A stretch of 63,076 nt of DNA, the filler included, from Folioceros fuciformis (Eukaryota): the NCBI GenBank assembly GCA_049999805.1. It is 5 parts of 4 records of this genome, joined end to end, with 100 filler letters (N's around TTAATTAATTAA, not from the genome) between each part and the next. Parts side by side here need not be neighbours in the genome. Positions count along the whole stretch, not along the records: positions 1 to 17,091 come from JBNGIO010006090.1; 4 more parts are not named here. The stretch is one strand, 5' to 3'. Made by a program: the position numbers and the translations under genes. Shown here one piece after another: positions 1 to 63,076 of this stretch. Numbering within the stretch: the stretch's first letter is position 1; every line of letters starts with the position of its first letter. The notes under the pieces were generated by a model, which was given only the letters and a program-made list of their open reading frames with translations, was not told the origin of the DNA and did no database searches.

Positions 1-2
1 GC

Positions 3-437
3 TGGACGTATGTCCATGGCTGCACACACATTCTCCAGAATGTACCAGCATCGTGGATTTGCAATCTAGACTTCTCGCACAATTCGTGTGAGCTCAACAG
101 CCAATGAAACACCTTCACCTTTGCCTCTGCCTGCTGTTGAAAATGTCTTGCATTCCCATCCTGCAGTCAACATATCCATCGGACTCGACAAGGCTTGTAG
201 CTGCTGCTTCCCCACTAGGTTCACGTATGTGGGCAGCCTGCTATGGCAGGTTTGAACTACTTTCTCGCACAACAACGTTGGGTACTGCTTACAGAACCTG
301 AGAATTTGGCTCCAAGGCATAGCCCGAGCCTTCTCATCCTTCTCCACGCAGGTATATTTGCGTACCTTGACGCCACACTGCAACACCGCTTCCAGGCCAA
401 TGCTGATTCCTGAGTAGAGCTCCAACAGATAGATGCC
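3..437 (-). pseudogene. C5-cytosine DNA methyltransferase N-terminal half (motifs I, II, IV, VI) inside the retroelement
   Basis: GIYLLELYSGISIGLEA (motif I), CVEKDEKA (II), DMLTAGWECKTFSTAG (IV, Cys codon 150-152). After the TAG at 66-68 the same frame reads IANPRCWYILENVCAAMDIRP (motif VI ENV at 27-35). Confidence 0.85.
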
Positions 438-703
438 TTACCCACCTTTCATCGTACTAAAGCATCGTTGATGCGTCGATCTCCTGCCTTGGCAGGCCTC
501 ACATCTGGGATCGATCTCTCAGGACATGTGTCTATGAGATTCCACGGTCGATTCTCCTTCCTTCGATGGTTTTCTCGAACCCTAGCTTCATCCAAATACT
601 CTGAACGCACAACCTTGAGCACACCCTTCTACTCTCTTGGGTTCGGCATCTCCAAAGAGGATAACTCCTGCTTTTCCTCCCACATCTCATGTCGATGCTC
701 ACT

Positions 704-1286
704 CTAAGCAGTGTGGGCAATCATGGCGCTGCTTCTCATTCTCGTCCTGCTCTTCCCACCACTCCTGTTCATCCTCAGGGGAATTCGTGCAACATGCGTG
801 AAATCTCCTCTCCACCAGAATGGTCTGTAGAAGGCTTTTGCGTGCAAGGGATCAACACCCATAGCAAGGTGGTGAGTTCCATCCGACCCCAGCAAGATAT
901 CATGTCTTTGCACTCGTGACCAAACATCTCACTTCAATAATGCTAGCATCCTTCGTGCCATGCTTCAACTCAATCTTCACGGGCTTCCTCGTCATTCCCA
1001 GCACCTGTTCCTTGGTGTCTGCAGAGGTGGTGATGTTCACATCGCTCGGAACGAGCGTGTGCCCGTAAAGCTTCAGTGCTTCCTGCACTTGTGCTTCCAG
1101 CAGTACTGGATTTGGTCCAGTATCTACTAGTACATTTACTGAAGCATAACCATCAAAAGTTATGTGCTTCCCAGTGTTATCAATCATGGCAACACCTCCT
1201 TCACCTCGATCCTCTAGCATCAGGTGATCTCCACACAAGCTGGCCATGCTAAGAATAGATCTTGTGGATTCAAGCTCCTTCCTCAA
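704..1286 (-). pseudogene. Retroviral-type aspartic protease, frameshifted near 905
   Basis: VNVLVDTGPNPVLL (DTG at 1116-1124). The C-terminal HDILLGSD motif lies in the shifted frame (ORF 704-913). Confidence 0.8.
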
Positions 1287-1409
1287 CCATTCTCACATGA
1301 TGTTCTTAAAGTTGTTGTCCTTCACATCCAAATCCATGAGGCTTACTGGAGGCCTTGTCCAGCAACACCTCAATGTCGCATCTTCAGTAGAGTCAGAGAA
1401 CAAAATTCT

Positions 1410-2645
1410 CTACTTTGTTCTCCTGGCCATGTTGGCTATCTCCTTCTTGGGCTCCTCCACTTGCCTGAGGAGAGCCTTGCGACTTGGGCCCTTGCCCTTC
1501 TCCTTCTCATCAGATGCAAGCTTGAGCTTCATATCTGGATGAGCTTCCCAACACACTGCCTCCATGTGACCCCATCTGCCACAAGACTTACAAGCTTCCT
1601 TGCCCTTCGGACCACCTGGCTTGTAGTCGTACTCAAATGCCTTGTGTGCTCCACGGCATCTGCCACACTTCACAGCTGCTTGGCCTGCATTGTTAGCTGG
1701 CCTCTCCTTCGGCACATGTGGCTGTTGGCCATGTCCTGAGGATTGTTCTTGCTCCCGATACTGGTGTCTTGGGACAAACCTGGAATTCTCGTGTCCTCCA
1801 GACCCGTGCTGCGAAGGGCTCTTCATGACTTTGTGATACTCCGAGTAAGCCTGGCTTACTGCATCACCTTTGAGCACCTTCTCAGTAATTTGGTAAGCAT
1901 GTATCAACTAATACTTCTCTCCCATCACTCCATGTAGCGAGTCCATCACCTTCCCGAGTCCATCACCTTCCTTCTCTGCGTAGCACACAATGCTGCCATG
2001 AAGATCTCGGCAGCCTCCCTCATTGTCTTGACCTAAAACCTTCAATCTGAGGTAAGACACGCGCAATGTCTCGTTAGGCCTGACAGAAAATCTTAATAGT
2101 TCTTGGATTTTTTCTAGTGAAGTAGAAAACATGATGGTTAGCTTGGCAAACATCAAGTCCACCAGATGCTCGAGCTTGTCCTTGTCAGTGGGGGGTGTAG
2201 TTGAACCAGCCTTCTTGGCTGCCTCGTGCATTGCCTCTCTTCTCTCGACCACCTTCAGGATCTTAGCCTTCTCATCTCTATAATACATCAGAGCCTCTCC
2301 CGCAAGGTAGGATGACATCTTCATGAACGCCATCCTCTGAGTGAACTCATCCTTGTATTTCATCTTGTTTTCCGCCATTGCCCAATGAAACTTTTCGAAG
2401 TCTTTAAGAGACATGCTTCCATGTTTTCCTGTGAAGACGTCATGCTTACTTGGTGTGAACTCAAGCTCCATTCTTGCAGACTCTCCGCTCCAATCGCCGA
2501 ACTGACTCCTTGTGACTAGCGTGTTGTCACTATGTTGTTCCGGTGTCCTCTTGAATGGTGAGTAGTAGACGTCGTGCACTTCTCCGACTGAGGATGGTGC
2601 AGGTGTCCTCTCGTCAGTCCACCCTGGCCTCAGGAATACCATCAA
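1410..2645 (-). pseudogene. gag-like region with two zinc knuckles
   Basis: MSSYLAGEALMYY resembles a gag/capsid motif. CGRCRGAHKAFEY is a degenerate knuckle and CKSCGRWGHMEAVC a canonical CCHC. In-frame TAG at 1908-1910. Confidence 0.75.
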
Positions 2646-3048
2646 TGGTTACCTCTCCTATGAATGACAACTGCACGGATGTTGTCAAAGGGCAAATTGT
2701 TTCCACCATCAGCCCAACCAGCTAGCCAGAAAAGCACATCCACTACCTCAATCCACAAACGGCTCTAGATGTATGCACGCTCTTCTCCATACAACTTTGC
2801 TAACTCAGCAATCGTATGACTACCACACCTAAGCTGCGTGTAATCAATAGCAGAATTCTTGTCCATTAGAAAACATCAGCCTATCTCTTGGCGTTGCCTT
2901 CTACAACACCTAACCTTCTCAGATCACAGCTGTCTCCTAGGTTGGATGGTAGACGACTTCTGCTTCTTCCTCTAATATAAATAATAACCAACTAAACAGC
3001 CTACTTCGTCCTTCTCAGGTGCTCTCAGGTGCTCTATTCTTGATACAG

Positions 3049-3579
3049 TGATACAGCACATATGGTTCACATCCACCATGACACATACATTCTCTCTCTC
3101 GACATGTTACATGCATCCACATGCAATCCTTCATCTTCACATGTACACATGCATACATGGCACACACCCAGGCATACATGTCATGTACAAGCCATCCATG
3201 GTCCATGTACATGGCATCATAAGCACTTCAGCATCAGGACTTATGCCCAGATGCTCCAGTCTGATGTGATGCATGTGAGGAGCCGTGCCATGGCACATAT
3301 GAACCGTTGCGGAGATATTCCAAAACAAGCATGACAAGCTCATAGTCTCCAAGGCATGGAGACCAAATAAGCTTCTAAGCATCCACAACTTCATTGGCTC
3401 TGGGCTAGAGGAAAGGAGGAGGAGGTGGTAGGCACAAACTCCTCCACATTTGGCAAGGTGTGGAGCAATTTGTGCATGAATGCCTCCTTCTACATGGTGA
3501 TCTCCTCGCGATGCATGTGTTTACTAGGTTTTTCTCATATGTGTCTAAGCCCTAACTTTAAAGATCACGGGGTGTGTCA
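3049..3579 (-). repeat. Putative 5' LTR of the methyltransferase-bearing element
   Basis: Minus strand begins TGACACACCCCG at 3579 and ends ...TGTATCA at 3049 (TG..CA with imperfect inverted termini). A degraded PBS-like CTGTATCAAGAATAGAGC follows, ~400 bp upstream of gag. The partner LTR is not in the window. Confidence 0.5.
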
Positions 3580-4158
3580 TATGAACCCTAAAAAACAAGG
3601 GATTGTGTCCGGTCCATAAGCCCCATACGGTGAGTTAAAAAAAAAGTTTGTGTATCCTAGTGAGATAGGCCCAGTGACGTGGCGATGTAGGGTGCAAAAT
3701 ATGAGAAATTCCCAAGTATATTCCTGCCCAACGTATGAGAAAAAAAAAAAAGATAAAAGATTGAGTGTAGCCGTGTCATGTCCGTACTTCACATGTTTGA
3801 CCAAGCATACATCCTCTCATAAAAGTCGACAAACAATAAACCTTTAATTCAAATATAATTCTTTTCGCCATCAAATGGGATTCTAAATGTGGGATTCTAA
3901 ATGTGGGATTCTAAATGTGAAGTATATATGAAGAAGTAAAGTCTACTATAAAATATCAATGTAATCTCATCGTGGCAAGACCTACAAAATAGAAACGCTT
4001 TGTTTCTCTTCTCGGCCCACCACCCGGCCAACTTTGAAACGAATCGCGTCTGAATCCAAGTGTTCTTTAGAGTATGTAATGCAAATATTGAGCGTGAAAA
4101 ACTATACTTCCACTGACCGTTCACCTTCCAAAAAAAGAACCAGCAGAATTACGGCAAA

Positions 4159-7100
4159 CTACACTAAAATTTTGTTTCTAACCTTTCCCCTCCCGCTTCC
4201 ACCTTTTCTCTTTTTTTCTGCCCACTCTTGATCATCGTCATCTTCTAGTTCGGCATCCCCATCGGTCTCAAGATCAGAAACAGCAACCAACGTACCATCT
4301 TTCCTTTTAGGGATCTTATGTAATGGGTGCCCAATACCTGTGCCACTAACCGCCTCACAATGGCCTGAGCGGAATCTCTTTTTTGAGCTGCTAACGGAGT
4401 AAACAGAGTAATCCGTTGCGTCTTCTTTCAGCAGCCGTTTGAAAGTCTGCACCGGCCAGGAACATAGGTTCAGAAAACGATATGTTACAAACGTTCACCA
4501 CCTACTTCACCACGATCAAATCCATGGTGTACCTGATACTGCTCCAACATTCCCCGAATTGTAGTTGGACACGCGATTGGAAGCTCTCGTGGGCTAAATT
4601 CCTTTATGTTCTCTTTCCTCTGAAGAGCCTCCCCAGTCTTCGCATGTTCAGTAGGCATAAATGCCTAAAGCATGTTTGCCCATCAGCCCATCAGCATCTA
4701 CACAAATTACAAGTGTGCAAGAACGGGCAAGATACAACATGAACATACTACTCCTTATAAGAAATTCATCAAAATTTAGTCACACCTGGCATCGAGCATC
4801 ATTCAGGCCGTAGACAATCTTTAAATGTCGTTTCAACCTTAGCAGCAAAGCTAGAGCAATTGCAGCACGACATTCCTCCTGAGCAACAATACACCAGTGT
4901 TTCAGCCCTCTCCATGCTCAGCTACAGTCTTCCATGAGTGGAAAGGAATGTTCGTGGATGTGTTATGACGGTCCTGGAGCTTCACCTTCAATTTTGCTAG
5001 AACTCCCTCCGAGATTTCTCCACTTTCCTCACCGACCACAACATTCCTTTTGCAGTCATGACTGCTCGTGTTGTAGTCATAAGCATCAACTCCTTCTTGT
5101 ACCCTTTCTGCAGCCATAGCAGCTAAGATTTTTTCTGCGACACTTCCAAGAGGTTCCTCTGAGATTGTTACCTTCAAACTCGACTCAAGAGCCCCACCCC
5201 TCACTTGCACAATGCGGTTTATTGACCAGATAACATAAAGCGGTTCTTCCGGCAGGCTAAATGGAAGTGAAGCTATTACTTCAGCGCAGTACCTGGCCAG
5301 ATCAGCAACAGTGTTGTGGTCACCTTTCCATTTCAAGTCCTACTCGAACAATCATTCCCAGCCCCGCCATCCCTTCAGGCTGGTGATGTGTGCCCAGACC
5401 AAAAACAAGCACAGAAAACACAACCAGGCACTTGACGATTGATATACAAGACATTCTTCAGTCAGCCCAAGCATTCTCAGCATTGCAAAATCACCATGCT
5501 TGCATAAGTTTGACCAAGGAAACAAATGGATCAGGCACTCTAAGACCTGCCCAAATAGTAGACCACAATTGAAAGGCTAGGGGGCTCACACTAGGAAGGG
5601 GATAAATGGTACACCAGTCGCCACAGAATCATATTTCCGAAGAACAGATCCAAGAAACTTATTCCTTGCAACTCGAGTGCTCCTTATGAGTTTGTAAATC
5701 CGTGCAATTCCAGCTTTTGCTGAGACTGCAGTACTGCAGTCTTCTTTCACCTTGGGGCGATGCTCCATGGAGCTCAAATCCTGTGTGGAAGCAGCAGCTC
5801 CAGACTGTATGAACGTGAATGACAACTGCAAACCATCGCCCAAACGAGATTCAAAAAAAGATGGGTACCTGCACCAGATGCACCAGCAATAGTTAGCATA
5901 CAGAAAACATACCAAACAATTGTCCAGATGAGGGGCATTACTTTTCGTTCATGTGGATCACAAGGCGATGTGCGAGCTTTGAGGTCGATTCTTGTTGATC
6001 CACCTCCAGTGCCACGAGTTGAGGAACGCAGGACATTGGATGAACTAGGCCCTGCCGAAGTACTATTTCCAACACCTGCGGAGACAATAAAACTTGTTGG
6101 GAACAAAAACACATACATAAATTCTGCAAATTATAGCTTCAGTCACTAAAATCATGAGTAAGAACATTGGCAACCAATGCAACCTTCAGTGCAGACAGCC
6201 GCACATCATAATTCATATCCAAACACCTCTCCAGAATAAGGTCCCAATGTAATTGGATAATTCCGCCACCAACATTACTATCTCCTGCGCCTGCTGCAAC
6301 TGGAACGATGTTGGATCTATCCTTGCCAGCTTCATGCGCACCCATTTGATCCTCGACATCAGACAGATAGTCACAAAAATTCCGTAGCGTTTGCAGCTGC
6401 ACATCAGAACCTCCATCAGGTTGTAGACAAGAGCACCTGCCTCCAATGTCAACAGCAAAGCCTACCTTAAGCCTAGATTCGGCAGAGGCACAAAGAGAGG
6501 CCTCCAAGATTTTCCCAATCTCTTTCTCCAACATAAAGCTAGGGCGAGCAATGAAGAAAACTCCGAGGGCCTTCCACCAGTCATATACCAAATTAAGAAA
6601 CTTGCCGGTCAACAAAAATTGTAGTTCCCCACTTGATAGAATGAATTACTCAGACCAGCAAAACAAATCACACTAAACCAAGCACCAGCTATCCTCTGGA
6701 TCTGCCCCAGTACAAATACCTGTAATGCCTTAGATTTCACATCAAACTCTGGTAACCGAAGGTAATCCTTCAAAAGGTCTAAAACTCGCTGCATGGAAAT
6801 CCCCTCTTGACTCATGCAATCCACCAAATCAGGGCAATAGCGAGAAAGCATGCCGAGGCAGTAAAGGCAGCGAAGAATGTTCTGCAGCAACCACCACCAA
6901 CCAATCAAGGGGATTCAATGTTCAATGCAGCTCATGGGAATAAGATAAGGCTGCACATGTAGCAGTGGGGTAACAGACCAAAAGAAAAATGAAAAACCTC
7001 CTCAGCAGCCAAATGCACTGATCCTCACCGCCTTCTCAGAGCCCAGAAATTGACCGCCACGTTTTCCATCCAAGACTCTGAAGAACCGTCGAACCAGGAA

Positions 7101-10100
7101 CTCGTACGAGGTAACTCCCTTCGGAGTTACTTTGCTCAGCGAACAAAGACACCTACAAGAGCATTCTCCAATGAGATTCCTCACCTGCCTTAGATGTAGG
7201 ACTCCCAAACAAACTGCACTTATGAGAACACAAATCTCTTGGATCCAAATCATGTCTCATTTACGACAGGTTCAGAAGAGGCAAGCTCTGGGCTTCATGG
7301 AAACCTACTTGATGCTGGCATGTATGACAGTCTGAAAAGAGTAGCGTTGAATAAGTTGCCTTAAATCCTTGGAAAGCTCTTCCACGAAGGTTTGAGGAGG
7401 TCTTCGCAACATGGGAAGTACTGCATCTACAACAAAAACAATACTCTGTAGCAGTTGTGCTACTTCCCGATTATCCACCTGCCAGAAGATAATGTCAATA
7501 CCTGATATCTTAGCTAAACCTGCCATGTCAGTGAACCTTAGAAGATGAGTGCAAGCACCTGCGTCTTTAAGTATGGCTGCAACGTGACAGCAAAACTAGA
7601 CGGGTCAGAGGCAGGGGCGCATAGTGTTGGATCAACCATGCAGAAAGCGTGCAGTGCTGAAACATAGGGCAAAGCACGAATCTCAGGTTCTCCTGTGGAC
7701 GCCTCCTCAGCCTGCAGACATACCACCGAATATGATAGAATCCATAGATTAAGCTTAGTGAATCTGTTAGGCTGTGCACCATCCAAATCAAGGCTATGCG
7801 AGTCTTGCTCGACAGTTTGACAAGGCTGCTGAATTTCAACAAAAAACATGGACCGCAGCTCAGTTATTGCCAATCGTACCTTTAGGATGCTCTCCAGTAA
7901 ACACCTGCACATTAGTTCACAGCGGCCCCTAATGGCAGCTTGACTGACTGCCAGTGTAGCTGAAGTTTTAGCAGCTTGTGGGGCAAAATCGAGAGAGAGA
8001 CTGCGCTTTATGATGGTGACTATCGGCTGATTCGTTGGCAGGCTTTTCAGTACATCAACTAACTGCTGAGTTGAAGTAGCAATCTCAATTGGAACTGCGC
8101 TTGCATCTGCACTGTGATGAGAGTGATGCCCTACATGCTCTTCAAACCACAGCTCGTAAAAAGTCCTGCCTACAAGATCCTGAGATCAAAAGCCAACCAG
8201 GTAAACGCTCAGCCTTGAAAGGGATTATTATGGAAATAGCAATATGATCCTCCCTCAACATGACCCTAAGCATAATGTTGGACAGAGTGCTTGTGAGCAT
8301 CTGCACACCTGAATAGTGCTCTCATCATCATTGATGCGAGTAATAATTTTCACACAAGCGTCTGTTGATTTAGTGAACCCTAGATTCGCTACACACACAT
8401 CCCGAATTATCTTTATAACCCTTTTCCGGACACTTACACCTGTGTCCATTATACGCTCTGCTAGCTTTTCAAAGTACTGCCAAAAACCGATGCATGGTGT
8501 ATAGTCAACACACAAATACCAGCAGCAAAGATTGACAGCGGTCCGCAACTGGAAGACTGATGCTAACTAGCTTCGACGCGGATAGCTTGTGAAGAGCAAA
8601 AGCACAGCTACACACAAACATACTAGCATAGACTTGCATACAGTTGCGTAGAGCTGTAACATAGATGCATTGCAGACCAGCACAGAGTTGCATATCAATT
8701 TCCATACCTTTTCAGCAACATGAGGAAGCCGAACAATGTGACGACCTACGAGTTCCATGGCTGCCTCACGGACTGAAATTGCTGAATCTAAGAATCTGCC
8801 TTCAACTGCAAGCCGCACTCGTTCATCACCTAGCACACCAGGGTCAACTTCGACCAGGGCACTCACCTAAGGCAAATAACCAGCCAGTATACCACATCAC
8901 TCAGGAGTTGCACAAAAAAACTACATTCCCAAGGGCTCTAAGACAATGTCAAGGTAACACTGCCAGTTTCACTGATATCATCAAGTCACAAAGCTCAAAG
9001 ATGCGCTCAATACAAGAACCTTGAATGCAGAGCGTGAGAGCACGCACCGCTCGAAGGGCTTTGGCTCTAGGGCCTGATGAGTTTTCCTGCAGGCTAGCCT
9101 GCATATCCAGAACTCACGGTTAAGATTGACCAACTTGGGCTGGCTTCAGAGCGTTCTCAGCCTAATACCACTACTGGTTTGGAGAAATCTGTATGCCTTA
9201 CAAGTAAACAGATCAGCGCGTAAGAGACTATTTGTAACAGGAAATGTACAAGTGAGGGATGAGAAGGCATACCAGCAACCTTTCAAGTATCCGATCATAA
9301 CCTTTTGCGAGAGGCCTTTGCTGCCCTAGAACAGCCGCAAGCCGAGTAATCACATCCCTGGAAAGAGGAGCAGGTGTCACTCCAAACTCCTGACCTGGTG
9401 GCCTGGAATTGAGTCTTCTGAGATGATAGTCCAGAGTTTCTAGCCCCTGTGCTTCGTCATCACGGTACCATTGACACAAATAGAACCTGAAAGAGAAAGT
9501 ACAGTTCAATCTTCATCTCTTGCAGTATTGTAAATTTTTTGTTGAAATGCTGTGCAATTTACCTACTTGAAGTAAATACTGACCTGCGCGCAAAAGATGC
9601 CACAATATCACTCTCACCAGCCTCTTGCAAGTAGTTCAACAATAATTGCTGAATAATAGCCACGCCTTCTACGGAAAACCTGCCAACTACGTCCCTTTGC
9701 TGATCAACACCCTCTACAGACTTCCCACCAACATCATGCTTCAGGTTAAAGGAACTTGTACGTGCACCAGCACCTGAATTGCTTCCATTCCTAAAACATT
9801 CGAGTTGTTTCTTACACAGGCAGCAACAGCAAAGCCAACCACGGCCGAGCAAATCATGTCCACCGAGCCCAATACAATCTCCATGAAAGATTCTTGTGCA
9901 TTCTGCACAACACACAACAATCTTGACCCCTTTTCTTACGCCGCGACACACTACACAACCCTGGTATACAGAGGGGTTGTCACATATCTCCTCAGATCGT
10001 CCTGTTACTTTCCTGTCAAACACTTCTGACAAAATCCACATGGTATCTTGAGCACATGTGACAGCATCTTGCTTGAGGCGCGCAGCAATAAGACCAAACA

Positions 10101-13100
10101 GCTCAATGGCTGCTCCTCTAACATTTGCATCTTTCGACTTGAGGCCCGCCGATGAAAAAAGAAGAATGCAAAGAATCTACACAGACGAGAAGTTGGTAAG
10201 CAAGCAAAAACTTTCCACAAGGTCCTGACATCTACTCTACTGGCACTAGTTCGGTGATTACCTGGAGCATAAGGCTGGCTGCTGGAAACTCAGGGGAATT
10301 GAGGGAGGTCAGCAAGTCAACCACAATGTTTTCAACAATTCCCTTCACGTCAATACCATCCTGTGACCTGGGCGCGGCCCACCGTTGTAAGACGAGCTTC
10401 CAAAACTGTTTACATGTATCCATTGCTGGGTCCATACATTTGGCCGACAGCATTGAGCCAGCTTCTATGATGAGCTGAGATTCGCCATCCCTCACAGGAA
10501 GATTCACAGAACACTGTACCAGCTGTAGCAGGAGAGCAGTTAACATCTGAACCAGTTTGGGATCCTCATCAGGGAGAGAATACGATCGGATGAAACGCCT
10601 TGATACAGAAACTTTCCAGAACATGGATACACATTCTTCTATAATGAAATTACGATGCTGAGGATAGCAGCTGAATATCTGCAGTGCATTTGGACACGTC
10701 ATCTGCTGCCAGTGAATGGACATGTGAACAAAACTAAATACGGACACTGAGAACTTAAATGTGATAACAATCATCGTATCCACAGTGGGGCCGGTTGGAT
10801 CATTGCCCATGGCCACAATCAACACAGCAGGGGAATACAGATCACAACACAATCATCGTGGGTAGAATTGAAAAATCAAGTATTTGGTGAAAACTGTTGA
10901 ACAACGATAGAGTAGCAGAACGCTGCAACAATGATATGGCAGGGATGAATGACTGACAAACAACTCACACTGCAAGCGACACCAATTGCTTTCAGCTGCA
11001 GAAGTTGTATGTTGTCCACACCAAATGTGGACAATATAGTGGTTGTCAACTGAACCACACTGCTATCAGTCAACCTTGCGACTGACATGAGATCCCTCAG
11101 CAATGCCAAGATAGTACAGAGTTTGTGCAAGACACAGGACACTGCAGTGGCGACCCTGCAAACACGAACGAATTTCAGCCAACACTTTGAGGAGACTCGC
11201 AATTCTGAGGAACAGGATAGAGGGACTTACATCTACCTGGTAACAAATTGGGTAAACACTCCAACAACAAGAAAAAGTGCATGAACCAAGACTCACAAAA
11301 CAACAATAGTGGTTACTACAATTTCAACTATCCTCAGAACTGATCGACGTGCACCTAGGCCAGGACTTACATCCAGCTTAAAGCTCAAGCCATACAAGAT
11401 TGCCTGACACAACATGCACTTACTTTACACTCCCAAGTCTCAAAGTTTTAGATGACTTCGGCTTCCGCCGCCCTTTCTTTCCAACAATCATTGCAGTATC
11501 TCCTGGGTCCTCATCCACTTCATCATTATCTTTATGGTTCAGGCAGTAGACATTCCAATTAGACCTAAAAGAAATCTGTCCATATGCCAACAGCAGCAGT
11601 AAAGAAGAGCTCAAGCTTCAGCTGTTGTTTCACACCAGGCAGTCACCTTCATCAACATGTGGGCCCAGACACTTGTGAAGTTGCCTGTACATGGGGTCAT
11701 ACGCTGGGAAAATAGAGTGGGCAATTTGATGCCGTGTAAAGCCGATAATTCTATCAATAATCTGTGAAAGAATTCTGCAAAGTTAGACATTTGAAAAGAA
11801 AGAAAAGAAAACCTACCGAAAGACATGAAAGCCAGCTCCAAGTTCAAGGTCAACCTCTTCTTTGTAGACTTGCTTGGGCATACCACAATCTGTCATTATG
11901 CTCAAACAGGCATGGACAGCCTCCAACGCAGAAAGCACTAGAACTGTGTTCTCAGAATCAACCTGCGGTCAGTTATATCCTTGATGTGATTCAACAGCAA
12001 TATAGCAAAGTATTAAATGTTGCAAATCGAACACATACAGAGGAAATGAACTTGATAGTTTCCATTCACTTGGTCGAAGAGAAAACAGGCTAGACATAGA
12101 TAGAACACAAGGCAGCGTCATTCACCTCATTTTTTACCAGTTTCAATGCGAAAAAGGAAATTCAACTTACATCTACGTCATCTACCACCTTCTCATGGGC
12201 TCGATGTACATGGCGGTCTAACAAGGTAAGCAGTTTGAGTAGGTATTCAGCAGGTAGACCCTGCAGGTCATTCTTTCCTCGTAATTTGACAACATCTTCT
12301 ACTACTCCTTTTACTTCCAAAAGTGCAAGAAACGTGCCAGCCTCTTCCCCCTCGTCATCCCCAGGGGCATCAGTGCGCTGGAAAAGCTCATCCAACACTC
12401 CACAGAAGGTACTCACGACATCTGACAGCAGAACTGATACCTGAGCACTTCAATTTTCAATAGAGGGTGCTACCAGGTTGCATCAAAGAGGCACAGTACC
12501 ATTATGGATCTCATCAGAATCTTCAAGTAGGTTCACTCCTTGCTCTTTGTCTCTATGAATTGACTGATCTTTCCTTGTCATCCTTTTTTTTCTCGTCACC
12601 AAAGTAGCTTGATCATCCAGCACCTTGACAAGAAGTGACAGACACAAGAAGACAAACGACAGTAAGCTCTTTGATGATGAGAAGACACCTTACCACCTTC
12701 TCATCCCGGCAGTTCATATCTTTTCATAGGTTCTCAGCATGATATATGTTCTGTCACAATTATTTAGCGGTTTAAATCTTTTAAGTCACAGGCAAGCAGG
12801 CCTACCAAAGGAGCTTCCGTACACAACGGCATTGCCGCAAGCTGAGGAACTTGTGGAGCATCCCCTACATAGCTTCTAGTCAAGAAATGACTTGGTTGAT
12901 TTTTCTCCTTCTTCCCAGCAGCAGAGATCCGTGACCCCTTCCGATTGATTGGTCCTGAGAACAGCTGCCATTCAATTCCTGAGGAGAAAGGGCTGGGACA
13001 GAAATGGAGTGCTGACAAGTGAAGCGTTGTAATAAGAGACTAGGTAGAACCTGGTGTTGCGTAGCTGAAAGCTTCGGGGTCGATTCTCAGCACTTCATCC

Positions 13101-13542
13101 TCGAGATCGTCCCCAACTCCTTGGCCGGAGTTGGTCGGGTTATGGGAGCCATCTCGCAGGCATCTAGCATCGGATTCCACAAGTAGCTCAATCCCACACC
13201 TAAAACCAGCCACTTGCATGAACTACTTGCAGAGGAGAGACATCCATACGGGCTAAGCTTGACTTACAAGTAGCCAATATCGGTGCCTCTTAGGAGCTCC
13301 ACGATTTTCCAGCTTTGTGCCGTAAGGAGTACATCTTCTGATGACTTAAGCGGAAGTGAAGGAGCATCGTCGTCGCGAAGATGTAGCTCGGAAATTCTGG
13401 CACCATAGTTGATGGGAAGAGAAGGGAGGGGCAAGCAGTTCACGAGTTCTGTGTGGTGAGAGTTGGTCAACCTATGTGAATTCATGATTCCGCCGAAGCC
13501 TATAGCCCCAATCTCGTCCTGCCTGCTGTTATCCCCAGTCAT
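4159..13542 (-). CDS. SCC2: Cohesin loader SCC2 / Nipped-B-like protein (multi-exon, HEAT repeats, PHD finger)
   Basis: N-terminal LPLPSLP motif, HEAT segments [23 protein letters not shown] and [29 protein letters not shown], a PHD in ORF 9559-10041, and C-terminal [19 protein letters not shown] and [16 protein letters not shown] intron boundaries seen at the junctions checked. Coordinates span start to stop. Confidence 0.95.
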
Positions 13543-13822
13543 GGAATTCGGACACAGTCAGTTTCCAGGTTTGCATTGCCTCAGTGCTTCCATACAAACT
13601 TCAGTCGGCCGGTCGCGGTTTCAAGCATCTATAGCCTCCTGACGCTTTCGACCCCCGAACACCCTTACCGAACCATTTGGTACCTGAAGGAGCGCCTTTC
13701 ACAAGGCGAATCCATGCGCATCCGAGCTGGAAATGCGGAGGAGGGGCGGTCAGGGTTTTAAAAGCTCGCTACTCCATTATTTCAATAATTGCAGTATGAA
13801 TCATACTACTAATGATTCATAC

Positions 13823-14415
13823 TACTAATGGCATAAGTGAAAAAAAGGTGAAAGTTAAAAGTAGAAAGGTGAAAGCTAAATCTAGAGCTGTCTTGATGAA
13901 GAAGCAAGTATGCTTCTTGCTGCCTTTGGAAACAAAATGTGTGTTCCAGGCAAAACCTCCTAAGAAGGATGGAGTTGTAATGACCACTAGTATTCTAGGA
14001 TGAGTGGTGTGTATCATTCTCAGTTTTAGCAGTGGCTTAGCTGTGGAGTATAAATAGGCCAGTGTTAGGGTCTTAAGGATATTGTGATACACTGATACAC
14101 AAAGAGGCAGACAGTGAGAAGTCTAGCCTGGAGGCATAGCTGTGGAGGGCTTGAAGAGCAAGCTTGTCAGATAGAGTCGAGGGCAGTAGCCAGTGGGGCG
14201 TAGATCGCCAGACTCTTTTGTAAGTAACTGGAATAAAGAGCAGTACCTAGAGGAGGTGGTCTGCGAGTCGTCAGTGGACGGCGGGCTACTTGGAGCCTAG
14301 TGCTAAGTCGTGTGAGAGGGAGTGAGTGAATTGCAAGTGGAGCGCTGCGGAGTGTTTAGACGAGATTCGAGGCCGTTGCTTCCTTTTACGCTGCGTAAGG
14401 AAGGGGGCGTTACTA
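13823..14415 (+). mobile_element. Solo LTR (probably Ty3/gypsy family)
   Basis: TATAAATA at 14049 and end GGGGGCGTTACTA. Colinear with the reverse complement of 31998-32543, which is followed by a PBS. Confidence 0.7.
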
Positions 14416-15610
14416 TACTGCTTAATTGAATATAAGAGAGGTGAGAAAAACATATTATCCTTAGGTCAAGTATGGAATACCAATACAGACACCATCGTAT
14501 ATTATACGATCCCGATTTTTCAAGCTACTGTTTAGGTAGTGGGCGGCTTAGAGAGCGTCCCAATCCAGCCATCCTGACTCGGCCCATCACCCTAAGACAA
14601 GTTTTTTGTTTTCCTCTCACCCATCGCACGCAAAACATCAATGCTTCCTCCTCAAGGGTTTCAAGGTTCCATGCCATCACACCGAAGGGAACCAACGAAA
14701 GGTAGTGCTCTCCGTCTCCTCCTTCACCCGAACCCAAGTCATTCTCCATTCAGCGAAGGCTCATCGCCATCCATGTCTTTCTTCCTCCATGCAAAGCAAT
14801 GATCATCAGGCAACACCGTATGTAGGGGGCGAATGAACCATACAATAGGGGAGTGGGTTTAGACTGTCTTTATTCCAAGCCTTTGAGGGGTACATCTCCC
14901 AACATCTGATCACGAACATAAGAACAGACTCCATGGGCCTCTATACAAAGACCCTAAACTATTAGGGAGATCGAAGAAGGCAAATTCCACTCCATGCCCA
15001 TGGATTGGCCTCCTCCTCTGTCCATGGCTGCAAGTACACGTCCAAGGGCTCCATCCTACTCTTGCACTCTCTACACATAGTCGTTAAAGCCAAGTGTAGT
15101 CGATACATGTCGGGAGGAAATTCATGCCCTCTAATCCCTTTGCATACGCATTATCCCGGGCAACCTGCAAGGCCTGCACAAAACACAAAACATTGTGGAC
15201 AACTTAGGTTTGGGACTACAATACGTACTTGCAACCTACAAGGCACTTGTCAGTTTATATGGTATTACACAAACAAGGTGGGAGGCATTCTACAAGGGCT
15301 TCTTAGGTATCCTCCATCTTATCATCTACAACGCAGTGTCCATGGGTTCTACAAGCCTTCTACCAAGCAAACCCTCAACCTACACCTACAGGGCTAAGGC
15401 TGTGTCCAGCGTCGAATCTATTACGTATGCAAAAACGCAAACCACCACACCTATACACTACTTCCAACCTCTTACGACATTCAAGCCCCTCTACACTCTG
15501 CATGTGCCATCTGCAACGCAGTGTGCCACCCACTTTGCAGTGACAATTCCCATGGTCACCGTAGTCCACATGGACAAGCTGTAAGGTCAGCTCCCTCTAC
15601 AGGTCCATTT

Positions 15611-17091
15611 TGCAAGTGCGAGACAATCAGTAGGGTCTATGTTGTTGGATATGTAACCAGCAAGGGTTAATATGATGACCTAGTTATTTAGGGTTACAAG
15701 ACTTTATTTTGTATATAATACTTTTGCCCTTTATTGAATATACATCGCCTTTTGTTTATTGCTCGCTTGCTTAGCTACACAAACAAGGTATTTGCATATG
15801 GTATAAGAGCACCTTGATGGTGTCTGAATCCTTTGTATCTTGCAATGCCACGTGATCGTGGAGAACATGGAGTTTTGCGTGGTGATTCACGCTAGTGAAG
15901 GCACCAGCGTGAATCACACATTCCCCTACCCACTCCCAAACTGCCATGGACTGATGAGACACTTAATAATTATCGAGTTTTGATACGACAGTTTTGGAAG
16001 AGGCAATTGCAAGAACAAAGAAGGCTCCACAATTTGAAACGGGAGAAAAGAATAGATAGACATCAAGAAATTGAGGTTTGTGGAAGCCATTCAAAACAAG
16101 TGACCAAAAATCAGAAATAGAAGAAACCATCTATGTATCACTATTTAGATAATAAGAAATTGCGGTCTAATTTGGAGTTTCTTAATGATGCTATTTCAGA
16201 AGATTCTGATTCTGAATATCCTGATTATGAAGATATTCATTCTGTGGTGGAATTTCAATGTAATTGTATTGAGATACATGTAGCTCAATTGTGCACAAGA
16301 CAAGATATATTTCTAAAGGTTATGCATGAACAGGAGAAGCGCCTGCAACATGCACTTTCTTCCTTGAAGGAAGAATATTCTAGTCATTTGCAACGTATCA
16401 GCAATCAATTGTTAATTCTTCTTGGGGCTTCTAATCTACCTCCCCTTGAGAAATTGGAGGTAGAATCCCCATTCATCTCAGAAGAATCTAAATCTTCAAG
16501 GCATGATGGCGGGCAATCATGATCCAGTGATCAATTTCCACTGCACAAGGAGAGGAACCACAGTTAGGGATTGCACGGTGGATTGCTACATGTGCTCAAT
16601 TGCTCCAGCTTTGGGTAGTAGTTATGAAGAGACAGCTAGGGTTACCTGAACTCTATGACCTGTAGTTTAGCTTCACGTTCTGCTAAATCCCAATTGCTTC
16701 CTCTCCTTGTAACCCTAATTTGTAGTTTTCTTAGGTTTTGTTTCACATTTTACGCTTAGCAGTTCGACAGTTATTGTGTGACAATTTCTCAGCGATTCTC
16801 TTCACTCTCTAGCAATCTTCCAGGGTCCTCCTCAATCTCTCAACAAGGCTCTTCAGCTTGTTGTAGTCAGTTCGTCTCCTCTTCTCTCCTCAGCTCCCTC
16901 ACTTCTTCTCTTCTCAACTCACTCACTTTGACACCATATTCGAAACGCAGCCAACAGTTCAGGGAATAAGGGAAGGAGAAGTTCTCCTTCCACTCCGTGC
17001 TATGGGCAAATTCGTCCCCCTCTCCTCAGCTACGGACCACAGTCAGTCTTCTTCTCACACACTCACTCCTTCACCCTTCTCCTTCTTACAC
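15611..17091 (+). mobile_element. 5' end of a Ty1/copia element: LTR 15611-15796, Met-i PBS 15799-15810, extra ORF0, leader; truncated by gap
   Basis: TGCAA...TTGCA termini and PBS TGGTATAAGAGC. The LTR shares TTTAGGGTTACAA...TTGTATATAA with the LTRs at 24306 and 30940. Confidence 0.75.
15845..16522 (+). pseudogene. Extra ORF0 of copia element (~225 codons, three in-frame stops)
   Basis: MPRDRGEH...HIPLPTPKLPWTDETLNNYRVLIRQFWKRQLQEQRR... is in frame with ORF 16133-16522 (VMHEQEKRLQH). Homologous to 24492-25144. Confidence 0.7.
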
Positions 17092-17191
17092 NNNNNNNNN
17101 NNNNNNNNNNNNNNNNNNNNNNNNNNNNNNNNNNNTTAATTAATTAANNNNNNNNNNNNNNNNNNNNNNNNNNNNNNNNNNNNNNNNNNNN
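17092..17191. other. Assembly gap with artificial TTAATTAATTAA linker (also 24206-24305, 46579-46678, 60908-61007; plain 100-N gaps at 17734, 24803, 30229)
   Basis: Identical 44N + 12-mer + 44N structure in four places. The 12-mer gives stops in all six frames. Confidence 0.97.
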
Positions 17192-17733
17192 TGCAACACT
17201 GAGGAAATGGCTGCAGATTTCTTAACCAAGGCAGTGAGTAAGTTCAAGTTTGAGAAATGCAGGGGACTACTTGGACTGAAGCAAACTCAAGTGCGCTGAG
17301 TGGGAGTGTTAAGCATGATTAATGTTGATATTAATTAGTGCTAATCCAGCTTATTGAGTTTGTACTAATTAGTGGTAAGAGTGATTAAGGTTATGATTAA
17401 TATATATAAATATATATAGCTTATTAGACTTTGCTATGTTGGGCAAAAGAAGTATTGTAGGGTTTGGTTGGGGTCATTTATCCCATATTGGGCACAAAAT
17501 GAGAGTGCCACCCATAGGTCCATAAAAGAAGGGATGAACCCACTTAGTAGATGTAGTCTAACTCCCTCTTCACTTGTATTGTGTTGTTTTTGTAATTCTC
17601 CTTTTTATTTTAGTTTAAGAGCCTTGTTATAGTGCTCTTAGTTTTGGGATTCTGCATCTTGCTTCAACTAACTTGTTTTAACCTCCTTTGAGCATGGCGG
17701 GGGTGACATCTCAACAGGTTATGGGCCCACACA
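17192..17733 (+). mobile_element. Copia RNase H end + PPT + LTR (17307-17716) + half-tRNA-Met PBS (17717-17729)
   Basis: CNTEEMAADFLTKA...GL stop, PPT GAGTGGGAG, LTR TGTTAAG...CTCAACA, then GGTTATGGGCCCA. The LTR is near-identical to 45804-46197. Confidence 0.9.
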
Positions 17734-17833
17734 NNNNNNNNNNNNNNNNNNNNNNNNNNNNNNNNNNNNNNNNNNNNNNNNNNNNNNNNNNNNNNNNNNN
17801 NNNNNNNNNNNNNNNNNNNNNNNNNNNNNNNNN

Positions 17834-20587
17834 AATTCTCCTTTTTATTTGAGTTTAAGAGCCTTGTTATAGTGCTCTTACTTTTGGGATTCTGCATCTT
17901 GCTTCAACTAACTTGTTTTAACCTCCTTTGAGCATGGCGGGGGTGACATCTCAAGACATCTCAACAAAGACATCTCAACAGGAGCGTTGTCATGCCGAGG
18001 TCGGGCATCGAGGAGGCAAATGTGGTACAAAAGAACACTAACAAGTTGCTCTTATGGCACCAAAGGCTAGGACATCTTGGCGTTCAAAACATCAAGCTCA
18101 TGGATCGTAAGAAAATGGTGCAAGGACTCGATCTTGGTGAAGACGAAGACATTGGTGTTTGCAAAGGGTGTATTATGGGTAAGGAACACCGCCTTCCATT
18201 TCCAAAGCAAGGAAGTAGATCCAATCATTTGTTAGAGGTGGTGCATACAGACATCTGTGGTCCCATGAAGACCACATCCATAGGAGGTGCTAAGTATTTT
18301 CTTACCTTCACGGATGATAAGTCTAGATATACGAAGGTGTATTTTTTGAAATCCAAGGAGGCATGCTTCTCCAAATTCAAGGAGTACAAAGCATTGGTGG
18401 AGAACCAAATTGGGAGAAAGATCAAGAATCTACGAAGTGACAATGGAGGGGAGTACATGTCCAAGGAATTTGAGATGTTTTGCAAGGAGCACGGAATTGT
18501 TCATCAATTCTCAGCACCTTATAGTCCTCAACAAAACGGAGTTGCAGAACGCAAAAATAGAACTTTGGTAGAATGTGCAAGAAGTATGTTGCACCATGGA
18601 GGATTGGGATATGAGTTTTGGGGTGAGGCTATTGCAACTGCTGTGTATCTAACAAATAGGAGTGTGACTGCATCATTGGAGGGCATCACACCCGAAGAGT
18701 GTTGGACCGGAAGGAAGCCTTCCATTGCTCATTTGCATGTCTTTGGGTGCAAGGCATTTGTGCATAAGTCCAAGGAGATAAGAACCAAGTTGGAGGCAAA
18801 GTCAGTGGAGTGCATTTTTGTAGGTTATGACTTGGAGAGAAAAGCTTTTCGATTGTATGACAAGGGAGCGAAGCGTGTCATAATTAGTAGGGATATGATT
18901 TTTGAGGAAAATGGAGTTGCTATCACTAAGATTCCAAATGTGTCTATTGTGAATGATGATGATGACTTTACAGTGGCCCTAGAAGAAACAACAAGGGATG
19001 ATGCTTCTATTGAAGAGAACAAGGGGATTTCTGATGAAGGAGAAGTAGAGGAGCAAGCACAAAGGCAAGAAATGCCTCCACCAAAGAGGTATCCGACAAG
19101 GGAGCGACGGCCACCTAAGGATTGGAGAGAAGGACCAGAGTTTGCTTCCATTGCTATGACACACGGAAGGGAACCATTGACTGTGGCTGAAGCTCTACAA
19201 GGGAAGGATTGCGAGCACTGGAAAGAAGCCATGGATGAGGAGATGAGGTCCCTTGAAGGTAATGATACGTGGATGTTAACAACATGGCCCGCAGGGAGGA
19301 ATGCCATTGGGTGTAAATGGGTGTTCAGAATCAAGAGAAATGCAAGTGGGAAAATTGATAGATTCAAGGCTAGGTTGGTGGTGAAGGGATACTCCCAAGA
19401 GGAGGGCATTGACTACAATGAGACATTTGCACCAGTTGCCAAGTTTGCATCCATCAGAACCTTACTTACAGTGGGAGCAATGTATGATTTGGAGATTCAT
19501 CAAATGGATGTGAAAACAGCATTTCTAAATGGGGACTTGGAGGAAGACATTTACATGGAGCAACCCCAAGGCTATGTAGTTATGGGCAAGGAGAACATGG
19601 TTTGCAAATTGAAGAAAGCTCTTTATGGATTGAAGTAGGCTCCGAGAGTTTGGCATCAAAAGATTAACTCATATCTTTTGGAGCAGGGTTTTCGGCAATG
19701 CATATTAGATGAGAGCATCTCCATTTTTGAGGTCTCCCAAAGTAAGGTAATCTTAGCCATATATGTGGATGATCTTATCTTGTTGAGTCCATCTTTAAGC
19801 AGTATTGATAAAGTGAAGGAGATGTTGTCAAAGAAGTTTGAAATGAAGGACTTAGGGAACATCAACTATTGTCTTGGAATTGAAGTGTGGAAAGATAAGG
19901 CAGCACATATCATTAGGCTTGGTTAGCAAGGGTATGTTGAGGGATTATTGGAGCGATTTGGAATGATCAATTGCAAGCCTATTGGGACCCCTTAAGATTT
20001 AGGTGTGAAGTTGTGTAAGGTTGACTACTCATCAAATGATGGGGAGGAGCATGAGATGAGTAACATCCCATATAGGGCAGCAGTTGGTAGTTTGATGTAT
20101 GCCAGCCATGGTAGGAACACGTCCAGACATTGCAAAGGCAGTGGAAGTAGTGAGCCAATTTATGCAAAGCCCTGGAAAGCAACATTGGATTGCGGTGAAA
20201 AGGATCATGCAATACTTGAGGGGTACAAGTGATATGTGGTTGGAATTCTCTGGTGGAATCAAATGCCATAATATTATTGGGTATTGTGACTCCGATTGGG
20301 GAAGTGATCTTGATGATAGAAGATCAACTACAGGATATACTTTTATTTTAGGAGGAGGTGCCATTACCTGGAATAGTAAGAAGCAACCCACGGTGGCCAT
20401 ATCGACAGTTGAAGCTGAGTACATGGCATCCACACAAGCCACCAAGGAGGCCGTATGGTTGAGAAAGCTCATGGAGGAGATTGGTTATGAACAATTGCAT
20501 CCGACCACTCTTAGGAGCGATAGTCAAGGAAGTATGGCCTTGATCAAGAATCCAGTGCATCATGCAAGGACAAAGCATATTGACATT
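17834..20587 (+). mobile_element. Ty1/copia pol (GAG-pre-integrase, integrase, RT, RNase H) preceded by an LTR end; pseudogenised and interrupted at 20588
   Basis: LWHQRLGH..C..C, VHTDICGP, LRSDNGGEY, QQNGVAER, QMDVKTAFLNG, YVDDL, DSDWG, HARTKHIDI. Stops at 19636 and 19924, frameshift near 20103. Confidence 0.95.
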
Positions 20588-23500
20588 TGTTCGGACAGAA
20601 CCATGGCTTGGGTGCACAAGGAAGCAAAGCAAGTCTTATTCAGAATAATTAGATAATAATACATTAAGAAAGTTCATGTGTCCTAAATACTTCTATAAAG
20701 GCAACCTTACGTAAAGGTGTGTCTTTTGGTGATTAAAGAATAATTGGCTTTAACTAAACCCTAAGTCGGGCTAGCTTAAACCCTAATTCTAACACCCTCC
20801 CTTAAGCGCACGAGCTTAGAAAGGAATCAGAAGTACAGTCACAAGGAGCAGCTAATCTGAAGTTCATGTCACGTAAGCAATTATGTGTCAACCACCACAC
20901 TCGAGTGCATGCGAAGCCAGCCTGGATGACGATAAATGGAGCCTCAGCGCCGGGGCTGTCATCCTCACAAGCACACAAACCTGTGAGCGCGGGATTCAAG
21001 TGGCAAGCTTTCAGTGAAGACTGAGGGTTGGCTTCAGCGGATGGAGGTCACAGTGCAGCGCCTGATTGTGAAGCGAGAGGCGCGCAGAAGAGAAGAAAGA
21101 AGTAAGAAAACAATTATCCTGGATAAGTTCTGCTGTAGCTGTGCAGGGCGATTAGAACATCGTGGAGCTTCATCCACCTGTCTGCAAGATTGCTTGCATC
21201 TGCACGCCACACGTAGGTCTTGGATCCTTGTGTGACTGTAACAGAACTGATACCCTTCCTGTCCATGTACTGCAGCTCCTGAAGTGTCATAGGAACAGAG
21301 AGGTGTAATCCAGATCATCACTGAACACCAAGGTACCCAGATCTCACCCATAAGCTGATCATCACGGCTATGTTGCAGCCTTAAAATATTGTTGATAATT
21401 GAATAGGCCGAGACCTTCCATATGCTTGACGTGCTTGTCTTTCGGCAAAGCTTTGGTTAGGATGTCCGCTGTGTTATCATCTGTGGGCACATAGAGAATT
21501 TTAACTACCCCCCTCTCAGCGGCATCTCTAACGTAATGGTGGTGGACTTCGATGTGTTTAGTGCGGGCGTGGAAACGAGGATTCACCACCAGGGCTATCG
21601 CAGACTGGTTATCACACCAGAGGGGAGTAGGTCCTGTTTGTGATTCCCCAATATCTTGTAAGAAAGCACGCTCCCACTGAACCTCTTTCGTGGCATCTGT
21701 TAAAGACTTGTACTCGGCCTCAGTGCTAGAGAGGGCAATACTCGTCTGTTTTTTACAGCTCCAGTTGACAGCAGCCTGAGAAAGTAGAAAAACATATGTG
21801 GAAAGGCTTTTCCGGGAGTCACTATCAGAGGCCCAGTCCGCGTCTGTGAACCCCTTCAGAGTTAAGTTTCCTGTTCCATGGCGTTTATAACAGAGGCCGA
21901 TATGATGAGTGCCTTTCAAGTAACGAAATATTCGTTTGACAGCAGTCCAGTGAGCAGGCCCAGGGTTTTCTAAAAATTGAGAAACAGTACTAACTGAGTG
22001 CTGTATATCAGGGCGGGTCCAGTTGCTGACAAAAATCAAACTGCCTACAGCGTGTCGGTAAGGAACATCTTGCATATCCTTTTGATCAGCTTCTGTAAGA
22101 GCACACTCATATCTAGTGAGCTTGGCACCTACTGCACCTGGAGTGGTAGCTGGGTGTGCAGAGCTCATGTGGAACTTGTGAAGAATTTCAGCTATGTATT
22201 TATGCTGGTGAATGATAAGGAGTCCTTCAGAGCGAACGCGAAGTACTTGAATTCCTAGACAGAACAGTAGATCCCCACTATCTGTCATCTCGAAGGTTTG
22301 CCTTAACATATCTTTGACTGTGACCAGCATAGAGGTGTCATTAGCAGCAAGGATTACATCGTCGACATACAGTGCAAGAATCACGTAAGTATTTCCCTCC
22401 TGCAGGACATAGACATTAGAGTCCGCTGTACACTGTCGAAACCCTAGTGCCTTTAGAGCTTTATCACAACGTTTGTACCAGCGTTCTGCACTTTGCTTTA
22501 AACCATATATGCATTTAATAAGCTGACATACATATTCTGGATGTGCAGGGTCCTCATAACCCTCCGGCTGTTCCATGTACAGCTCCTCTTCTAAAATGCC
22601 ATGCAAGAAAGCTGTGCAGACGTCCATCTGCTGCAGCTCTAGGTCATACTCTGCAGCTAAGGCGAATATCAGACGGAGTGACTGGGCACGTACTACAGGA
22701 GAAAATGTCTCCTGATAATCAAGTCCTGCCACTTGTGTAAAGCCTCTAGCACAGAGTCGTGCTTTGTATCTTGCAATTTTCCCTTCAGCATTGAGTTTAT
22801 GTTTAAAAACCCATTTGCACGTGATTGGTTTACGGTTTGGAGGTTTGGGAACTAATTTCCATGTGCCATTTTTGATCAGGCTGTTGTATTCATTATCCAC
22901 AGCGATTTTCCATTTATCCTTATCAGGTCCTGTAAAAGCTTCTGTAAGGCTGATAGGCTCAAGAGGAACATGTGGAGAGACTACAACAGCACCTGCTGTA
23001 TGGCGGAAGTCTATAGATTGATAGCGTGGTTCTTTCCATTCTGAGGGTGGGGGCTGGTGCCGAGAAGACCTACGTGGTCCTGCATCATCTGCTAAAGGGG
23101 CTGGAGCCACCAAGGGTTCAGCAACAGCATTTGGATCCTCAGCAGCTAGACCAGGTAAGTTACTCGCCTCATCATGGCCTACGCCTTGTCCATCTTCTTC
23201 AAAAAGAAGGTCAGGGAACAAATCATGGTCATCCTCGTTATGGTGTCTGAAGTCCAGGTCATCTGGGCCTAACATGTTGGCCTCATCTACTGCAGGTGCT
23301 AGAGGTTTGTCTTGATCACGTTGAATATCCTCAACATCTGGTAGGAGTGTTGGATTCTGTAAATTTGGAGCAACATCCAGATCGCCTGGAGGATCAGCCA
23401 CATTACCAACAGCAGGCATGGCACCATCAGCATCATCAGGGTAAAAGGAAAACAGTCCAGCAGGTTCATCTAAGTCATTTGAACTATCAGCAGGCTCTGG

Positions 23501-24205
23501 CAAAGGTCTGGCCTTTCGGTCAATAGGCTGTAAAGGCTCAACAAAGATAACACTTCGGGCTAAAACCAGCTGCCTTGAATGTGGATCTAGAAGCTTATAT
23601 GCTTTTACATGTTCACTGTACCCAATAAGTGTGAGACACCGAGAACGATTGTCTAACTTCCTGCGTTTTTCTGCAGGAATATAAGCATAGGCTTTAGACC
23701 CAAAAACCCTGAGATGTAGGAGACTAGGTTTTTGTTTCCAGGTAAGCTCAAAAGGTGTGGCAAAGACAAGGGACCTAGTTGGCAATCTGTTCAAGATATA
23801 TGTGGCAGTGACTATAGCTTCAGCCCAGTAAGAAGAAGGTAAGCCAGACCACAACAACATAGCCCTGGTCATACCCATCAGCGTTTGGTTTTTACGTTCA
23901 GCAACACCATTCTGTTGCTGAGTGTATGGAACTATTAATTGATGGATGATGCCTTGTTCTGCCAGAAAACTGGTGAAAGAATGGTTGACAAATTCAGTCC
24001 CATTATCCGACCGGAAGACCTTCAATAGAAGACCTGTTTGTCGTTGAACCAAGAGCAACCAGTCCTGGAACAAGGTAAAGGTTTCACTTTTGCGCTTCAT
24101 AGGAAAAATCCAAGTGTATCGACTAAAATCATCTGTAATGCTGAAATAATATTCTGCCCCTCCAAGTGATGGAACCTGAAGACGGCCAGAAATGTCACAG
24201 TGAAC
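20588..24205 (-). mobile_element. Young Ty1/copia element nested in the previous one; 3' LTR 20588-20794 with adjacent PPT; 5' part lost in gap
   Basis: Minus strand reads PPT AAGGGAGGG, then TGTTAG...CCGAACA. The insertion cuts the host RNase H just after KHIDI. Confidence 0.9.
21368..24205 (-). CDS. Copia pol, uninterrupted integrase-RT-RNase H reading frame (>910 aa), open up to the gap
   Basis: VHCDISG...DDFSR, RSDNGTEF, QQNGVAER, QMDVCTAFLHG, YVDDV, DADWA, HARTKHIEV, ADILTK, with no stops. Confidence 0.93.
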   Translation of the reverse strand, partial: VHCDISGRLQVPSLGGAEYYFSITDDFSRYTWIFPMKRKSETFTLFQDWLLLVQRQTGLLLKVFRSDNGTEFVNHSFTSFLAEQGIIHQLIVPYTQQQNGVAERKNQTLMGMTRAMLLWSGLPSSYWAEAIVTATYILNRLPTRSLVFATPFELTWKQKPSLLHLRVFGSKAYAYIPAEKRRKLDNRSRCLTLIGYSEHVKAYKLLDPHSRQLVLARSVIFVEPLQPIDRKARPLPEPADSSNDLDEPAGLFSFYPDDADGAMPAVGNVADPPGDLDVAPNLQNPTLLPDVEDIQRDQDKPLAPAVDEANMLGPDDLDFRHHNEDDHDLFPDLLFEEDGQGVGHDEASNLPGLAAEDPNAVAEPLVAPAPLADDAGPRRSSRHQPPPSEWKEPRYQSIDFRHTAGAVVVSPHVPLEPISLTEAFTGPDKDKWKIAVDNEYNSLIKNGTWKLVPKPPNRKPITCKWVFKHKLNAEGKIARYKARLCARGFTQVAGLDYQETFSPVVRAQSLRLIFALAAEYDLELQQMDVCTAFLHGILEEELYMEQPEGYEDPAHPEYVCQLIKCIYGLKQSAERWYKRCDKALKALGFRQCTADSNVYVLQEGNTYVILALYVDDVILAANDTSMLVTVKDMLRQTFEMTDSGDLLFCLGIQVLRVRSEGLLIIHQHKYIAEILHKFHMSSAHPATTPGAVGAKLTRYECALTEADQKDMQDVPYRHAVGSLIFVSNWTRPDIQHSVSTVSQFLENPGPAHWTAVKRIFRYLKGTHHIGLCYKRHGTGNLTLKGFTDADWASDSDSRKSLSTYVFLLSQAAVNWSCKKQTSIALSSTEAEYKSLTDATKEVQWERAFLQDIGESQTGPTPLWCDNQSAIALVVNPRFHARTKHIEVHHHYVRDAAERGVVKILYVPTDDNTADILTKALPKDKHVKHMEGLGLFNYQQYFKAAT

Positions 24206-24491
24206 NNNNNNNNNNNNNNNNNNNNNNNNNNNNNNNNNNNNNNNNNNNNTTAATTAATTAANNNNNNNNNNNNNNNNNNNNNNNNNNNNNNNNNNNNNNN
24301 NNNNNTAATCCTAGCTACTTTAGGGTTACAAACTATTATTTGTATATAACTCTTTTTGCTCCATTATTGAAGATGCTTTTTGCCTTATTATCAACTACTT
24401 GCCTTTGCATGTTAGTTTACTTAGCTAGGTGCATGAGGCCTATTATTTACATAGTATCAGAGCTTGATGCCTAATCTTTGTTGCTTGTGCA

Positions 24492-25144
24492 ATGCCTTGT
24501 AGAAGGGAATCCCATATATTACCTACCTCTTGTGAGGTATTTCCATGCAATCACAGAGGAGCGCATGGATTCCCCCAACACGCAATGGACCTTGGAATCA
24601 ATATCTTGATGAGTATCGTACCCAAATCCGTGCACATTGGAAGAGGCAAGCACAAGAACAAAGACAATATTGCAATCAGCTGAGAGATTGCAAAGGGGAG
24701 TCATCATGCTCTCATCCTGCTGAAAATTCTAGATTACAGTCGAATTCTAGACTTATGAGAACTCGAAGGGATTCATCCATTTATGACACTTTGCAAAATT
24801 CCNNNNNNNNNNNNNNNNNNNNNNNNNNNNNNNNNNNNNNNNNNNNNNNNNNNNNNNNNNNNNNNNNNNNNNNNNNNNNNNNNNNNNNNNNNNNNNNNNN
24901 NNGATTAATTATCACTATGGCAGACTTGATGTTTGAATTTCTCAATTGATTGCAAGAGAAGATCTCTTTCTTACATGACATGGAGAAGAGATTGCAACAT
25001 GACATGAATCAATGCAGCAAGGATATCAGTGATGGTGTGTCTGCTACTCAGCACTTAATCCAATTGTTTATTCAACATTCAGATGTGAAGAAATTACAAA
25101 AATTGGGCCAATCAAGACAGAGCCTTGAAGAGATTGCTCTATAA
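24492..25144 (+). pseudogene. Second copy of copia ORF0 (frameshift, gap, stop)
   Basis: tgcaATGCCT start 28 nt after the PBS; WIPPTRNGPWNQYLDEYRTQIRAHWKRQAQEQRQ and LHDMEKRLQH. Confidence 0.7.
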
Positions 25145-25446
25145 CTTCCGCTATGCGCAGAAGGGGGGGACATTTCAGTGGTGCGTAGTGCTTGGGCGCT
25201 CACTACTGTCATGCTGGAGCAAGGGATTGACTGATTTTGCTGAGATCTGAAGCAATTCATTCAATTTCTTCCTTGCTGCCAATTGGTAGTTAAAACGGTT
25301 ATTTGGCTCCTACCCTGCCATCAGAAAAATCCCATGAACACTTTTGTTAGTTTTTTAGGGCACGTTTTCCAGAACTTAGGATAGTTTCCTAATTAGAGCA
25401 CCTTTCACATTCATTTATACATTCACATTAGATATGAATGGTACAA

Positions 25447-26055
25447 TAGGTAGGCACCAATCCTTCACTTGGAAGGGCCCCAATACCTCCCCTACCAATC
25501 GCATTCCTACCAATCCTGCAACACGTCCCATTAGTAGGTAGGCACCATTCCTTCACTTGGAAGGGCCCCAGTACCTCCCCTACCGATTTCTACCTTCCAA
25601 TCACGTTCCTACCAATCCTACAACACATCCCGTCAGTAGGTAGGCACCATTCCTTCACTTGGAAGGGCCCTAGTACCTCCCCTACCGATTTCTACCTCCC
25701 TACACTCAATACCTTTTCCTCACAAGGCTCCCTACAACACCTTCCTCTACCCACAATCTAGCTGCTCGTCTCCCTATGCCCAGCAACCAACAAGTTTTCC
25801 TCCAAGCCTACTCCGCTCCCTCCAACTCTGTTTATTGTTTGCAGACGACATTCAACCTTTCCCAGCGCGTACCTTCAACACGTCCAGTCGGTAGGAAGGC
25901 ACCATTCCTTCACTTGGAAGGGCCCCAGTACCTTCCCCTACCGATTTCTACCTCCCTACACCCAACACCCCTTCCTCACAAGTCTGCTCACAACACCTTC
26001 CACAACAATCCAGCTGCTCATCTCCCTACGTCCAACGACCAACAAGTTTTTCCTT
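25447..26055. repeat. Four imperfect direct repeats of TAGGTAGGCACCATTCCTTCACTTGGAAGGGCCCCAGTACCTCCCCTACC
   Basis: Copies begin near 25447, 25535, 25637 and 25892. The last two share a longer downstream duplication. Confidence 0.85.
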
Positions 26056-29000
26056 GGGCCGGTTGCTACATGCTTGCGCTTGTTAGCGAGAACTCCCAGG
26101 AAGTCTTTCTCTAGAGTCTACCCTCAAGCCAACAGCCACATAGGTATTGCCACACACCTACAACAGCACACCAACCATTCACAAGGGAAGCAACTTGCAG
26201 GGGTGCCCATGGAAGAATATGAGCCCTCCGCCAAGCACTTCGACCACTGCAACTCTAGCCACAACCAGGCGCTGTGATGGCACACAGTCGGCAACAAGAT
26301 TCCTACGCTCTGCTGAGCATGAGAACTCGCCATGAGAAGAGTGCAGAATGTGGTGGTTCATTTCTTTGTGTAGCCCCTCCTTATAGGAAAGATCGACACA
26401 TGAACCCTCTCCTACAAGTAGGTGGTGGGCTACCCTTCTCTCGCCCTAGGCGCCACCAACTTTAACTGCACACACCTACTAAGAGGCTAAGTCCTACCAA
26501 TAATTGCTAGGGCAGTGCGTGCCAATGAAGATTAGGTCTGTCGGTGCCACCATAGAAGATTCGTTGACCCCCTTTTTCAAAAAGGTATGGCTAGGATGGC
26601 TCCTGAAGGGAGGCAGAGTCTGAAGGCTGAGCCACTGGGCCCCCCTCCATTATTGGGATTCGTCTTCTTTTGGATCCACGAGCTTCCACCGTACCTTCTC
26701 TGTGTGGATCTCTTGGGCTATCCCTTCACCACCACCTACAAGTTTAGTAGGGGAGGGTTCCCTTTGTTTCTCAACTTGAGGCTCCTTCCCTACGTAGGGT
26801 GGGAATGTTCCCCCCGTAGGTAGGGTACCTATTGCTCCCTTCGTAGGTAGGGTCCCTACCATTCCTTCCCCTCCTCTCGTAGGTAGGTTGCCTACCATTC
26901 CCACCCATTGTCGTAGGTAAACAGCCTGCCCCATTGCCATAGGTGGGGTGTCTACTGTATAAGTACCTTCGCTACCTACGTAGGTATCTTCCATTTTCCC
27001 ACGTAGGTACTCTCTCTACGTATGTAGGTAGACATCGTACTATGTAGGTATCTTCTTATTCTAACCTACCAGAATAGAACTAAAAAAAACTCCATAACAA
27101 CCTTCACTAGCCACTCACTACCTATTATGGGCACTTGCCCAGAAACCTACCTTCCACATGCTTCCCTTCGAACTATTCTGAACAAAAAGAAACCAAGTTA
27201 GACTTTCCTAGACCGATTACCAAACTTTTCCGTTCCACAGGAGCACAATATTACTTTACCCTTACTGATGACTACAGCAAATGTATATAGACATACCCTA
27301 TGGAGCATAAGAGTGACACCTTTCTTTTCTTTCAAGATTGGTTGCTGGTTGTTCAAAGGCAGATTGGTCGTATGTTGAAGTTGTTCCACACCGACAATGG
27401 AGGGGAATTCACGAGCTTCGCCTTTGAGCATTTCTTGGAGACACGAGGCATTATCCATCAGCTAATAGTTCTATACACGCAACAACAAAATGGCGTTGCG
27501 GAAAGAAAGAATCAGACGCTGATGGAGATGACGCAATCTATGCTTTTGTGGTCTGGATTTCCTAATCCTTTCTGGGCTGAAGCTGTAGTCACGGCTACCT
27601 ACATATTGAATCGTCTTACGTCTCATTCTGTTTCTAGTGGCACACCTTTTCAACTATTTTGGAATCGAAAGCCGAGTATTTCACACCTACGTATTTTTGC
27701 TTCTCGCACTTTCGCTCATGTGCCTGCAGAGAAAAGACGTAAGCTTGATAATCGTTCAAGACGATTGATTTTTGTAGGCTACAATGAAGTGACTAAGGGC
27801 TATAAACTTTTGGACACTGAAACAATGCAGCCGGTGGTAGCTTGGAGTGTTACCTTTATTGAGAATTTGATTCCTTTATCAGATGATTCCTCCCTTTTAC
27901 CTGGAACAAAGAAGGATCCCGTTAGTAAGGTGTATTATGAAAATTCAGGTGATTACCCAGATGATGCAGACGGTGAGTCAGATGCAGGTATTTTTTTTCC
28001 ACCTGCTTCTAATCCCGTTATCCCTCTAGCTCTTCAGCCCTTGACTTTAGCACCTGCACAACCAGTCATCCCTGCACCACCAGCTGATGCCCCACAGGAT
28101 GAAGGACCTGTAAACCTTGAAAATGAAAATCATGAAAACCCAGACAATATCGTAGACTCAGAACCTGAACTTGACAGTTCTTCTCAAGATTCTAATTCTA
28201 CTAATGAGAATGGCCCTTTACCTATCCCAGTTAATGCTCCAGAACCGATTCTTCGATCTACCCGTGTGCATCGTTCTCCATCCGAATGGATAGACCCTCG
28301 TTATACCTCCATCGACTTTCATAAGTCAGTGGGAGTTTGCACACCTGCTGTTCACAATGCCTCCTTGCCAGTCATTCCTCCTGAACCTGTCACCCTCAAA
28401 GAAGCATTTTCAGGTCTAGATAATGACAAGTGGAGACATGTAGTGGACGATGAGTTTAACAGTCTCGTACAAAATGGTACCTGGAAACTTGTTCCTCGCT
28501 CAAAGGGCCGTAAACCCATAACCTGCAAATGGGTATTTAAGCATAAATTAGATGCTAGCGACAATATAGCAAGATACAAAGCAAGTCTTTGTGCACGTGG
28601 ATTCACACAAATACTTGGTCTGGATTTTCAAGAGACTTTCTCTGTAGTGGTACGCTCTCTGACTAGTCAATTCGTCTTATGCTCGCCTTAGCTGCTGAGA
28701 GTGATCTAGAGCTGCAGCAGATGGATGTGAAGACGGCTTTCTTACATAAAATTATGGAGGAAGAACTGTATATGGAGCAGCTCGAAGGCTACGAAGACTC
28801 TGAGCATCCAGATTATGTATGTCAGCTCATTAAATGCATATACAGTCTTAAAAAAAGTGCAGAACGCTAGAATGCAAGGCTGGATACCTGTCTCAAGGGC
28901 CTGGGATTTTGCCAGAGTCCTGCTGATCCCTCTGTTTACATTTATGATGACGACACCTCATATGTTCTGCTCGTTGTTTACATTGATGATGCAATATTTG

Positions 29001-31599
29001 ATGGCAATGATACATGTCTGTAAGCAAGAGTACAAGACATGTTGCGAACTGAGTTTGAAATGACAAATGTAGGGGACCTGAAATTTTGTCTTGGTATTCA
29101 GGTGTTGAGGGTACGTGAAGAAGGCCTGATAATTATTCATCAGCGCAAGTATATTTCAGAAATCCTTCAACGTTTTAACATGGCTAATGCACATCCTGCA
29201 AATACATCTTGTGCTAGTGGAGTAAAACCGACCAAGGCTGATTGCCCTATCTCTAACCAGGACATGGCTGCTATGAAAGAAGTTCCCTACCGTCATGCAG
29301 CTGGCAGTTTGTTATTTGTGAGCAACTATACCCGGCCAGATATCACATATGCTATTAATACAGCCTCTCAATTCTTGGAATGTCCTAGTCGTAATCACTG
29401 GACTGCCATCAAACGAGTATTTCGTTACTTGAAAGGAACACATCACTATGGCTTACGCTACAGGAGGATAGGGGTAACACCTACCTTGTCAGCCTTTTCC
29501 GACACTAACTGGGCGTCCGATGGGGATACACGTAAGAGCTTATCAACATATGTATTCTTCTTACCCTCTGCAGATGTCACCTGGAGTTGTAAGAAACAAA
29601 GCAGCATAGCCCTTTCAAGTACTGAAGCTGAATACAAATGCCTTATCGATGCTGCGAAAGAAGCTGAATGGGCACATTCTTTCCTCTCCTCAGTTCACTA
29701 CGAACAGGCATCACCCACTATGCTATACTGTGATAACCAATTTGCCCTAGCCCTTTTAGAGCGTCCTAGGTTTCATGCCAGGACGAAGCACATAGAAATC
29801 GCACACCACTATGTAAGGGAAGTCAAGGCTAGGGGAATCATCAATCCTGTCCACATCCACATTGATGAAAATACTGCTGATGGTCCTCACTAAACCTTTG
29901 TCTAAACAAAAACATCAGACACACGTCGAGGGGTTAGGCCTCATAGATTTTTCTCAATACTTTACTGCATGATGACAATCTTACATGGCAGCGAGACTCA
30001 CAGGGCTCCCAACAAACCTAGCATTTCTTCTGTGAGCCTAAGTTTTGATTTCACTATATGCTTATAACTGCACAAGATACATAGACAAACACCTATCAGA
30101 CTCCATCTTCATACTCGATTTTGGACTGTCACCCTCTTGCATGTTTAGTTCAGTTTTAGTGGGAGCAGGATCAGCCAAATGTTTTCCATGTGTCCAGCGG
30201 ATGAAGCTACACACTACTCTAATCCTGTNNNNNNNNNNNNNNNNNNNNNNNNNNNNNNNNNNNNNNNNNNNNNNNNNNNNNNNNNNNNNNNNNNNNNNNN
30301 NNNNNNNNNNNNNNNNNNNNNNNNNNNNGCACCTACCTCTAGAACGATGCGCGTCTCACCTTCTTTGGCGCGTACAGTCCACAAGCCTCCAGCACCTTCA
30401 GCACTTCCCTATACTCCTCCACACTTAGCTCTCGGTCGTCGTCCCTTATCTTCACACTCGTTTCAACTTGCAGCTTGAGTTGGGCACCGCGCGCCTGTGC
30501 CTCCTCCAACAACCTGATTAGCTCCTTGCACTCCTCCTCAGCCCTGGCAAGATTGATCAACACATGCCTATGGGCCGTGGTTGACCAGATCTTCTGTGAA
30601 GCCGCAGATTTGCTGGAGTCGCGAGACTCCTCTTCTTGTTTTCTGCTCCTCTGCAGGCACCTCTGACTGGAGATTTCTTGCTTCAAAGGTTGTACCTTGT
30701 CTGCAGAGAGTTAGAGGATCTATGGTGCTGCAAGGGAGGTGTGAAGATCGCGACTTCCAGCTGCAGCAGTGACAATACGGGTTAGGTTACAGGCAGCCTC
30801 CTTATTTCGGTGCCACCTTCGCATAACGGAGAACGGATAACGGATAACGGATAACATATAACGGAACGGAGAACCTTATCCATTTGCGGATAAAGTTTAA
30901 ATAGCTTTTTTAATTTAACCCGTCGAGCTTAAGTGGGAGTGTTAGAAAAAATAACCATCGAGGGTTAATTAATCCTAGCTACTTTAGGGTTACAAACTAT
31001 TATTTGTATATAACTCCTTTTGCTCCATTATTGAAGATGCTTTTTGCCTTGTTATCAACTACTTGCCTTTGCATGCTAGTTTACTTAGCTAGGTGCATGA
31101 GGTCTATTATTTACAATGGTCATCCTTAATATTATTTGTAGAAGTTATAGCTTCATCTACTTGTTGTAGGATAGGAACTATTTGCTCATACAGCTCATGA
31201 AGAGGTGTAAATTGTAAAAGTTCAATTTCAAGAGAAACAAGATCATCACTATGGTTAGAATAAGCTGAGGGAATGGTATTGTGATCAATCATATCAAACT
31301 AAGAGATAAGAGGTAAATTGTCTTCACTCTCTTTAGTATATGTGATGACTCTATCAACAACTGCCATTGATCTAAAGTTATGTTCATTGAAAGTTACACT
31401 TCTTGCATATGATATCTTGTTCTTTGATACATCATACATTATGTGCTCGATTACCCTAGGCTACATTCACACAATAACTTCACCACCATACCAAAGCATA
31501 CCCTTTTAGGAAGTTGCCAACAATACCTAACTAGTGCTTAGGCTCAAGGCTAGATGAGGCAAGATAGCTTTCAATAGAGTAAATCTAGGAATCAATAGC

Positions 31600-32550
31600 T
31601 TATAGATCCCTTACTCTCTCATACTGATGTGGCATGACCAACTTTAGATTTGCCCTCAAGACTACTTCAAAGATATGAGAAGCACCTTGATTGTCTTCTG
31701 CATCCTCATTTCGTAGAGTTGTAGGATCAAGATCCTTCCTTGACTTTTTCTTAGACACCGTCAAATCTTGCAAAACTTCAGGCAATACTTCGGGAAGAAT
31801 TTGTTGTAACGTGACCATCATCTGTGTCTTCTAACCTTTAGATTTTTCATCGGATGGTCCTGTCGGGTTAATAAGTAGCATCTCCTCACCAGGATTCTCT
31901 TCAAGTTGTTGAGGTAGGGGATCAAGAGAAACCTCCCATATCTGCATTCTCTGGAGCTTAGCCATCTTGGAGAAATAAAACATGTTGTGATACCAACTAA
32001 GTAATGCCCCCTTCCTTATGTTGCGCAGCATAAAAGGAAGCAACAGCCCTAAATCTTGTTCATTCACTCCACAACATTCTACTTACAAATCACTTACAAA
32101 TCACTCAACTCTCTCTCATGACTCAACACTAGGCTTTGCCATCTACTAGCGACTCGTAGACCATCTCCTCTAGGTGCTGCTTTTTATTCAAGATACTTAC
32201 AAAAGAGTTTGGCGATCTATGCCCCATTGGCTACTACCCTTGACTTTGACTAACAAGGTTGCTCTTCAAGCCCTCCACAATTACCTCGCCACACTAGGAT
32301 TCTTTCCATCTACATTCGTATCTCAAGGCCTTAGCCCTAGCCTTTTTACACTCCACAACTAAGCCATTGCTAAAGTTAGAAATCTTACACACACTCATTC
32401 TATAATACTAGGAGATTTTGCTTGGAACACAAATCTTGTATCCTAAGGCAGCAAGAAGAATACTTGCTTTTTCATCAAAATAGCTCTAGATTTAACTTTA
32501 ACCTTTTCCATTTTTAACTTTCACCTTATTTCACTTATGCCATTTCAAAT
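31600..32550 (-). mobile_element. 5' LTR (~31998-32550) + PBS (31984-31995) + decayed downstream coding remnant
   Basis: Minus strand reads ...GGGGCATTACTTA GT TGGTATCACAAC. The LTR is homologous to 13823-14415. An extra partial copy lies at 32583-32715. Confidence 0.7.
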
Positions 32551-33428
32551 ACTAGTTAAAAAATGCAGTTTTATCCGCTTTGGGAGATTTTTCCTGGAAC
32601 AAAAATTTTGTATCCTAAGGCATCAAGAAGAATACTTGCTTCTTCATCCAAATAGCTCTAGATATAACATTAACCTTTTTCACTTTTAACTTTCATCTTA
32701 TTTCACTTATGCCATTTTTCTCTCTCACTAGGAAGATGTCATTCCCTTCAATGACCTCCAATATAAGTGTGAGATCATTAACCTCCATTATAATGTGAGA
32801 TCATTAGCCTGCATGATTGGCATGCTCACATTCACCTTGAAACCTTCATGTCTCCTTCCCAGCATCGGATCATGCATTGAGTTAATGGTTTGTTCCAAAA
32901 GTTGCTTTGGCAACTTGAGTTTAACAACACGACACATCTTACGCTCAAGCTTTGGCACCGAAAGTATAGACAAAGCAATCCGCTTCCCTCAAGCTATGTC
33001 CAAAAATCCTTGTTAAACAGGGTATAGAGGAAATAATAATATTTCTCCAAAACCTATGGTGCGTCAGCCTCCCATACCTTCTCACGAACGGTGTAGTGCT
33101 CGCAGTAATATTGTCTACATGTACCTGCTATATGCCCGATCGCAACAAACCTGAATAACTCTCAATTTATGATATTTGATTGAATTTATGTACCTTCTTT
33201 GCGTTGGTTTTAGATGTAGGTAGTAGGCCAAACTTGTTAATCGGGGAAGCAAGATTTTCATCCTTACCCTACGTAGCTGTCGTTGCCTGTGGATGATTAA
33301 CCTCAGAGTTGGGTTTTAAGTATTCCCCGTCTAGCATTGCGGTCTATCTGTCGCCTGCACCATCAGTAGTGCTGCTCTGCATACAAGCAACCAGTGTTTC
33401 CTCGTCTGGAGCTCTAAGGGCATTGGCT

Positions 33429-36400
33429 ATGGGCAAGTATCCGCCTGTCCTTCATCTTCTAGCGGGTTTCCCTTCACCGTCTGCGCCTTGTTCCCGCCTC
33501 ACTCGGCCGCCATCCTGAGTCATTGGCTCGCTGCTCTGGACTCCCCTCTCAGCCAGCCTTACTGCTGGCGGTGCACTAGAGCACTCCGGTACTCTTCGGG
33601 TTCCATTTGGTTCACACCGTCCTTCACCTCGGTGCTCCTCCACGACCATCACCACTCGTTCTATAATAGTCGGGCTCGACGTTTTGTGGTTGTCCACAGT
33701 TGGCCATGCTCTTCTGTTCGCCGCTCTTTGCGTGAGAACCTTGTTTTGTGGAAGTCAGTAACGTGCGGTCCATCGGGGGCACCTGCTTGTGCTCCAAGTT
33801 TTCGTAGATTTACGCCTTGCGTTTCAGGAGTGATCACGACAAATGGTTGCTTCTTGAGGTGCTCTCCTCATTTTTCACGCTCGTTCTACGCTGTATGGTT
33901 TTCATTTGGTCGTAACCTTTTCAGGCCGTTGATCCTCAGGGAGAGGAGCGGCAGGTAGCTTGCAATTGCATTTTCCTTGTTATGAAATCTTGTACCATCC
34001 AGATTGCCTGGGGACCTGATTGCATGTCGCCGACTCCAAGCGTCGATGAGGCACGAGCACATGTTTTCAAACTCGATGTTGTTCTGGCGTTGGGCAATCA
34101 GTTGATTCACGCTGGAAGTGCTGCTCAGGCGCAGGATTGTTCTGCCTCTCTGCAAGTTTTGCTCTGTAGTGTTCGACGATGTAATCTTACTTTGTTTGGT
34201 TGCCTTCCTAAGTGTTGTGCTGCAGGGTTCGACTAGTCACTCGCTCTCATCATGTTCGGATCTTCCAGCCGTAAGCACTCTAAGCTGTGGTTTCTCTGCC
34301 AAGCTCTGTTTGGAAATTGTGCAAGTCGCTAGCGCTTGAGTCGGGTTTTAGATTTCTGCTCTGCAGACCCGTGTCGTGGGTCGGGTCTAGGCTTACTATA
34401 GAAATCTGAGAAAGGTGTCTTTTTCTCCTCTGTGCCATGTGGTCTAGTTGTGGACGCGTTTGAAAAATTGTGTAGTTAACTTCCTTGTATGTGTTTATTC
34501 TGTTGCCACCTTTGAACTGGCTCGCTTAATGCTGCGGATAGTAGATGTAGTTCTGCGCTGCCTTTGGTTTGTGAATCATGTGATTTCGTTATCTTCAGAC
34601 CTTTCTTCCCTCGTTTGACAGTAAACCAAAAGTTATTTCTTGTGTTATGCTTGCATCTTGTCCCTTTAGCCGATCTTAGCCCCAGCTGCTGTGTGTTTCC
34701 TGGGCTTGGTGGGTTCCTTGCCTACTGCGATTGCGATGGCGTTTTGCTGTTTTCTTCTTAGATGTAGCTGACTTTGAATCGTTTTGCAGCCTTTGGGGCG
34801 TCTACTCCAAGTCCTTTTGGATCTGCCGCATCCAGTTCATATCCATTCGGTTCAAGCTCATCTGCAAATCCCTTTGGGGCTAGTCAAGCTCCAAATCCAT
34901 TTGGAGCAAAGCCTTTCGGTGGTACTACGTTTGGGCAGACGGGATCGATCTTTGGGAGTGGGACAGCAACTAGTGTTTTTGGAGCATCTCAGCCTGCATC
35001 GTTTGGTTCCACCACGCCCGCATTTGGTGCATCAGCATCTACACCTGCTTTCGGGAGTACAACACAGTTTGGAGGTTGGCATTCATCTACACCTGTCATC
35101 CTTGAGTCTGTAAATGCCTCACTGGTGTTCATGAATCAACTTTTGTGATGGAATGCCATTGTTTCCAGGCGCATCCGTATTTGGCCAAAAACCGCCTTCT
35201 CCATTTGGATCATTTGGACAAACTAGCCCTGCACAAGCCAATCCGTTTGGAGCTCCTAGCTTTGGACAGTCACAGTCAGCTTTTGGAGGTCAACAGTTTG
35301 GGACGGCCACACCGGCTTTTGGGGCGTCAACACCATCGTTCGGAGCTAGTACAGCTCCTGCGTTTGGTGCTAGTTCCACCCCTGCGTTTGGTGCTAGTTC
35401 CACCCCTGCGTTTGGAGCGAGCACTCCTGCATTTGGGGCAAGTTCTGCTTCAGCTTTTGGAGCCACTAGCACTCCATCTTTTGGGGCGTCCACTCCCGCA
35501 TTTGGTACCACACCTGGCTTTGGGCAGTCGGTTTCTGCATTTGGAGCATCTACAGCTCCTGCATTTGGAACTACACCAGTTTTTGGGGGCAGTTCCCCCT
35601 CTCCATTTGGTGCCCAGAGTGGATCAGCATTTGGTGAGTATGTGACATGTGTACGTATGTTGGCACCTGTTAGGAGGAGTCTACTGTTCTGTTGCACTAC
35701 GACCGAAATCTGGTCAAGTCTTGCGGGCTTTTTCTCTTCTACCGCTTTTACGGATTGAGGGTTGTGACCTCATTAGTCGTAAGCATCTCAATTGGCATGG
35801 TTGCAGGGGCAGCCTCCAGTCCAGCCTTTGGCACTGCTGGGTTTGGGGCCACCGCTTTTGCAGTGCAACGTGGTGGTAGCAGAACCACTCCATATTCGCC
35901 AACGAATGACCAACCTGACAGTGGTGTTGGCGGACAGGTGGGCAAGTTAATGTCCATCTCTGCTATGCCTGCATTTAAAAATAAGAGTGTGGAAGAGTTG
36001 AGGTGGGAGGACTATCAGGCCAAAGATAAAGGTATTTTTTTTTTCCTAAATGATCTTCTTCAAGAATGATGTTTTTTGACAATGTGTGATCATGTTTCCT
36101 CTTTTATTTACTTCACAGCCCGCCCTTTTTCAGGGGGTAGTGCTGTTCATGCAGCTTCTACAGGAAATATATTTGGGCAGCCACAGTCCTCAGCACCAGC
36201 AAGCCCATTTGCAGGAAATATGTCCTTTGGACAGCCTCAAACGCCAAACCCGTTTGCTGGTTCCACCACATCTGGTCTGTTTACCCAGACTAAACCGGCT
36301 TTTGGAGCTTCTACGAGTCCTACATTCGGATCAGGGGGTGGGTCGTTTGGAGTTGCTTTTGGACCACCTTCTGTTCCGTTTGGATCGCAGCCTTCAGCTC

Positions 36401-39400
36401 CTGCTTTCGGGGCAAGTTCATCGTCTTCCTTTGGCATGGCCAATAATCCTTTTGGGGCCAGTACCTCGAGTTTCAGCTCTAATGCGTTTGCATCTTCACC
36501 GGCCTTTGGGGTATCCAACTTTGGCACTAGCAGCAGTCTGACTTTTGGGTCAGTCCCCACTTTTGGTGCATCTGCAACAGCACCAAGTTTTGGAACATCA
36601 TCAACATTTGGCAGTGGTACATTATTTGGTCAGCAATCATCCATCTTCCCACCGTCATCTGCACCAGCGTTTGGAGCAAGTTCGTCTGCGTTTGGGGCAC
36701 CAAGCACTCCCTCGTTTGGTGGAAGCCCGTTCACCAATGCAACGCCTGCCATCTTCTCGCAATCAAAGCCAGCTGGACTTGCCTCATCCACTGTAAGTCT
36801 CTTTAGGTGTTCTTCTGTGTTTTGTTCCTGTTGTACCATAGAGTTTTTATTGGCAGTGGACTATGGAATGTGGAAGTTTCCCTTTTCTATTGTTGTGCTC
36901 TGTAACCCCTTGTGAGACTCACTCCACCTTGTTTTATCCAGCCGGCATCACCTTTTGGGTCTTTAGGAACTCCTGTGCAGTCAGTCAGCTTTGCACCAAA
37001 CTTTGCAGCCTCGCCTCAGCCAGGTATGAGGGCTGCTTGCGATTTTCGTTTTATTTCTTGCTTCAGAGTGCTCGTTGTATTGGAATGCTGATTTGAAGTG
37101 AAGGTCTCATGCTACTGAAGCTATTGTTTGCGTGTTTGCAGGGAGTCCATTTGGTGCAACCTCACCAGCTGCTACATTTGGGGCGAGCAATTTTTCACAG
37201 CAGTGAGTGGGATATTTTCCTTGCCCTGGTACTGGCAGGCATCTTGTGAGCTTTGCTTACAGCAGTTAGTGATTGGTTTTGCAGGCCGTTGCAAAATGTG
37301 CTGACTGCAGCCCAAGTACCTGTAAGCAGCCCTTTTGGGACATTACCTGCTATGCCCCAAATGTCAATTGCTCGAAGTGCAGGAACGGGTCCGTCTGTGC
37401 AGTATGGTATCTCTAGCATACCTGTAAGTTGGTAGCATATCCAAGATGCTTGTCTTCATGTTGGTTGAGGCTTGAACATCCCTTTCACCAATTTGTTGTA
37501 TGTTGTGTCCTAGGTCTCTGAAAAGCCAGTTCAGGTGCGGACTTCTTCTCTCTTGACGCCAAGGCACATTACCCAGAGGTCCAAGGTGCGGTTGCATGCA
37601 CGAAGGTATCATCCAAAGCAGGACAGCCCAAAGGTTTGTAGCTTGGCTGTGTCTCTCCTTGCATTGCTTAATTTGGTCGTCCTTGTTTAGTCTGCTCATT
37701 ATCTGTCTATCGGCAATTCCAGGTTTCCTTCTTCAGTGATGGCGAAGATACCCCAACTATTCCAAAGGCTGATGTACTCTTTGTTCCTAGAGAAAATCCT
37801 AGGGCGTTGTTTATCCGGCAGACAGACCAGCTGCAACCCACACCCGTGACAAAGGGTGTGCCCGAGGCCCGAGAAATTGCTACTCCCGTGCAAAGAAGGA
37901 GTAAGTGTGTTTGTGTGTTGTCACCATCTAATTGGAATTGCGGGTTTCCACTGAATTTTTTTGGATTCCTTTCTTAGGGGTTGAGTTTCAAGAAAGAGAG
38001 GCTTCAGATGCGGGGAGTAAGTGTTGTACTGTCTCCATTTACAGTTCTGCAACACGTGAATTTTTCTTAACAGTGGTTGTGTACAGTGCGTTGACTCTCA
38101 CGCTCATTGTTGTGACTGTTTATAACTGCTGCAGGCCCTCCAGCGGCGTGGCCAAGTCCAGACCTGGACGGCAATCTGCAGAGTTCTATTGCTACTCCCA
38201 AAGGTGTTGATAAAAATCAAGCTCCAAAGGCTGGCTCGAAGCAAAATGGAGTGCGTGACGATCATAACCACAGGGGCAATGGATACATCTCCATAACTGG
38301 TCACCGTGCAGGGGAAGCTGCAATTGCTTATGAGCATGGTGCAGATATTGAAGCTCTCATGCCGAAGCTTAGGCATTCTGATTATTTTACGGAGCCAAGA
38401 ATTCAAGAGCTAGCTGCCAAAGAGCGGGCTGAACAAGGCTATTGCCGCAGAGTGACAAACTTCGTTGTGGGGCGGAAGCTCTACGGGTCAGTGAAATTCT
38501 TGGGAGAAACTGATGTGAGACGGCTTGATCTAGAGGGGATCATCCAATTTAACAGGTGTGAGGTGTTGGTATACATGGATGAAAGCAAGAAACCCCCAAT
38601 TGGACACGGTTTGAATAAGGCTGCAGAAGTGACCTTGCTAAACGTGAGGTGTCTGGACAAGAAGACTGGTCAACATTTCACTGAAGGCCCTGAAGTGGAA
38701 AAGTTTGAAAAGAAGCTCAAACGAAAGACAGAGGAACAAGGTGCGGAGTTCATTGGTTACAATGCATTAAAGGGAGAGTGGATGTTCCGAGTGAAGCATT
38801 TCAGTCGGTATGGTTTGGATGATTCTGATGAGGAGACTCCAGAACAGAAGATAGCTGGAGTCCAGCTGAGGGCAGTGACGAGGGAGGAAGTAGAAGGCTC
38901 GTTTGTGGATGTGAGTAATGAGATTGTGGAGGAAGGGATGATGGATGAGAGCTCAGAAGAGGAGGAAGTTGTTGAACTTACGGGACTTGAGGAAATGCAA
39001 CCCACAAATTCAGTGTCGACCTTACCACATTCATTACCTTCCCAGCTGAGACTCAATCCCGTGAAGATGCAGCAAATGAGGACTCTGTTTTTTCCGCTTT
39101 CTGAGGAGGGCGATAATACAGCAAGGTCAAAGAGGCGTGCATGGTCCGGTTCTGAGGAGATAGAATTACCCAGATTGACCTCAAGTCATCTGCTTTCTAA
39201 TTTTGGCAATCGTGTGAGGAAAGGTGGTCTTGAGGGTAAGGAGGGAACAGGCACACTTCGCAGAGGGGGCCATTTACCTCTGAAGAGAAGCCCTCAGACT
39301 TCTTGGACGCGTCCTCCTCGTTTCTTGGAGTTTGAAGTCAGTATCTCTGGAAATCTTGCACATGATGGCACACCAGTTTCTCTACCTTTGCTTTCTGGTG

Positions 39401-41936
39401 GCTCTCTGGTCACTCTTCCAAGTACAACTCAAGCTTCTTCTTCGAAGAGACCTAAATACAATGGCTTCCGTCCTGGAGCACGATCAGCTGTGAAAGGGAG
39501 GCTGAGTCACGTATCAGATGCTGCACTTTCTCTTGGTTGCTCCTTCCGAGTTGGCTGGGGTCCACATGGTGTTTTGGTGCATAGTGGCAATCCTGTTCAA
39601 CAGGGGAACACTGCTGGGGGCCTATCGTCATGTGTATATGTGGAACAGGTTGCGCTTGATAGGATTGTCAGAGATGAGCAGGGCAAAGTGAAGTCTGAAT
39701 TGGTTCAATCACGATTTGTGATTCCCTTGTCTCTTCATCTGCAGAGGAGCACGATAATTGCTGGTGTGTCGCAGCAGGACCAACTGAGGTTTAGAAAGCT
39801 TGTTTGTTCAAGAACTGAGCTATCTGAGGTTTGTGCAGCATATGAAACGTCTTCTGAGGAGCTGTTGGACGCTGTTTGGCTCTCATCTGATGCTCGTTTC
39901 GCCCTCCAACGTAATATTTCAGTGTGGCATCTTATATCAGTTTTGTTCTCTGAAAGATCTGAACCACCAAAAGTTGATGCCGCCGCAGAAAAGTTTGGAA
40001 ATATGGTGAGCACTTCTCTGGCTGAACGTAAGACCCCCTGGGTTTCAGATGCAGAAGTCCTTGTACGGCGAGCCAGGTTCAGCAGCTGGTTACAGGAGTG
40101 TGTTCTGGGTCAGCCTTGGGAAGCTGATTTGCAGTCTGTTGACAAGGACAATGTCTTGCAAGTCATCTTTGCACTCCTGGCAGCACGGAAACTCGATGAT
40201 GCTGTGGAGAGAGCTATTGACACCGGGGATGTGCGATTGGCTGTGGCGCTGAGTCAATCTGGCGGATCACTGCTCAACCGTGAGGATATGCTCACTCAGC
40301 TTGATGTTTGGAGCCGAGAAGGCCTGGATCCGCCTTTCATCGTAGAGAATCGGATTTGCATATACAAGCTACTTGCTGGGGACTTGAAGGGTGCCGTAGG
40401 GACCAGGGAGATCACGTGGAAGAAGTTCCTTGGACTGATGATGTGGTACCAGCTAGCTCCAGATACTCCCCTCCCAGTGACCTTCAACAAGTATCTGCAG
40501 CTTGTAAGTCATGATGATGCTCCTGCGCCACTTCCGATATACAGTGAGGAAACAGGAGTGGGAGGAAAAGCAGAGGATTACAGCTACTATGATAACACCT
40601 TCTACCTCATGCTTCTGCATGCAGACTTGGCCGACGATCTGATTATTTCTAGAATGTTGTCATCTGGAAGTTCTACGTCTGACTGGTTGGATCACACCCT
40701 GGTTTGGCACGAACAAGGTGTTCTGGAAGCTGTGGGTGTGATAGGATGCCATGGGGTGCATGCACTGCACATGAGTTTTGCATCACAGCTGCTTGCAGTG
40801 GGGTTGTGCCATTGGGCTCTTTATGTTATATTACATTCGCCACCTGCAGCTGGAGAATATCAACTACACGAGAAGGCTGTTAGGGAGATTCTCGTGCAGT
40901 ATTGTGAAACATGGAGTAACTCAGAGATGCAGCTGGTGTTCCTGAGGGATGAACTCAAGATCCCTTCTAAGTGGCTGCATGAGGCCCAGGTTAGTTTATC
41001 TTGTCTCCCTTCTTGAATGACTCTGGAGCCAAAATGGATTCCCTACAATCATAGTGTGTGTTTTTGCAGGCCATCTATTGGCTGTATGCCGGTGATAACT
41101 CCAAGGCTCTGGAGCATCTTGTTAAAAGCTACCAGTGGCATAGTGCACATAGTCTCTTTATGAGTTCTGTCTCCGCTGATTGGTTTCTGAATGGTACCTC
41201 GCTTGTCGTACTTAAATCTATCTGCTTGTCATATCTATATAACTTCTTCTGGCTTTGATCTGCATATACTGTGTGCCTTTTAATAGAGTAAGTATTTCGC
41301 AGGAAATCATGCAGATGTCTGGAAATACGCAACGAAGCTGGAATCCCACAGCGCTGATATTGAAAACTGGAATTTGGGTGCGGGAATCTACATTGACTTC
41401 TATTCCCTCAAGGCTAGTCTTGAGAATCAAAGGGATTCCTTCCATGAAGGGGTAAGTCATCGTGGTTTTCAGGAGTGCAGGCTCGCAGCTTTTCGGCCCG
41501 CTAGAATTGAACAGAGATTTGTTTTTGTTCTCATGCTGTGGCCACCATGTGATAATATGCTATTCAGAAGCCATTGCCAGGGATGTCAGGCCCAGTCAAG
41601 GACTTTTTTAGCCACTTATGGGAATCTAAAGACGTTTGGTCTCTGGGAGCGAGATCGCAGCTCTTAAAGTAATGCGCCTTGCACCCACCTTGGCCTCTTC
41701 GAAACGACTTGTCTCGCTGTTTAATTTACCTATCGTTCATCGTGGTTTGAAACAGAGTCGCGTATACAAAAATGGCAGATGATGTAGCTAGGTTATTGCT
41801 TCAGGACTCCGCCGATGAATTGAAGCTTCACGAGGCTGTCCTCGATGCACCTCTATTGGAAGATGTGCGTTTATGCCGGCTTCAGGGTGCGGCGACTGCA
41901 TTTACATCTTGGCTTGGTGACACTCTGGCTACGTAA
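33429..41936 (+). CDS. NUP98-NUP96: Nucleoporin NUP98-NUP96 precursor (FG repeats, GLEBS, autoproteolytic domain, Nup96 domain)
   Basis: PAFG/PFG repeats at 34790-37200; [26 protein letters not shown]; peptidase S59 domain ending [11 protein letters not shown] (HF|S at 38797-38805); Nup96 motifs [28 protein letters not shown]. Stop TAA at 41934-41936. The start codon is inferred (see findings). Confidence 0.93.
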
Positions 41937-42566
41937 CTTCACGGCCACACTGGGTCCTATAATATTTTTCAGATGTGACTACGATAGGAACGACAGCATT
42001 TCTTTGCTCCTAGCTGCTGGCAGCCGGGTGTTTCGGAGATGGTGTTATGACTAGCTGCAAAAAGGTCTGTTATGGCGGCGCTTGTAAGGGAACTGAGTGT
42101 CCCAGCGTTACCCTAATGTTTATGTCGAATGTACCCGCCTGTCAGTATCGTATGCCTTGAGTTGGGGCAGGGACGAGCCATGCGTTTGTAATGGATCTTG
42201 GATGCTCCCCCATGCGTATTGAAGCCCTGGACTTTCACGTCAAAGTGCTTTTGTTTGTCACAGGTCTGGAGTATCACCTGTCTTACCTGGCTTTATATGT
42301 TGGATCTTTACTTAATTCTATTTATAATTTGGGTTCTTATTCTTCTCAGTAACGCCCAACCCCTTTCTCCCTCTCTTGGTCAGTTCCCGCTCCCGTAGTT
42401 TGACTACCCTTCTTCATCTCTTCGTCTAATTACTTTCAGCTTGTCTCTGCCTCTTAACGAACGCCGAGGTAAATTGTAATCCAATTAGCATTATAAAGCC
42501 TTATATATTATCAAATACTATTTAAATAGTAAATACCATCTGAATTTGAGGTCGAGGAATCTGAGA

Positions 42567-42815
42567 GGCATTGCACCATGGTGGGGGGGGTATTGAGAGA
42601 CTCCCAAGTGGCATTGCACCATGGTGGGGGGGTATTGAGACTCCCAAGTGGCATTGCACCATGGTGGGAGGTATTGAGAGACTCCCAAGTGGCATTGCAT
42701 CTTGGTGGGGGGGTACTGAGAGACTCCCAAGTGGCATTGCACCATGGTGGGGGGTATTGAGAGACTCCCAAGTGGCATTGCATCATGGTGGGGGTTTATT
42801 GAGAGACTCCCAAGG
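42567..42815. repeat. Minisatellite, six ~41-bp units GGCATTGCACCATGGTG(G)nTATTGAGAGACTCCCAAGT
   Basis: Directly visible tandem units. Degenerate ~60-bp repeats follow to about 43070. Confidence 0.95.
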
Positions 42816-45179
42816 CAATCCTTTTTATGTGACATCACTTAAATAATCAAGCAATCCTTGATTTAGGCATTTCTCTCTATACTAGATTTGTAGGGGCATT
42901 CCGCTCTATATCTCACAACTTGCATCTTTAACCATTCCTACAGTTGAGAGACTTATAGGGCATTCCTTTATACATGGACATAACTTGCATCATTGTGCAT
43001 TCCTCCAATTGAGGGACTTGTAGGATATTGTTTTGTATAAGGCATAACTTCATCATTGAGCATTCTTCCTTAGATTGCATCTATTACATTACTTAGGCTA
43101 ATCTCGTGTAACCTTAAGGCTTGTACCCATGATTCACTATACAATGAATATGCATATTTACAATACCTATTACTTAGAGGCATAGAAGAATGCCAAAGTA
43201 AGGGTAGTTTAAATTTACAAGTAATGCATTGAAGACTAATGGATGGTCACTTTAAATAACCTGGTTTGCAACCCATGTTCCAAGTATGACAAGATATACA
43301 AGTTTTTAAGGACCTCATTTTGGCTTATATTTTCAAGCCTTCTTTTTTTTCCCTTTTTGTGTAGACAATTTGGCGACAAAGCTAGAATGCAAGTTGGCAA
43401 CAAGACCTTAGCAAGGGTCGTGGAGGGGGACAACCAACCCCACCATGTCAACAAATCCATGCAATACTAGTTGAAGAACTTTCAACCAAGGCTCCTTATC
43501 TCATGGATACCAAATGATTGACTTGAGCTTATTTGTACCTAACCATTACATTTTAGCTTTAAGAGTCCCTAGGCTTGTGAAGAATTGCACCTAAAGTCAA
43601 TGGCTTAGAAACTAGCTTTCATGTTCATTCAAAAGGTACAATGAATTTCTTATTTGAAACATACGTTTCTCACCTCTCACAGTTCAAACAAGACAGTTTG
43701 CTACTCCACTCTTGCTTCCTATATGTTTATCAACGAAAATAAAAGTAAGACCATTACCTATATTTTACTTATATATAAGTACAAATGTCCACATGTGTTT
43801 TAACAAATTTGCATTCATTACATATAGGTAATTAAGGATCAATAGGTTCTCCTTGTAGATAATAGGTCCATTATGACATCTAATAGAGACATAGCTTACA
43901 TTAAAATCTATCTAGAGTCACATCATCATTACATGATATATATTATGTGTCTGATATAATAAAAAAATTATTTCAATTAAAAAGACTAAATATTAACAAT
44001 AGTATTCATAACCTCTTCACTTGAACAAAATGTGAGGTAATAGATGCATTTCATACAAGAAAAATTCTAGCCCATATGAAATTTTCATCCTTATAAAATT
44101 GACTAAAACAATAAGATTGACAACTATGAAAACATTGTATGCATAATCATTATACAAAGATGCTTCTTCAGCGTACAAAAATTATGTGTTATTTGATGTG
44201 AATACAACTTTCTAGAATGGGAAGCTTAGCACAAAAAATTCCATATGATAACCTCTAGGTTGTGAAGTTAAAGATGAAGATGACATGTAACTAATCAAAA
44301 CATTATATGCATTAAAAATCTCATTATGGAATGTCATACGGTTCTTGACTAGTAGATGAGGAGCTTATATCTTTGGGTTCAAATTCATCAAAGCAATGCT
44401 AATTGAAGAATATGCACTTAGCTTAAGGTGTTGTCCTTTCTATCCAGCCCATGATGTACCGATCTCATACTAGACAACAAAAGTCCATGCTCCATCATGA
44501 AGATGGTAGACTTTCTTAAGAGCTAAGGAGGTTAATATGTTCAACTTTAGGATTTAGGGTTCATGACGATAATGGAACTTCTTGCTAAGAATAAGATGTC
44601 CAACTTCAGGGTTTAGGGTTGTCGACATCCTTTGACTACTTTGAGAGATGCTTAAATAAGTGGCATCCATTGTGCATCTCACGGTAGTATGAAATACACA
44701 GAGTAGTGTGAGGAGGCTACATCTTGCTGCCACCATACTAATGTGTGCCAAACAACCCCTCTGCCCCGCCAATGTGCTATCCTACAACACCAATTCTCAC
44801 ATGAAGTTGTTTGAAGATGTGACAAGGATTGCGCCATGGAAGATTAAGAGACATAAGATATTATTCTACTACGAAGACATTTCCTCGTTGGGGTCCTTGT
44901 TCTAAGCCTCCTAGAACATAGGCTCTAATGGTGGTGTGGATTCTCATATGAAAGGCTAGGGGAACCAAGAGCATATGAACAAGGCTCTAACAACTTCAAC
45001 TAGAGAACTGGAGAACATACCTATAGGTGTGGAGTAAGGGCAGCCATGTATGCAGAGAAAGAAAAGAGGGCAGTCATTTGGTGAGGAGTGGGCACATATG
45101 TTATAGCTTGCGTGTGTGCATTGTCATGGCCATGGTGGTGAATTTTCCCAATTGCTTGCAAATTGCAGGATGAACCCAC

Positions 45180-45540
45180 TTGAAGATGTAAGAAGAAGAG
45201 CCTTGTGAATATCTTGTTTTTGATGCACAAGCTCCTCATTCTTCAAATGGCTGAGAATGACAATTTTTTGGAGCATGTGGACAAGGTGAAGAATTTGTCA
45301 CAACAGTTTGCAACATTTGGAGCTTTTGTCATTGAAGATGACTTAGTGATTACTAGTCTTGCTAGTCTTCTCAATCATTCACGAATCTACTTGTGACATT
45401 GGAATCAAAGATTGATACCTTGACTTTTGATATTCTTGTGAGTAGACTTTTGGATGATGAGACCACAAGAAGAGAAAAAGGAGAAGTTAGGTGAGGAACT
45501 TGCTTTTGTGGCCTTTGCAAAAGCCACAAAAGGGTAGATG
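45180..45540 (+). pseudogene. Old copia gag remnant
   Basis: KSLVNILFL..LQMAENDNFLEHVDKVKNL..EDDLVITSLASL resembles the gag at 46202-46578 (KSLVNRLFLRRRFFSIQMGESDSV). Confidence 0.65.
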
Positions 45541-45803
45541 AGTTTTTCCATGAACTCTTTTGTTACCCTTACCTTAACAACCTAATCATCTCTTACCTCT
45601 AAATTATCAAACTCAAAAAGTTACATCCTCAACAAGCCTCCAATTGAATTTTATGCCTACGTAGCCGGAATATAGATCTTCTCATAAGCTTGATAGTCCA
45701 CAAGTCAAGTGGTTTGTGCTTGGTTATGGAGGAAGAGGAGGAGACGAAGATTGGCAGTTTGCTTACTCTAGGTGATGTGTAGGCTAGGCTCTCTAGAGAA
45801 AGG

Positions 45804-46578
45804 TGTTAAGCATGATTAATGTTGAGATTAATTAGTGCTAATCCAGCTTATTGAGTTTGTACTAATTAGTGGTAAGAGTGATTAAGGTTATGATTAATAT
45901 ATATAGCTTATTAGACTTTGTTATGTTAGGTAAAAAGGTATTGTAGGGTTTGGGGTCATTTATCCCATATTGGGCACGAAATAAGAGTGCCACCCATAAG
46001 TCCATAAAAGAAGGGATGAACCCACCTAGTATTTGTAGTCTAACTCCCTCTTCACTTGTATTGTGTTGTTTTTGTAATTCTCCTTTTATTTGAGTTTAAG
46101 AGCCTTGTTATAGTGCTCTTATTTTTGGGATTCTGCATCTTGCTTCAACTAACTTGTTTTAACCTCTTTTGAGCATGGTGGGGGTGACATCTCAACAGGT
46201 TATGGGCCCACACACCCAAGGGACTGTCACTCTACAAGTTATCTCAAAGTTTGGAGGTGACAACTTCAACTTGTGGAAGTTCAAGATGCAAATGTTGTTG
46301 GCTGAAAAAGGGCCTTGGGGAATCGTGTCGGGGACCGAGGAGCGTCCAAATGAAGTGGAGAGACAGCCCAAGTGGGATGAGCTTGCAGGCAAGGCCTTTG
46401 CAAATATTTGTTTCAACTTAGAAGATGCACAATTGATGCATGTGACCACTTGCAAATCAGCAAGAGAGGCTTGGCTGAAATTAGAGGCTTTGTATGAGAA
46501 CAAGAGCCTTGTGAATCGCTTGTTCTTAAGGCGTAGATTCTTTTCCATTCAAATGGGTGAGAGTGATAGTGTGATTGA
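45804..46578 (+). mobile_element. Copia 5' LTR (45804-46197), half-tRNA-Met PBS (46198-46210) and gag start; truncated by gap
   Basis: TGTTAAG...CTCAACA GGTTATGGGCCCA, followed by KFGGDNFNLWKFKMQMLL...SAREAWLKLEALY. Confidence 0.92.
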
Positions 46579-49031
46579 NNNNNNNNNNNNNNNNNNNNNN
46601 NNNNNNNNNNNNNNNNNNNNNNTTAATTAATTAANNNNNNNNNNNNNNNNNNNNNNNNNNNNNNNNNNNNNNNNNNNNGATTCAGCCAGGCAACCAGCCG
46701 GCCAGGCTGGTTGCCTACTGAATCCAACTGCCATGAAGCCAGGCTAGCCGGCTTGGCTCCTGCAGCCAGACCGGCGGCTGGCTTCCAGATCCAACCTCGG
46801 CCTACATTCGGCCCGCTCATCTAGCCTCCAACGTGACTAGCCCGGCCGTTGCATGCACTGCCAAAACGGCCTGGCTGCCTGCCTGGCCATCTTCAGCTGC
46901 AGGCAAGCCGCTTCCTGGCTGATCCCATCCGATCCGCCAGGCCTCCCACGAGATCCACGCATGTCTTGGTTTTTGGGCTCGATTCACCACCATCGGCCCG
47001 GCCAGCTTGCTCTCGCCTACTAGATATCTGGCCAGACCCGCAAAGCACCTCACTGGTCCTATCCGATCATGCCACCTGCCCGGCCACTTGGACTTGATCG
47101 TCACCCGCCTAGCTTGGAGTCGGCCGCTGCTGAGCCAGCCCCCCCGCCCGCTGCACCCGGCCACCCTTGCCCTCATGACCCTTGCCTAGCCGGTGCACCA
47201 GGAGCAAGGGCCCGTCGTCCCCGTCCCTTCCCCCAGAGGTCGTTCGATGGGCTTCCACACACATCCGGACACCCTAGCCGAGGGGACCTAGACCCGTGGC
47301 CTACCTACCACACATCCCACCAACCCCCTATCGCCTCACCGATAATCTAACTCTAATCTAACCTAATCTTCTAACCTTTCCTCTACAGCACTCATTCACA
47401 GATCCAAAAAAAAGAGAACCTATCATTTCCCAGGGGTCTGTTCAGCATGTGGAGTCCACAGTGTCACAGTTATGAAATCTGGAGGCTCAACTGGAAGGGC
47501 ACAAGACTGAAGTCAAGAGCAAGGACATAGAAATTCAACGACTGGCTGAAGAACAGTCTCACCTATAGCAGCAGAAGAAGAAGGATCAGCTGTGATTTGA
47601 GGAGGTGGAGCAGCAAAAGGAGAACTTGGAACTTCAACATGCCTCCCAGATTCATAGGATGTTGGTTGTTAGGAAGCATAGGTTCCGAGCGGACTACACC
47701 ATCCAGTTTGGTTTGCTAACCCAGCTTCGTCTCCTACAGGAAGAGAATGTGGCCCTGTAGTTGAAGGTAGGAAGACTATCCCTTGAGAGAGATGCTTACC
47801 AGCAACGTGCACAAGGTGACCCTCTGGATTTGGAGGAACTAGAGTTAACTTTGGAGGAAGAAAGGGTGCACCCACACAACAAGATTTTGAAGACCAATCA
47901 GGAGCTGTTGAAGATTGCCTAGAGGAAAGCTATTGAGCCTCATAACGATGACTGAGTTGAGCTGAAGAAGTCCATCCCTCCCATATTAGAATGGAAAGAA
48001 GACAGTGACATAGATGGAGAAGATTTTGAGTGGGAGGAGGCACCTGAGCAGGAGGAAGAAGAGTGGGTGAGAGAAGCCGCCAAAACGTTGAATGATCTGG
48101 CAAACCTACTGCCACAGGAGGGACTTGTTGTTGAACCACCTACAGAGACAGAAGAGAGTAAACCTACGAACAGTGGAGGGGGACAGTTGGAAGAAGGAGA
48201 ACCTATTACGGAGGAGGGAAGAGAGCGAGAAGAGGTACAAGAGGCAACAAAGGACAAAATTGTGCAGACAGAGAGTAAGTCTACATGCGCCGATGGGAAC
48301 CCTATGCGTTGGGGAGGAGAAGATCAGAACCTGAAGAAAGACAGCCAACTAGTGTTGCCGAATGTCTCGGATTCTCAAGGAGCAGACAATCTTCCTTTGC
48401 AAAGTGATCCAGCCTCACCTCAACCTCCTACAATGGTATCCAAGGGAGTGAAGCGCCCTTTTGTTGAAGACATTCATACTTCACCCTTGTAGAATTCCAA
48501 GAGGCAATAACAAGGAGATTAGGTGGAGAGCAGCAATGAGAGGACAAGAGCTGATTGCGCAACGGATAGGGGAGGAAATAGGCTAGGCTAGGGAGGCTGA
48601 ATTATTATTGAAGACTAAGAATAGCTAATTGCCTCCTGATTAGACGAGATACTTGCTAGATTTGCTTTTTGGATTGCTTAAATCACGCTATCAGCGCATA
48701 GGCCCCTAAGTGAAAATAGATAGAAGGCTAGGAGTATAAGATGAGCTAAGGATGCTCATCTCAGTAATAGATTTCTGGGGTTTTGAAGGAGCCTAGGGTG
48801 GCGTTCCTGGAATTGACTATGAAGCTCTTTTTGTGCTGATTTTTGAAGGCTTCACTCCTTCATCCTGAGGGAATTGTCACTCTTGCCCTTCACTCTAAAT
48901 ATCTCATCAGTGGCACTACTAGGTTTTGCCACTAGAAGCAGCAAATCGCTCACGGGGACGAACCAGGGAATCCTACAATGATAGTGGGTGTGGCCACTCA
49001 GCAAGGGTCCTCGAGGTTTCGGGGTCCTGCG

Positions 49032-49830
49032 CGACCACAGCCCCTCAAATGGTTGAGGACCAACACCAAGTTGAGTGGCAAGCTCGCATGGTGGGCCATG
49101 ATCTTGCAGGACTATGAGTTCCAAGTTGTCCACCGACCAGGGGTTATGCACAAGAAAGCTGACACTCTCTCCCAAAATCCTCGTGCCAGTTGCGAGGATG
49201 TCACGGAGGCCAAGCAGCACGTTGATGAGAGTGAAGTGCAGCACCCATCAGTCTTAGCGACGCTAGCCTGAACGTGCTTCGGTGACAATGTCAAGTGTGG
49301 GGCAATCTCGAGTATGGTGGAGCTCTAGCAAACCAAGGGGCAATTGTCACCCCTGGAAACCTACGTTGGGGACAAGCGGCCTAAGGACATTTTGGAGGAC
49401 CCTGACACTCTCCTGTTCATACAGATAGAACAATTGAATCCTACCATGGACGTAGTGGAACGAGAGCGAGTGAGGCAACGAGCAGCTCTTCACTACTGGC
49501 GAGATGGTTATCTCCTTCAGAAGTTGCCCAATGGGTTGGAGTGCATTGTCCCACCTCGGGATGATCGTGAGCGATTGATTCACCGAGTGCACAATGACAT
49601 GGGCCATTTCGAGGTCAAGCGTACCTACAGCTTGCTTCTACCACATTTGCACTGCATGGGATGTATAGTCAAGCAATAGGTGGCTTGTTGCTAGGAGTGT
49701 GACACGGTTAAGACATCCTTCACCATTCAGAACCCACAGCTTCACCCCTTGCTAATCATGGGATTGTTTTTCAAGTGCTCTTGTGATTTGCTGGGTGAAC
49801 TACCCAAGACACCACGTGGGAATGTGTATA
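49032..49830 (+). pseudogene. Ty3/gypsy pol fragment: RNase H end, integrase HHCC and start of core
   Basis: DH.PLKWL..KLAWWAMILQDYEFQVVHRPG..ADTLS, then RVHNDMGHF..RTYSLL, then LHPLLIMG..DLLGELPKTTRGNVY. The RH-before-INT order indicates Ty3/gypsy. Confidence 0.85.
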
Positions 49831-52778
49831 TGAAAAATATATACTAAGTATTTATGTAACCTAGGCGTATTAGGTTCATTGGATTTATACTATTTAAACT
49901 ACACTTGACTCTTTATTTGGGTGCTTATTGTTGTTTGTTAATATAGTATTCCGGCTACTCGCTTTCTCTCGCTCTTTTTGCCATCGCACCATGTCAAGCT
50001 TTCTTGACTCAAACCCAGCACCTTTAGTTTTCATATGATATCAGAGCAATTGCGTTGGTGAACATGCTATAGTTGCAATGCCGAGAAATAAATCAAATTG
50101 TGGATTCGGTGGTAGAGGAGGATTTGTGAAGACCTTCTCAAGGCCAGGTTTTCTCAAGACCTCCTCGCGCATTCCAACAAGCATCCCTTGCATTGGGGTT
50201 GAGATAAAGACTGAACGTGACCAATTGATCCTGGAGAATTATTGGCGATCTCAATGCCGCAATACGTCACATGAAAAATCTACACAAACTGCCACAACAT
50301 ACACTTGTACCAGTTGTGGACGACTATTCAAACAAGATCATTGTTCAGCAAACCCGCCTGTGAGGCGACCTCTCTCGGCACCGCAATTATGCATGGAGAC
50401 AGCCATTATGTCTGCAAACACATTGCAGGATATTCAGTATGAGATACACAATTTAGAAGGAATCCTAAATAGTGTTGTCCATGAACAACAATCTTTTTCT
50501 AAGAGGTTGGATTCAATAGACTTTAAAATTCATAAACTATTTGTTAGATTTTCCTTTGAAATTGAAGGATTGACCAAGCAATTGCAAATGTTGAACATCA
50601 CATCATGGTCCTCTGAGGAGAAGTGGTCAGATTGATCTAACTTGTTTTTCAGGCATGGTGATGGTTCAGGGCTTTCTAGCCTAAGTGCGTTGCTACCCCT
50701 TTTCCTACTTCTGTTGGCTTAGCATCGGCAGTTGGTAACCGTTTTCCTCAAGCCATCCATGCCCTAGAAAAGAAGTCAACAGGTTAGTTGATCTTTTTCT
50801 AGTTTTGCTGAAAGCCAAATGAAACCCTAAAAAGAGTTTTCTTTAGATAACCGTTTACCTGTTTGGTAGTGGGTTTGCATTTATGTATTTTTGCTAGAGA
50901 CTACCTCTTTAGCTTCCCTTTATACATACAATCCACCACTTATTCCTCCTTATCCTACCTCCTATACAACCAGTTCCACCTGTCAGTATGGCTGCTTCTA
51001 CCTTTATAGCAGAATTGAAAAACCAAGACATTCAATGGAACGAAATTTGAAATATGGCGTGTACATATGATGACCACTCTGCGTGCAAGAGGAGTTGTGG
51101 ATGGATCTTACATGGAACCAATCCTTCCTGCAGCTGGAGCAACTGCAACTATTGTAACACAATTTGATGTTGACACATGGAACTCAGTCAATAGTGTTGT
51201 TCTTGCTCTCTTGGTCCACGAGCTTGATGAAGTACTCATTCCAAATGTGGAATCCCTGACCAAAGCCCAAGACGTTTGGAATCAGCTCACTAATGCATAT
51301 GCTGTTAAGACGATGCTTACCAAGTGTGTTGCACAGCAGGAGTTCTTTACTTTGAAGATGTGGGAGGGTGATAGTGTGGCTACCCACACAAGCAAATTTC
51401 GTCATCTTGGCTCCCGCCTTTCTTAGTTGAACACCAAAATGACTGAAGAGGATGCTATTTCTAAGCTCCTACTTAGTCTTCCTGTATCATACCAAACTTT
51501 TGTATCACTGCAAAATGGGCCACTTGCTATAGCTGGTTAGAACGTGGCAGCTGGAACTCTAGGCAAACTTACCTTGGAGAATGTGATATCTGCGTTGTAC
51601 CAAGAAGAGCATAGTCGACTTCAACACAATCCAGGTGGCTCATAAAAAGTTCGCATAGATAGAGTTCTCTACACCTCACGCTAGTATGGAGGTTCTTGGA
51701 GAGGGGCTGCCACAAAAAGAAGGCAGGTGAGCCCTGTCGTCCCAAGCCAGAGGTTAACACAGTTGCGAAAGAAAGATCTCAAAATGAGAATGGAAAAGCT
51801 GTGGTCAAGATTTTCACCATCTATCTCTCCTCATCATCAAGTGCTCCTACAACCTAGTACCTAGATTCTGGTGCAACTGCAAACATTTGCAAAGACAAAA
51901 AACTGTTTAGCAGTTTCAAGGAAGTTTCCGACTCCAATCAAGCTATCTTGCTGGGCGACAAACGGCGTTCAATGAGCTTACCCATCCAGGGATATGGTGG
52001 TACTTGTCGTTTTCTCATGGCTGATAATTCAGTGCTGCATGTGCCAGACATACTTTATGTACTTGGAATGGCTAAGAATTTGTTGTCCGTTCGACTCCTG
52101 GCAATCCACCACAACCTGGAGTTTCGCTTTTATGGGATAACTTGTGAAGTCTTCAGGCGTACCTCCAATGAATAGTGCATTGGTTGTGGAGTCCCTAACT
52201 CGGAGCTTTACTAACTGGATGTGACTTGTGAAGTTCCTACTAAAGCCGTTGTTATCACATCATCTTCTCTAGCACATTTGCCTGCAAGTGAACAGGCAAA
52301 GTTGTGGCATGCTCGTCTTGGACATGTCAACAAGAATTTATTAATAAAAATGTTTGCTCAAGATTGTTATGCAGAACCATTACCTTCATGTTTCAAAGAC
52401 TTGCCAATTTGCGAGGCCTGCCTTTTGGCGAAGCAGAAAGAGAAGCCTTTTCCACACCATGCCTTCAGAACTTCATGCATCCTTAATTTGGTTCACGCTG
52501 ACATATCTAGTAAACTGCAAACACAATCCTTAGGAGGAGCTTAGTACTACCTTAGAGTAACTGATGACTTCAGTTGTCTTACTTGGACGTATACCATGTT
52601 CTATAAGAGTGATATCTTCACATGTTTCAAGGAATGGATGCTCATGGCCCAAAGGCAATCAAGCTATTTACTCAAATGTTTGCGAACTGACAATGGAACT
52701 GAACTCTGCAACCATACCTTTGATGATTTCCTCCACGAAAATGGGATCCTTCATCAACTCACCGTTGTGGATACATGA
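49831..52778 (+). mobile_element. Ty1/copia element inserted in the gypsy integrase: LTR 49831-50033, PBS 50036-50047, ORF0, degenerate gag (from 50988), protease, integrase; 3' truncated
   Basis: TGAAAA...TTTTCA termini, PBS TGATATCAGAGC, FNGTKFEIWR gag, YLDSGAT protease near 51860, LWHARLGH, LRTDNGTE. Confidence 0.9.
50078..50635 (+). CDS. Intact 185-aa ORF0 between PBS and gag, function unknown (CxxC, C-terminal predicted coiled coil)
   Basis: tgcaATGCCGAGA start 30 nt after the PBS and open to a stop. Weak similarity to the other ORF0 copies (IP..YWRSQ, VVHEQ..KRL). Confidence 0.65.
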   Translation: MPRNKSNCGFGGRGGFVKTFSRPGFLKTSSRIPTSIPCIGVEIKTERDQLILENYWRSQCRNTSHEKSTQTATTYTCTSCGRLFKQDHCSANPPVRRPLSAPQLCMETAIMSANTLQDIQYEIHNLEGILNSVVHEQQSFSKRLDSIDFKIHKLFVRFSFEIEGLTKQLQMLNITSWSSEEKWSD

Positions 52779-53168
52779 GAACTAATCTTAATATTCTGAC
52801 CCTTATGCATTGATGAGTATATCCATCAATGGTCCCCTATTAAGGAGATAGATTGGTATTTTTAAAGTTTGGAAAGACCAGCCTTGACGATAGAATATAC
52901 TAAACATTTTGTATTGTATTATTATTATTATTTATAAATTATGTATTTAATATTTATTATATTTAGTGACCAAGGCACGCAAAAAAGGCACGGTCCTTGC
53001 TCGGTCCGGGACTGAGCGTAGCCAGGCGAGGCGATCCCGGGGACTGAGCTAGTACTCGGTCAAAAGGACACCCTCATTACAGGGCTGGTGTCGGGCTACT
53101 CGGAGTTTTACCGGGCCGGTGTCGGGCTACTGGGGGCCTTGCTTCTTTATAAGCTGCATAGAGAAGGG

Positions 53169-53358
53169 TTACTCAGAGGGCATTTCCAGGAGAATGAGGT
53201 GGAGTTACTCAGAGAGCATTTCCAGGAGAATGAGGTGGAGTTACTCAGAGGGCATTTCCAGGAGGAGCAGGTGGGGTTACTTAGAGCAGGAGGCGGGGTT
53301 ACTTAGAGCGCACTTCCAGGACTCGGAGGGAGTGGGGTTACTCAGGGCATTCCAAGAG
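53169..53358. repeat. Tandem ~36-bp repeat TTACTCAGAGGGCATTTCCAGGAGAATGAGGTGGAG, about six units, degenerating
   Basis: Units at about 53169, 53205, 53241, 53277, 53298 and 53337. Confidence 0.9.
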
Positions 53359-54084
53359 AGGCGCTGGCTGTGAGTTAAGAACCGTTCAAGCTTATTAGTG
53401 CTGAGTTCCAAGATGAAAGCGTTGAAAGTTGAGCAAGTTCTCTTGTGCAATAAAGACCCTATTGGAAGCCGTCCCTTCATGCGATCACTTCGGTGGGGTT
53501 GAACTCCCCACGCAAACACCAGACCATGTAGAAACCAGAAGACATATCAAGCAACCAAGATAACTTTTCATCGGATCACGTGAGTACGAAGGAACGTTGA
53601 GAGTTAACTCTGCCTGGCATTCTCAATGCATTCACCTCCAGACCAGATCCGCAAATTCCAGCTAAACGAGGCTATCTAGTTGTACACTGCCTTCTGTCAA
53701 AACTGTGAGGGTGATATACAATGTCATCTAGTGGCCAACGCTGCCAGCTACAAACAACTCTGACAAGGGCCAATGCCCTGCATCTGAAAAGCCTTCAGCC
53801 CCGCAAGCCATCATCGACCTGCAAGACGGGAGAACAATCAACAACGCTCGGTCAAGACTCTGCATTATGTATAGCTCGAGAAGGCAAGACAAAACCGACC
53901 TCATCGGAATTGAGGACCCACCCCACCGCTTGCTGTTAAGGAATCCTTCATGCACAGGGAGTCACAGTGCCCCTTCGAGTGCTATCATAGAGGCTTCTCA
54001 ATAAGCTTCAGGTCTCAAACCCAAATCCACGGCTACCACTACAGCTGCACTGACTTGCCCCAAGCTTCCATTCAGGGCTTAAAC

Positions 54085-57000
54085 TCAGAACCTACCATCC
54101 GGGTGATCTTCCTCCTTAAAACACCAGTTTGAGTCCAAATCGCCCCAATCAGAACCCAGTATGAGGGAAGAAGTACTGTGTACCGTATCAATCAAAGCTG
54201 CTCCTGAGGTTGATGCTTCTGCACATCCGGATTCCATCTGCTGTTTAGGATTAGTATGGGTACTTTCAAAGGGTCTCTTTGCAGATGAAAATGGACTATG
54301 GTCCACATGCGTTCGTTTCAAACCCTTTCCCTTTCCACACAGCTCAACACTCTTTCCTGCCCCGTCAGTTACATCCACGCTTCTAACTTGCCCCCTATTT
54401 GGTGAGTGCAATCCTTGATAAGCTGCATGCTCACCTGCAGAAGAGCAAATACAGACAATAGAGTCCATCAAGACATAACAAATTTTAGTGAGCAACAACA
54501 CAGATACAGTGACGGAATTACAATTGAGGGATAAAGCCAATTGATCACCAAAAATCTCTAATCCCTGCCCATCTGCCCGTCCACACACACTACACCGTCA
54601 CAGTAGATAATGTAGGAAGGTTCCCTCTCAAGACAGATCCTAGCAGCTCTCAGAGTCAGCAGGCGTCCACACCAAGAACATAGCACCATGCTCACAAATC
54701 ATGTCCAATTTTTCAAATGCACCACAGCTCAAATCCAACACCATTTCTCCTTCCGTAAAGACGACATGTGCCCCTTGCAGAACAACTGAAACATCTAAGA
54801 TCCAGTTCTCACCATCGAATAGAGAGGTACTCTGTGGTTCATTTAGCCTTTCTGCAAACACTTCTTGAACTGGTCCTGGCTTGTGGTCAGCATCTTCCAT
54901 GAGCTCAGATGCACGTTCAGCACCTTCCGATTTATATGGCGCTATGTGATGTGTTGTTAACTGCAGGGAGCCCAACAAATCATTCTCAATTACCTCGTAC
55001 CTGTCACAGACGGATAACATGAGTCAAGTGTGAACAATCTCCATACGAAATTACAAACGTTATGTAATGAGAGATCACCAAGTAAAGCGGGTCTTACATT
55101 CTACGGCAAAGGGTGTCAGTCAGTGCAGTCATATTGATGACCTGCATTCGAGTTTCTGTCACTTGACTGTCACTAGTGGTAAGTTCCAGAGGCATCTCAA
55201 CAAGCTTGGCAAGCCGCTCAACTGTCTCTTCCAATTGCTGTTGTTGATCTTCAAAAAGGTTCTGATTTATGATATTTTGCTCCCTAGAAACGTCATCCTT
55301 GAACAGGTCATTCCCGAACATGAAGAATGCTAGAGCAAAGGAGTAAGACAAGGCTCTCCTGGCTCGGAAAAGTCTTTGCAATCCATTTGTCAGCCAGCTG
55401 TAATCCTTGACAAGGGTTTGACTGGCTTCCAATTTTGTGATTTTGCTCTGCAGAACCTCACATTGCTTATCCTCAAACTTCAACGAATCCAAATGCCCCT
55501 TCCAGCGTGAATGATAGTGTATGTAACGCTTCAAGTCCCGCTGTGCTCTTGCTGCTTCCTTTTCTTTCTCCTCCTTGTACCGGCCACAACTGTGACCCTC
55601 AATTGTACTCCAATTGTGCTCTCGACCGGTTGCAGCACCACACAACCAGCTAAGCAACATGCCACAACGTCAGTAGGATGAGACAGCCTCTTAAGAAGCG
55701 TAACGTAAGTTCTGCAGATCCAACGTAAAAGGATGCAACATTCACATGGATGTTCAGAAGTTCCAGTGGTGAAGGACAACAGACAGATCGCATAGCTGAA
55801 GCATTTCTGTCACCAAAGACTCTAGTCGAGTGACCTATCAACATGCTTATAAACTCAGGTTTGAACTCAAATATCATGACCCAGCATGCATATTAGGGTG
55901 TGAAAGAGAAAGGAAGATATGTTTTACCAGAAAGCCTGGCCACAGACGCAACCCACCAAGTTACAGCCACCATTCTTTTCCACGGGTTTGTGACATTTAG
56001 GACAAGGCTTAGTGTGAACTGTGAGCCAGTTCACAGTCTCCGACTCATCCTTGCACTTCTTGTCCCATAGGTCCCACATCAGACAAGAGCATGGAGAGTG
56101 TGGCTCTGCCATACAATTGAAACAAAACTGCTGCCCACAAATGCACTCTATCTCACAATACGGCTCACCTTCAACCCTTATAGCATTTCCACAATGGGGT
56201 ATGCTAGGACACCATTTCACTTTGGCATTGTCTTCAATGTAAGATTCTAAGAGAAAACGCTCATAACGCTCCAAGGTTTCATGATCTCTTGCACCTACTA
56301 AATGTCGCACCTTCTCCTCATCGCATATAGCACTACATAGATGTTCCATGCAGGTGACACGTCTGCTTTGACCTTCCCGAATCTTCAACGTGAAATAATG
56401 TGTCCAACCTGGACAAATGAGGCAACCAGTTGACATGATAAACAGAACCAAGCTCTGTAACAGTGCCTGACAAGTGCATGTAAACATCACGTACATTCAT
56501 TGCAGAAGCAGTGACCACAATCCATTGTCGATGTCTCTGAACGAGAAACCTCTTCCAGGCAAGTCCCACAAACAAAGGGTGATGCAAAGACATCTGCTGA
56601 CGAGGAACTTGTGCGAGTTGTGTTGATCCGTGGTGGCAGCCCAGCCTCCAGAAATAAGCGTTCTTCACCTTTTTCAGCCAGCGTACCAAACAAGGACTCC
56701 ATGTTCCACCGGTGGTGTATAAGTAGTGTGCGCGCATGGTGAAGCCTTATGCCCAGCACATCCACTACTTTCTTTAAGTCGTCACTCTGCTCAGCCCAAC
56801 AAAGGAATATATTGAATGCCTGGCAAACTCTCCCAACCCTCCGCAAGCATATGCAAGAGGTGGCACTTAACTGGACCCCCCTGGTGGGGAATAGGGTTAA
56901 CGAGAATGGAAAGGACCGAAACAGCCAACAGGAGTCGAAGTACCTGGGCAGCAAGCAATGAAGCTTTGGTGATGACCTGAAAGCACGCAGCATGCCATCA

Positions 57001-57361
57001 CAGTGAGTACACGTACCATTTGCATGACGAAAGACACAGTCCCCAGAACCCTTGTCATGGACATGTAAGGTAAAAGACGGTGCGTAACAGAACACGCTCG
57101 CCTTTCAGGCAACTCACTACCAGCGTGTCCGAAACCAGTCCAAAGCTAGGCAAACATAATGACCACAGATCAGAGTGCCTAAGCTCCCAGCCAGAAGATT
57201 TGTAACGCGCAGACAATTCCACAGGCGGGGCCTTGATGTCTCTTAACAACTGGAAGACACCTCACCTTGTGACAGGGATCTGACTTGATAAACGGCCCCA
57301 AGCCCTCTTCCTCATCGTCGCCTCCTGAGTCGCTGAAGTAATGGCTCGAGTCATCGCTCAT
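54085..57361 (-). CDS. ARI: ARIADNE-family RBR E3 ubiquitin ligase (ARI1/ARI2-like), about 7 exons
   Basis: Acidic N-terminus; RING1 CGTC..CGHCFCNECW; IBR KWCPSIPHCG..CICGQQFCFNC..PHSPCSC; RING2 KPCPKCHKPVEKNGGCN..C; Ariadne domain RYIHYHSRW..RRALSYSF. Confidence 0.95.
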
Positions 57362-57708
57362 CTCATAACACCGGCAAAGCCTGCAGCGGGCGCGATAGTC
57401 AGGCTATTGGCTGTGGACGTGTAAAAATTGGATGTTCCCAGCTCCTCAGCATGGGTTTACTGTACATATAGGCGCTTACGTTTAATACAGCAACGTATTT
57501 GAGCTATGGTTTTTGGGCTGCCACTTTGGGTTCGTTCCCGATCTAGGTAGTTTTCCAGGCAGCTTTTTCCCCTTCACGTTTTGAGTTGCCGCTTCGGGTT
57601 CGTTCGCGATGCCGGAATATGTTTTGCCCTTCCCAGTTTGGGCCGAATTGTAGCCCCCTTGGTCGCTTCCTGCAGGAAAAGCAGCGAGACGCAGCCGCCT
57701 GGAACAAC
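57362..57708. promoter_or_regulatory. Probable bidirectional promoter between ARI and eIF2D
   Basis: Only 347 bp separate the divergent ATGs. Site II-like TGGGCY motifs occur near 57514 and 57639. Confidence 0.55.
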
Positions 57709-60559
57709 ATGTTCAAGAAGCCTACCGAAGTGAAAGCACAGCAAAGGATATCTGGGGCTGACCGCAAAAAGTTGCGGCGCAATGTGAAGGAAAGATTCTT
57801 GCAAGCCCAGGATGCGGATGTCGAACTTCTTCTGCCTACGAAGGTGATAATATCTGGACCTTAGTGTCTTTCTCACACTGAAACTGCTCAACAACTGCGG
57901 CTGGTGCTGTCTCGAGCAGGCCGACGTGACGGTATCTAGGCTTGCGAACAAAGTACACGTATACGCGGTCGAGGGAGGACCTCCACTTCTATTCGATCTG
58001 GACAGTCGTGGAACCGACATCTTCCCAACAGGTGCCGTGTTCCTCGCACATTTTGTCACCTACAGCTTGTATCCGCGTTGTTACCAAGTCCTGTGCTTTG
58101 AAGTAAGCGAAATCGAACAAATCAGGTCAATGCGCAGCACCGTTGTCTAACAGTGAAATGCACCCATTGCGTCTGTTGGCCGTTCAATGAGCAGTACTTC
58201 CTTGGAGGAGCTATGGTGGATTTTGGCTCTTCTTGCGCTTAGGGATTATTTCTTTGCTGTGTTGGAGGCAGTGTATGCGCTCTGGAAGGTCCCAACGCTC
58301 TTACCAGCGTTTCTGCTCAAGGGAGGAGAAGTCTCACGCTTTGTGCTGGGAGGCGCAGACCTTATGTTTCCCGGCATCTCTATACCACCTGAGGGTCTTC
58401 CACCCTTCAGAGCAGGCGAGCCATGGTCAATCAAAGTCCCGGGGAATGATTCTCCCATAGCGGTACTTACAGCAACCAGTTCGTCAAATTACGTAAGGTC
58501 TTGTGTGTTTTTGATGTTCAGCAGGTTATTCTTCCGGATGCAGGTAGGTATCACAGCCATGAGCTGCGCGGAAGCTGCAAACGCAAACTTTCGTGGAAGG
58601 GCTCTTCATGTTATCCATTATTATCGTGACACTCTTTGGTAATGGTACTTAGCTTGTTGATGCATAATTACGCTTACCACTTGATTTTCATGTGACTCCA
58701 CTCATGTCAGTGGGGTCAAGGTGTCTTGCGGGAAGCATGGCATGCTTTTGATGGGCGACTCATGTTTTGCAGGGACATAAGTGAAGGACGATATGTCCCT
58801 AATTCTGGATTTCTTGAGGACGTAGTTCTTGAGGATCCTGCTCTCGCAATTTTGCAGTCCAAAGTGGAGACCACTGTGGCTGTTGAGGAAGGTGACTCTA
58901 AATCGGCAGTGGGTCTGAGTGGTGAGCTTGTCGGGGCCACTGATGGATACCAGCCAGGTATTGAACGCCCAAGTACGACTGGAGATCATTTGCAGCTAGG
59001 ACTGAAAGGTTTGAAACTTAATGATGCAACTGAGACGGGTGCTGATCATCCTGGATCTGGAGGACCGGTCATCACTCCGGAAGAAATGGATTCTCTTCTC
59101 GACAGATGTTTGCTTCAGGCTCTGCACACCTCTGTAAAGGACAGGGATCTACCCATGCCTGGGAGCACTCTCTGGTATATGACTGATACGACTTCTTTTT
59201 CTTTAGCTTGTCAACTGGAAGTGCCCTCACCTGTGCCTCGTGCTCATATTGTGATTCCTTGCGCTATTAGCCAGTTGGAATGTTTCTGTTTGAATGTAGG
59301 GATATGAAAGAATCCATCTGAGGAGTCTGCTCTGTCTGTGCAGGTCTGGGCACATTTTGGCTTGCAGGCCACCGGGTACATTATTGGACATCAAGAAGTC
59401 TTCGCACAAGAAGCTCTCTAAATGGCTTCACTCAAAGGCTGTACATGGGCTGGTGAGTTTTTGTGTATAATTCGTGATCCAACGTCTCAGGAGCTCACAA
59501 ACATTTCACTCCCTGCCTATGCTGGTCACAGCCGTTTGCCTGTCCATGGTCTTGGACCACTAAGACCTTCAAGAGATCCGTAGATAGCTGTACATCACGA
59601 ACTCTTCCTCTCTCCCCTTATCGTTCATGTGTTGTTGGGCTTTTACAGAGATCAGTTGTTAGGAATTATAATCTAGTTTCTGTTGTGGGTCCTAGATAAG
59701 TGCAAAGGAGGATAAACATCGCAAAGAGATTCTGCTGCAAAGTGTCAACAGAAGCCATCCTGACTATCAAGCATTCTCTCCTGAGAAAAGAACTCTCGGG
59801 GAATCAGATGTTGCGCCCTCAGGTGCCAATGATGGACAGCAAGGACAGGTTGTATCACAGGTGGTCGAGCTATGGAGACCCACCCCACATGTTACCCAGA
59901 TATTTGAGTCTATTGGAGCTGACGTCAATAAGTACTATACGGCATTGGAAGCTTCCGAAGTCATTTTCACCTATGTAGAAGCCGAAAATCTCCTGAAGCC
60001 AGGTGATCAAAACATAGTTGTCTTAAATGCAACACTATGCGACGCACTTTACAAGGGCACCGTGAAGAGAGGATCGACATATCCTACGGAGATTGACAGG
60101 GAGAAGTTGCCTAGAGCTTTTGTTGGTCGAATGCAAGCTAACTTTAGAGTAGTAAGGGGTGCTGAATCAGTTGTAAGAAAGGGGACTCTGAAAAGTGTGC
60201 AAATCATGACAGAACGCAGACAAGGGAACAAAAAGGTGACCCGTGTGTCGGGCACGGAGTCATTTTTGGTGGATGCGGATGTGCTTGCCACTGAGCTTCA
60301 AAAGAAATTTGCTTGCAGCACTTCAGTTGCTGAACTGCCCGGTGAGTCTTAGCGTCACTTCTTTTGTGTCGGGTCTTATCTAGATCTCGGTGTCTGGGAA
60401 TCTAGTGATTCATCTGACATGCTTCTGTCCACAGGGAAGAAAGGGCAGAACGAAGTTCTTGTTCAGGGAGGTGTACTCGAGGACCTAGCAAAGCATCTGG
60501 TGCAATCCTATGGCATTCCTAAGACTCATATTGAGATACTGGACAAGACCAGAAAGTAG
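57709..60559 (+). CDS. EIF2D: Eukaryotic translation initiation factor 2D (ligatin; PUA, SWIB, SUI1), about 8 exons
   Basis: MFKKP..ISGADRKKLRR; PUA GGADLMFPG; DIKKSSHKKLSKWL; SUI1 ERRQGNKKVTRVSG..LQKKFACSTS..EVLVQG. Stop at 60557-60559. Confidence 0.95.
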
Positions 60560-61007
60560 TTAACTGCCGACTCTTTCTTGGAGCAACCATTCCATCCTCG
60601 GAAATGACCTTTTCGAACGTGGATTGGCCTTGTTTTTAGTCGGTGTTGCTTTTACATCTGTGGCAGTATGATATGGTCGTTAGTGTAATACCATCCGCCA
60701 GTCCCGGAGTGCATGTTGGCCGGACAGGCATGAACTTAACTGAACCCTGGACCGAAGGTGTCGAGACTTTTCACCCGTTTCCCAGGGTTTTTATTTAGGG
60801 TTGTTTCTTAACGCGTCTTTAACCCATAATTTTAGAAATTCAGAGGTGTTCATTGATTACAAGGATTATATTCAGTTTTTAGCTTTTTAATTTTAAGGTA
60901 ATTCTTTNNNNNNNNNNNNNNNNNNNNNNNNNNNNNNNNNNNNNNNNNNNNTTAATTAATTAANNNNNNNNNNNNNNNNNNNNNNNNNNNNNNNNNNNNN
61001 NNNNNNN

Positions 61008-61605
61008 GGAGGCCCTGGATGGCGGCGGGGTCGTCTGGGAGGAGCTCGCCGGCAGTGGCTTTGAGGGAGTCGATGGCCAACACCTGGTTCTCCTTATTCA
61101 TGGCGGAGAGCATTGCGCCCCACTTGAGCATGCCGAGGTTGAGCCTGGTGGCAGCCCCCGTGACAGCGTCCGCCGGGAGGCCCTCGTACGGGCCCAGGTT
61201 GGTGGCGCTCACGTAGGCGCAGAACCAAGCAGGGAAGGCGCGGTACGGGATGTCTTCGCTGAGGGAAAGGACGCACACCGCGTCCAGTTCGAAGGCCGCG
61301 TCCGGGAGGCTGAGCGCACGGAGGAGCGCCATGAGGACTTGCGACTCCGCCTCCACCATGTGGAGCACGCAGGTCGGGTACACCAGGAGGCAGCCGCTGA
61401 TCTTCTCCAGAGCTACCGAGCCCGAGGCCCGCTGCAGGAGCTCCGACTGGTAGGTCATCTGGTGCTGCTTGCTCATCTCCTTGTTCACGCATTTGGCTGC
61501 GAACATCACCCGGCTGCTCGTTCCCTTCCTGGACGACAGCTGCACGCCCTCCAGCACCTTGTCCAGGAGCGTGTACCGCGGCATGCTCATGATGTAGTCG
61601 TCCAT
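61008..61605 (-). CDS. TEX47/MOT7 (DYBLUP)-like BLUF-fold ciliary protein, 3' end lost in gap
   Basis: ISGCLLVYPTCVLHMVEA....VLSLSEDIPYRAFPAW matches my recollection of the BLUF-like TEX47 family (cf. BLUF ITGxL..Q.LEG..I..R.F..W). GC-rich codon usage, likely ATG at 61605. Confidence 0.7.
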
Positions 61606-62341
61606 CTTGCCTCTCCGGATTGCGCCTGTGCTTGCGAGCCTTAGAATTTTTTGCCTCAATTCCCTCACCAGCCTGATCCGATCGATCCACCACCCCGGGC
61701 CCGTCGGACGATCACGTTTGCATACTCACTCGTTTCTAAGCCTCCTTCTGTTGTCGCAGACGCAGGGAGGGCCAGTGTTCTTGAAACCGCACCGTTTTGC
61801 ACTCAGCCATCTCAATTATAAGAGTCTAGATGGCACAGATTCATGAATAATTTTTTTTTCTATTTACTTTATCTTTAATTCTTATGACATGTAGGGATAG
61901 ATGTTAATGTTTTCCTCATCATAAACTCGCATCCTCTTATTTACTTATAATTCTAATGTTTTGCAAGCCTTACAAACATACTCCTATAAAAACAGTTCCT
62001 TTACATAGTTCTTACCATACAACAACTTTTGAATCAAACTAATACTATTATATATAGAAATTAGATTTATTTATTTTATTTTAATTAATTATTCAAGAAA
62101 TTATTTTTCAAGGAGAAAAAAAAAGGAAAGAGCTTCTCTCTCCCTCAGTTGAGGAAGGTATTTTTATTAAGCTGAATGATATAACCCAATCCATTTCTAC
62201 AATCCCTTATTGTTGAAAGGAAAGTTGAAGCAATGGAATCAATAAGGTATTGTCCAGCCAGTTTTTGGATGAAGTTTAGGAAGAGCCAAAATTAGTTTTG
62301 AGGTGAAGGTATTGATCTAACTATTTTATAAGGAATAAAAT

Positions 62342-62689
62342 TTATTCCTTCAAAATAGAAACATGACCCCTTGTACCCACAACAAGTGAGCATTTATGGG
62401 TTCCCAAATCGTACATTGGATCCTTTTTCCTCACAATAAAATCTTTAACCCTTATAATATTACCTTTTTGAATCAAATCTTGAAATAAGTGCACATAAGG
62501 TTCTATAAGGTTCAAGGTTATAGTACCACATTTCCATATGTCTTCAAGATCCACTTTTAAGATCTCGAATTTGCTGCAAGGAGGATTATGCCAATAGGTC
62601 CCATACCTTTCACTCACAATTCGACCATCAAAAAAAGCATCTTTGGTATCCTCATGAATATCAAAGATGAGTGTCCTCTTAAAAGGCAT
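62342..62689 (-). CDS. Single OB-fold protein, RPA1/DUF223-like, possibly Helitron-derived
   Basis: ITLNL..YVHLFQDLIQKGNIIRVKDFIV....YDLGTHKCSL pattern resembles the RPA70-type OB fold. Intronless ORF in AT-rich DNA. Confidence 0.5.
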   Translation of the reverse strand: MPFKRTLIFDIHEDTKDAFFDGRIVSERYGTYWHNPPCSKFEILKVDLEDIWKCGTITLNLIEPYVHLFQDLIQKGNIIRVKDFIVRKKDPMYDLGTHKCSLVVGTRGHVSILKE

Positions 62690-63076
62690 TTTCGAAAAGC
62701 CTTGGAGGATGCCTTTGAATAGAAGCTCTTCTATATGTAATTGAAGGTTCTATTTTCTAATTTCAATTAATTTTGTAGAGATAAAATTTAAAAAAAAGTA
62801 TTTAAAATTATTTTATATTGAATATTAATCCAGTCCAACATTGTATGGAATTAGGTCTAGGATAAAGAGAATAGAAGCAATAGAAGGACACATGGATTGT
62901 CAACCAAACATGAAGAAGAGAATGTATTGAATGTTATGTTGTAATATATTGATAATGTACAAAATTGTGATATTTATTTAAAATCTCCAAAAGAAGATGG
63001 AAGCTTGATTGTTTAGGCTGTGGATGCTGTGCGTGTGGGTGGATGGGTTTTCTATTGTCTATACTTGAGCTAAATA

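Follow-up and report, generated by a model that had tools for sequence, protein, structure and literature searches.

The first 2648 nucleotides of the window (the whole stretch of DNA analysed, 63,076 nucleotides) carry on their minus strand a gag-like ORF, a zinc knuckle, a DTG protease interrupted by a frameshift, and half of a C5 cytosine methyltransferase (methylase), in this order. Only the first half of the methylase is present, with motifs I, II, IV and VI; it is cut by the left end of the window. The gag-like ORF, the knuckle ORF, the protease N-half and the methylase use one common frame, the protease C-half uses another. The preliminary description had listed gag, a CCHC knuckle, a DTG protease and the four methylase motifs in order on this strand, and all were located. 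Its further statements that gag, the protease N-half and the methylase share a frame, that introns are not evident and that motif VI lies past a stop agree with the frame mapping: the methylase is in the gag frame without introns, and a TAG codon precedes YILENV. The features are as follows.

2649-3330, minus strand: non-coding sequence upstream of gag within the repeated unit (LTR and/or leader), from the drop in contig depth; outer edge approximate
1911-2648, minus strand: gag-like ORF, 246 codons, stop TAG at 1908-1910; ORF in the shared frame, weak tblastn similarity
1938-1971, no strand assigned: perfect 17-base tandem duplication within the end of the gag-like ORF (Tandem Repeats Finder)
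1413-1907, minus strand: nucleocapsid-like ORF, 165 codons, stop TAG at 1410-1412; ORF with knuckle, similarity to P0002
1551-1592, minus strand: CX2CX4HX4C knuckle, motif in the shared frame
903-1292, minus strand: retropepsin N-half, bounded by TGA 1293-1295 and TGA 900-902 (Pfam, blastp to P0002)
1116-1124, minus strand: DTG of the retropepsin N-half, motif in the shared frame
692-919, minus strand: retropepsin C-half, in frame -2 and thus out of frame with the N-half, break near 901-919 (tblastn of P0002)
441-691, minus strand: decayed sequence linking protease and methylase, gag frame interrupted by stops, second frame break beside 439-440
3-437, minus strand: N-terminal half of a predicted Dnmt3-like C5 cytosine methyltransferase (motifs, Pfam, phmmer, family profile)
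396-428, minus strand: methylase motif I, LLELYSGISIG, in the shared frame
336-347, minus strand: methylase motif II, VEKD, in the shared frame
129-164, minus strand: methylase motif IV, AGWECKTFSTAG, in the shared frame, with Glu-Cys-Lys
66-68, minus strand: TAG stop within the methylase, between motifs IV and VI
27-44, minus strand: methylase motif VI, YILENV, beyond the TAG stop in the shared frame

The name gag for the ORF at 1911-2648 is a weak assignment, taken from its position and a weak tblastn similarity to the N-terminal parts of the database proteins P0040, P0151 and P0024 (E=0.002-0.003); a Pfam match was not obtained at E≤1. In the nucleocapsid-like ORF, positions 1527-1667 matched residues 10-56 of P0002 with 49% identity (E=5e-11). 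The retropepsin N-half was picked up in Pfam under the cut-off as Asp_protease_2 (E=0.011) and gag-asp_proteas (E=0.037). By blastp it was 46% identical to P0002 over 99 residues (E=8e-24), and residues 346-421 of this protein aligned by tblastn with 919-692 in frame -2 (joint E=2e-32 with the N-half). The spacing from the protease end to the methylase start resembles that in P0002 (about 70-90 residues).

A candidate primer binding site is a stretch starting with TGG at about 2630-2645; a tRNA gene was not found within the window. Only one element end lies within the window. A second terminal repeat was not found there, and in a repeat search upstream of gag nothing resembled the end of an LTR or an inverted terminal repeat. 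With its 3' part beyond the left end of the window, an LTR is not demonstrable for this copy. Further copies of the element were absent from the 63 kb window by tblastn and blastn.

The copy is heavily decayed. Its gag frame is interrupted by 12 stops, there are two frame breaks, and a duplication of 17 bases is private to it. Four of the stops are in the linker (687-689, 588-590, 582-584 and 519-521) and two flank it (699-701 and 438-440). The duplication has a period of 17, 2.0 copies and 100% matches. In X1 and X2, two DNA runs of the same organism, contigs of high depth omit 17 letters at 1938, i.e. the duplication is absent from the abundant version of the family. The abundant version further differs from this copy in length at 901 and at 439-440. 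We conclude that this copy is old and, as the preliminary description had stated, dead; by itself it does nothing.

Assignment of the methylase

The preliminary description had proposed a search with the Pfam DNA_methylase HMM (PF00145). The window fragment, half a domain with an internal stop, did match (E=6.7e-4), yet its 19.6 bits are below the curated gathering cut-off of 22. A phmmer search of the 145-residue fragment against 1.84 billion representatives retrieved 292 proteins at E≤1e-3, 36 of these at E≤1e-10. The best match had an E-value of 1.2e-21 and 44% identity, and DNA_methylase was recognized at E≤1e-3 in 26 of 31 relatives scanned. By these comparisons the methylase signal of the fragment is above chance. 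The relatives were recovered by the exhaustive phmmer search and by a profile search; a word-index search for longer proteins with the methylase fragment as sole query gave no matches.

Used alone against PDB chains, the fragment had M.HhaI as its best hit at only E=0.58; in this alignment the Cys of window motif IV coincides with the Cys of the HhaI Pro-Cys motif. A family profile was then built from the window fragment and 17 relatives (18 sequences) and searched against PDB chains. DNMT3A (8.4e-21) and DNMT3B (2e-19) were the best matches among solved structures, followed by M.HhaI (4e-12), the best plant DRM chain (2.3e-9) and chains labelled DRM2 (1.4e-4). No DNMT1 chain was among the 58 PDB chains listed at E≤1. 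At the family level, by profile against solved structures, the methylase is thus assigned to the Dnmt3 type. SGISIG of motif I and ENV of motif VI are present in the window and align with the family columns. Full-length relatives have motif I, motif IV, ENV, a Dnmt3-like motif VIII (AHRxRxxWTN) and motifs IX and X (motif names assigned here).

The catalytic loop deviates. The canonical motif IV has Pro-Cys-Gln, the window has Glu-Cys-Lys, i.e. Cys is kept, Pro is replaced by Glu and Gln by Lys. This is not peculiar to the window. Motif IV was recognizable in 123 of 156 proteins of a first set; 68 of the 123 have Glu-Cys-Gln and 42 Pro-Cys-Gln. In a second set Glu replaces Pro of the Pro-Cys motif in 61 of 84 proteins, and motif VI reads ENT instead of ENV in 61 of 90. 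Some Closterium members have EHL or EHV at this position. The Cys of motif IV and the Glu of motif VI are conserved in 90% or more of the 18 sequences aligned. An assayed enzyme with a Glu-Cys-Gln loop was not found in the literature.

Two other assignments were dropped. A DIRS-type adenine methylase does not fit motifs and profile matches, which are all of the C5 type. A cellular plant DNMT3 or DRM gene, or a fragment thereof, is at odds with the lack of introns, the retropepsin directly upstream in the same frame and the 54- to 66-fold single-copy depth. Cellular DNMT3A and DNMT3B share with the family, apart from the profile match, a short region between motifs VIII and IX and an AHRxRxxW-type motif VIII. 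They differ in that the element domain has no PWWP, ADD or plant companion domain and no introns, is embedded in a Gag-Pol frame and has the Pro of the catalytic loop replaced.

Domain order and family copies

The order of domains seen in the window recurs in database proteins. P0002, an open frame of 607 amino acids, is collinear with the window from the knuckle through both protease halves to the methylase (35-49% identity). P0053 from Klebsormidium nitens (GAQ93235.1) has the knuckle at 297, the protease at 598-691 and the methylase at 833-971. In P0151 from Closterium the knuckle (194), protease (369-421) and methylase (603-655) are followed by a reverse transcriptase (RT; 994-1144), and P0046, also from Closterium, has the knuckle-protease-methylase order of the window. 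The most complete example is P0099 with the knuckle at 530, protease at 796-888, methylase at 978-1226, RT at 1421, RNase H at 1664 and integrase at 1895-2061. By our own domain profiles, 35 of 251 fetched proteins have a protease before and/or an RT after the methylase. Seven of 26 methylase relatives looked up carry an organism name, six Closterium and one Klebsormidium; the named relatives that share the order are all algal. Because proteins of K. nitens, Closterium and others share it, the order is not due to chance. Together with the bridging high-depth contig described below, these collinear proteins support the reading that the methylase is part of the retroelement and did not come to lie beside it by accident.

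Contigs of X1 and X2 were matched to the window at a threshold of 80%. They carry a version which is 85-91% alike to the window copy and has 54-66 times the single-copy flank depth, the methylase part included. Contigs of this commonest version had depths of 410.8 and 456.3 (X1) and 611.9, 657 and 639.6 (X2), compared with 7.66 (X1) and 9.95 (X2) for the single-copy flank, which matched without a difference. Since depths of 411-657 stand against 7.7-10 in the flank, the family is dispersed, multi-copy and abundant. In both runs the summed contig depth fell from 230-1050 (bins to 3400) to 4-14 (bins beyond 3400); the zero-difference single-copy contig covers 3299-3832. Several diverged or deleted family versions of low depth were also present. 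The high depth supports the earlier notion of a persisting lineage.

The preliminary description had named gag-protease copies without a methylase as evidence that would speak against such an element. The methylase is covered to the same depth as gag and protease; at 55-56, inside the methylase, the depth was 402 (X1) and 592 (X2). The contig of depth 611.9 covers 379-1377 and so bridges the protease and the start of the methylase. At the 80% threshold other copies cease to match the window at 330; therefore, the nucleotide link over the whole methylase is given by depth and not by a single bridging contig. In some contigs 3012 or 3057 is linked to 3328 or 3268 on the other strand. Each of these joints has one side of only 34-60 letters, and the region is rich in CATG-type palindromes. 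These joints are unexplained; perhaps they are assembly fold-backs.

A contig of another run, X4, covers 330-944. This run is RNA at least in part because contigs of the neighbouring host gene are spliced in it, with CT..AC joints. The depth of element contigs in X4 was 2.8-7.5 compared with 127 for the host gene. Carry-over of a DNA repeat of about 60 copies could also account for them.

Possible activity, host and known relatives

Taken together, positions 1 to about 3330 of the minus strand are best explained as an old, dead copy of a Ty3/Gypsy-type retrotransposon, of the Gypsy-DNMT3 kind, whose 5' part is seen in the window. We put the probability of this reading at roughly 85%. Membership in the Gypsy-DNMT3 kind is itself held with high confidence, since the family profile fits DNMT3A and DNMT3B best. 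Such an element would encode a single polyprotein of gag, zinc knuckle, aspartic protease, Dnmt3-like methyltransferase, RT, RNase H and integrase. The window cuts the copy inside the methylase after motif VI; the absent 3' part should, as in P0099, complete the methylase and continue with RT, RNase H and integrase. Live copies may produce the methylase as part of Gag-Pol and package it together with the machinery for reverse transcription. The methylase might then methylate cytosines of the new cDNA of the element or of the DNA at the insertion site, and the element would enter a methylated host genome already marked. Methylation of cDNA was proposed in 2018 for DNMT-bearing elements which make cDNA before insertion (PMC5890265). 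That the methylase of a live copy actually is a working DNA methyltransferase acting on the element's own DNA is possible, at somewhat less than even odds. For the element ends, 'LTR' is perhaps the wrong word because the repeats of the Klebsormidium element are arranged DIRS-like according to the legend of Fig. 4c in PMC5890265.

Could the methylase and the gag-protease be accidental neighbours, i.e. a fragment of a host DNMT3 or of another element beside an unrelated gag-protease, or a misassembly? About 250 bases of decayed, stop-bearing sequence separate protease and methylase, and the match of other copies ends at 330. Against this stand open frames of other organisms that have this order and spacing, the high-depth contig over 379-1377 and the RNA-run contig over 330-944, the equal depth over methylase and gag/protease, and the intronless methylase in the gag frame. 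An accident is thus very improbable and largely ruled out already. More weight must be given to the view that the domain of this clade, in an otherwise identical element, is no longer a DNA methyltransferase but a pseudo-enzyme or an enzyme with a changed task, such as binding of DNA or chromatin to guide integration, or RNA methylation. The frequent Glu for Pro (68/123 and 61/84), ENT in 61/90 of the second set and EHL/EHV in some Closterium proteins fit such a loss. So does the Klebsormidium domain with Pro-Cys-Gln, the one Gypsy-DNMT3 member tested, for which no methylation was detectable in yeast, a result its authors considered inconclusive (PMC5890265). Human DNMT3B failed in the same yeast assay (PMC5890265), so this negative result says little; SymbioDIRS-Dnmt3 domains did methylate CG de novo in yeast (PMC5890265). 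The Cys of motif IV and the Glu of motif VI are conserved in nearly all of the sequences aligned, and full-length members keep motifs I, VIII, IX and X, which fits selection on catalysis. Loss of the DNA methyltransferase function is considered unlikely, if by no means negligible.

The Gypsy-DNMT3 reading leaves the question of the host, which was approached with the Nup96 encoded in the window. The careful Nup96 tree had 21 rows and 1158 columns, in which algae are represented by Chara and one long-branched Closterium sequence. The window Nup96 was in a group of 17 with a moss cluster, ferns and seed plants; a support of 100/99 separates this group from Chara, Closterium and two further rows. 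The cluster of P0158, which includes Physcomitrium patens NUP96, is 49% identical to the window protein, Chara 39%. Most likely, judging from this one protein, the host is a land plant outside ferns and seed plants. The earlier claim of a seed-free plant is thus upheld as far as the grouping with land plants goes; it is likely, short of proof. A streptophyte alga as host, which would make the finding a further algal example beside Klebsormidium and Closterium, is rather improbable in view of the split and of the higher identity to the moss-containing cluster. In its favour, the window Nup96 has no close database relative (best match 52%), the tree does not settle the three-way split of window plus P0157, the moss pair and ferns plus seed plants, its algal sampling is limited to the two sequences mentioned, and among the relatives of the element that share its domain order, every one with an organism name is algal.

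Methyltransferase-bearing retrotransposons are in print for dinoflagellates, Klebsormidium and, lately, Cymbomonas and Euglena (PMC5890265; bioRxiv 10.64898/2026.05.21.726589). The closest published parallel is KnitGypsy-Dnmt3 of K. nitens (de Mendoza et al. 2018, PMC5890265; P0053), with an intronless Dnmt3-like domain in a Gypsy-type polyprotein. The preliminary description had mentioned DNMT-carrying retrotransposons of Symbiodinium and Klebsormidium, and the paper bears this out. KnitGypsy-Dnmt3 shares with the window the order of knuckle, protease and methylase, and the methylases align over 146 residues with 30% identity (E=3e-17). It differs in having Pro-Cys-Gln instead of Glu-Cys-Lys; in the domain tree the window is outside the Klebsormidium group, its host is placed with land plants and not with algae, and the few copies in Klebsormidium (PMC5890265) contrast with 54-66 times single-copy depth here. 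The Closterium (Zygnematophyceae) polyproteins P0151, P0046, P0014, P0013, P0024, P0025 and P0012 are annotated as unnamed or hypothetical, and a paper describing them was not found in the literature. They unite knuckle, protease, methylase and RT in one protein, and their Trp-Glu-Cys-Gln in motif IV resembles Trp-Glu-Cys-Lys of the window; identity to the window methylase is 30-33%, and several have EHL/EHV for ENV.

Green-algal and metagenomic Gypsy elements (e.g. P0019 and P0102; named hosts are Haematococcus lacustris and Chlamydomonas eustigma) have RT, RNase H, methylase, integrase and a C-terminal PHD finger. Their methylase is homologous, mostly with Glu-Cys-Gln, yet it is located between RNase H and integrase whereas that of the window kind is located between protease and RT. 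In the domain tree 112 of 113 of these proteins form one clade without the window (support 0.95). The methylase module is common to Gypsy elements of three different domain orders. SymbioDIRS-Dnmt3 and SymbioLINE-Dnmt of Symbiodinium also bear a cytosine methyltransferase, yet belong to other retrotransposon classes, DIRS and LINE (PMC5890265). The EpiLTRs of Cymbomonas and Euglena likewise carry a methyltransferase, of another origin, with domains sister to DNMT4 (bioRxiv 10.64898/2026.05.21.726589). The authors regard the Symbiodinium elements and the EpiLTRs as independent acquisitions (PMC5890265; bioRxiv 10.64898/2026.05.21.726589).

For land plants, one published statement holds that such elements are absent. 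The literature searched contained no account of a land-plant retrotransposon that bears a DNMT; subscription journals and supplementary tables were outside the search, and the species tables of PMC5890265 and PMC12344493 may list cases. Tentatively, with the chances not quite balanced in its favour, we propose that a land plant of bryophyte or lycophyte grade harbours a Gypsy family which was amplified recently, is possibly still transcribed and has a Dnmt3-like Glu-Cys methyltransferase in its polyprotein. If true, this would provide the first case of a cytosine methyltransferase encoded by a transposon in land plants, against the published claim of absence, and an abundant family in a seed-free land plant would close the gap left by it. 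The Gypsy-DNMT3 lineage would have crossed the transition from water to land, and dozens of copies could add their own de novo methylation activity to the methylome of the host. Glu-Cys, not Pro-Cys, as the commonest catalytic loop of the module poses a directly testable enzymological question. A cytosine methyltransferase borne by a retrotransposon turns the usual weapon of silencing into a part of the parasite, and such a host, a plant for which methylome tools are available, would make it possible to ask how a transposon benefits from a methylase of its own.

Layout and decay of the window copy

The preliminary description had placed an LTR retrotransposon encoding its own C5 methyltransferase, downstream of gag-protease, at 1-2645 on the minus strand. 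In a frame reading of that strand the description was accurate on every checkable point, and the observation is confirmed.

Features of the element
1911-2648, minus strand: gag-like ORF of 246 codons, sharing its frame with the knuckle ORF, the DTG ORF and the methylase
1413-1907, minus strand: knuckle ORF of 165 codons with an exact CX2CX4HX4C knuckle at 1551-1592
903-1292, minus strand: ORF of the protease N-half, 130 codons, DTG at 1116-1124
about 692-919, minus strand: protease C-half, read in a different frame from the N-half
396-428, 336-347 and 129-164, minus strand: methylase motifs I, II and IV, in a reading of 123 codons beyond a decayed stretch
66-68, minus strand: TAG stop inside the methylase
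27-44, minus strand: methylase motif VI, YILENV, where the window ends

That this copy is dead was borne out by 12 stops in the gag frame between 2648 and 1, two frame breaks (near 901-919 and adjoining 439) and a perfect 17-base tandem duplication at 1938-1971. In addition, motif IV carries a Lys where at least 90% of the 18 aligned sequences have Gln.

The methylase and its place in the polyprotein

The 145-residue methylase fragment was weak evidence on its own. It matched the Pfam DNA_methylase model at E=6.7e-4, but the score of 19.6 bits remained below the cut-off of 22. Among PDB chains the best match was M.HhaI at only E=0.58; this alignment pairs the window Cys with the Cys in the Pro-Cys motif of HhaI. 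The reality of the methylase was settled by an exhaustive phmmer search with the fragment, which returned 292 proteins at E<=1e-3, of which 36 reached E<=1e-10; the top match had E=1.2e-21 and 44% identity. A Pfam scan found DNA_methylase at E<=1e-3 in 26 of 31 relatives. In an alignment with 20 relatives the full-length members extended into three further conserved blocks, AHRxRxxWTN, ERExAMG and a final LLGxxMD, which we take to be Dnmt3 motifs VIII, IX and X with a short VIII-IX gap. When a profile built from alignment A1, which combines the fragment with 17 relatives, was searched against the complete set of PDB sequences, it matched DNMT3A (E=8.4e-21), DNMT3B (about 2e-19), M.HhaI (4e-12), plant DRM (best chain, 2.3e-9) and DNMT2 (about 2e-4); no DNMT1 chain was among the 58 PDB matches listed at E<=1.

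A chance neighbourhood of methylase and gag-protease is contradicted by collinear open frames in five database relatives, P0002, P0053, P0046, P0151 and P0099; the methylase belongs to the retroelement. P0002, an open frame of 607 residues, aligned in order with the window: identity was 49% over the knuckle, 46% over the protease N-half (blastp, E=8e-24), 35% over the C-half and 43% over the methylase. The Pfam order knuckle, protease, methylase was found in P0053 (GAQ93235.1, Klebsormidium nitens) and P0046 (Closterium), was followed by RT in P0151 (Closterium) and was complete in P0099, with RT, RNase H, integrase zinc domain and integrase core. KnitGypsy-Dnmt3 was described from the same species as P0053, Klebsormidium nitens (PMC5890265). 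The earlier interpretation is supported.

Domain profiles built from the Pfam coordinates of the collinear relatives were run on all 251 fetched relatives. The methylase had a protease before and/or an RT after it in 35 proteins and stood after RT/RNase H or before integrase in 119; the order methylase, protease, RT, RNase H, integrase occurred once. It was alone in 93, mostly fragments, and the last three had integrase only, methylase then RNase H, and no domain found, respectively. In a FastTree built from 207 domains and restricted to the 144 columns covered by the window, a short alignment with poorly supported deep order, one clade (support 0.95) took 112 of 113 proteins with the methylase after RT/RNase H or before integrase. 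Outside it were the Closterium and Klebsormidium groups and the window, which sat with six domain-only fragments in a small group (support 0.74).

In one large group of Gypsy polyproteins RT and RNase H are followed by the Dnmt3-like methylase, integrase and, at the C-terminus, a PHD finger; a G-patch is also present in some. The domain profiles assign this order to 119 of the 251 fetched proteins. The group comprises P0019, P0039, P0102, P0121, P0145, P0044, P0105, P0140, P0146 and most profile-search matches; where a host is named, it is Haematococcus lacustris or Chlamydomonas eustigma. The literature search found no paper on this arrangement. P0050 (2531 residues) has a third order: its methylase (589-642) precedes the protease (889-993), which is followed by RT, RNase H and integrase. 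The same methylase module therefore occurs at three different places in Gypsy polyproteins. P0325, a polyprotein of 1974 residues with RT, RNase H, integrase, PHD and methylase, is labelled by NCBI as originating from a 'Minisyncoccia bacterium' metagenome-assembled genome; its source is probably a eukaryotic contig misplaced in a bacterial genome during binning.

Host and abundance of the family

Further features of the window
3927-10852, minus strand: Nipped-B/SCC2-type host gene (Nipped-B_C E=2e-4, PHD finger E=2e-4)
17947-20656, 21368-24253 and 27291-29893: three Copia-type polyprotein remnants (integrase, RVT_2)
35135-41016, plus strand: Nup98-Nup96 gene with FG-repeat exons, the Nup96 part one 966-codon open frame
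60952-61680, minus strand: TEX47-domain ORF (E=1.4e-18)

The element lies about 600 bases past the 3' end of the Nipped-B/SCC2-type gene, which is spliced in RNA contigs (CT..AC joints 4446/4533, 4663/4785 and 4877/4985). The single-copy spacer between the two contains, at 3876-3919, a 14-base unit repeated perfectly in tandem (3.1 copies). One Copia remnant has a 961-codon frame, open except for a run of N. An Ariadne-type and a SUI1-domain gene are also present. The TEX47 family goes with organisms making flagellated cells, and the domain would fit a plant with swimming sperm.

The 966-residue Nup96 ORF had no close database relative. Nearest was P0157 with 52% identity, followed by P0158, whose cluster includes Physcomitrium patens NUP96 (49%), Adiantum and Ginkgo (43%), Amborella (40%) and Chara (39%). 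In a tree of 21 rows and 1158 columns, with thin algal sampling and Closterium as a long branch, support of 100/99 parted Chara, Closterium and two further rows from the other 17. These formed an unresolved three-way fork of window plus P0157 (100/100), the moss pair (100/98) and ferns plus seed plants (100/99). The tree therefore places the host with the land plants, outside ferns plus seed plants, i.e. in the bryophyte or lycophyte grade. From these sequences the host is probably a land plant (probability about 0.8).

Contigs from four runs of the same organism (X1 to X4, with X1 and X2 being DNA runs) were aligned to window positions 1-6000 at 80% likeness. Zero-difference contigs covered 3401-6000 at depths of 7.66 (X1) and 9.95 (X2). 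From 1 to about 3400 there were additional contigs of depth 410.8 and 456.3 (X1) and 611.9, 657 and 639.6 (X2), which diverge from the window through substitutions (about 9-13%) and gaps. At 55-56, inside the methylase, depth was 402 (X1) and 592 (X2), and a single contig of depth 611.9 covered 379-1377, reaching from the protease into the region of motif I. Depth does not equal copy count; the word depth of these de Bruijn contigs was 54-66 times that of the flank, and therefore many near-identical copies are collapsed in a contig. This points to a young, abundant subfamily, the window copy being an older, diverged relic: the copy is dead, its family is abundant. Low-depth contigs represent further versions, one of which skips 802-1380.

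The abundant version is without the 17-base duplication. Because its length differences from the window fall at 901 and 439-440, both sites of frame breaks, we read these breaks as private to the window copy. Other copies cease matching at 330 at the 80% threshold; in 30 letters of the loose end, translated by hand, the methylase frame continues without a stop and matches the conserved pattern of the family better than the window does. X4 is RNA at least in part, because its contigs of the neighbouring host gene carry CT..AC joints, i.e. minus-strand splicing. It also contained three contigs of the abundant version (330-944, 1604-1954 and 1988-2899) at depth 2.8-7.5, where the host gene reached 127. 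These contigs hint weakly at transcription of the family; a high-copy repeat carried over as DNA would give the same picture.

X3, which shares its sample with X1 and X2, showed G>A at 284 and C>T at 89 places of 1-6000, far above the other runs, and looks like a bisulfite-converted library. X1 and X2 contigs, some of depth 264-394, join 3012/3013-3328 and 3057/3066-3268/3269 on opposite strands; in the window no inverted repeat was found at 3012-3328. The joints may come from other copies that are inverted or folded back here, or from the way CATG-rich palindromes were assembled. For the Klebsormidium element, DIRS-like repeats were noted (PMC5890265).

Novelty and possible methylase activity

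The Gypsy-DNMT3 kind has been in print since 2018 as KnitGypsy-Dnmt3 (PMC5890265). DNMT3 within retrotransposons of streptophytes and dinoflagellates was mentioned in 2025 (PMC12344493), and 'streptophytes (Gypsy-DNMT3)' are named in a 2026 preprint (10.64898/2026.05.21.726589). A search of full-text literature, its scope ending short of supplements and subscription journals, found no land-plant DNMT-bearing retrotransposon. Two points are new: the host is likely a land plant, and the family is highly abundant in it. Three others were not found in print and may be unreported as well, namely the members in Closterium, the broad RNase H-methylase-integrase-PHD group of green algae and the Glu-Cys loop.

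Canonical motif IV reads Pro-Cys-Gln, whereas most members of the methylase clade have Glu-Cys-Gln: 68 versus 42 in a first set (motif recognisable in 123 of 156 proteins) and 61 versus 8 in a second (84 of 90). Ser-Cys is also seen, e.g. in P0002. A function dependent on catalysis is favoured by the retention of the Cys, of the Glu in motif VI and of motifs I and VIII-X. SymbioDIRS-Dnmt3 domains carried out de novo CG methylation in yeast, and the authors proposed that cDNA is methylated, either to avoid looking foreign or for self-restraint (PMC5890265). The Glu-Cys-Gln majority argues against transferring that mechanism to the window family. So does the Klebsormidium Gypsy domain, which, in the yeast assay as described in PMC5890265, gave no methylation; human DNMT3B was negative too, and the outcome is regarded as inconclusive by the authors.

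In live copies, Gag-Pol would include the methylase between protease and RT, and the methylase would then be either excised by the protease or left fused. It would act on cDNA synthesised inside the particle or else on the DNA where insertion takes place. If X3 is bisulfite-converted, methylation of the family would be readable from the raw reads.

Follow-up and report, generated by a model that had tools for sequence, protein, structure and literature searches.

Elements of the Ty1/copia superfamily are seen as uniform in structure, each with a single gag-pol frame. Do some of them carry a further gene of their own ahead of gag? The question is raised by a 63-kb window from Folioceros fuciformis, the whole stretch of DNA analysed here, in which a preliminary description had placed a conserved extra frame, ORF0, between the PBS and gag of three elements (copies 1, 2 and 3 below). 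That observation is real but overstated: one copy of the frame is intact and two are relics, homology holds for two copies and a gag context for one. ORF0 probably is, or once was in active ancestors of these elements, a real protein-coding cistron of its own, read in the sense direction between the PBS and gag of a short-LTR Ty1/copia lineage. Three decayed copies, of which two are broken, are a slender evidence base and make ORF0 a lead, not an established family.

Three short-LTR elements with a common start motif

The window is a chain of contigs, with N-TTAATTAATTAA-N linkers and 100-N gaps as its joints. It carries host genes, for a fused Nup98-96, an Ariadne E3 ligase, eIF2D, Nipped-B and a TEX47-like protein, and, as detected with Pfam, several fragments of copia-type retrotransposons. 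The protein clusters nearest to the Ariadne piece come mostly from Streptophyta. The domain order found is of the copia type, in which gag is followed by protease, integrase, reverse transcriptase and RNase H: Retrotran_gag_2/DUF4219, Pol_BBD and gag_pre-integrs follow one another in copy 3, as do rve, SH3_retrovirus and RVT_2 in copy 2; the contig of copy 1 is without pol. Copy 2 lacks gag, protease and the integrase N-terminus altogether, and the repeat found there (Table 1) has a contig depth 20-100x that of the rest of the element; the ORF0 region of this copy is covered by only a few contigs.

Each element has a PBS directly after its 5' LTR. With up to one mismatch allowed, TGGTATCAGAGC is found three times in the window (at 15799, 24452 and 50036), always on the plus strand and each time with one mismatch; 0.27 occurrences are expected by chance, and none of 100 shuffles reached three. 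By the consensus for this primer tRNA, all three sites are of the initiator Met type. The LTRs are short, as originally reported, at 157 bp in copy 1, 176 bp in copy 2 and about 211 bp in copy 3. Copy 2 has a direct LTR pair (146 nt at 97 % identity); in copies 1 and 3, which run into a contig end or are truncated, only the 5' LTR is seen, and no 3' LTR of copy 3 lies in the window. The 5' LTR of copy 1 contains a TTTAGGG motif and TGTATATAA, and that of copy 3 is distant from the LTRs of copies 1 and 2 (54-58 % over all columns).

The elements also share the way in which the frame begins. TGCAATGCC occurs nine times in the window, against 0.96 expected; six of these make up an unrelated tandem array (42567-42782), and the other three, at 15841, 24488 and 50074, lie 34, 28 and 30 nt past the three PBS ends, which bears out the distance of 28-34 nt first given for tgcaATGCC. 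The common start, TGCA-ATG-CC, encodes Met-Pro in all three copies, and every leader has a short upstream ATG between PBS and ORF0. The 63-kb window holds no ORF0 copy beyond the three, and no tRNA gene that would allow pairing between start motif and primer tRNA to be considered. An element at 20588-24205 has its 5' end beyond the contig break at 24206-24305. A metagenome scan for the PBS, a spacer and TGCAATGCC returned a single match, in a contig with bacterial-looking genes, which we discarded as chance.

Table 1. Features of the three elements, in window coordinates
Element	Feature	Coordinates	Strand	Remarks
Copy 1	5' LTR	15640..15796	+	157 bp, TG..CA; boundary inferred by alignment to copy 2 LTR
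Copy 1	PBS	15799..15810	+	iMet type, 1 mismatch
Copy 1	ORF0 relic	15845..16522	+	225 codons, one frame
Copy 1	Spacer after ORF0	16523..17091	+	7 stops per frame, 61 % pyrimidine
Copy 2	5' LTR	24306..24451	+	5' side cut by contig start; 97 % identity to 30970-31115
Copy 2	PBS	24452..24463	+	1 mismatch
Copy 2	ORF0 relic	24492..25141	+	ATG 24492, final stop 25139-25141; about 215 codons including gap
Copy 2	High-copy repeat	25456..27295	+	Occupies the expected place of gag, protease and integrase N-terminus
Copy 2	Integrase core, reverse transcriptase, RNase H	27240..30428	+	rve, SH3_retrovirus, RVT_2
Copy 2	3' LTR	30940..31115	+	176 bp; last 146 nt 97 % identical to truncated 5' LTR
Copy 3	5' LTR	49823..50033	+	About 211 bp, inferred boundary
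Copy 3	PBS	50036..50047	+	1 mismatch
Copy 3	ORF0	50078..50635	+	Intact, 185 aa + stop
Copy 3	Spacer	50636..50987	+	352 nt, 5-7 stops per frame, 60 % pyrimidine
Copy 3	gag	50988..51423	+	ATG 50988 inferred; DUF4219 + Retrotran_gag_2 matches from 51019
Copy 3	Protease (Pol_BBD) + integrase N-terminus (gag_pre-integrs)	51858..52541	+	Frame differs from gag; element then cut off

The ORF0 frame and its predicted product

Contrary to the initial account, the frame at 15845-16522 is not open: copy 1 has three in-frame stops, at codons 17, 18 and 92. It runs without frameshift over 225 codons, and three stops are few for that length, the shuffle mean being 15.8, with none of 2000 shuffles as low and 10-26 stops in the five other frames. 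ORF0 of copy 3, the only intact one among the three, has no stop in 185 codons against 5-16 in the other frames; again none of 2000 shuffles was as low. Copy 2 suffers from a frame change near 24536-24545 (after 15 codons), an internal stop (24947-24949) and a 100-N assembly gap (24803-24902), and its two ORF0 pieces have 0 and 1 stop, values as low being reached in 7 and 28 of 2000 shuffles. Of the three ORF0 copies originally announced, there remain three stop-depleted frames, one of them intact.

Copies 1 and 2 align as protein. The peptides quoted in the preliminary description are present, and blastp gives matches with E 1e-9 (29/67 identical) and E 3e-4 (12/48), while the corresponding DNA has a single common 28-nt match and is otherwise almost unalignable. 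Among all translation frames of the two copies, the pair of ORF0 frames reaches a score of 96, the others 57, 56, 37, 35 and 34; in the C-terminal block, the ORF0 frames reach 66 and the next 41. The N-terminal block (45 codons) has identities of 0.53/0.67/0.49 at the three codon positions, with pN 0.35 and pS 0.80 (saturated); the C-terminal block (48 codons) gives pN 0.54 and pS 0.69. Both blocks are short and were picked for aligning as protein, and with that qualification the pattern looks like long-term purifying selection on the protein. The test for selection that had been suggested covers copies 1 and 2, where the ORF0 frame scores best. The LTRs of these copies are 77 % identical (ungapped columns), against about 56 % nucleotide identity in the best ORF0 block; ORF0 therefore evolves fast, and the LTR therefore contains strongly conserved signals.

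Protein conservation holds for copies 1 and 2 but finds no significant support in copy 3. The ORF0 of copy 3 matches those of copies 1 and 2 in blastp with E 0.26 and 0.66, neither significant; in the frame test the ORF0 frame scores 38 and another frame 40, and hhalign gives a probability of 0.23 %. Aligned globally, copies 1 and 3 do score above shuffles (z 4.9-5.8; 0-1 of 500), an excess that may come from a shared composition gradient. Copy 3 has in common with the other two the nine-base start, a Met-Pro-Arg/Cys N-terminus, its position and a similar length. It also has a series of short motifs in the same order, namely I-P, W-K/R-x-Q, H-E/D-Q/M..K-R-L and, towards the end, S-x-E-E. We treat its ORF0 as equivalent by position and architecture, and as a candidate homolog of the ORF0 of copies 1 and 2.

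AlphaFold2, supplied with a tiny alignment, models residues 1-41 of copy 3 ORF0 as disordered (pLDDT under 50), followed by a weak helix (46-65), a small hairpin that takes in a CxxC..HC stretch, and a helix at 101-183 with block pLDDT means of 82-98; for the C-terminal 133 aa of copy 1, it gives a helix at 36-103 (block means 84-98). A confident single helix is a generic result of AlphaFold2 with 3-4 sequences. In the ORF0 helices, hydrophobic residues occupy 60-67 % of heptad a/d positions and 31-33 % of the remaining ones. The N-terminal half has a net charge of +11 (90 residues) in copy 1 and of +8 in copy 3, where the basic half carries a GGRGG stretch as well as the CxxC..HC hairpin. The prediction is of a protein whose N-terminal half is basic and disordered and which has a single long amphipathic helix, of 70-80 residues.

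Searches for relatives were negative throughout. No Pfam family (PMD PF10536, Athila ORF-1 and L1 Transposase_22 included) matched ORF0 at E 0.01; at E up to 10, matches were scattered and sub-threshold, the best being to E2F_CC-MB (E 0.00093, 19.7 bits against a cut-off of 33.9). With copy 3 ORF0 as query, phmmer found no match among 1.84 billion representatives. Word-seeded searches gave 23 candidates of near length for copy 3, 95 of near length for copy 1 (stops as X) and 3834 among longer proteins for the copy 1+2 alignment, none of them significant. The best PDB match by sequence had E 0.29, and Foldseek comparison of the ORF0 models with PDB and BFVD, to which a single-helix model is ill-suited, gave none at E 0.001 or better. 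In one sequencing run, guessed to be of RNA, three contigs matched, none of them on ORF0. The protein has neither a Pfam family nor a relative in the collections searched; these may hold few plant transposon proteins, which makes absence from them weak evidence.

ORF0, gag and the competing explanations

Is ORF0 a separate cistron or the beginning of Gag? In all three copies, its stop lies within about 10 codons of the S-x-E-E motif, and the spacer behind it (569, 314 and 352 nt in copies 1, 2 and 3) has 5-8 stops in every frame; pyrimidines make up 60-61 % of the spacers in copies 1 and 3, and 46-48 % of ORF0. In copy 3, where ORF0 stops at 50633-50635, the next 352 nt hold 5-7 stops per frame, and gag is in another frame than ORF0. 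The gag ATG at 50988, read by eye, immediately follows a pyrimidine tract and CAG (50984-50986), and precedes the DUF4219/Retrotran_gag_2 match by ~16 codons, with a 1-nt frame break in an A-run between; at 46163, an unrelated copia gag has its start 26 codons ahead of the motif. One continuous frame from ATG to gag domain, as in a gag N-terminal extension, is not seen in copy 3. The matching ORF0 ends, the non-coding spacer and the apparently separate gag ATG of copy 3 therefore argue for a separate cistron, not a gag N-terminus. As to the other copies, Pfam and tblastn detected no gag in copy 1 before its contig ends at 17091 (a start chosen by eye just after ORF0, at 16503-16660, was dropped, having support from neither), and copy 2 is without gag; the described position between PBS and gag is thus documented in copy 3 alone. 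Judged from these sequences, the frame appears to stand apart from the polyprotein in all three copies; since all three are decayed, we can only infer the same of active elements.

One alternative is that the frame is the N-terminal part of Gag, continuous with gag or spliced to it in a working element, the stops and spacer having arisen by decay. All three copies are decayed, the frame begins at the first good ATG of the transcript, and the pyrimidine tract and CAG before copy 3 gag make splicing conceivable. We think this unlikely: the frame ends equivalently in three otherwise almost unalignable elements, the 314-569 nt that follow have 5-8 stops per frame in every copy against 0-3 in ORF0, and the copy 3 ATG about 16 codons before DUF4219 is at the usual distance for a gag start, similar to the gag at 46163. 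The spliced N-terminus that the preliminary description had named as a refuting case falls under this unlikely reading. Chance open frames in AT-poor leader sequence have the small number of copies in their favour and nothing else. The shuffles, none of 2000 as low in stops for copy 1 or copy 3, the identical start motif in three of three elements and the protein alignment of copies 1 and 2 leave this idea very improbable.

It is possible, though we doubt it, that two unrelated acquisitions are involved, the copy 3 frame having been gained independently or arisen de novo behind the same conserved start. The non-significant blastp, frame-test and hhalign results would fit, as would the distance between the copy 3 LTR and the other two; and one survey describes the proteins of extra ORFs in plant LTR elements as highly heterogeneous, even inside a single lineage (PMC6317226). 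Such a history is at odds with the sharing of nine-base start, Met-Pro-Arg/Cys, position, length, end motif and predicted build, and with the above-shuffle global alignment and the collinear motifs. Another explanation makes ORF0 a long uORF, of which the act of translation brakes gag-pol and the product is irrelevant, or else a functionless, tolerated frame specific to the lineage. ORF0 diverges fast and is without relatives or recognisable domain, it must lower downstream initiation (14 ATGs precede gag in copy 3), and a short upstream ATG precedes it in each leader. We nevertheless rate this as rather unlikely: between copies 1 and 2, amino-acid conservation is best in the ORF0 frame, the charge layout and long amphipathic helix are conserved, and 200 codons kept open are needless for a pure brake.

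If ORF0 is, as we prefer, a cistron of its own, a role can be sketched. As the LTR has a TATA-like box and is under 220 bp long, ORF0 would be the first long frame on the full-length RNA, and its protein the first product translated from it. With its first half basic and disordered and a coiled-coil-type helix after it, this protein would suit the part of a small accessory factor that oligomerises and binds nucleic acid: the basic half may bind nucleic acid, the helix may allow self-association, and the protein could act as an accessory RNA-binding or particle-associated factor. The roles suggested at first, in anti-silencing, targeting or particle function, are conjectural. An upstream cistron of 185-225 codons should hinder gag translation strongly, which counts against the cistron reading. 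Leaky scanning is unlikely because 14 ATGs lie between the ORF0 and gag starts of copy 3; gag-pol would then have to be reached by another route, perhaps splicing onto the CAG before the gag ATG, or internal entry at the pyrimidine-rich spacer.

L1 ORF1p and the caulimovirus virion-associated protein likewise combine a coiled-coil-type helix with a basic region and are encoded upstream of capsid or polymerase genes. They resemble ORF0 in predicted layout, which is a functional analogy only; the order of basic part and helix differs, and neither sequence, Pfam nor fold comparison matches them to ORF0. Our fullest proposal is a tentative one, which we consider less probable than its being wrong: that ORF0 is an uncatalogued accessory gene of Ty1/copia in a non-model streptophyte, the first cistron of the element, encoding a basic disordered coiled-coil protein that binds element RNA and oligomerises, convergent with L1 ORF1p or the caulimovirus protein, while splicing or internal entry would allow gag-pol to be made from that RNA too.

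Extra ORFs of other LTR retrotransposons

The background against which ORF0 was first set needs some adjustment. Extra 5' ORFs were called typical of Ogre, which is correct, but they are found also in Tekay chromoviruses (PMC11728184, PMC6317226, both as available in part); and the premise that copia elements normally have a single ORF meets the report of extra ORFs of at least 250 codons in 582 Ty1/copia elements (PMC6317226). In the portion of that survey at hand (Neumann et al., PMC6317226), 5' forward extra ORFs are given for 33 % of Tekay, 23 % of TatII and 21 % of Ogre elements, and 3' forward ORFs for 74 % of SIRE; Bianca has extra ORFs at 5 and 2 % and Ikeros at 4 and 6 %, in columns that are indistinguishable there. 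The remaining copia lineages, among them Bryco, Lyco, Gymco and Osser and every lineage of non-seed plants, appear in the same portion without extra ORFs, and the extra ORFs of Ty1/copia are essentially the 3' ORFs of SIRE. The class eORF-5'F of this survey lies upstream of the polyprotein on the same strand, which is the arrangement of copy 3 (ORF0 50078-50635, gag from 50988/51019); it also comprises at least 250 codons, where ORF0 has 185, 225 and about 215 in copies 3, 1 and 2. A frame of 185-225 codons would thus escape the survey because, in the part available, only ORFs of at least 250 codons are counted. A conserved additional ORF of a family is taken elsewhere to be one present in all or most copies (PMC7264820).

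A close likeness is to the 5'aORF of Tekay elements (sunflower Tekay, rice Retrosat-2 ORF0, RIRE3, RIRE8), which in the accessible parts of PMC11728184 and PMC3485330 is likewise a sense ORF between 5' LTR/PBS and gag, with no known domains, a largely disordered product with few confident helices, basic character or nuclear localisation signals, and fast divergence between species. The Tekay proteins are described as conserved within a family and unrelated between species, mostly disordered, with few helices and with nuclear localisation signals (PMC11728184, in part), and Retrosat-2 ORF0 as belonging to the Tekay-type 5' ORFs (PMC3485330, in part). Compared by description only, Tekay elements differ in being Ty3/gypsy, with long LTRs and an ORF of about 400 aa (sunflower), whereas ORF0 has 185-225 codons and belongs to a short-LTR Ty1/copia lineage. 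ORF1 of Ogre (Tat lineage) is also an extra forward ORF 5' of gag and typical of its lineage (eORF-5'F in 21 %, PMC6317226, in part); Ogre elements are Ty3/gypsy and very large, and 57 % of their extra ORFs have a plant mobile domain according to the same portion of the survey, while ORF0 gave no Pfam match to it. The extra ORFs of SIRE, Bianca and Ikeros are of the same superfamily as ORF0 and, as far as that portion goes, encode similarly heterogeneous, domain-free proteins; those of SIRE lie 3' of pol, ORF0 5' of gag (PMC6317226).

We found no paper among the open-access articles searched that describes a copia ORF0 or an extra coiled-coil ORF upstream of gag. The best reading is of ORF0 as a lineage-specific copia 5' cistron within the known class of additional LTR-retrotransposon ORFs, with a putative function suggested by its predicted architecture. 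If that is true, short-LTR copia elements with a conserved 5' cistron would give the superfamily a new gene position. One would then have to ask how gag comes to be translated after an ORF of 200 codons, and small accessory genes would presumably go unnoticed in surveys that set their threshold at 250 codons. Should the first cistron encode an RNA-binding protein, copia elements would not be uniformly single-ORF, and this lineage would offer a compact system for the study of gene addition by LTR elements.

Leaders and LTRs of the copia copies

In each of the three decayed short-LTR Ty1/copia copies (copies 1, 2 and 3), one short upstream ATG lies in the leader, between the primer binding site and the start of ORF0, the reading frame that follows it; the position of each frame relative to the ORF0 ATG is given in the table. 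The 5' part of the LTR is about 85% identical between copies 1 and 2 across ~100 nt, and in both of them TTTAGGG(TT), which resembles the plant telomere repeat, lies upstream of TGTATATAA. The minus-strand element at 20588-24205 has an LTR with a similar beginning, TGTTAGAA..TTAGGGTTT. This LTR segment with TTTAGGG(TT) may be a conserved promoter element.

Relatives of copy 2 and the repeat inside it

The pol of the minus-strand element is 49-62% identical to that of copy 2, which places the two in the same broad lineage; at 32-41%, the plus-strand fragment is more distant. Between its pol stop and polypurine tract the minus-strand element has ~570 nt, within which lies a 105-aa ORF. In copy 2 itself the expected place of gag, protease and the integrase N-terminus is occupied by a different repeat with internal direct repeats of 102 nt and about 255 nt, and tblastn over this interior found no remnant of gag or protease. 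Because its contig depth is 20-100 times that of the remainder of copy 2 in three DNA runs, the repeat is a separate high-copy sequence.

Host genes and composition of the window

The contigs are joined by linkers of 44 N + TTAATTAATTAA + 44 N and also by plain gaps of 100 N, and pieces that lie side by side are not implied to be adjacent in the genome. Streptophyta make up the majority of the Atlas clusters nearest to the Ariadne piece; TEX47 together with a fused Nup98-Nup96 would presumably suit an alga or a plant whose sperm are motile. The tandem array, in which TGCAATGCC is present six times, has no relation to the starts of the retrotransposons.

Features located in the window
Feature	Position	Strand	Remarks
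Linkers between contigs	17092-17191; 24206-24305; 46579-46678; 60908-61007		
Nipped-B	4905-5948	minus	
Fused Nup98-Nup96	35135-41013		open stretch of 966 codons
Ariadne-type RBR E3 ligase	54088-57104	minus	
eIF2D	58157-60349		
TEX47-like protein	61009-61725	minus	
Upstream ATG frame, copy 1	15814-15852		12 codons; out of frame, overlaps ORF0 ATG
Upstream ATG frame, copy 2	24467-24502		11 codons; out of frame, overlaps ORF0 ATG
Upstream ATG frame, copy 3	50063-50071		2 codons; ends 6 nt 5' of ORF0 ATG
LTR motif	15687; 30983		
Similar LTR stretch, minus-strand element	about 20760-20790	minus	
Copia fragment	17947-20656	plus	
Copia fragment	20588-24205	minus	
105-aa ORF	21034-21351		
High-copy repeat inside copy 2	25456-27295		
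Tandem array	42567-42782	minus	period about 41-43 nt

Base changes in run X3

Compared with 24306-31200 of the window, run X3 differs by C>T at 310 places and by G>A at 363, other kinds of change numbering 8-78; within 24469-24494, G reads A at every G among the differences listed. This excess looks like that of bisulfite-treated DNA, and the run could supply methylation data on the elements in 24306-31200.
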